Assembly: GCA_002269645.1 (NCBI GenBank)
Contig: NIVC01000575.1
Span: 310,001 to 374,000 of the forward strand
DNA from: Macrostomum lignano
Taxonomy: Eukaryota
Length of the DNA stretch: 64,000 bases
Direction: 5' to 3'
A program made the position numbers and the translations under genes. Shown one piece after another: positions 1-64,000 of this stretch. Each line of letters starts with the position of its first letter. Within the stretch, counting starts at the first letter, position 1. The notes beneath the pieces are model-generated. The model made no database searches and was not told where the DNA came from. It saw only the letters and a list, made by a program, of their open reading frames with translations.

Positions 1-252
1 AGTCCGCTCCCGTCATGTTGAAGCCCCACATACTTTGCTGGCTTGGAGGCATCCCAATGACCTGATCGCTGGGCCCGCGGTTATGGTCTCAGTGAAGACT
101 GCTTTCTGTTATGTTAAAACTACAGTATTTACTTCATCTAATGACTGTTCTGCGCAGAAACTTGCTTTTGCTAAAACATTAAAAAACTTAATGTATACAA
201 CCTGATGTTTAATCCCTTTGTTCTTTGACGAGCTAAATATGTAAGCACTGTT

Positions 253-858
<606 letters not shown>

Positions 859-1753
859 CCAATCAGCAACTAGGACACAATGCACTTTCACTCGGCTGAC
901 GAGGCTCCCCTTGCCAATTGCAGTCCTTTGGATGGTGCAGCTTTCGCACATCTGCGCTGCCATCTCTCCCGGGTCGGGGCAGTATAAAATATTGCGGAAT
1001 TTCCAAAGCCTGCGGATGGTGTGAATGATTAGATATGCAGAAATTTTACGCATTGCTGAGGGCAATGCAGGCACACAGCATCGCACTGGAGTATTTGTTT
1101 ACATCACATAATTTGCATATTTTCCTAAGCGTTTCCTATGCCCTACAATCCTAGCCTCTCTTCCCTGTTTTATGCCCATTACTCCCAATTTCCCCTCTGG
1201 TCGGTCGTAAACTTTCGGGTCAAGAGTTTTCAGTGCTTCGTTCGGGCCTCTCAAGTTTTGCTTCTGGGCTAAACTGCATCTGGCCCTCGTGTACAGAAAA
1301 CGAACTGGGCCTGTAGGGCAGTTCTGTAGCAAACATGGCTGCGTGGGCTGGGATTCTTTGTCGCTCTGCTTTCCTGGCTTCTTTACCTCCCCCGTCCGGC
1401 AAGCTAATTGTACTTTTGCATGCCTGCCTTGTCAGGTGGAAACGTATAGTGGCGAGTATATTTATATCGCGAATATGCATAAATCTCATAACTGACCAGC
1501 ACAGTGAGAGATGATAAAGCCAAGGGCGTGTGTCCAACTCCAAGGGAATTTTCTGACGGGAATGCCGATCCCACCCGATGCCTTAAAGGAGATAAAACTG
1601 GGGCAGGCCCGAGCGTCTTAAGAAATTCCAACTGTTCCACCCAGCCAAGTCTACCCAGAGGATTTCCAGTGGCATCTGATAATCAATTTGTAACGAATTT
1701 GAGGGACAGGACCTGCTCAGATGCTGCAGCTGCTCAGAGCTTGATGAATGTGC

Positions 1754-2507
1754 TCAGTCAGTCAGTCAGTCAGTCAGTCAGTCAGTCAGTCAATCAGTCA
1801 GTCAGTCAATCAGTCAATCAGTCAGTCAGTCAGTCAGTCAGTCAATCAATCAGTCAGTCAGTCAGTCAGTCAGTCAGTCAGTCAGTCAGTCAGTCAGTCA
1901 GTCAGTCAGTCAGTCACCCACTCACTCAAGTCAGTCAGTCAGTCAGTCAGTCAGTCAGTCAGTCAGTCAATCAGTCAGTCAGTCAGTCAGTCAGTCAGTC
2001 AGTCAGTCAGTCAGTCAGTCAGTCAGTCAGTCAGTCAGTCAGTCAGTCAATCAGTCAGTCAGTCAGTCAGTCAGTCAGTCAGTCAGTCAGTCAGTCAGTC
2101 AGTCAGTCAATCACCCACTCACTCAAGTCAGTCAGTCAGTCAGTCAGTCAGTCAATCACCCACTCACTCAAGTCAGTCAGTCAGTCAGTCAGTCAGTCAG
2201 TCAGTCAGTCAGTCAATCACCCACTCACTCAAGTCAGTCAGTCAGTCAGTCAGTCAGTCAGTCAGTCAGTCAGTCAGTCAGTCAGTCAGTCAGTCAGTCA
2301 GTCAGTCAGTCAGTCAGTCAGTCAGTCAGTCAGTCAGTCAGTCAGTCAGTCAGTCAGTCAGTCAGTCAGTCAGTCAGTCAGTCAGTCAGTCAGTCAGTCA
2401 CCCACTCACTCAAGTCAGTCAGTCAGTCAGTCAGTCAGTCAGTCAGTCAGTCAGTCAGTCAGTCAGTCAGTCAGTCAGTCAGTCAGTCAGTCAGTCAGTC
2501 AGTCAGT
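1754..2507. repeat. (CAGT)n microsatellite with embedded CACCCACTCACTCAA motifs
   Basis: Direct reading; it produces the spurious SVSQ ORFs. Confidence 0.96.
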
Positions 2508-3432
2508 GACCGAAAGCATAAGTCAGCATAAAAGTTCACCGCAGCCGTGCAATGATTTATGACCGTTGCTGCGAACCTTATTAGATTCTGACGGGACAGG
2601 AAACTAAAAACTGTTCACAAAAGCAGCGGTTTATTCATACGCTCGTAAATCTTTACTTATTTTTCCATTGTGAAATTCCTAGACAGAGAAAGTGGTTGCT
2701 AAGATCTTCCAGGCATCGAAAAATTATTGTTTTGCATTCACTGCGCCAGGGAATACTTGATTCAGCATCTGGATTGCTGTCACATTGACTGGTAAAACTA
2801 ATAATTAATATAACAGTTGAACCAAACAGATTTCGTGCAAATCTATTTTGCATCGCTTCTGAAAAGGAACCCATTTTTAGTCTCGTTTTGTAGGTAAAAT
2901 AGTTTCCTATCCAGACTTCTATCACTAGCGCTCCCTGCCATCAATACAGAAATTTGGTCTCTGCTGCCGGACGGCCAGATTTTTTTTAACAAGAGCTTCT
3001 TTTTACTCCTTCGCTTCCTCGCGGAGACTGTTGCCCGATCCGGGCCTCGGCTTGGGTTCAGCTTGATTGATTGTCATGCATTCTCGGCGCTTGACTTGAA
3101 CTGGGCAAATGCTTGCTACTCTGTTCAGGGTTTCTCCTAATCTATCCCGAAACCCCCCCCCCGTTCTCGAGCCTGTTTTATGAACCAGTTTACCCCAGGG
3201 AAAAATCTGGGTCTTTTGGGATATTTGAAAAAATTGAGATATTTGCACCCTAAGGGCGTTCTACCCCACAGCCCGCCTAGCAACTGCACCCAATAGCACT
3301 TCCGGGTAAGTCTATGAATTCAGCAGCTTACACAGGATCTGACAGTTTGGCGATAAAAATCTGCGATATTTCACAGAAATTCGTGTGCAGCATTGGCTGA
3401 AATTTTCTGCTCTGAATGAATGTTTTAACTTC

Positions 3433-3843
3433 GTCTACACCTCACTCTACTCTCTACTCCAGTCTACACCTCACTCTAGTCTCTACTCCAGTCTACATCT
3501 CACTTTACTCTCTACTTCAGTCTACATCTCACTCTAGTCTCTACTTCAGTCTACATCTCACTCTAGTCTCTACTTCAGTCTACATCTCACTCTACTCTCT
3601 ACTTCAGTCTACATCTCACTTTACTCTCTACTCCAGTCTACACCTCACTCTAGTCTCTACTTCAGTCTACATCTCACTCTACTCTCTACTTCAGTCTACA
3701 TCTCACTCTACTCTCTACTTCAGTCTACATCTCACTCTACTCTCTACTTCAGTCTGCATCTCACTTTACTCTCTAATTCTGTCTACACCTCACTCTACTC
3801 TCTACTTCAGTCTAAATCTCAGTCTATTCTCTACATCAGTCCG
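3433..3843. repeat. 29-bp minisatellite (TCTACATCTCACTCTACTCTCTACTTCAG)
   Basis: Period 29 (3433 to 3462), about 14 copies. Confidence 0.9.
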
Positions 3844-4704
3844 TTAAATTACAAATTAAATACAATTTGTATATGACTTATTATATCTTATGGATAAGCA
3901 GATCTGCAATCAGTGAAAATACACTGTGAGAAGATCTATCTATTTCCCCTGATTCATAGAGGCTGAGAGACTTCTCTGAGGACGAGAGTCTGGCTAAATT
4001 AGATTCAACTTCCTATACTATGCAGGCTGTATTATGCATAGGAGGCGATATCCCAGTCCCGAAGTGCACTCCCCCTAAGCCTGATGGTTCCCCTCTTCCC
4101 CTCTCTCTAAATAATTTTCCTAATATGGGAATTGGTAATGTTTTCTATTGCTATAAAGTGTAGAAGTGTAGAATGGGAGATGCGGGTCTGGGCTGCAGCC
4201 TCTTCCCCCACCCCGGCCTCGGTCTCGCCAACGCCGGCTTAGCCTGGGGTCACGTGAGGACATGCAGGCCAGACATTAAAGCCCGCTATGCAAACTGGCG
4301 AGAGGAGAGAGGAGTTTTACGTGAGGAGACAGTCAAAACACAGCTTCCTTTACGGGACGCGGGCGCCATCATCGATTACAATTCTGTCTGAGTGCCTAAC
4401 ATTACCTTGGCCTGACCTGAACTCTCCTTACTTTAATCCTCTTCATCCTCCTCTCACATCCTTTCTGTCCTCTAATCCTGGAATCAATTCTTGAGTCTAT
4501 ACTCACGATCAGTATAGTATGCCTCAGACTGTGTTAATATTAGGATGCTACTGCTGCCGTAATTTATGGGAGCCAGACTAGAGGATCCTGTCTGCATTGA
4601 TTGACGCTTACTGATTGCCCAGACTATACTCGGATATATTGTATGGCGTGGGTGAAACAACAACAACGATAACAACAACATCAACAACAGAAACAACAAC
4701 AACA

Positions 4705-5121
4705 GGGTCGGTATTTCTGCAGGGAGGGTAGGGTCGGTATTTCTGCAGGGAGGGTAGGGTCGGTATTAATGCAGGGAGGGTAGGGTCGGTATTAATGCAG
4801 GGAGGGTAGGGTCGGTATTAATGCAGGGAGGGTAGGGTCGGTATTAATGCAGGGAGGGTAGGGTCGGTATTAATGCAGGGAGGGTAGGGTCGGTATTAAT
4901 GCAGGGAGGGTAGGGTCGGTATTAATGCAGGGAGGGTAGGGTCGGTATTAATGCAGGGAGGGTAGGGTCGGTATTAATGCAGGGAGGGTAGGGTCGGTAT
5001 TAATGCAGGGAGGGTAGGGTCGGTATTTCTGCAGGGAGGGTAGGGTCGGTATTAATGCAGGGAGGGTAGGGTCGGTATTAATGCAGGGAGGGTAGGGTCG
5101 GTATTAATGCAGGGAGGGTAG
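4705..5121. repeat. 26-bp G-rich minisatellite (GGGTCGGTATTAATGCAGGGAGGGTA)
   Basis: Period 26, about 16 near-identical copies. Confidence 0.93.
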
Positions 5122-5440
5122 GATAGGGTTCGTGTGGATGCTAGACTAATGAACTCTCCACCGTTTAGAATGAAAGAACTCATTGCCATTCTCTGGAACA
5201 CGTGCCAAATAATCCACAGGATAGTCAGATCCAATGCTGGAGACATTTTAATTAGGACTGAACTATCAGTGAATCATCCCTGCCTTCCGATCAAAAAATT
5301 TTATAACAAGACATCACGTGACCTTCTGACTGCCAGTCAACGCCTTACTTTTTATTCGTTTTGCCTCCAATAACTGGTACTGATAACTGTTAACTGATTT
5401 TCTTTACTAAAAAATACATTTTAGCTAATAGCATCAATAC

Positions 5441-5675
5441 GATGCAGGGAGTGAACGGTCTGATAGGATGCAGGGAGTGAAGGGTCTGATAGAATGCAGG
5501 GAGTGAAGGGTCTGATAGGATGCAGGGAGTGAAGAGTCCGATAGGATGTAGGGAGTGAAGGGTCTGATAGGATGTAGGGAGTGAAGGGTCTGATGGGATG
5601 CAGGGAGTGAAGAGTCTGATGGGATGCAGGGAGTGAAGAGTCTGATAGGATGCAGGGAGTGAAGGGTCTGATCGG
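5441..5675. repeat. 26-bp minisatellite (GATGCAGGGAGTGAAGGGTCTGATAG)
   Basis: Period 26 (5461 to 5487), about 9 copies. Confidence 0.9.
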
Positions 5676-6261
5676 ATGCTGCACTCTGCCTTGTCCGCGA
5701 ACCCGTGACACAGCCATCGTTTTTGAATTCATTTCTGAGATGAAAATATACGGAGAATGACAGTCAGCCGTGTATGATTTCAATAGAGTTATTTTACATC
5801 CTCACCCGGAGTCACGTGCAAGACTCCCAGCGGGGGGATGGAGGGCAGAGACTGAGTGCGCGCACACGACGGCTTGGCTGCTCTGTTTTCTGCTTGTTCT
5901 CTCCTGTTCTCTCGCAACGATTCTGTCTGCCGATCCATTTCTGCGATCCTGCCTATCTCTGCATGTCTCCCCAGCTTCACTTTTTATTTGTAATCCTTGA
6001 TGCCTTATTAAATCTGGAAAAAGTAACTCTATCAGCGAGAGAAATGTTGCTCTCATCTTAATGAAACTTCGTGTGGGAAAAATTTGCCTATCTGTAATTT
6101 TTACAGCTCAACATTCTCCAGCCTTCGTTGGCTTCATCAGACGCTCGGGTCACGACCCCTCGAGGCTCCGCCTTCTTTTTTACGTAGAGATTGTGCGGGA
6201 AACTTTTTATAATTGTCAGAAATTTTGAACGCTTCAGTTAGTTAGATTAGATTAGTTAGCT

Positions 6262-6655
<394 letters not shown>

Positions 6656-6869
6656 TGTTACATCCGACTTCCGTTACCAACTCGAAGTCCAGGTGAATTA
6701 TGGTTAGTAATCTCAAGCTTGGTAGCGGGCTCTTGCCATGCCGATGTTAACATTCATTTCCTTTATATTTGCTCTCCTTATATTAGCTTTAGAACGCAGG
6801 GTTAACAGGGGCAGTGTCTATGGCCAATATGTGTGAAATGAAATATACTTTATATACGCATATACCACA
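6656..6869 (-). repeat. 3' LTR (214 bp)
   Basis: Direct repeat of 11029-11242, preceded on the minus strand by the PPT. Confidence 0.96.
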
Positions 6870-6873
6870 TATG

Positions 6874-6882
6874 TCTCCCCTT
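6874..6882 (-). promoter_or_regulatory. Polypurine tract AAGGGGAGA
   Basis: Purine run 4 nt upstream of the 3' LTR on the minus strand. Confidence 0.8.
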
Positions 6883-6946
6883 AGAAAAATTTGTTCGTCA
6901 TTGTGCAAAGAGTAAGTTTTCCTCTTAAACAAAAATTTCCGTCACA

Positions 6947-9900
6947 TCAAGTTGCAGCTCGAGGTCTCAGTCTGGTCTGAGTTAGAGGCACATCCTCATG
7001 CTTGTAGCGATGCCTCCTGGCCTGGGCAGTCTCCGCACATCTAGTCTTGGTTGTTTCTCCTCCGCCTGAGTTAATTGCCTGCGACTCGTTATTGCCTTTC
7101 CCGATTAGCTGCTCCAGCAATTCATGGGACAAAGCGGCCTTGCTCTCCGTTTGAAGTCCTGTCGAAGTAATGTGGTCCACGTGCCGTTTCCAGACCATGC
7201 GGCCTACTTTCACCAGATACGAGAGTTGTGCACGGCGCTTAAGAATTTCTCCGACGGCCCATTTGTCCTCTCCTTGCTTCCTGAAGTCGAGCACGAGCAC
7301 AGATTCTCCAGGTTCAAACTCACGGGCTACTTTTGAAGCTCCCTTGTCGTGTTGCTGCTTCTGCTGCTCCTGCTTCTCAGCAACTCTTTGCTCGGTGTCC
7401 TGGTGAAGATGACTAAGTTTAGTTCTTGGCGAGTACTTTAGCATCATCTCGCTAGGCGTCTTGCCGGTTGTAGAGTGTGGCGTAACTCGGTAGCGCGCTA
7501 GAAAAGCATTTAGGCAACCTAGTGCATCATGAGAGTCCTTCATGCCCGCTCTTAACGCTCTTTTGGCGGTCTGAACCATTCGCTCGGCTAGTCCATTCGA
7601 TCTTGGATGCCCCACCGACGTCAGAATTTGTGTGATGCGGCAGCTTCGAAGGTAGTTTTTAAATTCCTCAGCAGTGAACTGCGACCCATTGTCAGAGAGG
7701 ATTTGCCTCGGATAACCATATCTCGCGAAAGTTTCCTGCAGCTTGGTGATCGTGCCATGGGCAGTCGCCGACCTCATCGGGTAAATTTCAACCCATTTGG
7801 TTGTGGCATCGACAACGACAAGCCACATGAATCCGTAGCATGGACCAAAGAAGTCCAAGTGAAGTCGAGTCCATGCCTTTTCTGGCCAGAGCAACGGCTG
7901 CAGTGGCGCCTGTGGCGGCAGGTTCCTCTGCGCTTGGCAACCCTTGCATTTGGTTAGAGCCGTCTCGATGTCTTTATCGATCCCTGGATACCATACATGC
8001 AGCCGTGCCAGGGACTTCATGCCCACAATGCCGGGGTGCCCTTCGTGTAGCAGTTGCAGTAGCTGCTGCTTCAGTGAAGCAGGGATCAACATCCTGATGC
8101 CCCAAAAGATGACTCCATCTTCAACACTCAGCTCGTTTCGCCTCGAGTGGTAGGGCTGAAGCTCTTGTTTGCTATGTTCTGGCCACCCAAAACGACAGTA
8201 TCGCAGAACACGGGACAGATTTTCGTCCATCGCTGTTGCTCTCTTTAATTCTCCATGGTCGATTGGTTGAGCCTCTATGCGATTCTGGAACACACCATCC
8301 TCCGTGGACTTAGTATTCTCCAGCGGCAGTCTTGACAACGCGTCCGCATTTCCATGTTCGTCTGTCCGCCTGTATCGAATCTCGAACTGATAGGCTGACA
8401 GAATCACAGCCCAGCGCTGCAACCGACTGGCAGCTATGCTTGGAATGTTGTTCTTCGGACCGAATATCGTCACAAGCGGTTTATGGTCAGTGACCAGAAT
8501 AAACCGTCTGCCGTACAAATACTGGTGGAACTTTTTCACCGCGAAGACTATTGCTAAACCTTCCTTTTCTATTTGCGAATAGTTCTTCTCAGCCTTGGAC
8601 AGGCCTCTGGACGCATAACAGATTGGCTTCTCATCCGAATCGCTCATAATGTGTGAAAGCACCGCGCCGACACCATAGCATGACGCGTCGGTATGAACAA
8701 CCAGCGGCTTGTCCGGGTCGTAGTGGACTAGTACTTGAGTAGATGTTAGAGCTGACTTGCATGCAACAAATGCTCGTTCACACTCGTTACTCCAAATAAA
8801 CTCAGCGTCCTTCTGGAGCAATGCATTTAGAGGTGCAAGGATGTCGGACAGGCCTCTGATGAACTTCCTGTAGTAGTTGATTAGCCCAACTAGCGAGCGG
8901 ACTTCTGGAGTATTGGTTGGCCTTGGAGCCTCCGCGATGGCTCTCATAATTCTCGGTGACTGATGCACGCCGTTCTCGTCGATCACGTGACCGAGGAACT
9001 CAATCTCGCGCATCATGAATTCACATTTGCTCTTGTTCAGTTTAATTCCGTGGTTCTTCAGCAGAACCAAAACGTTTCTCAGCTTCTTGTTATGCTCGCT
9101 TTGTGATGCGGCGCTAATGACGATATCGTCGACGAAACAAATCGCATCCGTATCGCTCAGAATCTTGTCCATAGCCTCCTGAAACTGAGCTGAAGAGCTT
9201 GCCAGGCCCATAACTAATCTGTTGTATTCGTACAGTCCCATGTGGGTGTTGATAGTGGTGTACTTGCGGCACTCCTCCTGTAGCTCCAGCTGAAGAAAGG
9301 CCTGAGATATGTCCAGTTTCGTAAAGAATTTGCCTCCGCTGAGTCGAGTAAACAGTTCGTCCGGCTTGCCTAGCGGATAAATGTCCACCTCGAGGGCAGG
9401 GTTTATGGTTCGCTTATGGTCTGCACAGATTCGTATCGATTTTCCATCCTTCTTCAGCACAGGGACGATTGGACTTGCATAGTCAGACGTCTTCACCTTC
9501 CGGATAATGTCCTGATTCTCTAGGCTTTTGAGTTCCTGCTCGATGGCGGGCTTAAGAGCAAATGGTACCGGTCGTGCTTTACAAAACTTTGGAGTTGTGT
9601 TCTCCTTGAGATCCAGTCTGGCTGTATAATGTTTTATCTTCCCAAGACTATCTGAGAATAATTCCGAATTTTCTTCTAGAATCGTCTTGAGCTCGTGATC
9701 AGCATCGAGGGAAAGAATTCCCACTGCTGACGCTTCTCCTGCGTATTTCCGGGCCAGGGGATCAAGCTGCGTTATCCAATCGCGACCTAGCAGGTTCTGC
9801 TTTGTGCCGTCAGTGACGACGACCTGCAGCTCCGTCGCAATGTCGCCAATTACAACCTGAACCACAGCCTCTCCAAGTAGGGGAATCTGTTCGTTAGAAA

Positions 9901-10999
9901 AAGGTGTGAGGACCAAGGTCGTGCCGCGCGGTTTAACTCGGATCAGTTCCGCTGTCGATTTGTTTACAATTGTGCGCTCGGCGCCGGTGTCCACTTCGAA
10001 TTTAATCGGAGACCCGTTGACTTGCAGTGTCTCTGTGAAAGGCTTGAACCGAGCCTTCTGTGCGCTCATTCGCTTAGCCTCGTAATTTGAATTGACAGCG
10101 ACGTTCTTGACGTCAGAGAAATCGTACGACTCCTCACTACTGCCGGGGCTTCCATTTGCGCTCAGATGCTTTATTTTCCTACCTTTGTAGCTCTGCTTGG
10201 GTTCGAACTTCTTCTTGCTGTGCGGCGGTTGGTTTCCGCTGAACTGCTTCTGCTTCGTCCTGCACGCCTTCTCAACATGACCTGGTTTATTGCATCGACT
10301 GCAGACATACGATCTTTTGGGACAGCTTCTCGCCCAGTGCCCAGAAGAGAGGCACCTGTAGCACCGGTCGTCTGAACTGGCCGGATTCGTCGGTCCCGAT
10401 CCCTTAGCAGATGATCTTCCATGTACCGCATTGGCCTGAGCCAGGCCGACAATGTCTCTTCCAGTGTGGATCTGCATTGCACCCTTCTCTGCGATTTCGA
10501 TTGCTGTCGAGATTTTAACTGCGTCGTCCAGTGAAACATCGTCCTCCTGCAGCAGCCTTTGCTGTGTCAGCTTGCTTCGTAGTCCACAAACCAGTCTGTC
10601 TCTGATCGCCTCCGACAAAAAGCCTCCAAACGAACAGGTCGCCGCCAACTTCCGTAGCTGCGCGACGTACTCTGCAATGGATTCGCCTTCCTGCTGGCTT
10701 CGGTGATGAAAGTTGTATCTCTCGACGATTCTTTTCGGCGTTGGGGTGAAATGCGTTCGTAACTTTTCAATTAAATCATCGTAGGATTTGTCCTTCGGGG
10801 AGTCTGGAGACAGTAAGTCTCTGAGCAACGTATAGCAGTCTTCACCAATTACTGTGATGAGCTCGGCTCGCTTAATCTCCTCTTTGGTGATGGATTTAGC
10901 GATGAAGTACTGTTCCAGACGCTCCTCGTATACAGTCCACCTTTCAGGTCGTGCCGGATCAAATGTGCTGATTTTCGAAGCAGTATTTGGCGCGGTCAT
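6947..10999 (-). CDS. Gag-Pol polyprotein (1350 aa): Gag with two CCHC knuckles, aspartic protease, RT, RNase H, integrase
   Basis: ATG at 10999 just after the PBS. Motifs: CYRCLSSGHWARSC and CSRCNKPGHVEKAC; FEVDTGA; RT FVDD; RNase H DASCYGVGAVL; integrase HEGHPG..CKGC, LHLDF, SDNG, NGLAERMV; C-terminal GESVLV..W..G..RHVDHI module. No stop or frameshift. Confidence 0.96.
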   Translation of the reverse strand: MTAPNTASKISTFDPARPERWTVYEERLEQYFIAKSITKEEIKRAELITVIGEDCYTLLRDLLSPDSPKDKSYDDLIEKLRTHFTPTPKRIVERYNFHHRSQQEGESIAEYVAQLRKLAATCSFGGFLSEAIRDRLVCGLRSKLTQQRLLQEDDVSLDDAVKISTAIEIAEKGAMQIHTGRDIVGLAQANAVHGRSSAKGSGPTNPASSDDRCYRCLSSGHWARSCPKRSYVCSRCNKPGHVEKACRTKQKQFSGNQPPHSKKKFEPKQSYKGRKIKHLSANGSPGSSEESYDFSDVKNVAVNSNYEAKRMSAQKARFKPFTETLQVNGSPIKFEVDTGAERTIVNKSTAELIRVKPRGTTLVLTPFSNEQIPLLGEAVVQVVIGDIATELQVVVTDGTKQNLLGRDWITQLDPLARKYAGEASAVGILSLDADHELKTILEENSELFSDSLGKIKHYTARLDLKENTTPKFCKARPVPFALKPAIEQELKSLENQDIIRKVKTSDYASPIVPVLKKDGKSIRICADHKRTINPALEVDIYPLGKPDELFTRLSGGKFFTKLDISQAFLQLELQEECRKYTTINTHMGLYEYNRLVMGLASSSAQFQEAMDKILSDTDAICFVDDIVISAASQSEHNKKLRNVLVLLKNHGIKLNKSKCEFMMREIEFLGHVIDENGVHQSPRIMRAIAEAPRPTNTPEVRSLVGLINYYRKFIRGLSDILAPLNALLQKDAEFIWSNECERAFVACKSALTSTQVLVHYDPDKPLVVHTDASCYGVGAVLSHIMSDSDEKPICYASRGLSKAEKNYSQIEKEGLAIVFAVKKFHQYLYGRRFILVTDHKPLVTIFGPKNNIPSIAASRLQRWAVILSAYQFEIRYRRTDEHGNADALSRLPLENTKSTEDGVFQNRIEAQPIDHGELKRATAMDENLSRVLRYCRFGWPEHSKQELQPYHSRRNELSVEDGVIFWGIRMLIPASLKQQLLQLLHEGHPGIVGMKSLARLHVWYPGIDKDIETALTKCKGCQAQRNLPPQAPLQPLLWPEKAWTRLHLDFFGPCYGFMWLVVVDATTKWVEIYPMRSATAHGTITKLQETFARYGYPRQILSDNGSQFTAEEFKNYLRSCRITQILTSVGHPRSNGLAERMVQTAKRALRAGMKDSHDALGCLNAFLARYRVTPHSTTGKTPSEMMLKYSPRTKLSHLHQDTEQRVAEKQEQQKQQHDKGASKVAREFEPGESVLVLDFRKQGEDKWAVGEILKRRAQLSYLVKVGRMVWKRHVDHITSTGLQTESKAALSHELLEQLIGKGNNESQAINSGGGETTKTRCAETAQARRHRYKHEDVPLTQTRLRPRAAT

Positions 11000-11014
11000 T
11001 TTGTCTTCTGAAGA

Positions 11015-11027
11015 ATCCTCGTCGCCA
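11015..11027 (-). promoter_or_regulatory. Primer-binding site TGGCGACGAGGAT (matches the 3' end of tRNA-Ser GCU)
   Basis: 1 nt downstream of the 5' LTR; complementary to ...AUCCUCGUCGCCA, the tRNA-Ser(GCU) 3' end as recalled. Confidence 0.8.
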
Positions 11028-11028
11028 A

Positions 11029-11241
11029 TGTTACATCCGACTTTCGTTACCAACTCGAAGTCCAGGTGAATTATGGTTAGTAATCTCAAGCTTGGTAGCG
11101 GGCTCTTGCCATGCCGATGTTAACATTCATTTCCTTTATATTTGCTCTCCTTATATTAGCTTTAGAACGCAGGGTTAACAGGGGCAGTGTCTATGGCCAA
11201 TGTGTGTGAAATGAAATATACTTTATATACGCATATACCAC

Positions 11242-11242
<1 letters not shown>
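11029..11242 (-). repeat. 5' LTR (214 bp)
   Basis: Direct repeat of 6656-6869. Confidence 0.96.
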
Positions 11243-11543
<301 letters not shown>

Positions 11544-12344
11544 GAACCACTAAATTTCTGTTTGGTCCCCTTGCTCAAGCAAGTAATTAATGTTTAGTGT
11601 AGAGAAACACTAACGCTGCAACGACATCTAGAGCGGAGTAGTTGCCCTAGGGGTGGCGGGTGAGCGGGTGGCCCGTGAGGCCAGCCGACTGATTAAAATG
11701 ATGCATCGGCACCAGCAGCAGCCGGTTCTCATTAGTCTTTAGCCTCCTCCCCCTCCCTGTTCCACAGCATTTCAATGAACACATTTTCAGTCAGAATTTC
11801 CGAGAATATTTTAGGTATTCAGCTCACTCCAGCTATGGGAGAAGGCCGGGTTGCTGAGTGGCGGGTGAAATATTCCTACATGGTAAACAACAAGTGGGCA
11901 CGCTGTTGAGGGGAGATAAAAAGAGGGAAATGGACTTGGAAAAATAGCCCAATTTCACGACGGCAAAGTAATTGGCTTGCCTGCCAAATCTCTCCCTCGA
12001 ATCTTTATATTGTACAGACAATTAATATCGAGAGATGGCTTTGCTAAATACAATTTTGCCTCAATTAAATCAGAAATTTTCGATAAATACGTTTATCAAA
12101 AGCGTGAAGCGAACTGGAGTTTGCATGCAGCAATTTTGCAGGGAATAACAGCTGGGTGCGAGCTCTCTTTTGGTGGAGGTGGCGTCGGACTAATCAGGGA
12201 AGGCCGTGTTGAAAGCTAGCATTGATGCAGGGATTGAAGGGCTGGTATCCATGCAAATATGGATTATGGCTTCGATCTATTTTTTTACTAGAGACAGGGG
12301 CTGTGTGCACCCTGGCGCACTTTAAGCGACATAGACACACAACC

Positions 12345-12565
12345 GACGAGAGGCATTACTGCCCATTCCGCCGACTCCCCTGAGCAGGCACACAAGCGCG
12401 CGGATACGTACGCAGTCATACGCACAGGCACTCACACAGGAGTGTACAGCGGCCCTGACTTTATTTATCGTTAGGCATGTACACTTCACTGTGCCTTGGG
12501 GGTTGGGCCTCAAGGCCGTTAATTGCACGAGCAGAGCCAAGCCGAGATTAAAATTTAGCCCCAAA
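12345..12565 (-). mobile_element. Headless diverged copy of the SINE at 34800-35075
   Basis: Shares CTCACACAGGA..TGTACAGC.GCCCTGACTTT...AGGCATGTACACT..TGTGCCTTGGGGGTTGGGCCTCA and AGCCCCAAAT with 34835-34995. Confidence 0.6.
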
Positions 12566-12753
12566 TTTTAGTATATAGGATTAATGCGACTGCACTTTGA
12601 ATCGAGCCTGGGCCGCTGGCACACAAAGGCTACGGCCTCCCGGCTTCAATCTATACTCAGAAACATTGAAAGCCGCCACCCCAGACCCAGTGAGCCTGAG
12701 CGAGAGTTGGAAAAGCTTGCGTCATTTGCAGTGCAAGGAGCTGAAGTCAATCG

Positions 12754-12881
12754 CTCTCTCTCTCTCTCTCTCTCTCTCCTTCTCTCTCTCTCTCTCTCTC
12801 TCCCTCTCTCTCCCTCCCTCTCTCTCCCTCTCTCTCTCTCTCTCTCCCTCTCTCTCTATCTCTCTCTCTCTCTCTCTCTCT
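12754..12881. repeat. (CT)n microsatellite
   Basis: Direct reading. Confidence 0.95.
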
Positions 12882-13196
12882 GCTCTGGTACATGCTGGGT
12901 TCATCAAAGCAATCGAATTAGGGAAAGGAGCTCATGAGTAGTGCCAAGTAGTCAATCTATTTTACTCCTTTTCCGGGTCTCTTTTCTCCTTTGAGCAGTC
13001 TGCCACATGCCTGAACAGCTCTGTAGCGACTTTGCTACAGCTGAGACATATTTTGCTTTTGGTCCTGAACAACTGTGTACTTTTACTGACCGACCTTACA
13101 TAATTGGCTTTCGTGCGCGAGGGGTAATTTCCCTGCGTTTAATTAGATGCCACGAATTTCAGACGGCAAGTGGGAGACCCAGTGAATACCTGTCAG

Positions 13197-16100
13197 ATAA
13201 ATGAAGACACAAACAGACAGACGAATGAAGCCACTGACGGATGAATGAAGCCACAGACAGATGAATGAAGCCACAGAAAGATGATGAATGAAGCCACAGA
13301 AAGATGAATGAAGCCACTGACAGATGAATGAAGCCACAGACAGGTGAGTGAAGCCACAGACAGATGAATGAAGCCACTGACGGATGAATGAAGCCACTGA
13401 CGGATGAATGAAGCCACTGACAGATGAATGAAGCCACTGACGGATGAATGAAGCCACTGACAGATGAATGAAGCCACTGACGGATGAATAAAGCCACAGA
13501 CAGATGAATGAAGCCACAGACAGATGAATGAAGCCACTGACGGATGAATGAAGCCACAGACAGATAAATGAAGCCACAGACAGATGAATGAAGCCACAGA
13601 CAGATGAATGAAGCCACAGACAGATAAATAAAGCCACAGACAGATGAATGAAGCCACAGACAGATAAATGAAGCCACTGACAGATGAATGAAGCCACAGA
13701 AAGATGAATGAAGCCACTGACGGATGAATGAAGCCACAGGCAGATGAATGAAGCCACTGACGGATGAATGAAGCCACTGACGGATGAATGAAGCCACTGA
13801 CGGATGAATGAAGCCACAGGCAGATGAATGAAGCCACAGAAAGATGAATGAAGCCACAGACAGATAATTGAAGCCACAGACAGACAGATGAATAAAGCCG
13901 CAGACAGATAACTGAAGCCACAGACAGACAGATGAATGAAGCCACTGACGGATGAATGAAGCCACAGGCAGATGAATGAAGCCACAGAAAGATGAATGAA
14001 GCCACAGACAGATGAATAAAGCCGCAGACAGATAACTGAAGCCACAGACAGGCAGATGAATGAAGCCACAGAAAGATGAATGAAGCCACTGACGGATGAA
14101 TGAAGCCACAGGCAGATGAATGAAGCCACTGACGGATGAATGAAGCCACAGGCAGATGAATGAAGCCACAGAAAGATGAATGAAGCCACTGACAGATGAA
14201 TGAAGCCACTGACGGATGAATGAAGCCACTGACAGATGAATGAAGCCACTGACAGATGAATGAAGCCACAGGCAGATGAATGAAGCCACTGACGGATGAA
14301 TGAAGCCACTGACGGATGAATGAAGCCACTGACGGATGAATGAAGCCTCAGGCAGATGAATGAAGCCACAGAAAGATGAATGAAGCCACTGACGGATGAA
14401 TGAAGCCACAGGCAGATGAATGAAGCCACTGACAGATGAATGAAGCCACAGAAAGATGAATGAAGCCACTGACAGATGAATGAAGCCACTGACGGATGAA
14501 TGAAGCCACTGACAGATGAATGAAGCCACTGACAGATGAATGAAGCCACAGGCAGATGAATGAAGCCACTGACGGATGAATGAAGCCACTGACGGATGAA
14601 TGAAGCCACTGACGGATGAATGAAGCCACAGGCAGATGAATGAAGCCACAGAAAGATGAATGAAGCCACTGACGGATGAATGAAGCCACTGACGGATGAA
14701 TGAAGCCACTGACAGATGAATGAAGCCACTGACAGATGAATGAAGCCACTGACAGATGAATGAAGCCACTGACGGATGAATGAAGCCACAGGCAGATGAA
14801 TGAAGCCACAGAAAGATGAATGAAGCCACAGAAAGATGAATGAAGCCACAGACAGATGAATGAAGCCACAGAAAGATGAATGAAGCCACAGAAAGATGAA
14901 TGAAGCCACAGACAGATGAATGAAGCCACAGAAAGATGAATGAAGCCACTGACAGATGAATGAAGCCACTGACGGATGAATGAAGCCACTGACAGATGAA
15001 TGAAGCCACTGACAGATGAATGAAGCCACTGACGGATGAATGAAGCCACAGGCAGATGAATGAAGCCACAGGCAGATGAATGAAGCCACAGAAAGATGAA
15101 TGAAGCCACAGAAAGATGAATGAAGCCACAGACAGATGAATGAAGCCACAGAAAGATGAATGAAGCCACAGAAAGATGAATGAAGCCACTGACAGATGAA
15201 TGAAGCCACTGACAGATGAATGAAGCCACAGAAAGATGAATGAAGCCACTGACAGATGAATGAAGCCACTGACGGATGAATGAAGCCACTGACAGATGAA
15301 TGAAGCCACTGACAGATGAATGAAGCCACTGACAGATGAATGAAGCCACAGAAAGATGAATGAAGCCACAGACAGATGAATGAAGCCACAGAAAGATGAA
15401 TGAAGCCACAGAAAGATGAATGAAGCCACTGACAGATGAATGAAGCCACTGACAGATGAATGAAGCCACTGACAGATGAATGAAGCCACTGACAGATGAA
15501 TGAAGCCACAGAAAGATGAATGAAGCCACAGACAGATGAATGAAGCCACAGAAAGATGAATGAAGCCACAGAAAGATGAATGAAGCCACTGACAGATGAA
15601 TGAAGCCACAGAAAGATGAATGAAGCCACTGACAGATGAATGAAGCCACTGACAGATGAATGAAGCCACTGACAGATGAATGAAGCCACTGACAGATGAA
15701 TGAAGCCACTGACGGATGAATGAAGCCACTGACAGATGAATGAAGCCACTGACGGATGAATGAAGCCACTGACGGATGAATGAAGCCACAGGCAGATGAA
15801 TGAAGCCACAGAAAGATGAATGAAGCCACAGAAAGATGAATGAAGCCACAGACAGATGAATGAAGCCACAGAAAGATGAATGAAGCCACAGAAAGATGAA
15901 TGAAGCCACAGACAGATGAATGAAGCCACAGAAAGATGAATGAAGCCACAGAAAGATGAATGAAGCCACAGAAAGATGAATGAAGCCACAGAAAGATGAA
16001 TGAAGCCACAGAAAGATGAATAAAGCCGCAGACAGATAATTGAAGCCACAGACAGACAGATGAATGAAGCCACAGACAGGTGAATGAAGCCACAGACAGG
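13197..16100. repeat. 2.9-kb 20-bp minisatellite (TGAAGCCACWGRMRGATGAA)
   Basis: Period 20, about 145 copies with five main variants; it explains the long repetitive minus-strand ORFs. Confidence 0.97.
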
Positions 16101-16675
16101 TGACTTTTTGCAATTCGGGAACACACCTACCTCAGAAGTATCTACGGTTGTATTCTTCCTCAAAGTTTCAAATTGCCTCATAATGGCTTTATTCCGTCGT
16201 AAGCGCTTGTGATGTGGGTGATTTGTGTTTAGCAAAATAGGAAAATATGGAAACAAGGTTTGCCATGTGATTTCGTATCACCCTACTTAGAAGTAATCAT
16301 GGCAGAAAAAAAATTATGCTGGTCAGTATATTCTCTGACAAATTAAAAAAGGTCAGGACAGCATAGAAAAAATTCAATCTAAAATGGAGAGTACAGTTGC
16401 AATGATTTGATTTATATTTTATAAGTTGATTGCAGAAAACAAGATTTTGATTTCAAGGTTAAGATTAAAAAAGATTGTTAAAGTTAGCTCTGCGTAGGGG
16501 TCCCAAATACCGGAGGTTCCTCAATACCGGGATAGGCTAACAGATGAAAAAAGTAAAAATATGACCGATAAATATACTCATGATTCATTTTTCTTCTGCC
16601 GCATGATTCAGAGAACTTTCCTTTATTGCAGTCATCAATCATTGTAGCAAAACAGTAACAACCAGCACAAAACTC

Positions 16676-17386
16676 TCACTCACTCACCCACTCACTCACT
16701 CACTCACTCACTCACTCACTCACTCACTCACTCATTCACTCACTCACTCACTCATTCACTCATTCACTCACTCACTCACTCATTCACTCACTCACTCACT
16801 CATTCACTCACTCACTCACTCACTCACTCACTCACTCACTCACCCACTCACTCACTCACTCACTCATTCACTCACTCACTCACTCACTCACTCACTCATT
16901 CACTCACTCACTCACTCACTCACCCACTCACTCACTCACTCACTCACTCATTCACTCACTCACTCACTCACTCACTCACTCACTCACTCACTCACTCACT
17001 CACTCACTCATTCACTCACTTACTCACTCACTCACTCACTCACTCACTCACTCACCCACTCACTCACTCACTCACTCACTCACTCACTCACTCACTCACT
17101 CACTCACTCACCCACTCACCCACTCACTCACTCACTCACTCACTCACTCACTCACTCACTCACTCACTTACTCACTCACTCACTCACCCACTCACTCACT
17201 CACTCACTCACTCACTCACTCACTCACTCACTCACTCACTCACTCACTCACTCACTCACTCACTCACTCACCCACTCACTCACTCACTCACTCACTCACT
17301 CACACACTCACTCACTCACTCACTCACTCACTCATTCACTCACTCACTCATTCACTCACTCACTCACTCATTCACTCACTCACTCA
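16676..17386. repeat. (CACT)n microsatellite
   Basis: Direct reading, with CATT/CACC variants. Confidence 0.96.
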
Positions 17387-18589
17387 TGATTGTAAGAATC
17401 AAAAGCAATACCAATACATATCTTATTTAGTAGTTATCTAAATATGCTAAATCTCTAAGTATAATACTAACAATGAAAATCAAATACAAATTGGATATGC
17501 AATTATTTCACATAAAACTATAAAAAATGAAAAAAATTGCCGTTGACAAGTTACCAATCATGCGCATCGGGATCCCGGAAGTTACAAAAAGTTCCCAAAT
17601 TGCAAAAATGTTTCTTCAAAACTAATAGTTTGATATCTAAGCTGTCCTAAATTTAGATACTCAACCAAGTCTATGACAGGGAATCTACTAGAGCCCCGGC
17701 TAACAGACAAAAAAGTGATGTCTATTTTAGTGGAAGCAAATCCGAAAAATCCGCACAGAAATGGGATTGTACTTGAGTGTAGAGGAGCTTAAAAGGCAGC
17801 CAGACAGCTACTCTACAAAAACGTATCCTTCCGGACCTTCCTCCACCGCAGCAGCAATGGCAGCCGCCGAGAGTCGAGCTCCGACAGTGTACTGTCTCTC
17901 CGATTTTGCTCGTTCCGATACAATGTTAAATTCTGAAAAAAGCAATTGTTTTTAGTTCAAATTTGATTTGTTTGACCCATTGATACTAGAAACATAATAT
18001 AGCATTGTCGGTAGAGTTTACGGTAGTTTATTTTCAAGTGAGACTAAAGCATTCCTGCATGGTTAAACTCATTGTTGCACTATTTGGTCAAACGACAATG
18101 CTTTTCCACTTGCTGGTTGCCCTCTATATGCTCGTATGTGTATTCTTATTATTAGAGAAAAAATACTTTCATACGTCGTAAAATGCATTCCATCAAATAT
18201 ACAGATGAAATGTGCGTGACACCCTTGGAATGTAGCCAACCCCACAGAACTTTGAATCATTTCCAATAGGTGCTTATTGTAACAGGATATAAATGTGTAA
18301 AAGCGTGCATTAAACTTAAAAAGCATGCATGCTTAAATGGCTCATGATCGTATATTGGCTAGTCATATAAAATACGATTGCTCATTTTATCGTTAAAAAT
18401 TGTACTATTCTGAGCCGGGAATGTGTTATCTATGGTAATTTTGACAAAAACTAGGATATGTATGAGATATTCTATGGGTTTGAGGTCGGTATGTGATTAA
18501 ATCCCGAGAGCCGAAGCCGATGTATTCAGATAAATCCCGGAGCCATACTTGTATGTCTATGGTTGAAGTTGGGGATGGGGGTGTGCGGG

Positions 18590-19091
18590 CGAAGCCCCTG
18601 CTGGGGATGTGGGGGCGAAGCCCCTGCTGGGGATGTGGGGGCAAAGCCCCTGCTGGGGATGTGGGGGCAAAGCCCCTGCTGGGGATGTGGGGGCAAAGCC
18701 CCTGCTGGGGATGTGGGGGCAAAGCCCCTGCTGGGGATGTGGGGGCAAAGCCCCTGCTGGGGATGTGGGGCAAAGCCCCTGCTGGGGATGTGGGGGCAAA
18801 GCCCCTGCTGGGGATGTGGGGGCAAAGCCCCTGCTGGGGATGTGGGGCAAAGCCCCTGCTGGGGATGTGGGGGCAAAGCCCCTGCTGGGGATGTGGGGGC
18901 AAAGCCCCTGCTGGGGATGTGGGGGCAAAGCCCCTGCTGGGGATGTGGGGGCAAAGCCCCTGCTGGGGATGTGGGGGCAAAGCCCCTGCTGGGGATGTGG
19001 GGGCAAAGCCCCTGCTGGGGATGTGGGGGCAAAGCCCCTGCTGGGGATGTGGGGGCAAAGCCCCTGCTGGGGATGTGGGGGCAAAGCCCCC
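18590..19091. repeat. 26-bp GC-rich minisatellite (GTGGGGGCAAAGCCCCTGCTGGGGAT)
   Basis: Period 26 (some 25), about 19 copies; each unit has a GGGGC-AAA-GCCCC hairpin. Confidence 0.95.
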
Positions 19092-19100
19092 ACATTCTTA

Positions 19101-19362
19101 CCATAGACAAAATTTCATTAAGAAATTTCTTGAGTCACGAAGGAAGAGAAGCGAGAAGCTCGCTTATTTAGATACATACAAAAATCCTTGCAAAATGTCC
19201 GGGAAAGTGATCGATTAAATCCCGCAAAATAAAATCTATGTCAATAAACCTCCCTGAAAGTGAGCTTTAAAGTGGTTTAATGTATCATATAATCCTCCTC
19301 GAAATCAGGAGCAATCGAAGTTCATATATGATAAACGCTGTTTGATTCATCATAGTCTATGG
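19101..19362. mobile_element. Possible 262-bp MITE
   Basis: 8-bp inverted ends CCATAGAC/GTCTATGG flanked by TTA on both sides; short enough to be chance. Confidence 0.3.
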
Positions 19363-19479
19363 TTAGAATGTCCTTCGGAATGTGAATTAAACGGCGTTTA
19401 TTATTTGCTTAATGCACTAGAAATATATATCCTGATTGCAATATCGCTTTTGACAATCCAAATGGGAATTTGGACAACC

Positions 19480-20480
19480 AAAACGGGACGCCATAGACAT
19501 TCAATTCAAGCCAGGCCACAGGCTCGGACAGCTTGGGAATACGCAACCATAGCATGTGGAATTGACAATCAAAACGGGACGCCATAGACATTCAATTCAA
19601 GCCAGGCCACAGACTCGGGCTGCTTGGGAATACGCAACCATAGCATGTGGAATTGACAATCAAAACGGGACGCCATAGACATTCAATTCAAGCCAGGCCA
19701 CAGGCTCGGGCTGCTTGGGAATACACAACCATATCATGTGGAATTGACAATCAAAACGGGACGCCATAGACATTCAATTCAAGCCAGGCCACAGGCTCGG
19801 GCTGCTTGGGAATACGCAACCATAGCATGTGGAATTGACAATCAAAACGGGACGCCATAGACATTCAATTCAAGCCAGGCCACAGACTCGGGCTGCTTGG
19901 GAATACGCAACCATAGCATGTGGAATTGACAATCAAAACGGGACGCCATAGACATTCAATTCAAGCCAGGCCACAGGCTCGGGCTGCTTGGGAATACACA
20001 ACCATATCATGTGGAATTGACAATCAAAACGGGACGCCATAGACATTCAATTCAAGCCAGGCCACAGGCTCGGGCTGCTTGGGAATACGCAACCATAGCA
20101 TGTGGAATTGACAATCAAAACGGGACGCCATAGACATTCAATTCAAGCCAGGCCACAGACTCGGGCTGCTTGGGAATACGCAACCATAGCATGTGGAATT
20201 GACAATCAAAACGGGACGCCATAGACATTCAATTCAAGCCAGGCCACAGACTCGGGCTGCTTGGGAATACACAACCATATCATGTGGAATTGACAATCAA
20301 AACGGGACGCCATAGACATTCAATTCAAGCCAGGCCACAGACTCGGGCTGCTTGGGAATACACAACCATATCATGTGGAATTGACAATCAAAACGGGACG
20401 CCATAGACATTCAATTCAAGCCAGGCCACAGACTCGGGCTGCTTGGGAATACACAACCATAGCATGTGGAATTGACAATC
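19480..20480. repeat. 91-bp tandem repeat, 11 copies, derived from the inverted-repeat arm
   Basis: Unit starts at 19480, 19571, 19662 and so on; half of the unit is present once, inverted, in the other arm. Confidence 0.95.
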
Positions 20481-20569
20481 AAAATGGGAAAAAAGCCATT
20501 GAAAACGGGAATTCGCCTAATTTAATGTATTTTTATATCTCAGGGCCACTGGAATATTTAAAAGTGAAG

Positions 20570-20885
20570 AACAAGGTGAACATGCGGCTTCTTGGGAAAG
20601 CGCTCGGTCAGCAGTTCAGACATTTCCTTGAGCGTCAGGAAAGGATTTTCATCGAGTTTCTCAACCAAGAATTCTCTCATTTCCTGATCGGCCTTGCACA
20701 ATCCTTATTTACGACCACCGCGAGGAAGGGATTCCACTTTGCCATCAAGTCAAAAGTTGGCAGCGATTCGGAATGCCGTTTTTTTCTTGATTTACAAGAT
20801 TCTTGCAGCTTCCTGCGATGGATGACCCTTGTTCAATCGCATCAATCAGCCGCTGGCGATCTGCTACAGGAATTGGTGGCGCCAT
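20570..20885 (-). pseudogene. Tc1/mariner-type transposase N-terminal HTH relic
   Basis: Manual translation with one frameshift and 3 stops: MAPPIPVADRQRLIDAIEQGSSI/EAARIL*IKKKTAFRIAANF*LDGKVESLPRGGRK*...MREFLVEKLDENPFLTLKEMSELLTERFP. This is a paired-like HTH with a GRPR-like linker; the DDE domain is missing. Confidence 0.7.
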
Positions 20886-21721
20886 TCAATGGGGTCGCTT
20901 TCAGGCCAAAGACGAACAAACAGGGGAGAGAGGGACAGAGAGCTGTAAAATCTCAGTCCGATTCCCGTTTAATTTGAATGGCTTTTTCCCACACTGAATG
21001 TTCAAATTTATAGCCTATGGCCTAGCCTCCCTCAGTAGACTTTGCTAAACTGCTTAAGTCCATGACTAGGGTGAGATCTGTGGCCTGGCTTGAATGTCTA
21101 TGGCGTCCCGTTTTGATTGCCCAAATTCCCATTCCGATCGTCAAAAGCGATGATATTTGGTCACGAGTGCCATAGACATTTAAGCACTCAAAACCAAGTG
21201 TTGAATCCTAATATTAAATAACAATCAGCAAAAAAATTAATTTAATTTGGTTCACAAATATATCCAAAAAACTCCAAACAGATGCCTATTTGAAAGTAGT
21301 TTAATCCCGAAATAGGCGAGACGCCCATCTACGGTTTCTAGTATCTTTATGGTTTGATCTGATTAACTAAATTAATTTGATTAATCAGACCTTTCCGAAT
21401 GGTGCTTAGGTGATCATGAAACTCCACGTCTGTTTTCTTGCCATGAAGCTTATGCTTCTCCCTCAGAAAAAAGGCCATCAAAGCTTCGCCAGTTGGTATG
21501 GGTCGCAAGAACAGAAACAACTGTGGGATTCGCTCCTTGGCTAGGACCGTGTTGCAGCCTGCTCCGACGATGCGCCCGTTTCCATCAATTCTTATCCACC
21601 AGGCTAGGTGCAGTACGTCGCTACTTGTCTCCCTCTCGTCCTTGAAATTACCATTGTTAAAAAATATATATGCATTAAAATTTTCTTTTTCATAATCTTT
21701 AAAGTCAATCATTTTTAAAAC

Positions 21722-24700
21722 TTAAATGGCATCTTTTCTTACCTTGTAGAAGATAAATCGACAATTATTTTTTCGTCCCTCGACGTGCACAAATTGCTGA
21801 GAAGCGTCAATGCACCTCGGATCTTTTTTGAGAGCCAGATCTCGAATACTGACAAGTTTTTTTCGCAGCTCCCATTCTTCTTTTGCGTTTCGTGGAACCA
21901 CATGGCCGGGCTTGTCAGAAAAGATGTGAGACCAGTTTCCTTCATCATTCAAAAACTGGTCGTTTTTAGATGTTCTGGGTTGGTTGTCAGCAGAGCTGGT
22001 AGCGCCTTCATTGTCACGGCCTGAACGTCCGCCCAGCTCTGAGTCAGAGGAACTCTCCATTTCGGGAAACTTATTCCCAAGAAGTTCGTTTACAGTCCAT
22101 AAATCTAAACTGTCAAAAGTCCGCGTGGAGGCGAACTGTTTGCTATTCAGTTCGCCGAGAATCAGAAATGATACTACCTTGTGAACGGTGCTTCCCGGGG
22201 GAAACTCCATACGAAAACTGGAATGCACTGATTTGGGATTCAGTAAGACACCGCCGTATACTGTCGATCGTGTTGTTGCGTCCGAACTAGCGCTCAGCAC
22301 TGCGGGTGCCCAATCACAATCGGATATCTTCTGTTGCCTCTGATGCAAGCTACTATTTAACTTATGCAGTATCTTGCTGTTCCAGTCCCTAAATTCTCTT
22401 CTCTTCGAGTCAATCAAATCTTGAATTTGTTGCCTAACATCCGCAGCAGAGCGTGATGGCAGACTGTCAGCCAACAGGTACTGGAGCGTTCTGACATCTC
22501 GCCTACGCAAGGCACGGACAGTCTCGGTCTTATTTAAGTTTAGTTGGCTTAGCAATTGATCAGCGGCCAGATTGCAACAATCATAGTGGCTTGCACCAGG
22601 GATTGATTCAGCTCGATCCAGTGTCTCTAGAACATTTTTCGCCATCTCATAACTCTTTTCCATTCTAACAGCTCGTTCGTGATCAAGAATTTGCTCTACT
22701 TGCTCCTGGCGAACGGTCATTGCTCCGAGGCTTTGGTGCATGGCCTTAATAATCAGGCAGAGTTTCGGAATCTTTGTTAGCTCTTTTAGTCTTTCAAACT
22801 CGGGAAAGAATCTACCCAAGCTGGGAAGGGCCTCCGTCATGTCCTTTGCGAACTGATTCTCTGGAGAATCTTCATCATCAGTCTCAGCGTCCTGGTGTTC
22901 GCCACCCATTGAAGCTACCATCCTGTGCGTTTTGACTTCCAAGCGAACCTTTCCAAACACGAACTCAATCGTGTCAGGTGTTTCCTCCACTTTCATCTCC
23001 ATGTCTGTGGCTGCAATCCAGAATCTGCTGCAGCGAGATCTTTGCCCACCTCTTTCGCTTAGAGGTCTCAACAGCCAGCGCAGCTGATCTGGCAGTCCAG
23101 CGAACAGACCCCTACCGTTAAGCAATGGTCTCCGATCGAACGGTGGCTTCCTGCAGATCTCTAATCCGGAACTGAATTGCTTCATGATGTAGTCCGTGTT
23201 GAAAAGAGTGTCTAGGAGTGGAGTTCCTTTAAGCAGATCTGGTTGGCTACTCCAGTACTTTTGAAACGGGTGGAATCGAGCTTCGTGAAGATTGGCGGGC
23301 TTGTCAAGGCTAAAAGCCACACCCGGATGATCCATTAGCAGACCAGTCAGCACATCGAAATCGCTGACAAGATTCCCTTTGCTGCCCACGACAGAAATTT
23401 GAAACGTATTTTTGTTAAAAATGACCTTGTCAATGCTCAAATACGTGTTTCCGCATCCTGAAAAATCAAGTGTCTGATTTGGTACAAGCCAACCGTCCTC
23501 TGGAACGTCAAGATAGCATGGATTTATCAGGGCGGCTACGTTGTTAAAGTCCAGATTCTGCTCTCTAAGCATCTCACGTGCAGTTAAGAGCTCAAGCTGG
23601 CGTGTCTCACTTTCAGTGAATGCAGAGCTGCTGATGCTGTATTCCAAGCTCTGGTAAGCTATGATACTCTTCGGTAGTTCAAGAAAATAGGAATTTTCTG
23701 GCTGAGACAACCCACAGAGAAGCTGACCTGCGCACTTTTTGAGCACATTTGAAAATACCAGCGACTCAGACGGACGAACCAGAGGCAGCGACACAAATGG
23801 TGAGAAACGACCAGTGAAGGCTACTATCTCAAGAATCGAAATGAGCCGTTCAACATCATCTGGTCGTCCAACTTTCGTAGCCGCATCTCTCAGCAAGGCG
23901 AAAGCGTGTCTCGAAACATAGTTTAACAAAGCTGAATCGGAAAAGTTGTTGAGACAAATGCTCACTGAAGCGATCCCGATTTCAAACATGGCTTCTTTGA
24001 GCGCAAATCTCTGGTAGAGCGACTCCTCTATTTCCAGAGCGCGTAGAAGAAGAGCTACACACTCAAGAAAACAGGCGAGGACCTCAGCAAGCGTTTCGCA
24101 AGCCATGGCAAGGTCCAGCGCGCTCATTGCCGCTTGCAGTGGCGTCATTTGGCTCTTTTCGAGTCTTCTGGAGATAGCGATCTCGCTCTTCTTCAACGCT
24201 TGCACGCTGTGTCCCGGTACGTAAATACCTGGGAATAGTGGGACTTGTGCTTTGGCTGGTGTTTCCGACGAAGCAGTCTGACGACTGAACATTCCCTGGC
24301 AGTCTGACCATGGGTTATCGATTAAATGGAACAGCGCATGAACCGGAAATGTCCCACAAAGAGCTCCGAATCTAGAGACAATACGCATTACAGATGATAT
24401 CAAATCTGAGTGGTAGAAGACAGAGTATCCTTCGAGCACTGCTTTTGTGAGGTCCTTCATACCTCTGAGTTGAGCTGTTACATCACCTGAACAGCTGAGG
24501 ATCCCTGCACCTCTCAGAAATAGACCTACAATTCTTGACTCAAGTTTCGCTTTAGCAAGTGCTTCGTCAGCCAGCTTAGCTGACTTGCTAGCCTGGCGTA
24601 GCAGCAACCTGTCTCTCGGTGACTGTGAGAACGCAATGTGAATCGAGTTGTTCAGATCGGCCGAGTCAACTATCAGCTTTAGCCGGGCTTCTTCTTGTGT

Positions 24701-26108
24701 TAAAAAAGATCGAAAATTTTCATTACTTTCCAAGGCAGACTCTCCATTTTCTACCAAGAGTAACAGCAAGCGCAGCTCTTGGTCAGGATCTTTTTCTTCT
24801 GAAATTTCCAGTACGAGCTCAGTTTGACGGCGCTGCAGTGACTCAATGTCACGCTCATTGCGTTGAGACTTCTGTAGAGCTAGCCACAGCGCCGAAGCAG
24901 CAAGAAAAAGTTTTGTAGTGAGAGCGATTGAAGAATCGAATGTTGCTTCGACCACAGACTTAGGCTGATTTATCTTCAGATTGTACATCATTCTTTCGAT
25001 ACTTGCAATTCCTGTCGCCACGTAGGAAGCTACAAATCCTGTTTGAGGCGTCGCTGCCAACTCCTCCCACAACTGCAGTCTCTTCTTGGACTCAAGCTTA
25101 GAGCATGTGAGACACACAGGTCTGAACTCGTGACAGGCTCCTGCGACAAGGAAGCATTTTCGTTCGGATAAATCTTTCTCGGCACTGCATACCACACAAC
25201 GAGCACCGAGGAAAAACTTCTTTATACCCCTTCTCTCTCTATTAACGTCGACGCGAAACTTGGGTAGCACATCTTTGAGTCTTTGGCGCATCTTTTCGGG
25301 GTCGCTTGACAGTGGCTTGGAGCCAGATGGAGGAATCAATATCACCATGAGTTTTCTCAATTCGCTTTCCTTCAAGCTGGAAAGGTCATAGCAGCATACT
25401 AGTTCGCCTTCTTGAACTGGTGGAACTTTCGTCTGCGTATTCCTTTTCAGCGTTTTTTCTAGCGTCTCTCTCGCCCATTTGCAGGCTTCGGTGAGAACTT
25501 CATCGTCTAAATGTTCTTCTGAAAGCTCGTCTGACGCGATACTCTCAATAAAAACCGGGCTTTGCAGAGTTGACCGTCTCGTCCTCTTAATAACCCGTAG
25601 CTTCTCCTGAAGATCCAGAACTGCTTGACGAGTTTCCTCGAAAAACTTATTTGCGAATCCGTTTGGGTCGCATTGCGCTCCATGAGCCGTCTCGGAACTC
25701 TCCCTCCAAGCAGCGATTCTGCTCATGAGGTCCTTCGATAGTGTCTTTCCAGTTGGCAATCGAGGCAAATCAGCGCCACTCTCGTAATCCTCAGTTGCTT
25801 CATCTCGACGTTCGTCGTACTTCATTCGTTCGGTTTTATCGCACAGGACAGATTTGGCTTGATTCAGAAGCTTGGCCATGTCTTCAGCCTCGCTGCCAGC
25901 CTTGTCGGGATGATAGTTCGTCATTCGCTTGCGCCAAGCTCTCAGAATTTCCGCCTCGGAAGCAGCTTGCGTCACACCCAGTAGCTGGCAAAAAATTGTT
26001 ATTGTGAATATTATTACGGCTAATATTGCGTCATTAATACAACTGAGACTTAGTGGTGTTAAAAAAGTCACTCACCGAGTAAAAACTTGGTAAATCTGAG
26101 TTGGCCAT
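21722..26108 (-). CDS. Large J-domain (DnaJ class C) multidomain protein, about 1431 aa; exons 26108-26076 and 25984-21722
   Basis: Exon 1 MANSDLPSFYS is spliced (GTGAGT...TTTTTGCCAG, 91-nt intron) to LLGVTQAASEAEILRAWRKRMTNYHPDK, restoring a canonical J-domain with HPD. Exon 2 is a 4.26-kb non-repetitive open frame. Confidence 0.88.
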
Positions 26109-27394
26109 TTCTACTTTCGTTTTGAAGCCAAACTACCAAACTCAGTCGAAGTCTCAGACTTTGACGAAAAAACCTGAAAAAAGAAGCTTTGGATATAAGC
26201 GCGCATCGGCGCACACAACAGTTTTTAAAGAGCTACTCCCGACAGAGAGTATTGTGTACTTTTTTGTTGGCTGAAAGCAAAGCAATACGCGCTAGTACTT
26301 TCCATAGTTTTTAAAAAGCCTTTTCCCAGTCTATTTCAACAAAACAGATATGCAATCTCGTCACTTCTTTTTCGTTTCACTCTCTATTTTCAATGGCTAA
26401 AAGTACGTGAAGAAGCTATTGAACAGGCCAAAAAAAGATAGGTTGAAAAAAGCGAGGAGCGAAGGCCGAAGTTTGCTTAAACTTGTGTAGCGAGCTGAGT
26501 ATTAGGCATTTGGAAGCACAAAAAGAAAAGTATTGCCCAACTGACTGAATAAAACTTGTCTAAATAGAAGGACGGCAGTATAATTTGAGTTTGAGATTTG
26601 CCTCAGTTCCCTTCTTTTAGCCATAGACAATCGAGAGTGAAACTATTGCAACTGTACTGTACTCGTAAAATGTACTGCCGCCGGCTAAATTCAATGTAAC
26701 TGGCTTGTCTAAATAGAAACTTAAAATGGTGCTCTAAATTAAATGGTATGAGGAAATTGCTAAAAATAGACTGGAAAATGTACATAGTAAAGTAGGAAAT
26801 TTACCAAATATGAGCGTATAATAAAGTGTGCCGTAAAAAGTCCCGAGTCACTCGGCAGAGGATCAGTCAGTTAGTCTTTTAGTGGCCAGATACAAAAGTT
26901 AAAGGGAAGGGGATCAATCTTTGATCCGCCGAGCTATACTTGTGTACCAGCCTTTAGGGGATTATATGGACGATAAAATGGGGATCTACGCAGTTTAGAA
27001 CATTTCCCGTATCTAAAAGTTGGTACAACAAAGAAAAATCGGAGAACCGATGTTCGTCAATATAGAATATTCTATTTGCAACATGAAATTTGCAGCAGGA
27101 TATGCAACGGTTTATGGACAAAAATTAGCTTACCAGTGCAATTTCCAGCTTTTTCTACCATTCCTTGAGAAAAGAGACTTGAAAAATGGCTGCTCTCTCT
27201 ATAAACGAGCATAGCTATAGTTCCATGTTGGTCGTGCTTATTTACTCGTACATGTACGTTAAACAATGAAAAGTGCACCTGGAGGGGTGGCTGAGGACTG
27301 CCCTGCCCCTGTACAGTTTTCTTAAAACTTAATTACGCCCGTCGAAATTGTAACTGGGAGCATTTTGGTCCGTCATTGGCTATCGTCATTTCGT

Positions 27395-27941
27395 TAGGGA
27401 TGCCAAAAACCATGCATTTTTTGAGAACCGGTTAACCGCTTTAAACAACTGTACTTTTCAGGAAACCAGTTTTTTGAAAAACAATTTTTTAATAAACCTG
27501 AGACCCCAAAATGTATTGAATTTTGAACTCCCAATTTAGCATAACTCGTTATTCCGTCCATTCACATGCTTCTTCTCTGCAATCTCGATCTGGTCTGGGG
27601 GTCTCTGTCTGATTAATGAGTGAGTGAGTTCATTCGTAGTGAAGTGTAGGGCCTCGTGTTCAAGTTAATATCTTCAGATAGTGTCACGTGTTACGTACTC
27701 ACAAAAATCACAATGTACATGTATTGCGTTATTTTCGCATAGGCTCAGGCAGTCTTCTGCCAATTATATGAACGAAAATATATGCCTTGTTTTACTTAAA
27801 AATGGATAGAATTTTTTTTCAAGTTTATCTATTTGTCGGAAAAAACCGCAAAAACGGACATTAGAACGTAAGTTTTTCTGAAACCGGTTTTTGGCCGAAA
27901 AACCGGTTTTTTAGCGAACCGGTTAACAGCGGTTAGCATCC
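27395..27941. mobile_element. hAT/Ac-like non-autonomous relic
   Basis: Left end TAGGGATGC, truncated right end GCATCC, and multiple subterminal AACCGG(TT) motifs at both ends; no TSD found. Confidence 0.35.
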
Positions 27942-28264
27942 GGTTGGCGCCGCCCCGGTTCAATACGAGTGTAGTGTATTTCACACACTCGCCAGATTTT
28001 ATGGAAAAGTCTGTAGTCTAAAAGGCAGATCAGGGGCTGCAGGGCGGTCCGAAGACGCAGCGGGGAGGCGAGCGTCGCCCATTACGCTATCAGATCAAGG
28101 GCAGATTGTCAAAAATGAGTACAATGGATACAAATGTAGTTTCTGAATAAAATTGATAGGTAGGCGAATATGGTATGATCCGTGCCTTCTGTTTGTTTGC
28201 AGGATTGACTTTTCTTGGCACACTAATTGAGATAAGATAAGAACCCAGTGCATTCAACACCAAC

Positions 28265-28400
28265 CCAAGGACTACTCGAGTAGAAGGACGAAAAGCTACT
28301 TTTCTTAGAAAATGTTAAGGAGGCTGGTTTTCGCCGAAAAATACACTTTCAGCTTCCTTTTTTTGAGCACAAAAATTGTTATTGCTTTCGATAGGAGGCA
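28265..28400 (+). repeat. Dispersed repeat also present at 63875-64000
   Basis: Shared GTAGAAGGACG..TTTCTTAGAAAAT..CCGAAAAATACACT..GCACAAAAATTGTTATTGC in the same orientation. Confidence 0.6.
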
Positions 28401-29274
28401 GACCCAATGTTCATCTTTTGATATGTTGCGCCTTTCTTTCAGCTCTATTGATATTCATAAAGATTTTCGTTCATTAAATTAGGATTCTATGTTAATTTTT
28501 TATTCTACATACAATTACAAACATGTATGTCATGTGCCTAAAAACCATAAAAACGACACAGCTCGGCTCATTGGTTTTATGAATCTATTTTATCATTCTT
28601 ATTAGCTCACTGTGTGTAACAATATGTGTAACAGAGATGACAAAATGATCTCATGATTCAGGGTCTCAGGATTCCTTGGCCACCACAACACTGGGTTGGG
28701 TTTGGAGATTTCGACAATTGAGTATGCTTAAGCTTAGTTGGTTATTTGTACTTTGCTTACTTACTTTCGGTGTGCTGACTGATGAGCTTTTTTGACGCAG
28801 AAATTGCGTGTTTAATTAAATACTAAAAGCAAGACTAGTTTGTTCGCTTGTTACGTGTACAATGAGCACTCAGATGAGCAAACCGAAGCGCAACTATGGC
28901 CAAGACAGAGAAAACAGAGGGAGGCCTGCTGACCACCGTCTCGGACGGAATTTCCGTCTATGCTCTGCCCTCCGCTTAAATTCAAAACCATCAGCATTCC
29001 ATGCCACCACGTGATGAAGCAAGAGACAAGTGAAAACCCAGTGAAATCCACTGCAGCTTTGCATGACCGTGTAAATCTCCAATACACCTAGCTCGATCTA
29101 CTGTCTTCCAGAAAAAAGTTCTCGCCATCAGCTCCTGTGTAGCTTTAAACTCAGCGAGATTATCCTCCCACTCGGACAATCAAGCGGCGATTCAGGCCAT
29201 TGAGCGCACCACCACCTGTTCTAATTCTAGCTTAACCGTTTAGGCGCCTCTAACAATTAAAGGTGTCTCTAAGG

Positions 29275-29530
29275 TGGATTCCCGGGCACTCGTGCCCCTC
29301 TCGAAAACGAGCTGGCCGATCGCCTGGCCAAGGCTGGCTCGGCTCGACCGGGTCTTTCACTGGCTCCCATCCTCACGGCATATATCACACGTAGCTCGGA
29401 TTGAATAGTGCGATGGCATCCAAGCACAGAGTGAGGTAGGCTAGCTCCTCGACTGCGTGGCTGTCCGCCGTCCCTTCCCCCGCTTCCCAAGTGCTCTTAT
29501 TTGACTCAACCGCAGGCCGGACATTATGAC
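29275..29530 (+). pseudogene. Non-LTR retrotransposon RNase H relic (I-group-like)
   Basis: WIPGHS / frameshift / ENELADRLAKAG matches the WVPGH..GNE.AD.LAK motif; later LTQPQAGHY resembles LTQLRTGH; stops are present. Confidence 0.6.
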
Positions 29531-32175
29531 ATAACCACCATTGTCCTCTCTGAAGGAATGTATAGAATGCCCACGCGTCATATGTGAATGTCCCCCGGGA
29601 AACGAATCTTGGCCTAGCTATAATTTATAAAAAAGTAAAAAGTACATTTTTCTATTTATTTCGTATCACACTAATAATGAGTAATCAATGCAGAAGAAAA
29701 CTAGCAAACCCGAGAGAGTTCGAATTATATACTTCCTACTTTGTAGAACTTTTTAACATCAATTAAAGAAACTTCTGTTTTCCGTCATTTATACTGTATG
29801 AGCTCATTCTAACTGGAGTTATGATCCCTTTTCTAAAATTCTAGATAAATGTACGCCTTTGAAACAAAACCTTTCCGCATCTCGCTGAAGTACTGATCAA
29901 AGTTACCTCTCTGTGCTCTAAATGAAATATTATACTTCGCTCTCAAAAGAAAGGCGATTAATTTCTCCTGGTAAAGCTTCTCCAGTTGGAAGGGATCGCA
30001 ACAGCAGAAATAATTCGGCAGTTCGTTCCGCGGCGAAGGGTCGTGTGTGTTGCACCACCTCACAAATGAAGCGACCGTTTCTATCAGTTCTTATTCACTA
30101 CGATAGGCACAGTGATCTTCCTTGTAATTTTTTATTGTAATTAAATTTTTGCACATTTTACTTTATGCTTTTCCAGTCTGGTACAAATATCAGTATTATG
30201 TTTTGTTAAGACTAAGACGTATAAAAACTTCGAGTATTTAAGTTTACAACAACATGCATTTTTCTTTTCGAAAGAAGATAAATTTGAGAATTTAACGTTT
30301 ATATAAGGTATATACCTTTTTATATATTGACTGATTGGTATGGCCTATCGGGCATCTCAGTATAGGTTGCCTAATAATATCATTCTATTCCATAAAAAAA
30401 TCCGAATTGTAAAATGATATGTTTTTTAATTTTTCGGCTAGGGCCTAGTCTGTCTAGCATTTGTTTTAGTGTATATAGACATAACATTATTCTTTCATAT
30501 TATACAATTAAATTTCACTTTTGTGGTTTTTTATACTATATAAAATTCTAACTTGGCCTTATCCTAATTCCTAGGTCTATAAAAAGATAAATAATCTAAA
30601 CTAAATATTCATTTATATCTATAGAGTATAGGGTATTACTAATACCTATAGACATCATTTTTTATTATTGTTTCCATATAACATATTATATCAAATGGTC
30701 AAGGCTTTAAAAATAATAAATCCAATTATATATACTATACTATTTTGGATATGTATTAGTGTATAGTATTAGGGCTTCAACAAGCTGTTGAAGCCCGCAG
30801 ATTTTGAACCCAGGGAACTCCAATCCCCAGAACTATTTTTGCATGTATTCTAAAATCTGAGGTAAAACTCAGAAAAAACTTATTAATAGTTAGGATAGAG
30901 TTGAATATAAAATAGAGTACATTTGTATAAAATTAGGATTTGAGACAAACATTGATATTGTTGGCTGGTATTCTGCGCAGAATGTCAAGCAAACTCTGGC
31001 CTCTACCTCTGCCTTTCCCTATGTCCCTTGCATCCTTTGAATGAAACTTCTATTTTCTCTTCTATTCCCTCTCTTCTCTCTCATCTCTTGTCTCATCTCT
31101 TTCCTCTCCTCTCTTCTTTCTTCTCTCATCTCTTCTTTCTCCCCTCTATTCTTTTCTTTCTCCTCTCCTTTCTCCTTTCTCCTCTCTTCTCTCAACTCTC
31201 TCTTTTCCTCTCTCCACTCACTCCTCAAATCTCTTCTATTATCTCTTTCCTTACCTCTCTCTTCTCTCTCATCTTTGTTCTCTTATCTCTCTTTTCTCTT
31301 TTATCTTTTCTCTCTTATCTCTTCTCATTTCTCTCTGCTTACTCCTCTCTCTCTTTCTCTCTTGTCTCATATCTTTTCTCCTCTCTAATCTTTCCACTTG
31401 TCCTGAAGAAGAATACAATAATTTTGAAATATCCGCAATTCAATTAAACTGACTTTGTTCAGTCCTTTCTACTGTTACCATGTCAGTGCCTGAGATTGGA
31501 GGTGCCCTCCTCTCTCCCTCTCTCTCTGCCTCTCTCTCTTCTGTCTAATCTCTTTTCTCCTCTCCAATCTCTCCCCTCTTTCCTCTCCTCTCTTGTCCTT
31601 TCCCCTCTTTCCCCTGTCCTCTTGATTCTCTCCCCCCTCCTCTCTCCTCACTCACTTCTCTCTCATCTCTTATTTCTTATCTTTCCTCTTTCCTCTCTAC
31701 TCTCCCATCCCTCATCTGTTCACTCTCGTTTCTGCTATCTCATCTCCCCTATCGCCTCAGAGCCCTATCGCCTGACCCTTTGTCTGGGCTGGGGGAATGA
31801 GTGAGAGTGAGTGAGCGGCATAAACAACAGAAAAAGCAGACAAACTTCACATGCTTACAGTTTCTGTTCTGATTAAGATACAGAGTTGAAACTTTACATT
31901 TAGACAAAGAATAAGTCAATGAAGAATTGTGTCAAGTTTGAAGTCAATCGCTTTATGTGGAGCAAACTTATAGCAGCTGAAAAATAGTCAATTTTCAAAC
32001 CCATTTTCCACATCTCGCCAGATAAGGGGAAAGAGAGGCAGGCAGAGGTTGGGGTGGCTGTCTCGCTGACAAAAACAGCCTAAATTTAAAAGTGCACAGT
32101 GCCGTTGAGGATTAAATTTCAGACTTGAAACTTCACACGATTGTGTCAAAATAGTTAAAGATTATTTGTGTCAAA

Positions 32176-32473
32176 CATACATGCGCAACCTCCAAAATTC
32201 GGTCGGCCATGCGACTTAGTTTTAACAAAAATGCGACGTAGTTTTTGGCCAAAAATGCGACTTGCATGTAAAAAAACCCTAAAGCAAAATCAACGCAACT
32301 TTGGGTAAACGGCAGGAGTAACTATGACTGTCTTATTAAGTAAAAATGCCTCGTCATCTACTTAGTACTACTACTTTGGTATTTTTTTGGGTGGGCATTT
32401 TTGCGACTTTCTTGATTGGCCGCCAAATCGGTCGGCCGGATCGGCCGACTCGGCCGACTGTTGCGCATGTATG
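32176..32473. mobile_element. 298-bp MITE with 14-bp TIRs and an 8-bp TSD (hAT/P-type signature) nested in the Helitron-like element
   Basis: Perfect TIR CATACATGCGCAAC/GTTGCGCATGTATG; GTGTCAAA duplicated at 32168-32175 and 32474-32481; the empty site is seen in the 60.7-kb copy. Confidence 0.88.
32303..32365 (+). pseudogene. 63-nt 28S rRNA fragment (R2 / I-PpoI target region) inside the MITE
   Basis: GGGTAAACGGCAGGAGTAACTATGACTGTCTTATTAAGTAAAAATGCCTCGTCATCTACTTAG versus canonical GGGTAAACGGCGGGAGTAACTATGACTCTCTTAAGGTAGCCAAATGCCTCGTCATCTAATTAG. Confidence 0.85.
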
Positions 32474-33143
32474 GTGTCAAATTTAATGATGATCCGTAGA
32501 AGTAGAGCGGCGCTATAAAGGATTTAGTGAAAACATCGCGCATTTTAAGCAGTTTTTTGCACTTTTAGGTAGAAAGACTCAAATTTCGGAAATTTAAAAG
32601 TAGCCTATGATATTCTCCATAGTGAGTTTAGGGTGGGTGCAAAATTTAATGTAATTTGGTTTTAGTAGTTTGGGAGTCCTTAGCGAACAAAATGTCTATA
32701 GATGGACACACAGTTTTCATTTTTACATGTAGAGATATACTACTAATAAGTAGAATGCTGCAATTATTAGAAAAAGCAAAGTAGATCTTAAAGAATATAT
32801 ATATATTATATATATCTAGTATTAAGAAAGTTATGACCCTCTAATCTTGGTAATGCTCAAGAGCTAGATGATCAAATACCGAGATTACTGAGAGATATTT
32901 ACAAGATTTATTCTAAGAAATATATGCAAGGAATTCTAGGCATATAATAAAATCGAATAAAGTATATAAAAAGTAAGAACGCTATCAGTAAAAAGTAAGA
33001 AACACTCGGACTAATATTCTAACTTATCTTTAGAAATTTATTGTAGTCTTGTTGTAACAAAATCTGGAGCCAGCAGTAGATATTTCAGAGACCCCAGCAT
33101 AGTAAAACATAAAATGGCATTTAAATGTATTTCAGACAATATA

Positions 33144-34637
33144 ATGTCCTTACTGGAGACCTATGAGCAGCAGTTTGGCATAACAACAGCCGAGATAACT
33201 AGTAAAATTAACCAGATTAGTCACCTATCAAGTACAGGTGAGGTCACTTTACATAAATAAATAAGATATATTGTCTGCTATTCTTGTGTCCAAAAATCAA
33301 TAACTTACTATTTTTGTGTATCTATAGATGACCGAGTGACCACTATTAGCCAAGCAGAGCGGCTGTTTGCCGAGGCCAAGGAGACCCTGGAACAGCTGGA
33401 GCTGGAGATACGAAGCCAGCCACCATCGCTCAGGCAGAAGTACACCACCCGGCTGCAGAGCTATTCCGCCGAGCACAAGAAACTGGAGGTGGATTTTCGT
33501 CGGGCTAGGTAAATGGGGCCCACACCCTACTCACTGATCCTCTGGGTGCTGCCGCTCTACTCACAGATCCTCCCGATCTCCCAGATCCCAGTTTGACCCA
33601 TCAATCCTCCCAGAACACTATTGGTTTTCCAATGGTTCCAGATCTCCATATTAATCTCCAAATCCTCTCAGATCCCTATCTTAATCTCCAATCCTCTCGA
33701 ATCCCTATCTTGATCCCACAACTCTCCCTGACCCCTAATCCTCTCAGATCCCCAATCTTAATCTCCAATCCTCCCAGATCCCCATCTTGGTTTCCCAATC
33801 CTCCCAGATCACCATCTTGGTTTCCCAATCCTCCCAGATCACAATCTTGGTTTCCCAATCCTCCTAGATCCCCATTTTGGTTTCCCAATCCTCCTAGATC
33901 CCCATTTTGGTTTCCCAATCCTACTAGATCCCCATTTTGGTTTCCCAATCCTCCCAGATCCCCATCTTCGTTTCCCAATCCTCCCAGATCCTCATCTTGG
34001 TTTCCCAATCCTCCCAGATCCCCATCTTCGTTTCCCAATCCTCCCAGATCCTCATCTTGGTTTCCCAATCCTCCCAGATCCTCATCTTGGTTTCCAAATC
34101 CTCCCAGGTCTTCATCTTGGTCCCTCGCCACTCCTAGAGCTCATCTGGGTTACGAATCCTCCCAGATCCACTGATTTATCCCCAATCCTCATTTGAACTG
34201 CCAGAGAGGCCGGCCAGGCCAAGCGGGATCGAGACGAGCTTCTGTCGGAGGCCGAACAGTCGCTGCAGCATCGCCACGACGAGCTGGCCTCCGACTACCG
34301 CACCCGCCTGCTGGACAATACCGAACGTCTCGAACGTGCCGGTCGTCGTATCGACGAAGGCCTTGGCAGTGTTGAAACAACTCAACAAGTTGGCCGGACC
34401 ATTCTGGCCGATCTGGCCGGGCAGCGGGAGACGCTGGAGCGCGGCCGAGACCGGCTACGCGGCGCCGATAGGGATCTGGGCGCCAGCAGTCGGATACTGA
34501 GCGGCATGCTGCGCAGGGTGGTGCAGAATCGGGCTCTGCTGCTGCTCATACTGGCCGTTGTGCTCATTGTTATTGGCCTGGCTGTTTACACCGTGGCCAG
34601 GGCCAACTTGTCTGGGCGGACGGCCGCGGCCGGATGA
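33144..34637 (+). CDS. vti1a: Vesicle transport Qb-SNARE Vti1a (235 aa); exons 33144-33237, 33328-33508, 34205-34637
   Basis: MSLLETYEQQFGITTAEITSKI.. Habc domain, SNARE motif RLLDNTERLERAGRRID..QRETLE..RDRL, and a C-terminal TM helix. All junctions are GT-AG and phase-compatible. Confidence 0.93.
33720..34130. repeat. 30-bp minisatellite in vti1a intron 2 (CCCATCTTGGTTTCCCAATCCTCCCAGATC)
   Basis: Period 30, about 13 copies. Confidence 0.92.
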
Positions 34638-34799
34638 ATGGAGAAAGTCGGGATCCAGAGGGCTCTGAAGCGGTCTCTGGGATCTGTTGCTAGGATTTGG
34701 GATTTCCCAGGATCACTTGTTAGGATTAGCCCTAAATATTCGGAAAAGTTCTGAAATTCAATGTATCACTGCGGTTCACTATCTGCTTTCTATCTGTGA

Positions 34800-35075
34800 T
34801 ATCTGGCTGGGGCCATCGGCGACATCGTGTCGCTGAGGCAATTCCGCCCATTCGACTGACTCCTGAGCACACACAAGTGCACCAATGCTGTACGCTCACA
34901 CAGGATGTACAGCTGCCCTGACTTTCTATTCGTCAGGCATGTACACTCTCTGTGCCTTGGGGGTTGGGCCTCATGGGTAATGGGTGTGAACAAGCCCCAA
35001 ATGAATGGCACGGAATCGAAGCAGGGGTCCTGGTACGAGAGTCAGGCGCGTTTACTGGTGAGCTGCTGCGTTCTC
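34800..35075 (-). mobile_element. tRNA-derived SINE with a conserved central body
   Basis: Minus-strand head GCAGCAGCTCACCAGTAAA...GCTTCGATTCC (degenerate A/B boxes); the body is shared with 12345-12565. Confidence 0.55.
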
Positions 35076-35152
35076 CTCCCCCTCGAAATCTGGGATTATA
35101 ACAGATTCTGATTTAGGGATCTCATACTACAATAGGAATCTCATTTTCATTA

Positions 35153-36300
35153 GGGATCCCAGATTATCATTGAAGATCTTAGATTGTCATTTGAGATCTC
35201 AGATTGTCATTTGGGATCTCAGATTGTCATTTGGGATCTCAGATTGTTATTTGGGATCTCAGATTGTCATTGAGGATCTCAGATTGTCATTTGGGATCTC
35301 AGATTGTCATTTGGGATCTCAGATTATTATTTGGGATCTCAGATTGTCATTGAGGATCTCAGATTGTTATTTGGGATCTCAGATTGTCATTTGGGATCTC
35401 AGATTGTCATTGTGGATCTCAGATTGTCATTGGGAATCTCAGATTGTCATTGTGGATCTCAGATTGTCATTTGGAATCTCAGATTGTCATTGTGGATCTC
35501 AGATTGTTATTTGGGATCTCAGATTGTCATTTGGGATCTCAGATTGTCATTGGGGACCTCAGATTGTCATTTGGGATCTCAGATTGTCATTGGGAATCTC
35601 AGATTGTCATTTGGGATCTCAGATTGTCATTTGAGATCTCAGATTGTCATTTGGGATCTCAGATTGTCATTGGGAATCTCAGATTGTCATTGGGAATCTC
35701 AGATTGTTATTTGGGATCTCAGATTGTCATTGGGAATCTCAGATTGTTATTTGGGATCTCAGATTGTCATTGAGAATCTTAGATTGTCATTTGAGATCTC
35801 AGATTGTCATTGGGAATCTCAGATTGTTATTGGGGATCTCAGATTGTCATTTGGGATCTCAGATTGTCATTGGGGATCTCAGATTGTTATTTGGGATCTC
35901 AGATTGTCATTTGGGATCTCAGATTGTCATTGTGGATCTCAGATTGTCATTTGAGATCTCAGATTGTCATTTGAGATCTCAAATTGTCATTTGGGATCTC
36001 AGATTGTTATTTGGGATCTCAGATTGTCATTTGGGATCTCAGATTGTCATTGTGGATCTCAGATTGTCATTTGAGATCTCAGATTGTCATTGGGAATCTC
36101 AGATTGTTATTGGGGATCTCAGATTGTCATTTGGGATCTCAGATTGTCATTGGGGATCTCAGATTGTCATTTGGGATCTCAGATTGTAATTGAGGATCTC
36201 AAATTGTTATTTGGGATCTCAGATTGTAATTGAGGATCTCAAATTGTTATTTGGGATCTCAGATTGTAATTGAGGATCTCAGATTGTAATTGAGGATCTG
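35153..36300. repeat. 20-bp minisatellite (AGATTGTCATTTGGGATCTC)
   Basis: Period 20, about 57 copies. Confidence 0.96.
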
Positions 36301-37330
36301 ATATCATGATTTAGAATTTCAGGATTAGGATTAGGGATTTCAAATTGTGTTTGAGGATCTCAGGTAATTAATAATAACCAGTACTAAACGTATGCAAGCG
36401 GTCGAACTGAATTCTAGCTTACACTAAGCGTTAAAGCGGTGCATTTACTGAGCTGTGCAATGCGAATGAATGACTGAAAGCTGATTGATATTCTTTATTG
36501 CACCCCTATGTTATTATACATTCAATGCGACAGAAACCTTTTTTTTCTTTGTTATAATGTTGACCTGTTGTGTACTGTACAGATTTGTGCATGATTTTAC
36601 TGTTTGGTCTTTTGTTCTGTCATAGCCCATGTGATAGTACTCGGTAATTTTTTATTGGACAACACAGTTTGGCTTCTGTGCACTTCAAAGCGATAGGCTC
36701 ATTGGAAACTACAAAATAATGTTTTGTTTTAATTTCACAATAATATTTCGCGTGAATTGAAATTCTGTCTTACATTCTGCGCGATTTAATTACTCTATCA
36801 GTGTCTTTCCTTATAAGCTAGCTGTTTTTTATATAGCAATCAAAATCTTCTTGAGATGCTGGTTATTCATTCAATATTATATAAGCAATTCAGAGCGATA
36901 TTATGTTGTCCTGGCATTGTCTTTTTAGTTCTGTTTTTATATGTTGTTTGGTACGCTAATTCGTTCTGCACTTAATTTCTCTTTTAATACTTGACCTGCA
37001 GTGCATCCTTAATGCAGGGGTTTTATAGATTAAATTTATCCGCTTAATTATGCTACTTTAACTAGTTTCTAGTGCGCGTGCTATTTGATTATAAATGTGC
37101 ATCGAACTAATTTTCACGTTTTCATTATGTTGCTACAATGATTTATAATTGGGTTTCTTTTTGTACATTTATTTCCATAGCGATATATAATATGCTGTAG
37201 ATAAACTAATTGATCTACAATGTTTTCATTGTGAATAACTACATGATGTACTTTATTGTAGACCCACAAGCCCAAGCAAGTTGTTATAAGCTTTTCTAAG
37301 GCCTAAATTTTGCTGTAAAATGTAGCAATT

Positions 37331-37450
37331 ATTAGTATCCAGTAGTCTCTATTAGTATCCAGTAGTCCCTATTAGTATCCAGTAGTCTCTATTAGTATCC
37401 AGTAGTCTCTATTAGTATCCACTAGTCTCCATTAGTCTCTAGTAGTATCC
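37331..37450. repeat. 20-bp minisatellite (ATTAGTATCCAGTAGTCTCT)
   Basis: About 6 copies. Confidence 0.85.
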
Positions 37451-37631
37451 TGAGAAAGTATACTGAGAAAATATTTCTTGCATGGGGGCTATAGGTTTTA
37501 TTGTCTGAATCTAAATTACATTTTTGAATTTGAGATCCATAGTCAGGATGCCATACAAAAATAGAAAATCTAGATAAAATTGTCAGCTTAAACTGATCGG
37601 ATTTGATGTTTCTCTACTGCTGAAGCAGCAG

Positions 37632-40600
37632 ACGCAACCTGGAGGGCATCGTCAAGCAGCTGCTGGTTGGGCAGCCGGCGGTCTGTCTGACAGACCTGTC
37701 GGTTCCTTACGGCCCGTCCGGGCGTCACCGGCTCTCAGTTTACCTGGTCAATATTAAACGGCTTCTAAATCCAACATTTAAATCCGCTTGTCAAGTTGCC
37801 GGCATTCCGGCGCAGGATTTGGTGCACGCTCTCGCTGCGCTGTACGATGTTGCTCTGGGCTCCATGGAGACTGAGATTATCTATTCGACTGTGTCTGGGG
37901 ATAATACCTACAGTTTGGTTGCTGTGCGAGAGCCTGAGGAGGCTTTGGCAGCGGCTGAGGCGCGGGCAGAGAGAGCTCTGGCTGCTGAGAGGAAAAAATT
38001 GCAGAAACAGCAGGAGGAGAGGTAAGGGCTGAGCTGGGATATCTGCTGGCTATCTAGCTTGGGGATCAATGGGATATCTGCCGGCTATCTCTATTGGGGA
38101 TCAATGGGATATCTGCCGGCTATCTAGCTTGGGGATCAATGGGATATCTGCCGGCTATATAGCTTGGGGATCAATGGGATATCTGCCGGCTATCTAGCTT
38201 GGGGATCAATGGGATATCTGCCGGCTATCTAGCTTGGGGATCAATGGGATATCTGCCGGCTATCTAGCTTGGGGATCAATGGGATATCTGCCGGCTATCT
38301 AGCTTGGGGATTTGAATGACCAATGGGATATCTGCTGGCTATCTACCTTGGGTATGTGAAAGATCTATGGGATATCTGCCGGCTATCTAGCTTGGGATGC
38401 GAATGATCAATGGGATATCTGCTGGCTATCTAGCTTGCGGATGTGAATGATCAATGGGATATCTACTGGCTATCTAGCTTGGGGATGTGAAGGATCAACG
38501 GGATATCTACTTGCTATCTAGCTGGGGGATGTGAAGGATCAATGGGATATCTACTGGCTATCTAGCTGGGGGATGTGAAGGATCAACGGGTTATCTACTG
38601 GCTATCTAGCTGGGGGATGTGAAGGATCAATGGGATATCTATTGCTTCAGAGTAGCTTGTGTGTCCGAGTACCTGCCCATGTTGCACCACTCCGTCCGTG
38701 AAACTGTCTGATTAATAGTTCGGCATCTGGCGACCCGGCGGGCGAGCCTCAGCCAATCGGAGAGGCCCTGGCGCAGGCTCGCAAGGCCCTGTACGTGCCG
38801 CTGTTAGCAAAGTACACTCCGCCAGACGAGGCCGAGTTGGACCACTTTGAGCCAGAGCCGGAGCGAACCTCCGACTTTGTGCAGTTCTACTCGTCTGATG
38901 AGGACGGCGAGACCGGTGGCGACGGCGACGGCGAATGGGAAGATGAGGACGACGATGATGATGAAGATGATTTCTCAGTCGGTTATCGCGGCTTCATCCG
39001 GCGGCAGCTGGAATCGCGAATTCAATTTGAGGCTCGAGCGGCTGATCGGATAAAGGCGGCTGACGGTGAGCTGGGCGGATGCCTCATCAGCATGGCTAGA
39101 GCGGATCTGAGCAGCCTTGATCAACTAATGACCAACACGCTCCGCCCATCCTGAAACCCAAAAGTACACGCTCCACTCACTCTAAAAGTACACTCCTGCT
39201 CAAGCCAGAAGTACACACCTATCCTTACTCGCCCAAATGCACACAGCTATTCGTCCAAAAGTACACCCCACTGTCCACTGGCTTCAAAAGTACACAGTCA
39301 AACTCGGTAGCCAACAGCCAACATGTACATTGCGCAAAGACCAACCAACTCGAAACAACACCAACCAACTCCAAGCACACCAACCAACTCGAAACAACAC
39401 CAACCAACTCGAAACAACACCAACCAACTCCAAGCACACCAACCAACTCCAAGCAACACCAACTGTTGACAGAGAATCCAAAGAATCGAGAATTCAGCAC
39501 TTGGCGACTAGCCTTACATTTGGAAATTGTAGCAAATAACAATTCAACAGGGGGATACACGCCGTCTAGTCTTGCTAGGTATATTTATTCTCAATTTCTT
39601 AAGTAGAAGGCGGGGTTGACACAGGCTTTAGCGGGGGGTTGTAAATGTGCATGAACTACTATGTACTCGTACGTTAACCAATCAGAATGGGGGGTAAGAA
39701 AGGCGGCGTGAGGCGCGGAGGGGGGCAGGTAAAATTGGCAAATGATAAGTCATAGTACAGACGTACAATGAAATAAGCAAAACCTTTACTCTTCAATCCA
39801 CCATCCAACTCCAACCAAGAGCAACCAACTCCAACCAACTCCATACAACACCAACCAACTCGAAACAACACCAACCAATTCCAAGCAACACCAACCAACT
39901 CCAACCAAGAGCAACCAACTCCAAGCAACACCAACCAACTCCAAACAACACCAACCAGCTCTAAGCGACACCAACCAACTCCAACCAACTCCAACCAAGA
40001 GCAACCAACTCCAAGCAACACCAACCAACTCCAAGCGACACCAACCAACTCCAAGCAACTCAAAACAACACCAACCAACTCCAAGCGACACCAACCAACT
40101 CCAACCAACTCCAACCAAGAGCAAGCAACTCAAAACAATACCACAACCAACTCCAAGCGACACCAACCAACTCAAACCAAGAGCAAGCAACTCAAAACAA
40201 TACCAACCAACTCCAACCAAGAGCAAGCAACTCCAATCAACCCCAACCAACTCCAACCAAGAGCAAGCAACTCCAATCAACCCCAACCAGCTCTAAGCGA
40301 CACCAACCAACTCCAACCAACTCCAACCAAGAGCAACCAACTCCAAGCGACACCAACCAACTCCAACCAAGAGCAAGCAACTCCAATCAACCCCAACCAA
40401 CTCCAACCAGGTGCCACAGAAGGCGCACCAAAAAGCTCAACCAATGAAGCCAAAGCCGCCAACCCCGCCGTTGTGGATCGGCTCGCGGGGGCGGCCACCT
40501 TCGATTTGAAAACTGTGGAGGGCGAGCGCGTCGTCCACCTGGTCTTCCTGGCCGTCCGATCTCGGTTCCGCCGGGCTGGCCTGGGCAGCGCCCTGCTCCG

Positions 40601-43233
40601 CAGCCTCAAGGATCCCGCCATCGTGGGCCGCCACTCCGCTGTGGTTGTCCACGCCGATCCCGACGCCGTGTCCTTTTTCGCCCGCTGGGGCTTCATCACC
40701 GACCCTGTGATGAACGAGAAATGGAAAGAGTTCGCTGATCAGTTTTATAACTGCACTATCATGTCCTACCACCCGCCCTGGTCCGCCTTCGCGCCCGATC
40801 ACCCGGCCCTGCCCTACTCGCCTCGGCTCGAAGCCAAGGAGATGGAACGGCAGTTCTTCGCTAATCGGGCTCAGCAGGTGAGGCAATGGATTTCTTTGAT
40901 GCGCCGCTCCCTCCCCGATCCTTTGATGTGCCGCTATACCTCCCCGATCCTTTGATGTACCGCTATACCTCCCCGATCCTTTGATGTGCCGCTATACCTA
41001 CCCGATCCTTTGATATGCCGCTATACCTCCCCGATCCTTTGATGTACCGCTATACCTCCCCGATCCTTTGATGTGCCGCTATACCTACCCGATCCTTTGA
41101 TATGCCGCTATACCTCCCCGATCCTTTGATGTACCGCTATACCTCCCCGATCCTTTGATGTACCGCTATACCTCCCCGATCCTTTGATGTACCGCTATAC
41201 CTCCCCGATCCTTTGATGTGCCGCTATACCTCCCCGATCCTTTGATGTACCGCTATACCTCCCCGATCCTTTGATGTGCCGCTATACCTCCCCGATCCTT
41301 TGATATGCCGCTATACCTCCCCGATCCATTCATGTATCGCTATTCCTCCCCGATCCTTTGATGTGCCGCTATAACTCATATCATTTGATGTGCCGCTATA
41401 CCTCCCCGATCCTTTGATGTTCCGCTATACCTCCCCGATCCTTCGATGTTCCGCTATACCTCCCCGATCCTTTGATGTACCGCTATACCTCCCCGATCCT
41501 TTGATGTGCCGCTATAACTCATATCATTTGATGTGCCGCTATAACTCATATCATTTGATGTGCCGCTATAACTCATATCCTTTGATGTGCCGCTATAACT
41601 CATCCTTTGATGTGCCGCTATAACTCATATCATTTGATGTGCCGCTATAACTCATATCCTTTGATGTGCCGCTATAACTCATATCATTTGATGTGCCGCT
41701 ATACCTCACCGATCCTTTGATGTGCCGCTATACCTCCCCGATCCTTTGATGTGCCGCTATACCTCCCCGATCCTTTGATGTGCCGCCACCCTCCTAATTT
41801 TTCAAGTATCGTTGCCGCCACTAACTACCCCAGGCGTTTTCAGTGCTTATCTATATAAGCCGATGCGTAACTCGCACTCATCCATCCCCAACTTGCATTT
41901 GTCAGGTTAAGTCTCTAAACTCCCAAACAATTCTATTCGAACGAATGCGCCACGAGCTGGCCCATCTCCGCCTGCTGGTGCAGTCCAGGGACGACCTGAT
42001 TCGCTCGCTCACCGAGCAGCTGCGCTTAGCGACTTGGGTCGGTACCGAAGGCGGCGAGGCAGCTGACGGGCCTCAGAAGGCGGCTTCTCTGTCGGACGCG
42101 CCAGAGAGCGCCGCCACCGTAGAAAAAACCGATCCGGCTGTTCCAGCGCGCTGGCGCCAAGCTGCCGCGCGAATTGAGCGCGGTCTGAACTCCGATCCCC
42201 GGGCGCCGAATGGTCGGCACCGGGTCATTGCGGTGCGCGAACCCGCGACCGCTCTGTCCGAGTTGTGGCGCCAGCAACAGCAGCAGCAGCACGCGCAGTG
42301 CACCCAGCTGTACCTGTGCGGACCACGGCGGGCCGAGGCCTGCGAGGCTCTGCTAGAGCGCGGATTCACCGGAGCTGAGCACATGGAGCAGGTAGGGGCA
42401 CCTTGCTTGCCCTCTCTGGCCCTTCACTAGCCGTGTAAAGAAGTTACAGATAGTTTGAATATTAATAATTGATTTCACCTGCCCCAATGAGGCCAGATGT
42501 CCAACCGACAGCTCAGCCGCAGCTATTGCGCAGCGCATCTGAAGGCTGCGTACGGCTGTTCAGTCCAAGGACTGGGGGGAGGGGGGGTCGCCACACACAC
42601 CCTCAATTACCCCAGCTAATGCTGGCACCCATTTTACAGCTGGGTGAACTGAAGCAATGCAGAGTTAAGTGTCTTGCTCAAAGACACAAATTGTTCCGAG
42701 TGGGACCGGGAATCGAACCCCCGACCTTCTGTCGTGAGTCCGACGCTGTAACCACTAGGCTACAACCAACCTATATAAATAATAACTAGATTTGCGTGTA
42801 AACTACTTGCAGTTCAGTAGAAAGTAAACAAGAAGCATTTTAATGTATTTTTAGGCAAAAGTCGCTTATTTTAGTAAGACTTAAATTTTAGGCGACGTAA
42901 AATCGATGAACATTATCTTTTAAAAATGCAACACTTTGCCAGGGCGCATTCGGCTTAGGCTTCTATTTGAGTCCCTCGCCGCTCACGGCTGCCCTGTACG
43001 CTCCATCCGGGATGCTGCTCCTCGTCTGGGCGGCCCTCGGCGCCACCGAGACCGTCGTGTCGCCCTGCCGCGGCCGCGCCGGCCCCTCGGCCGGCTACCA
43101 ATCGCTGCTGTGTCCTGGCCGTTCGGCTTACAAAGGCGACGATAACTTGGCTAGGGAATACCTGGTGTTCGATCCCAGGCAGCTGTCGCCCTGTCTGCTA
43201 GTGCTGTACAAAGACGATGCTGGTGATGAATGA
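37632..43233 (+). CDS. GNAT acetyltransferase + PARP-like ADP-ribosyltransferase-fold fusion protein, 5'-incomplete; exons 37632-38021, 38651-39065 (1-nt frameshift near 38702), 39473-39578, 40411-40877, 41906-42391, 42943-43233
   Basis: Six GT-AG exons with compatible phases (2,1,2,0,0). GNAT motif: VHLVFLAVRSRFRRAGLGSALL..ADPDAVSFFARWGF. PARP-type motifs: LYLCGP, GAFGLGFYL, MLLLVWAALG, REYLVFDPRQLSPCLLVLY. An acidic linker and coiled-coil segments are present. The start exon was not found. Confidence 0.78.
38033..38640. repeat. 35/43-bp intronic minisatellite (GGGATATCTGCCGGCTATCTAGCTTGGGGATCAAT)
   Basis: Period 35, later with a GTGAAG-type insert; it fills almost the whole intron. Confidence 0.92.
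39335..40410. repeat. CCAACCAACT-based degenerate minisatellite in two blocks (39335-39465, 39790-40410)
   Basis: Direct reading; the blocks flank the 106-nt exon at 39473-39578. Confidence 0.88.
40895..41785. repeat. 29-bp intronic minisatellite (CCGCTATACCTCCCCGATCCTTTGATGTR)
   Basis: Period 29, about 30 copies including shorter ATAACTCATAT variants. Confidence 0.94.
42571..42771 (-). mobile_element. tRNA-derived CORE-type SINE
   Basis: Head with A box TAGCCTAGTGG and B box GGTTCGATTCC, followed by GTCTTTGAGCAAGACACTTAAC...CAGCTGTAAAATGGG, which matches the CORE/MIR-type segment. Confidence 0.8.
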
Positions 43234-43565
43234 TTTTCATTTTCATTTGTTTTGGCGTGTAGTTTCTGTGCAGTTTCAATTTCTGGTGTTGTGTTGTTGA
43301 AATTTCACTGCGATCAGTTTTGATATTAGAGAAAAAATGAATGATTGTGGTTTAAGAAGTTGCCTTTGAAATCTGCTTATTTCCGTCCATGCGACCCTGT
43401 TTTATTGCTGTTTTTTCACTCACTCTGTCAACTCTATTCCTAGATTTTTGGTACGATTTGTTACTCTGCTTTTTATCTTCTGGCTGTGCTAACTTTACAC
43501 TCTTTTATTAGTTTTGTTTTGTTCTCAGTTGAAGCCTTGAAGGATTGACTGCATGCAATCACCTT

Positions 43566-44160
43566 ATGTAGCCACAACCCCCGCCCCATCCAGGCCCCTG
43601 TGTAGCAACGACCCCACAACCACCACCCCATCCAGGCCCCTGTGTAGCCACGACCCCACAACCACCACCCCATCCAGGCCCCTGTGTAGCAACGACCCCG
43701 CAACCACCACCCCATCCAGGAACCCGAAACCACCACCCCATAAAGGGTAGCCACAACCCCGAAACCACCACCCCATCCAGGGTAGCCACAGCCCCGAAAT
43801 CACCACCCCATCCAGGGTAGCCATAAGCCGAAACCACCACCCCATAAAGGGTAGCCACAACCCCGAAATCACCACCCCATCCAGGGTAGCCACAACCCCG
43901 AAACCACCACCCCATCCAGGGTAGCCACAGCCCCGAAATCACCACCCCATCCAGGGTAGCCACAACCCCGAAACCACCACCCCATAAAGGGTAGCCACAA
44001 CCCCGAAATCACCACCCCATCCAGGGTAGCCACAACCCCGAAACCACCACCCCATCCAGGGTAGCCACAGCCCCGAAATCACCACCCCATCCAGGGTAGC
44101 CAAAGCCCCGAAATCACCGCCCCATCCAGGGTAGCCACAACCCCGAAACCACCACCCCAG
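43566..44160. repeat. 35-40-bp minisatellite (TAGCCACAACCCCGAAACCACCACCCCATCCAGGG)
   Basis: Period 35 (43861 to 43896); the first units are longer. Confidence 0.9.
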
Positions 44161-44629
44161 CCAGCTGGGGTTAGCTTTATATACACTTTGTTATTAGCTT
44201 TTGTAATTTTTAGCATTCGCTACTATTAGTAGCTGAATTTTAGTGCCAATTAAAAAAATTAACTTTAAGTAACTTAAACAGTGCTTGATATTTTGGTATG
44301 CAGCGTCATACGCAAGCTATGTTACACCAAATTCAACGAAAATCAAGATTTTTATCTTATTGTTTTTCTTCTACTTTCCTAATCTACTTAGGGTTTTCCT
44401 TCGGCATGCCTTATCTGAACAAACATTTGTACTGGTCGCGCATTCTTGCATTCTTCCAGCTGATGCCTGCCACGATATTCGATTTGCTGATTTAATTTTC
44501 AAAATAAATATTGGTATATCCGAATGCACTTACTTATAATAGTTTACCGTTAAAATATTTAGAGGTCTCGCTTTTTGCGGTATTCTTTGTTACAAAGTGC
44601 AACTACCAACGAGAATTGAATAAAAAAAG

Positions 44630-45240
44630 GGCGGATTTAAGGAAGGAGAGGGTGGTTTTAGGAAGGAGAGGGCGGGTCGAGGAAGGAGAGGGCGGGTTGA
44701 GGAAGGAGAGGGCGGGTTGAGGAAGGAGAGGGCGGGTTGAGGAAGGAGAGGGCGGGTTGAGGAAGGAGAAGCCGGATCGAGGAGAGAGAGAGAGGGCGGA
44801 TCTAGGAAGGAGAGGGTGAAATGAGAAAGGAGAGAGCGGATCTAGGAAGGAGAGGGCGAAATGAGAAAGGAGAGAGCGGATCTAGGAAGGAGAGGGCGAA
44901 ATGAGAAAGGAGAGGGCGGATCGAGGAAGGAGAGGGCGGGTTGAGGAAGGAAAGGGCGGTTTCAGGAAGCAGAGGGCGGGTTGAGGAAGGAGAGGGCCGG
45001 TTGAGGAAGAAGCCGGATCGAGGAGAGAGAGAGGGCGGATCTAGGAAGGAGAGGGCGAAATGAGAAAGGAGAGAGCGGGTCGAGGAAGGAGAGAGCGGGT
45101 TGAGGAAGGAGAGGGCGGGTTGAGGAAGGAGAGGGCGGGTTGAGGAAGGAGAGGGCGGGTTGAGGAAGGAGAAGCCGGATTGAGGAAGGAGAAGCCGGAT
45201 TGAGGAGAGAGAGAGGGCGGATCGAGGAAGGAGAGGGCAG
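44630..45240. repeat. 20-bp purine-rich minisatellite (GGAAGGAGAGGGCGGGTTGA)
   Basis: Period 20, about 30 copies. Confidence 0.9.
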
Positions 45241-45944
45241 GTTTCAGAATGCAGTACATTGAATTTGTTGTGCTACATGTAATCTGCCTGCTTGTCTACG
45301 GCAGCTCCCCAAGCTGCTATCCAAGCTTAATTTGCTAACGGCAGCTTTGCTTAACCTGAGATTCTAGTAATCCACTTTCACAAGGCGCAATGAATTAAAT
45401 TCGAATAGCCCAATGTTAAGGCGTTACTTTTCAAACAGGCTCGTTCGTTCAATAATCCATAATCAGTGTGCATTGTACTGCAATAATATATATAATATAT
45501 GCAGTCGTATGTACAGCAATTATATTAATTTATTCACCGCAAAGCAGCAGAGAAAGAGATTATCGCATTGAGACTTCGGTCATGTGAAGGCTTCGTGCAG
45601 ACAGGCAGCCGCGTGCTTTCACAAATCGTTAGGAATATTGGAGAAAGCAGAAGCAGTTAGTCATCTTTCTATAAAAATATAAAATCCTTGATTTTCTTAG
45701 AAATGAGATGGAGGCCAGGTGTACATGGTTACTGGCTTGTCCTTGATTCGTGGGTGCCGCATGATCGCGGTGGACTTGCGAGCGAGCGATCGCTGGCAAG
45801 AGCCAGTTCTTGCAAATAGAAAGAGAGATATTGAATATACGAGCATAATGAACTGTGGAAGCAGGCAAGAGGGAACAAGCGGGTGATGAATTACAGAATA
45901 CAGACATGCATGGCACTGACAACTGACCGGCTGTTGTGGGCGCC

Positions 45945-46563
45945 ACTGTCTAACAGGTAAACGCTACTGTCTAACAGGTAGACGCTACCGTCTAACAGGT
46001 AGATGCTACTCTCTAACAGGTAAACGCTACTGTATAACAGGTAGACGCTACTGTCTAACAGGTAAACGCTACTGTCTAACAGGTAAACGCTACTGTCTAA
46101 CAGGTAAACGCTACTGTCTAACAGGTAAACGCTACTGTCTAACAGGTAAACGCTAATGTCTAACAGGTCGGCGCCACTGTCTAACAGTTCGGCGCCACTG
46201 TCTAACAGGTAAACGCTACTGTCTAACAGGTAAACGCTACTGTCTAACAGGTAAACGCTACTGTCTAACAGGTAAACGCTACTGTCTAACAGGTAAACGC
46301 TAATGTCTAACAGGTCGGCGCCACTGTCTAACAGTTCGGCGCCACTGTCTAACAGGTAAACGCTACTGTCTAACATGTAGACGCTACCGTCTAACAGGTA
46401 GATGCTACTGTCTAACAGGTAAACGCTATACTGTCTAACATGTAGACGCTACCGTCTAACAGGTAGATGCTACTGTCTAACAGGTAGACGCTACCGTCTA
46501 ACAGGTAGACGCTACCGTCTAACAGGTAGACGCTACTGTCTAACAGGCCAGCGCCACTGTCCA
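45945..46563. repeat. 21-bp minisatellite (CTACTGTCTAACAGGTAAACG)
   Basis: Period 21, about 29 copies. Confidence 0.93.
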
Positions 46564-47006
46564 ACAGTGCTTTCACAGTCACTCATGCTAATACATGTAA
46601 ATAGACGGAATCGCAAACCTTATTTTTTCTTAGAAAGCAAGGCTATTCAACAAAAAGCGCAGAGTCAAGCGGCACAAGGAACAATACTACAAATAAATGA
46701 ACGAGTTTTTCGAAAACAAGACGCTCTCTTCGTTAGAGTCTTTTGGAAGCAGACTTTGGAAGCTAGCAAAAAATAATAATTAAAGCAAGCATTATATCGT
46801 GACGTTTAGTTTTTTGTGGTTGCTTGTGCCCCAACTTCACTAATCCAAAGACGAAATGCCATCTTCAAGGTACTACTTATATAAGTAGGGTTTATCAGTC
46901 GGTCCTCAAGTAAAGAAAAAGTTTTCGAATTCTAACTGCAAAAATAGCGAAAGACGCTATTTTTACTGCTCGAGAGGTGCACAGATTTTAAAACGGCGCC
47001 GAAATA

Positions 47007-49388
47007 TTACAATAGTTGGCACTCGCGCTTCTGTCTCCGAACTGGCCGGCGAGGGACCAGGACAAGGCGAATGGCTTCGTCGAAGACGGATTTCACCTCG
47101 GACTGCAGCTTGGATGAGCACTCCAGGTAGGCCGCTGCCTGAACCTCCTTGGCCAGAGCCAGGCCCTGGGAGACGGTTACGGATGCATGCGTCTGTGTTT
47201 ATCTGCATTTAGATACCGGTAGAGGATGGAGGAGATAGGGGAAGGGGAGAAGAAAAATGGGAGATTAGAAAATGAGAGAGTAGAGGAGAGTATGAGAGAC
47301 TAGGTGCGGGTGGTAGGATAAGAGAGTAGATGGGAGGATGAGAGGGTAGAATATGAGAGTAGATGGGATGATGAGAGTAGATAGATGGGATGATGAGAGT
47401 GGATGGGATGATGAGAGAGTAGAGTATGAGAGAAGACTGGGAGGAAGGATGGGAGAATAGAGAGGGAAAAGATGATTGGTTAGTGAGCAAAGAAGGCGGA
47501 CAAAATGGAGCTGGGTAGCGGGGCGATGGGGCGCAGTAGCTGCGCTAATGACAATCAAAATGCAAATGGAGTTGAGCCGCGGTCAGCCTCACCCGGCTCC
47601 AGAGCTCACCTTCTCAGTAGAGACTGGCGCCTTGCCCTTGGCCCTCAGTCTCTCAATTGTGTCGGGGTCTTCGCGCAAATCTCGCTTGGTGCCAACTAGC
47701 AGGATTGGCGCTTCCGGTGCGTAGTGCCGCACTTCCGGTACCCATTTTGAGCGGACATTGTCGCAACTGACCGGGTTTTCGAGCGAGAAGCAGACGATCA
47801 TGACGTCAGTCTGAGGATAGCTCAGAATGCGCAGCTGGTCGTATTCCTCCTGGCCTGGCGGGGCGGATGGAGGAGGGAGAGGGCGGATTGAAGAGGAGCG
47901 AGAGGGCGGATTGAAGAGGAGGGAGGGAGCGGATTAAAAAGAAGAAGGGAGTGGATTGAATAGGAAGGGAGCGGATTGAAGAGGAAGGGAGCGGATTGAA
48001 GATGGAGGGAGTGAGCGGATTGAAGAGGGAGGGAGTGAGCGGATTGAAGAGGAAAGGAGCGGATTGAAGAGGGAGGGAGGGAGCGGATTAAAAAGAAGAA
48101 GGGAGTGGATTGAAGAGGAAAGGAGCGGATTGAAGAGGGAGGGAGAGGGCGGATTGAAGAGGGAGGGAGGGAGCGGATTAAAAAGAAGAAGGGAGTGGAT
48201 TGAAGAGGGAGGGAGGGAGCGGATTGAAGAAGGAGGGAGAAAGCGGATTGAAGAGGGAGGGAGGGAGCGGATTAAAAAGAAGAAGGGAGTGGATTGAAGA
48301 GGAAGGGAGCGGATTGAAGAGGGAGGGAGGGAGCGGATTGAAGAGGAAAGGAGCGGATTGAAGATGGAGGGAGTGAGCGGATTGAAGAGGGAGGGAGGGA
48401 GGGAGCGGATTGGAGAGGAAAGGAGCGGATTGAAGAGGGAGGGAGTGAGCGGATTGAAGAGGGAGGGAGGGAGCGGATTGGAGAGGAAAGGAGCGGATTG
48501 AAGAGGGAGGGAGGGAGCGGATTAAAAAGAAGAAGGGAGTGGATTGAAGAGGAAGGGAGCGGATTGAAGAGGGAGGGAGGGAGCGGATTGGAGAGGAAAG
48601 GAGCGGATTGAAGAGGGAGGGAGGGAGCGGATTAAAAAGAAGAAGGGAGTGGATTGAAGAGGAAGGGAGCGGATTGAAGAGGAAGGGAGCGGATTGAAGT
48701 GGAGGGAGGGGGTGGATTGAAAAGGAAGGGAGGGGGCGGATTGAAGAGGAAAGGAGCGGATTGAAGAGGGAGAGAGGGGGCGGATTAAAAAGGAAGGGAG
48801 GGGGCGGATTGAAGAGGAAAGGAGCGGATTGAAGAGGGAGGCAGGGAGCAGATTGAAGAGGAAAGGAGCGGATTGAAGAGGAAGGGAGCGGATTGAAGAG
48901 GAAGGGAGCGGATTGAAGAGGGAGGGAGGGAGCGGATTGGAGAGGAAAGGAGCGGATTGAAGAGGGAGGGAGGGAGCGGATTAAAAAGAAGAAGGGAGTG
49001 GATTGAAGAGGAAGGGAGCGGATTGAAGAGGAAGGGAGCGGATTGAAGTGGGAGGGAGGGAGCGGATTGAAAAGGAAGGGAGGGGGCGGATTGAAGAGGA
49101 AAGGAGCGGATTGAAAAGGAAGGGAGCGGATTGAAGAGGAAGGGAGCGGATTGAAGAGGAAGGGAGCGGATTGAAGAGCGGGGCTAACACAGACTGAATA
49201 AGCGACCCACCGGCGGTGTCCCACAGGCACAAATTGATGGACTTCTGCTGCACCATCACGTTGGCACTGTAGGTGTCGAACACTGTGGGTATGTACTCTT
49301 CAGGGAACTGGTTGGTTGCGTAAGAGATCAGCAGGCAGGTCTTGCCCACAGCACCGTCGCCAACCACCACGCACTTAATCGATTGCAT
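47007..49388 (-). CDS. Rho-family small GTPase, Rac/RhoG-like (193 aa); exons 49388-49211, 47854-47610, 47165-47007
   Basis: [36 protein letters not shown]|[20 protein letters not shown], a polybasic tail and CAAX CQLL; GT-AG junctions are in phase. Confidence 0.95.
47860..49180. repeat. ~20-24-bp GA-rich minisatellite filling GTPase intron 1 (GGAGCGGATTGAAGAGGAAG)
   Basis: Direct reading; it explains the PFLFNPLP ORFs. Confidence 0.93.
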
Positions 49389-50774
49389 TCTCAGTTCTCA
49401 CTGCTGAAAAATATGCTTTCAGGAGCTGGCAGCGGCTCAGTTGCTTTTGGAATGGGATAAAAAAGGGGAAATGCAGTGGGAGAAGGGGAAGCCAATATAG
49501 GGAGAAATAGCCGCAGCGGACCGGGCAGCAGGGAGGGATAAATAAATCTTCCAACCCCCCTCCTTGCTGCTCCTTCCCTCTATCCCTAGGCCTCCTCAGT
49601 GCGTGAGCAGCTCCTTCCCAAGCTCCACAATCGACCTCCTAGTCTCCCTAGTCCTCCTCCTGTCTGTCCTCCCCCAATCCCAGAAGCCGCAGCGACGGCA
49701 TTACTAGCTCTGCCCGCGGTGCTCCCCAATCTCCCCCTTCCCGTGCCCTCTGGAACTTCACCAACCCCCTCTCGCCTTTAGCACGGCCGCGCACTGCACG
49801 GCAATCGCGAGGAAGGAATGTAAAATGCCTACTTGCCCGACTGCAGCTGGGGCGAGGAGTTGAACTCAAGCAGACCGCTGCCCTCTTGCCCATGCCTCAT
49901 CTCAAACGGCTGGGGAGTCGTGGAGTTCCGTAGCTAGAAGCTGGTTTTAGGCCTACGGACATGAAGTGAGCTCTAGAGAACGCATAGCGCTGAATGGGGT
50001 TTAGCCATAGACAAACTCGGTCTATGAGCATACTAAATGCACTAGCAATACGACTTCTACTTCAGGGTCAATGGTATTAAGCTTATCAAGCTAACGTTTC
50101 TTAGAAAAGCGACCACTGAAGACCGGTAAGCAAGCAATGTTCCAAGCAACATTATTCGTTCTGGTCTAGAAATCCATGTCTCGGAACTAAGAAGAGGTGG
50201 AGGGACCGGCTAAGAATTGAGGGCCGCGGGACTGCCAGCCTCGAGCTGCACTCGCTGCCCCAACTCTATCCTCCATTCGTCTGCTTTCCGGCGGTGCCTA
50301 AAGGATTTCTTATTCCCAGTTTTGGCGAATTCGAATCCGCCCCCACCTCGCCTGCCCCCCTCTACAGTCTATCAAGTGGCAAAGGCAGGGGGTCCTTAAA
50401 CTCTAGACTCGAAGAAACCGAGCTTGCTGAATGTGCCGACAGTTTTAATCGGAATCAGAAATCAATCGCAAGTTAAGCGTAGAGTTTTCTCAATAACAAC
50501 AAGTGGGCAGGAAAGTTTCTTATAACAATCTTTATCTATTGGGCTTGCAATTTTATTGATTTATAAGAAATGACAACTTAAAACTTTTGCAAGCAATTCT
50601 ACAATAGCTACGAAGAAATATGCAGACCCAGACTAAACCAACCTATAGAGTGAATTAAAATGCCTTAGATAAGAAACGAGATCCTTCCTCTACTCAAGTC
50701 CTTAAGATGACCGCCGTTAAATCATTCCCTACTGCATTTCTTTAAAGCAGCCATTGTAACAGAGGGGAAATTTA

Positions 50775-51400
50775 GCTGAGCTCCAACTCACCCTGCAGTG
50801 ATTGGCTGGCAGCTCTGAGCTCCAACTCTCCCTGCTGTGATTGGCTGACAGCTCTGAGCTCCAACTCTTCCTGCTGTGATTGGCTGGCAGCTCTGAGCTC
50901 CAACTCTCTCTGCTGTGATTGGCTGGCAGCTCTGAGCTCCAACTCTCTCTGCTGTGATTGGCTGGCAGCTCTGAGCTCCAACTCTCCCTGATGTGATTGG
51001 CTAGCAGCTCTGAGCTACAGCTCGCCCTGCTGTGATTGGCTGGCAGCTCTGAGCTCCAACTCTCCCTGCTGTGATTGGCTAGCAGCTCTGAGCTCCAACT
51101 CTCTCTGCTGTGATTGGCTGGCAGCTCTGAGCTCCAACTCTCTCTGCTGTGATTGGCTGGCAGCTCTGAGCTCCAACTCTCCCTGATGTGATTGGCTGGC
51201 AGCTCTGAGCTCCAACTCTCCCTGCTGTGATTGGCTGGCAGCTCTGAGCTCCAACTCTCCCTGCTGTGATTGGCTAGCAGCTCTGAGCTCCAACTCTCTC
51301 TGCTGTGATTGGCTAGCAGCTCTGAGCTCCAACTCTCTCTGCTGTGATTGGCTAGCAGCTCTGAGCTCCAGCTCACCCTGCTGTGATTGGTTGGCAGCCC
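50775..51400. repeat. 39-bp minisatellite (GCTCTGAGCTCCAACTCTCYCTGCTGTGATTGGCTRGCA)
   Basis: Period 39, about 16 copies, each containing a CCAAT box on the minus strand. Confidence 0.94.
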
Positions 51401-51938
51401 TGAGCTAGGAGGGACTGTTAGCACTGTACCAGCTGTACATTCCACCTGGCGCCTGATGAGGCGCGGCGATTTTTACAAAAAAATTCGAACTTTAAAGGAA
51501 CTTTTCCAGAAAAAATCGAAAAGCAAATGAACCACCTGTAAGCATTTATATTTATTATAAACCAGAAAATTACCATCACCGATCGTTTTATTAAACAGCA
51601 GCACGACTGTTGTAATTATTGTATAAAAGCTTTTGAGAGACGCTAGTTAATTTCTATTAAAACAATGCTAAAGCGAGTTACATAAGATCGTAACAAGCGT
51701 TAGTTTTTAAGTACAAATTCATAAAAAAATTAAATGCTAAACGGAGGATGCCACAAAAGACTAATCAGGACTGGCTTAAGACAGAAAAAAATTAAAATAC
51801 CTTTACCCATAACGACTAACAGAAACTGCAGTGAGTCAACAGCGTGCGCTTTGAAAACAACTTAAATTGGGATTTTTACCGGACTTAAAAAGAACTGTCC
51901 GACTTGAGCAAAAAACAGGCAGCGTCAATAAATTTCTG

Positions 51939-54705
51939 TCAGTCGATAATGATAGGTCCGCGAGGTCCGCTAGCCTTCGGTCGACCGCGGCCTCGACCGC
52001 GACCTCCGGCACCTCCGACGCCGCCGACGGTAACAGTGTCGACAAAGCCGCTATCCTGGCGAGCAGCGACCGGCAGCCTCGATTCCATAGACACGGCCCG
52101 GGTGAACTCGTGCTCCAGAGCAGCCGGACAATAGTCGCTGGGCGCCGGCGACACGCAATCCTCGTCGACTTCGTCGGCGTAGCGGTCGTCTTGACAACCA
52201 GGCTCGAAAAAGTTCACAGCCGGAGGCGTGGGAGCCGCCGCCGCCGCCGCCGCCGGCAATCGTCGAGCAGCTGGTGGCTGGGCCGGTGGCTGCCAGCAGC
52301 GCTGGCCGCGAAAGCCGCCGCCGCTGCCAGCGCCGCCAGATGAAGCCGCCATATTAGCTGGGCAGCTGCTGGAAGCCAACCGGCGATTGTTGGCCTTAGA
52401 CAGCCAGCCGGCTTTGACAGGCCGCGCAACCGGAGTGTCCAACTCCTTCGGCCCGTGATTCGGCGTACAGGTGAGTTCGAATGGCTCAATGGCCCGTTCA
52501 AGCAGTGTCCAAGCGTGACAGTGAGCGCGCATCAGGGCACAGTGGGTCATGTTGTCCTCCTGCCGATGCCGCTTGCAGGCGTGCTCTTCTCCGGTGTACC
52601 GGTGCCTGTCTAGCAGCTGCGTGATCTGCTGGTCCAGCACCCGATTCTGCATGTGCGACCGGGGGAGGCAAATTGATAGGGTCTATGAAATTTGCTACCA
52701 GGAAATCTGCTAGCCGAAGTTTGCTAGCGAGAAATTTGCTTGCCGAAATCTGCTAGCCGAAGTTTGCTAGCCGAAGTTTGCTAGCCGAAATCTGCTGGCC
52801 GAAGTTTGCTAGCCGAAATCTGCTAGCCGAAACCTGCTAGCCGAGGTTTGCTAGCCGAAGTTTGCTAGCCGAAATCTGCTGGCCGAAGTTTGCCAGCCGA
52901 AGCTTGCTAGCAGGAATTTTGCTAGCGAGGATTTTGCTAGCCGAGATTTGCTAGCAGGAATTTTGCTGGCCGAAAGTTGCTAGCAGGAATTTTGCTAGCG
53001 AGAATTTAGCTAGTCGAAATCTGCTAGCGAGAATCCAACCAAAACCGGCAAGCAGCAATTTGGCTAGCCGAACTCAGGAAGTTGTAATTAGGTAGAGACA
53101 ATTGGCTTGTCCAGTTTCGCAAGAATTTCATTAAATCCTCTATAGCGTCGCTCCACTTTTACCAATCCTCTTCAAATTGGACACAATCCAATTTTCAACT
53201 ATTTTGACACAATCGTATAAAGTTTCGAGTCTCGAAGTTAATTCTGAACGGCACTGTGTACTTTTAAAGCTAGTCTGCTTTTCGTCAGCGAGACAGCCAC
53301 CCCAACCTCCGTCTCTCTCCTTCCTGGCCACTGGACAGATGTGTGAAAGGGGTTTAAAATTGACTAACTTTCAGCTGACACAAGTTTGCTCCACGTATAC
53401 AGCGATTGACTTCAAACTTGATACAATTCTTCATTGACCCATTCTCTGTCCAAATATAGTCTCAACTTTGTACTTCAGTTAGAACAGAAAATGTAGGCAT
53501 GTGAAGTGTCTGCTTTCTCTGTTGTTTGTGCTACTGCACTCACTCATTCCCCCAGACCAAGGATCAGGTGATAGGGCTCAATGTACATAGCAAATGTACA
53601 TTGTTTTGGAATAACTTTTTATAGCCTTCTCTGGTAACGTTAAGCCTTGACAGTTCAGTAAGGAATTCAACTACTGTCCTACTACGAGCTATCTGATTGC
53701 GACTTGAGAGTATTCTGTCCCCCACAATGACAAACTGACTTTCCAAACACTTGAACTGATGCTGATGCTTTTAGGATCTTATAAGAAAGATCCTATAAGA
53801 AAAATATTTAGGAATTTTACTTAGTTCTCTGGGTTTTTTTAGCTAAAACAATGCATTGCCATTGCCAGAAAACAAGCAATATTTTGACGCCGGTTGCAAG
53901 AAGTTCGGTCAGCAAAATTCCTGCTAGCAAAATCCTCGCTAGCAAAATTCCTGCTAGCAAGCTTCGGCTGGCAAACTTCGGCCAGCAGATTTCGGCTAGC
54001 AAACTTCGGCTAGCAGATTTCGGCAAGCAAATTTCTCGCTAGCAAACTTCGGCTAGCAGATTTCGGCTAGCAAACTTCGGCTAGCAGATTTCGGCTAGCA
54101 AACTTCGGCTAGCAGATTTCGGCTAGCAAACTTCGGCTAGCAGATTTCAGCAAGCAAATTTCTCGCTAGCAAACTTCGGCTAGCAGATTTCGGCAAGCAA
54201 ATTTCTCGCTAGCAAACTTCGGCTAGCAGATTTCGGCTAGCAAACTTCGGCTAGCAGATTTCGGCTAGCAAACTTCGGCTAGCAGATTTCGGCTAGCAAA
54301 CTTCGGCTAGCAGATTTCAGCAAGCAAATTTCTCGCTAGCAAACTTCGGCTAGCAGATTTCGGCTAGCAAACTTCGGCTAGCAGATTTCGGCTAGCAAAC
54401 TTCGGCTAGCAGATTTCAGCAAGCAAATTTCTCGCTAGCAAACTTCGGCTAGCAGATTTCGGCAAGCAAATTTCTCGCTAGCAAACTTCGGCTAGCAGAT
54501 TTCCTGCTAGCAAATCTCGTACTCCCAAATCGATACAGGCTCTTAGCACACTTACAGGCTCTGCGACTAAACTAAGACGCATAGATATTAAGCAAAATAG
54601 GCTAAATAAGATAAAAGAAGAGAATTTCTCTTTTATGCCTGTCTGTCTGTTTGTTTGTCTGTCTGTCCGTCTGTTTGTCTGTCTGTCTGTCTGTCTTAGT
54701 GTCCA

Positions 54706-54744
<39 letters not shown>

Positions 54745-54753
54745 TAGTGTCCA

Positions 54754-54796
<43 letters not shown>

Positions 54797-54805
54797 TAGT
54801 GTCCA

Positions 54806-54884
<79 letters not shown>

Positions 54885-57329
54885 CAGCCACCAAAGGTCA
54901 TGTCAAAGGCTAATTAAAACACGCTTTCACCATTCGTTTCTCTTCCGGCAGACAGTTGCTCCCCAGAATAGCCAGAAACAGGCTCTCGAAAGAGAACACT
55001 TTGGTCTTGTTGCTGCAGCTGATCTCTTTGACAAACGGGCAGCCGTCCCGGCTGACAACGGGATTGTTAAAGGCGTAGATCAGAGATTTCTGCATGGCAA
55101 CCAGTCGCTGGGATGGCACAAATATCGGCAGCTGATATTGCTGTTGAGCCTCGGCACTATTTAAACAGAGCGCTTTGAGCTCAATGCACAGCCGAGCCAT
55201 GCTCTCCTCGGCCTCCGGGCAGCTGTGCGTAGGAATGCCGTGCGTGTCCGTCAAGAGATCGCGGCAGTGGCTCTGCAGATGGGTTGGAATGGCGCCAGGC
55301 CGAGGCTGCACAATGCAGTGCACGGAGCCGACCACGCCTCTGGCTAGGCTGAACTTGACAAAGCCGAACTCGGCGGGCACGTACAGATTATTGTCCCGCT
55401 CGTCCGCGTCTACGAACGGGCAAACGTCGCCAACTACAAATTCTGTGCGAATCAGTTCAGACTTGTCGGTCACGTGACCAGCCAAGCTGGACACGATCTT
55501 AGCCGTGTAGCGCTCGAATTCGTGCTTCTTGGCAGCCAATGAGTCGCGCTCGGAGATGTAAGCGCCCTAAGTAGTATGGGAAGGCTTTTAATACTATTTT
55601 GGCACGGGCCCGATCAGAAAAGAATAATTATAAGAAAGCGGCACAGATAAAAAAATATTAACAATCAGGGCGGCACAGATCAAACAAATTGTTAACAATC
55701 AGGGCGGCACAAATAAAAAAATTGTTAACAATCAGAGGCACAGATCAAACAAATTATTAACAAACACAGCGGCACAGATCAAACAAATTATTAACAAACA
55801 CAGCGGCACAGATCAAACAAATTATTAACAAACACAGCGGCACAGATCAAACAAATTATTAACAAACACAGCGGCACAGATCAAACAAATTATTAACAAA
55901 CACAGCGGCACAGATCAAACAAATTATTAACAATAAAGGCGGCACATATCAAACAAATTATTAACAGAGGCACAGATCAAACAAATTATTAACAATCAGA
56001 GCGGCACATATCAAACAAATTATTAACAATCACAGCGGCACAGATCAAACAAATTATTAACAATCAGGGCGGCACAGATCAAACAAATTATTAACAATCA
56101 GGGTGGCACATATCAAACAAATTATTAACAATCAGGGTGGCACAGATCAAACAAATTATTAACAAACACAGCGGCACAGATCAAACAAATTATTAACAAA
56201 CACAGCGGCACAGATCAAACAAATTATTAACAAACACAGCGGCACAGATCAAACAAATTATTAACAAACACAGCGGCACAGATCAAACAAATTATTAACA
56301 ATAAAGGCGGCACATATCAAACAAATTATTAACAGAGGCACAGATCAAACAAATTATTAACAATCAGAGCGGCACAGATCAAACAAATTATTAACAATCA
56401 GGGCGGCACAGATCAAACAAATTATTAACAATCAGGGCGGCACAGATCAAACAAATTATTAACAATCACAGCGGCACAGATCAAACAAATTATTAACAAT
56501 AAAGGCGGCACATATCAAACAAATTATTAACAGAGGCACAGATCAAACAAATTATTAACAATAAAGGCGGCACATATCAAACAAATTATTAACAGAGGCA
56601 CAGATCAAACAAATTATTAACAATAAAGGCGGCACATATCAAACAAATTATTAACAGAGGCACAGATCAAACAAATTATTAACAATAAAGGCGGCACATA
56701 TCAAACAAATTATTAACAGAGGCACAGATCAAACAAATTATTAACAAACACAGCGGCACAGATCAAACAAATTATTAACAATCACAGCGGCACAGATCAA
56801 ACAAATTATTAACAATCAGGGCGGCACAGATCAAACAAATTATTAACAATCAGGGCGGCACAGATCAAACAAATTATTAACAAACACAGCGGCACAGATC
56901 AAACAAATTATTAACAAACACAGCGGCACAGATCAAACAAATTATTAACAATCACAGCGGCACAGATCAAACAAATTATTAACAATCAGGGCGGCACAGA
57001 TCAAACAAATTATTAGCAATCACAGCGGTAGTCAGGTGACTACAATGAAGCCCAATTACCTCACTGTCCCGCCGGAACTGGTCGCCATACATGTCATCAT
57101 AACGGCGATTTTCAGCCTTAGCGAGTTTTTCATATCGCCGCTGCTCCTCCAAGGACAGACGATCGAAGGCTTCTGTAGCCGCATTGATCAGCTGCATGTT
57201 GGACATGGGTAGATTGCGCAAGTCTGCCCGTCTCCCGCGCAGATCTCGGGTGAACAAGGTGATTGCTGTGACCCGGCGGCGTTTAGGCTTGCCATCATCG
57301 CCCAGTTGTACATTTGGCGGCAGTGGCAT
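51939..57329 (-). CDS. mael: Maelstrom (HMG-box + MAEL domain piRNA-pathway protein), about 537 aa; exons 57329-57060, 55566-54931, 52646-51939
   Basis: Exon 1 is HMG-box-like ([28 protein letters not shown]). Exon 2 has MAEL motifs [26 protein letters not shown]. Exon 3 has HACKRH..THCAL, completing the E-C-H-C zinc site. Phase-0 GT-AG junctions; the exon 2 donor is the least certain. Confidence 0.87.
52686..54519. mobile_element. Foldback / MITE-like element with arms made of 14-bp tandem units, in mael intron 2
   Basis: The left arm (52686-~53070, GCTAGCCGAA units) is the reverse complement of the right arm (~53905-54519, TTCGGCTAGC units). The termini TGAAATTTGCTACCAGG and CCTGCTAGCAAATCTCG are flanked by TA on both sides. 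Confidence 0.8.
53131..53632 (+). mobile_element. Partial copy of the Helitron-like family (core only)
   Basis: Colinear with about 60680-61195 and the reverse complement of about 31760-32540. Confidence 0.75.
54639..54884. repeat. (CTGT)n microsatellite
   Basis: Direct reading, with three CTTAGTGTCCAT interruptions. Confidence 0.95.
55630..57030. repeat. 34-bp minisatellite filling mael intron 1 (GCGGCACAGATCAAACAAATTATTAACAAWCASA)
   Basis: Period 34, about 41 copies. Confidence 0.95.
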
Positions 57330-59362
57330 GACTGATGGCTTTGGTTGTTAATTCTGCACTAGAAACCGATTAACCTGATCTTTTATAATATACTTCATTG
57401 ATATTTAAAAAACTACACCATCCTAATTTTATCTTCTATTTCTTATGCCACTGCTAGGAATAACCATAAATGACAATAATGAATATCAACCGACAGCAAA
57501 TAAGAATTATTTTCACCTTTCCCTTATTAGTACTTTATAATACCATAGAAAATCATTTGGGCTTACGCGCAATTAACTTAATCCAAGATATGTTTGCCAA
57601 TGTAAATGAGTTTTGTCTATGGTCAATATGGTCATAAATTTGATATTTTGGTAAAATAATGTTTTGGCACATTACAAAAGTAATGATTGTTTTGGCAAGT
57701 TCAAAAAAGGTTTACTATATAGAACTTAGAAGAATGACTACTCAACTATGATATTTCCTACCCTCTTTTCGAATGAAGGACCTAGCAGATAGAACAAACA
57801 AGGCAGATTCCAATGAATACATTGCACTAAATTGCCTAGCTAGAATTGCACAAATTTGAATGAAGATAAATTGCCAACATTGCATAAGATCTATTTTGAA
57901 AATTGTCCCAGTTTTATTTTGAAAACTACCTTATGCCAAGAATAAATGAATAACAAAAAACAAAAAAAGATAAAAACAATTAAATAATTAAAAGCTTTAC
58001 AATACAAATAAAAATATTAAAAGTAACAAAGAGGTAAAATTAACAAATAGAGAGCAAGCCTTCATCTAAAAAATTAAAAAATATAAAAAACCTATATAAA
58101 AATAATAAACTGGAAACAAGCCTTTACCTTAAATAGATATTGCATTTTAAAAGGGAACTGGCTACTTTGGTGGCAGTCATTTTGATTTTTGGTGTTTTCC
58201 ATTTAGTAAGAAATTAAAAAATTTTCAAATTGCTAGTTTACAAATTAATAAAATATATGCCATATAGCATTGTGTCTTCAAAATGAAAAAGTTCTCAAAA
58301 TTGAGTTTGCCAAAATATTACAATATTTTACTAAAACATTATTTGCCAAAACATTACTTTGCTAAAGTTCCATGTAATCTATCAAATAGTAGGCCTATAT
58401 CTATAGCTATTATAGAATTCTAATGCCCAAACTCTAGTCTAGCCTTTGTTATAATAATAGGCTAAATTCTAAATATATAAAACATTAGAAGAAAAGAAAA
58501 ATGTTTATCATATCTCTAATAATTAAACAAACACATACCTTAATTGTTGTTGACAAACCAAGCTGACAGAATGCTTAGTAATGAGGAAAATTATAATGTT
58601 CCACTGTAGCCATAGCTATAGCTATGGGATCCTACAGCAAATATGGTAAAATAGGTACCTATGGCAACTATGGATATCCCTATAGTAGCTAGCTGCTCTT
58701 ATGGCTACAACTATGGAAATATGGTAGTTGCTATCACATTCCATAGATTTAGCCATAGCCCTTAGCCATAGTTATTAATTTAAAAAAAAATTTTTTTAAA
58801 TATTAAAAACAGGTAGAATAAAACAAAGATACTTTATACGTCTTTAGTAAACTGTATTATCAACTTAGAATTAGAAACATATAGTTACATAGAATATACC
58901 AAATAAAGTACAATAAAACTTTAGCAAACTCTAATTTTTATTAATGTGAAAAAGTTTAGCATTAGTAGGCCTATTTTCAGTAGCAATTAAGTATTGTTGC
59001 TATTGTAGGCCTATAAAAGTTCTATTAGAAGTTTCTAGATTGACTAGAATAGAAGTTATATTAGTATTAGGCCTAGTAGGGCCTAAACATTATATTTATA
59101 CTTAATTATTTCTATTTAAGCATTACTTAACTATAAAACAACTTAATAATTAATACTTAAACCATTATTTATACTTACTTGTTGATACATACATGGACTG
59201 CCGGCGATGTCTATGGCACTACTCACCTACTCGGTTCGTGGCGGAGTATAGGCAGCAGCTTGCACTCGCTCCTTGCTCCCCTTCCCACTCTCGCATGAGC
59301 TTTGACTTATCGCATTGAGTCTTCACTTGTTAAATTTTATTAAATTTTACTCGAACTGCAAC

Positions 59363-59617
59363 ATGGCTGGGCGCCCAGCGGCACCTACATTCATCGTCCC
59401 TCCTGGACAACTGCGTCCCTCGCTGGAGCTGTGCGACATAAACTTTACGATGCGCGAGCTGGCCAACATCACCCAGACGCCTAGAGACTGCATCAACTGG
59501 ATGGCAACCTTCCATCTTCTGGCCAACCAACAGACATGCTCAACATGCCCCGGAGCCCCGGCGATGCGTCTGCAGCAGCGCACGGGCGATCGCTTTATGG
59601 ACGGGCTTGCTTGGGCA
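59363..59617 (+). pseudogene. Truncated Merlin / IS1595-like transposase N-terminal zinc-finger fragment
   Basis: RDCINWMATFHLLANQQTCSTCPGAPAMRL...DGLAW matches the C..W...LL.N...CxxC..M.L...DG..W(RC) pattern; the frame degenerates before the second CxxC. Confidence 0.6.
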
Positions 59618-59827
59618 TGGACAACTTGTTTCTGTCGAAAAAATAATTTAACGAACGAAAGAGGAAAATCGCCGGACTGCCTACTATGGGGCTAGGATAG
59701 GGCCTACCCTGGTCCCTGGCCAACATTGCCAATGGAATAGACTTTGATTGCTCCTAGGCTTTGCCAGTCTGTGACACACTATTTGACATGCCCTGATGCT
59801 AACTGTGATTGTTTGGGTTTCAGTCCA

Positions 59828-59921
59828 TTTCGGCGAAAGCCCACTTCGGCGAAGGCCACTTCGGCGAAAGACCATTTCGGAGAATCCACTTCGGCGAATG
59901 CAATTGACCACTTCGGCGAAC
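59828..59921. repeat. Six dispersed CAYTTCGGCGAA motifs (transposon subterminal-type repeats)
   Basis: Direct reading; no partner end was found. Confidence 0.5.
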
Positions 59922-60475
59922 GATATAATATAATTTATTTAACTTTACATTAAATATAATTTGAATTATAATAGTATTTATTACTACAACTAAAAATTTA
60001 GTACTAAAATTGTAAATTTTTCTATCGCCTTTTGTTGTACTTTCTTAACACAGAATAGTCAGTCCGCTCTTATGTTCAAAATTTTGTTCTAAGTAAAAGA
60101 ATAAGCCTAAGAAAAAAACAAACCTTGCTAAGAACTTGGTAAGTCAAGAATGTCATCCAAGTACATGGTTGACTTGGGAAGTTTAGCGTGTTTTTTTACC
60201 CGAGTACTTCAGATACAGATTTTTTACCTTAGCTCGTATTTTTTCAGTTTAAACAGGAGTAGTTTTAAGAATATTCTTAAAAATACATGCAGCGCAAATT
60301 AAATGTACATAGCTATATGTTCTTAAAACGTCCACTTTCTAATTGAAAACCTAGCTAAATGGTCAGTTACATGTAATTTTGCTTTACAAACGAAGTCAAA
60401 GTCGAATTCAAATCAGGAAAACAATAGTGCTTTTAGTACATTATGTACTTTATTGGTTTCGAAATTACATGCACA

Positions 60476-63853
<3,378 letters not shown>

Positions 63854-64000
63854 GCATGTATATACCAAGGACGACTTAAGTAGAAGGACGGGAAACCTCG
63901 TTTCTTAGAAAATTTTTGAAGGCACTTTTTCCCGAAAAAATACACTACGGAGATAGGAAGTTTTCATTTTTTCAGCACAAAAATTGTTATTGCGTTTGAT

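What the first reader, a model, noticed from the sequence alone, without database searches (positions are those of the whole stretch)
21722..26108. Unannotated-type 1431-aa J-domain protein: J domain + Cys cluster + helical body + DUF1598-like core + short terminal domain
Seen: an N-terminal J-domain with HPD; a Cys cluster RCVVC..RKC..CHEFRPVCLTCSK (FYVE-like spacing, degenerate); about 500 aa of helical sequence; then a block TLFNTDYIMKQFSSGLE..RFWI..NQFAKDMT..LGRFFPEFERLKEL. From memory, DYxMKxxxxGLE resembles the ADYRMKLIGIGLE motif of the largely bacterial DUF1598 family. Inference: an Hsp70-coupled multidomain protein with a prokaryote-related core, possibly an innate-defence effector or a horizontally acquired gene. 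This is the best candidate for an undescribed system in the window.
Basis: partly seen in the sequence, partly recalled or inferred. Interest (0 to 1): 0.75.

Follow-up and report, generated by a model that had tools for sequence, protein, structure and literature searches.

The report
Flatworm J-protein with DUF1598-like core
This flatworm gene encodes a large Hsp70 co-chaperone from an unnamed protein family found in animals and one giant virus; its conserved core proves to be a distant relative of the bacterial DUF1598 family, and its last domain is swapped between family members (nuclease, kinase, or here a new small domain).

Summary
The window is Macrostomum lignano DNA. The ORF is gene BOX15_Mlig017921g3 on the minus strand.

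The true product is 1549 aa from four exons, not 1431 aa.

Domain order:
- J domain with HPD.
- A decayed FYVE finger. Relatives carry intact FYVE.
- A TPR-like helical solenoid.
- An alpha/beta core.
- A low-complexity linker.
- A small C-terminal domain.

At least 421 cluster representatives share the body. Named ones come from Hydra and two sponges, and a Tupanvirus protein has the same fold. Neither Pfam nor any paper I could find describes the body.

I fetched genuine bacterial DUF1598 proteins. Profile-profile comparison shows the core is homologous to them (95.6% probability, E 1e-8; reversed control P 0.45).

Function is unknown in both groups. The C-terminal position is swappable: GIY-YIG nuclease, alpha-kinase, or here a new W-x-H-[IV]-F…K-x-G-H domain.

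My best guess is an Hsp70-coupled scaffold that carries an effector, possibly for defence. That is inference. Recent gene transfer into the flatworm is not supported.

The parts
17808..26108 (-). Whole gene (CDS span), four exons: 26108-26076, 25984-21743, 21640-21391, 17932-17808 (stop 17810-17808). All three introns are GT..AG.
   Evidence: The spliced translation equals P0001 (BOX15_Mlig017921g3, 1549 aa) exactly. The public record NIVC01000575.1 gives the same span.
25814..26108 (-). J domain (aa 1-68), HPD at aa 35-37, interrupted by intron 1 (26075-25985).
   Evidence: Pfam PF00226, E 5.3e-15, above the gathering cut-off. PDB J-domain hits to 1e-7.
25100..25201 (-). Degenerate FYVE-type zinc finger (aa 273-306). 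Six Cys and one His remain; a deletion of about 16 aa removes the middle ligands.
   Evidence: It aligns column for column with the Pfam-positive FYVE domains of family members. There is no Pfam FYVE hit in this protein itself.
23525..24202 (-). TPR-like alpha-helical solenoid (aa 606-831), the first half of the family-wide conserved body (aa 595-1275 = 22193-24235).
   Evidence: AlphaFold model, pLDDT 84 and pTM 0.74, helices H12-H237 of the model. Foldseek gives only weak helical-repeat/TPR matches.
22721..23440 (-). DUF1598-homologous alpha/beta core (aa 860-1099). It includes FSLDKP, FHPFQ, TDYIMKQFSSGLE (23197-23159), SRFWI, NQFAKDMT and FPEFERLKEL.
   Evidence: hhalign against bacterial DUF1598 proteins: 95.6% probability, E 1.2e-8, 219 columns. 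Reversed control P 0.45. Larger alignments give 96.3%, E 1.5e-9. Family-invariant residues are retained.
22334..22720 (-). Long helical insertion within the core (aa 1100-1228).
   Evidence: AlphaFold secondary structure, helices 510-634 of the model. This part is poorly conserved and variable in length across the family.
22172..22318 (-). Closing strands of the core (aa 1234-1282): CDWAPA ... VYGGVLLNP.
   Evidence: W1236, P1238, Y1254, G1255, G1256 and V1257 are invariant or nearly so. The stretch aligns collinearly with the bacterial 'P.GGGV.I.P' motif, though the score is weak on its own (E 0.08).
21458..21952 (-). C-terminal domain (aa 1356-1486): W1362-x-H1364-I-F ... K1369-x-G-H1372, a helix, then the strands WWIRIDGNGRIVGAG and a helical extension. 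It is split by intron 2 (21742-21641).
   Evidence: A profile built from six family tails hits P0001 at 1e-27 and also finds P0010 and P0013. In the window the profile matches both exon 2 and exon 3. In the AlphaFold model the core of the domain has pLDDT 75-90. No Pfam, PDB, PADLOC or PHROGs match.

Best explanation
Shown:
- This is an intact four-exon M. lignano gene for a 1549-aa class-C J-domain protein.
- It belongs to a large, unnamed family found in eukaryotes (and, by fold, in a giant virus).
- The family plan is: J domain, FYVE-type zinc finger, TPR-like solenoid, alpha/beta core, flexible low-complexity linker, then a variable C-terminal domain.
- The core is a remote homologue of bacterial DUF1598 proteins. 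Those carry N-terminal hydrophobic, signal-like stretches, so they are probably secreted.
- The flatworm protein keeps nearly all residues that are invariant across the family.
- Its FYVE finger has decayed.
- Its C-terminal domain is a new small alpha+beta domain with conserved His/Lys/His. About nine of 180 sampled relatives share it.

Inferred:
- The J domain recruits cytosolic Hsp70 and triggers its ATPase.
- The solenoid plus the DUF1598-like core is the conserved working part. It may be an enzyme or a specific ligand binder, because about 15 polar residues are invariant and several are shared with the bacterial family.
- The C-terminal domain is an exchangeable effector that the scaffold positions or releases. 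In relatives it is a GIY-YIG nuclease or an alpha-kinase.
- I guess that the His/Lys/His domain here is a hydrolase, possibly a nuclease.
- The most likely biological setting is a conflict or defence role rather than core housekeeping.
- Members with an intact FYVE probably act on PI3P endosomal membranes. The flatworm protein probably does not.
For: - Gene model and identity.
- J domain.
- Family size: 421 representatives at E<=1e-3, 82 at E<=1e-30.
- Architecture counts: DnaJ in 15/29, FYVE in 15/29, GIY-YIG in 9/29 and alpha-kinase in 1/29.
- Domain order J, FYVE, body, GIY-YIG is seen on a contig. The order J, FYVE, body, alpha-kinase is seen in P0034.
- Named members: Hydra, Amphimedon, Corticium.
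- The body fold matches a Tupanvirus J-domain protein: E 6e-31, TM 0.71.
- Body model: pLDDT 84.
- DUF1598 homology.
- Invariant residues kept.
- Tails fall into at least 9 sequence clusters plus 19 singletons, while the body is conserved.
- Tail domain family.
- Tandem paralogues in one genome.
Against: - No biochemical function is known for DUF1598 or for the eukaryotic body.
- Foldseek found no solved structure resembling the core or the tail. The enzyme/binder and nuclease guesses therefore rest on conservation patterns and on position in the protein only.
- The tail model is of moderate quality (mean pLDDT 59). Its best matches are weak NTF2-like folds (E about 0.07), which are not nucleases.
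- Only two near-identical copies (P0001 and P0002) were seen in M. lignano. This is not the expansion typical of immune genes.
- J plus FYVE also fits ordinary endosomal trafficking.
- No expression or infection data were available.
Confidence: 0.5

Rival explanations
1. A housekeeping endosomal or membrane-trafficking co-chaperone. J plus FYVE would target Hsp70 to PI3P membranes to remodel a coat or complex, as auxilin or RME-8/DNAJC13 do. The body would be a cargo or coat adaptor, and the tail a regulatory add-on.
For: J plus FYVE architecture in half of the sampled members. Canonical RRHHCR FYVE motifs in some. A TPR-like adaptor-type solenoid. The body is strongly conserved from sponges to flatworm.
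Against: Most members, including this one, lack the PI3P-binding motif. The distribution is patchy, with no named orthologue in well-studied animals. Nuclease and kinase domains are exchanged at the C-terminus. One case of tandem paralogues. A giant-virus copy.
Confidence: 0.28
2. A gene recently transferred from bacteria (or assembly contamination) into M. lignano.
For: The core is homologous to a bacterial family. Most of the coding sequence is one long exon.
Against: Three GT..AG introns, one of them inside the J domain. The contig also carries a V-SNARE gene and an LTR retrotransposon. Identity to DUF1598 proteins is only about 17-20%, against 25-39% to eukaryotic relatives that share the whole architecture. 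The one 'bacterial' genome hit is a split, eukaryote-type gene, 51% identical to the query P0004; P0004's other relatives include named sponge proteins. It is therefore probably host contamination of a MAG.
Confidence: 0.03
3. A protein carried by, or derived from, a selfish mobile element. GIY-YIG domains are typical of homing endonucleases and Penelope-like elements, and the family is multicopy in some genomes.
For: GIY-YIG tails in about 30% of members. Tandem copies in one genome. A relic exon copy 3.8 kb upstream. Few introns.
Against: No reverse transcriptase, transposase or terminal repeats around the gene. J and FYVE domains are not transposon parts. The flatworm copy has no GIY-YIG.
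Confidence: 0.07
4. A decaying gene: the FYVE deletion and the relic exon suggest a locus on its way to being lost.
For: Degenerate FYVE finger. A frameshifted copy of exon 3 nearby.
Against: A 1549-codon frame is open with intact splice sites. 41 of the 45 positions that are at least 90% conserved across the family are kept. A 97-98% identical second copy is also open.
Confidence: 0.04

Closest known systems
DUF1598 (Pfam PF07643) proteins of bacteria. These are about 450 aa, with N-terminal hydrophobic stretches typical of signal peptides and a C-terminal WWWD. From memory, the Pfam family was described from Rhodopirellula/Planctomycetes.
   Same: The alpha/beta core is homologous (hhalign 95.6-96.3%, E 1e-8 to 1e-9). 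Shared collinear motifs: S[IL]D.P; T..L..L...DY.[LM]K....G.E; R[FW][WY][IF]; F...[LF]T..Y; P.[FY]A.LR.L; GGV.
   Different: Pfam's 84-residue model does not detect the eukaryotic proteins at E <= 10 for this protein's segments or at E <= 0.1 to 1 for the relatives scanned. Identity is about 17-20%. The eukaryotic form has no signal peptide and no WWWD end. It carries a 130-aa helical insertion and is embedded between J/FYVE/TPR-like modules and an effector tail. Function is unknown in both.
Tupanvirus soda lake 'J domain-containing protein' (UniProt A0A6N1NXY0)
   Same: The whole 690-aa body has the same predicted fold (Foldseek E 5.8e-31, TM 0.71, 21% identity), and the protein is named as carrying a J domain.
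   Different: It is encoded by a giant virus of amoebae. I did not examine its termini, and a scan of IMG/VR found no further viral copies.
Class-C J-domain proteins that join a J domain to a nuclease-like end domain, e.g. sacsin (J + HEPN) (from established knowledge)
   Same: A very large protein in which a J domain is combined with a small terminal domain of nuclease-like type. Presumably Hsp70 is recruited to whatever the body binds.
   Different: No sequence or fold relation of the body. In sacsin the J domain is near the C-terminus. The tail here is neither HEPN nor any recognised nuclease fold.
FYVE-domain endosomal proteins (Hrs, EEA1, Vps27) and endosomal J-proteins (RME-8/DNAJC13, auxilin)
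   Same: Relatives carry Pfam-positive FYVE fingers, and the family profile matches Hrs and Vps27 FYVE structures. The pairing of a J domain with a membrane-targeting module is also shared.
   Different: The flatworm finger has lost three or four zinc ligands and the PI3P-binding motif. The rest of the protein is unrelated.

Membership tests
J-domain protein, class C (DNAJC type) | J domain scoring above Pfam's gathering threshold | tested here: met
   PF00226, 55.7 bits against a cut-off of 27.8, aa 9-68.
J-domain protein, class C (DNAJC type) | HPD tripeptide between helices II and III | tested here: met
   ...TNYHPDKAGS... at aa 35-37, read directly from the sequence.
J-domain protein, class C (DNAJC type) | No G/F-rich region, DnaJ zinc-finger or DnaJ C-terminal domains (these would make it class A or B) | tested here: met
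   No other DnaJ-related Pfam hits at E <= 1.
J-domain protein, class C (DNAJC type) | Stimulates Hsp70 ATPase | not testable with these tools
   Needs a biochemical assay.
   All full-length relatives are 'uncharacterized', 'hypothetical' or 'J domain-containing protein'. Beyond the J domain no Pfam or PDB sequence match exists.
FYVE zinc finger (PF01363) | Eight zinc-binding Cys in the FYVE spacing, and a Pfam hit | tested here: not met
   Six Cys plus one His. A deletion of about 16 aa removes the middle ligands. No Pfam hit in this protein. It is homologous by position to true FYVE fingers of relatives.
FYVE zinc finger (PF01363) | PI3P-binding motifs WxxD, (R/K)(R/K)HHCR and RVC | tested here: not met
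   SERKCF replaces RRHHCR. Only three of the 30 aligned relatives keep the canonical motif.
DUF1598 (PF07643) | Hit to the Pfam model above its gathering score | tested here: not met
   No hit at E <= 10 for the protein segments. No hit in 29 family members at E <= 0.1, nor in 7 more at E <= 1.
DUF1598 (PF07643) | Profile-profile homology to verified DUF1598 proteins | tested here: met
   Verified bacterial proteins score PF07643 at 8e-22 to 1e-30. hhalign gives 95.6% and E 1.2e-8, or 96.3% and E 1.5e-9 with larger alignments. Reversed control P 0.45.
DUF1598 (PF07643) | Signature motif [AT]DY.[LM]K....G.E | tested here: met
   TDYIMKQFSSGLE at aa 941-953. D942 and K946 are invariant (over 98%) and G951 is 90% conserved in the eukaryotic family. 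DYRMKL.G.GLE is invariant in 30 bacterial sequences, which were selected by that motif.
DUF1598 (PF07643) | Bacterial architecture: N-terminal signal peptide, about 450 aa, C-terminal WWWD | tested here: not met
   The flatworm protein starts with a cytosolic J domain and has no WWWD. It is a remote eukaryotic homologue, not a member in the Pfam sense.
GIY-YIG nuclease tail (as in about 30% of family members) | PF01541 hit or GIY...YIG motifs at the C-terminus | tested here: not met
   Absent here. The W-x-H-[IV]-F...K-x-G-H domain takes its place.
Unnamed J-FYVE-body family (defined here) | Conserved body of about 680 aa with the family-invariant residues | tested here: met
   The family profile hits the window ORF at E 9e-207. 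41 of the 45 positions that are at least 90% conserved are identical in this protein.

The most novel reading that the evidence does not exclude
An ancient, so far undescribed family of Hsp70-dependent effector proteins, spread patchily across early-branching animals, probably protists, and giant viruses. In this reading a DUF1598-type module that shares ancestry with a bacterial family, probably of secreted proteins, acts as the sensor or enzyme. Exchangeable 'warheads' (GIY-YIG nuclease, alpha-kinase, and the new His/Lys/His domain) are attached through a flexible linker. This would be a eukaryotic innate-immunity or conflict system of a new design. It would also give DUF1598 its first functional context.
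Probability: 0.25. Interest if true: 0.85.

Novelty: new variant of a known kind. Interest (0 to 1): 0.66.

Why it matters
J-domain proteins decide where Hsp70 acts, so each new architecture points to a new Hsp70-driven process. This one has three notable features:
- A conserved body of about 680 aa is absent from Pfam, from solved structures and from the literature I could search.
- That body now links to a bacterial domain of unknown function (DUF1598).
- A swappable end domain, including nucleases and a kinase, resembles the layout of immune and conflict proteins.

The family occurs in sponges, Hydra, a flatworm that is a tractable laboratory model with RNAi, and a giant virus. Its function can therefore be tested directly. 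A result would annotate hundreds of eukaryotic proteins and a widespread bacterial family at the same time.

Tried and rejected
- Pfam, NCBIfam, PADLOC and PHROGs scans of the core, tail and helical segments found nothing beyond DnaJ.
- The word-indexed protein search returned only the two M. lignano proteins, for both the single sequence and the family profile. The exhaustive HMMER search was needed to find the family.
- PDB sequence searches with the protein and with the full-length family profile gave only J and FYVE hits; the body and DUF1598 profiles gave nothing significant.
- Foldseek against the PDB gave no match at E <= 1e-3 for either model. The body gave only helical-repeat noise; the tail gave weak NTF2-like matches that I do not trust.
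- The IMG/VR scan for viral relatives found none.
- The GTDB scan gave one hit, which I read as sponge contamination of a bacterial MAG and not as a bacterial homologue.
- The gene neighbourhoods of bacterial DUF1598 genes held only housekeeping neighbours (DNA polymerase III alpha, EF-P, EpmB-like, a glycerate-kinase-like protein, named from reading the sequences). No functional operon emerged.
- I looked for repeats bounding the gene, as a test for a mobile element. Only satellites in the last intron turned up.
- A search for a second body copy next to the relic exon at 29.9-30.1 kb found none.
- Literature searches for DUF1598, PF07643, J+FYVE+GIY-YIG, Mlig017921 and Tupanvirus plus J domain each returned zero papers.
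- P0002's locus was not on record, so no dN/dS between the two flatworm copies could be computed.
Full report
**What is at the coordinates**

The window is Macrostomum lignano (free-living flatworm) DNA. The translated ORF is 100% identical to 'hypothetical protein BOX15_Mlig017921g3' (P0001, 1549 aa) on contig NIVC01000575.1 of GCA_002269645.1.

The gene lies on the minus strand:
- Exon 1 (26108-26076) encodes MANSDLPSFYS.
- A GTGAGT..CAG intron follows.
- Exon 2 starts at 25984.

That stop sits six codons into a 102-nt GTAAGA..AAG intron (21742-21641).

The annotated product continues in two more exons:
- Exon 3: 21640-21391.
- A 3.4-kb GT..AG intron full of satellites.
- Exon 4: 17932-17808.

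Joining the four exons reproduces P0001 exactly.

Independent support for splicing intron 2 comes from the C-terminal domain. It is conserved in relatives and straddles the intron. A profile built from relatives matches the end of exon 2 (profile positions 2-74) and the exon 3 ORF (positions 70-98).

**Domains, checked one by one**

1. J domain. Pfam DnaJ, E 5e-15, aa 9-68, with HPD.

2. Cys cluster, aa 273-306.
   - In an alignment with 29 relatives it occupies the columns of their FYVE fingers. Of 29 members scanned, 15 are Pfam-positive, down to E 9e-18.
   - The flatworm protein has a deletion of about 16 aa that removes the middle zinc ligands. It also lacks the RRHHCR motif.
   - 'FYVE-like, degenerate' is therefore correct.

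3. Body.
   - The AlphaFold model of aa 595-1285, built with a 14-sequence alignment, is good (pLDDT 84, pTM 0.74).
   - It shows a TPR-like helical solenoid (aa 606-831), then an alpha/beta core (aa 858-1045).
   - The core is closed by strands at aa 1236-1282, after a long helical insertion.

4. Tail. After a low-complexity linker comes a small alpha+beta domain, aa 1356-1486.

**The family**

The word-indexed search found only the two M. lignano proteins. An exhaustive HMMER search of 1.84 billion cluster representatives found 421 relatives at E <= 1e-3 and 82 at E <= 1e-30. Most are 1300-2200 aa and match aa 595-1275.

The few that carry names are 'uncharacterized' proteins of Hydra vulgaris, Amphimedon queenslandica and Corticium candelabrum.

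Of 29 members scanned against Pfam:

| Domain | Members |
|---|---|
| DnaJ | 15 |
| FYVE | 15 |
| GIY-YIG nuclease | 9 |
| Alpha-kinase | 1 |

Domain order:
- J, FYVE, body, GIY-YIG on one contig.
- J (36-103), FYVE (305-367), body, alpha-kinase (1745-1943) in P0034.

The body has no Pfam family, no sequence match in the PDB and no Foldseek match in the PDB at E <= 1e-3.

Against predicted viral structures, the whole body matches one protein: a 'J domain-containing protein' of Tupanvirus soda lake (E 5.8e-31, TM 0.71, 21% identity).

Literature searches for the architecture, for DUF1598/PF07643 and for the gene name returned nothing.

**The DUF1598 claim**

Direct Pfam scans are negative. There is no PF07643 hit at E <= 10 for this protein's segments. 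There is none in 29 relatives at E <= 0.1, nor in 7 more at E <= 1.

- Find bacterial carriers. A metagenome scan with the back-translated pattern DY.MKL[IV]G[IV]GLE hit more than 120 contigs. The ORFs are mostly 240-670 aa (one of 905). They have hydrophobic, signal-like N-termini and end in WWWD.
- Confirm their identity. Three of them score PF07643 at 8e-22 to 1e-30. The memory was accurate.
- Compare profiles. An alignment of 30 diverse bacterial sequences against the eukaryotic body alignment gives hhalign probability 95.6%, E 1.2e-8, over 219 columns.
- Control. Reversing the bacterial alignment gives P 0.45. Larger alignments (172 eukaryotic, 94 bacterial) give 96.3%, E 1.5e-9. A collinear second segment pairs YGGV.L.P with GGGV.I.P.

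Shared motifs, in order:

| Eukaryotic family | Bacterial DUF1598 |
|---|---|
| FSLD.P | SIDP |
| GT..L.TLF.TDYLLK.FS.G.E | THFAQVLVEADYRMKLIGIGLE |
| HRFWI | RWYF |
| F...LT..Y | F...FT..Y |
| FP.FARL.EL | PVYA.LRNL |
| GGV | GGV |

The core is thus a genuine remote homologue of DUF1598 proteins. It is not a member in the Pfam sense. Pfam's 84-residue model covers only the first third of the shared region.

The bacterial genes sit among housekeeping neighbours and give no functional clue.

**Origin**

Recent transfer into the flatworm is not supported:
- The gene has three spliceosomal introns.
- Its neighbours are eukaryotic: a V-SNARE gene and an LTR retrotransposon.
- The same multi-domain plan exists in sponges and cnidarians.
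- Identity to bacteria is only about 17-20%.

One hit turned up among 185,579 prokaryotic species genomes. It is a split, FYVE-containing, eukaryote-type gene, 51% identical to the query P0004, whose other relatives include named sponge proteins. It lies on a contig labelled 'MAG: Stappiaceae bacterium'. I read this as host contamination.

The eukaryotic and bacterial families therefore share an old common origin. The direction of transfer is unknown.

**The terminal domain**

The tail profile is H-x-W-x-H-[VI]-F-x-x-K-x-G-H-V-x-P, a helix, then strands ending W[VI]R[VI]..G.I.SAG.

- Besides the two flatworm proteins, it is found in P0005, P0010, P0013, P0017, P0021, P0038 and P0060. It is always C-terminal, usually after a Gly-rich linker.
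- In A4, F1366, K1369, G1371 and H1372 are invariant. H1364 is a glutamine in one sequence.
- The AlphaFold model is confident only for the roughly 100-aa core.
- Foldseek gives nothing better than weak NTF2-like matches (E about 0.07).
- Pfam, NCBIfam (this protein's tail only), PADLOC and PHROGs are silent.

Across about 130 sampled tails there are at least nine sequence clusters and 19 singletons, while the body stays conserved. The C-terminal position is therefore a swappable slot. This domain occupies the place that a GIY-YIG nuclease or an alpha-kinase holds in relatives.

**How it most likely works**

Shown: the anatomy and the homologies described above.

Established knowledge: an HPD J domain recruits Hsp70 and triggers its ATPase; canonical FYVE binds PI3P on endosomes.

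Inferred:
- The solenoid plus the DUF1598-like core is the conserved working module. About 15 polar residues are invariant across the family (D888, H916, T937, D942, K946, R963, R998, D1043, T1061, R1076, E1079, K1082, Y1254 and others). All are retained here, and several are shared with bacteria. This points to an active site or a specific ligand pocket.
- The C-terminal domain is an effector held on a flexible tether.
- Hsp70 action may remodel, activate or release the assembly.
- The swappable nuclease and kinase ends, the patchy distribution, one tandem pair of paralogues and a giant-virus copy suggest a conflict or defence role.

I put this package at about 0.5 overall. The anatomy and homology are about 0.9. 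The defence setting is about 0.3-0.35. The nuclease guess for this tail is about 0.25.

The main rival is an ordinary endosomal co-chaperone (about 0.28).

**Verdict**

This is a real and correctly spotted oddity. The HGT reading fails, and the defence reading remains open.

It is a new architecture within the known class of J-domain co-chaperones. It is built on an undescribed conserved body that gives the bacterial DUF1598 family its first eukaryotic relatives.

Noticed in passing
window 29866-30094 (-): A frameshifted relic copy of exon 3 of the J-protein gene. It is 50% and 35% aa-identical in two frames and keeps the same ...CGGAAAG|gt donor. It lies 3.8 kb upstream of the gene, and there is no matching body copy anywhere in the window.
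   Followed up: partly
window 6947-11089 (-), flanks 6262-6656 and 11242-11543: A 1380-aa gag-pol ORF of a Ty3/gypsy-type LTR retrotransposon (zinc knuckle, protease, RT, RNase H, integrase motifs are readable). It is flanked on both sides by segments that carry (AGTA)n arrays and the same short ORF start, probably the LTRs.
   Followed up: partly
window 13213-16103, 16675-17386, 18576-19090, 19473-20489: Satellite arrays: 144 copies of a 20-bp unit, (CTCA)n, 20 copies of a 26-bp unit, and 11 copies of a 91-bp unit. The last two lie inside the 3.4-kb last intron of the J-protein gene. They explain the many long 'ORFs' in all frames there.
   Followed up: partly
window about 33156-34637 (+): The upstream neighbour is an annotated V-SNARE (Vti1-like; PF05008/PF12352) gene on the opposite strand. 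It is a trafficking gene next to a J/FYVE-type gene, which is probably coincidence.
   Followed up: no
L001 (OZ219963.1, 'MAG: Stappiaceae bacterium', 99190-107349): A contig filed under a bacterial MAG carries a eukaryote-type family member, with the FYVE part in a separate ORF and Ser/Gly-rich low complexity. It is 51% identical to P0004, whose relatives include named sponge proteins. This is probably sponge host DNA binned into a symbiont genome.
   Followed up: partly
L123 10001-15503 and 20326-20619: In an unnamed ENA assembly, a FYVE-body-GIY-YIG gene (no DnaJ piece was called on it) is followed about 5 kb downstream by the DnaJ start of what may be a second family gene, which would make them tandem paralogues.
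   Followed up: no
L003-L122 (metagenome contigs): Bacterial DUF1598 proteins are conserved over about 420 aa, far beyond Pfam's 84-residue model. They end in an invariant WWWD and have hydrophobic, signal-like N-termini. Recurrent neighbours are DNA polymerase III alpha, EF-P and an EpmB-like protein (named from reading the sequences), so the synteny is housekeeping and no operon partner is evident.
   Followed up: partly
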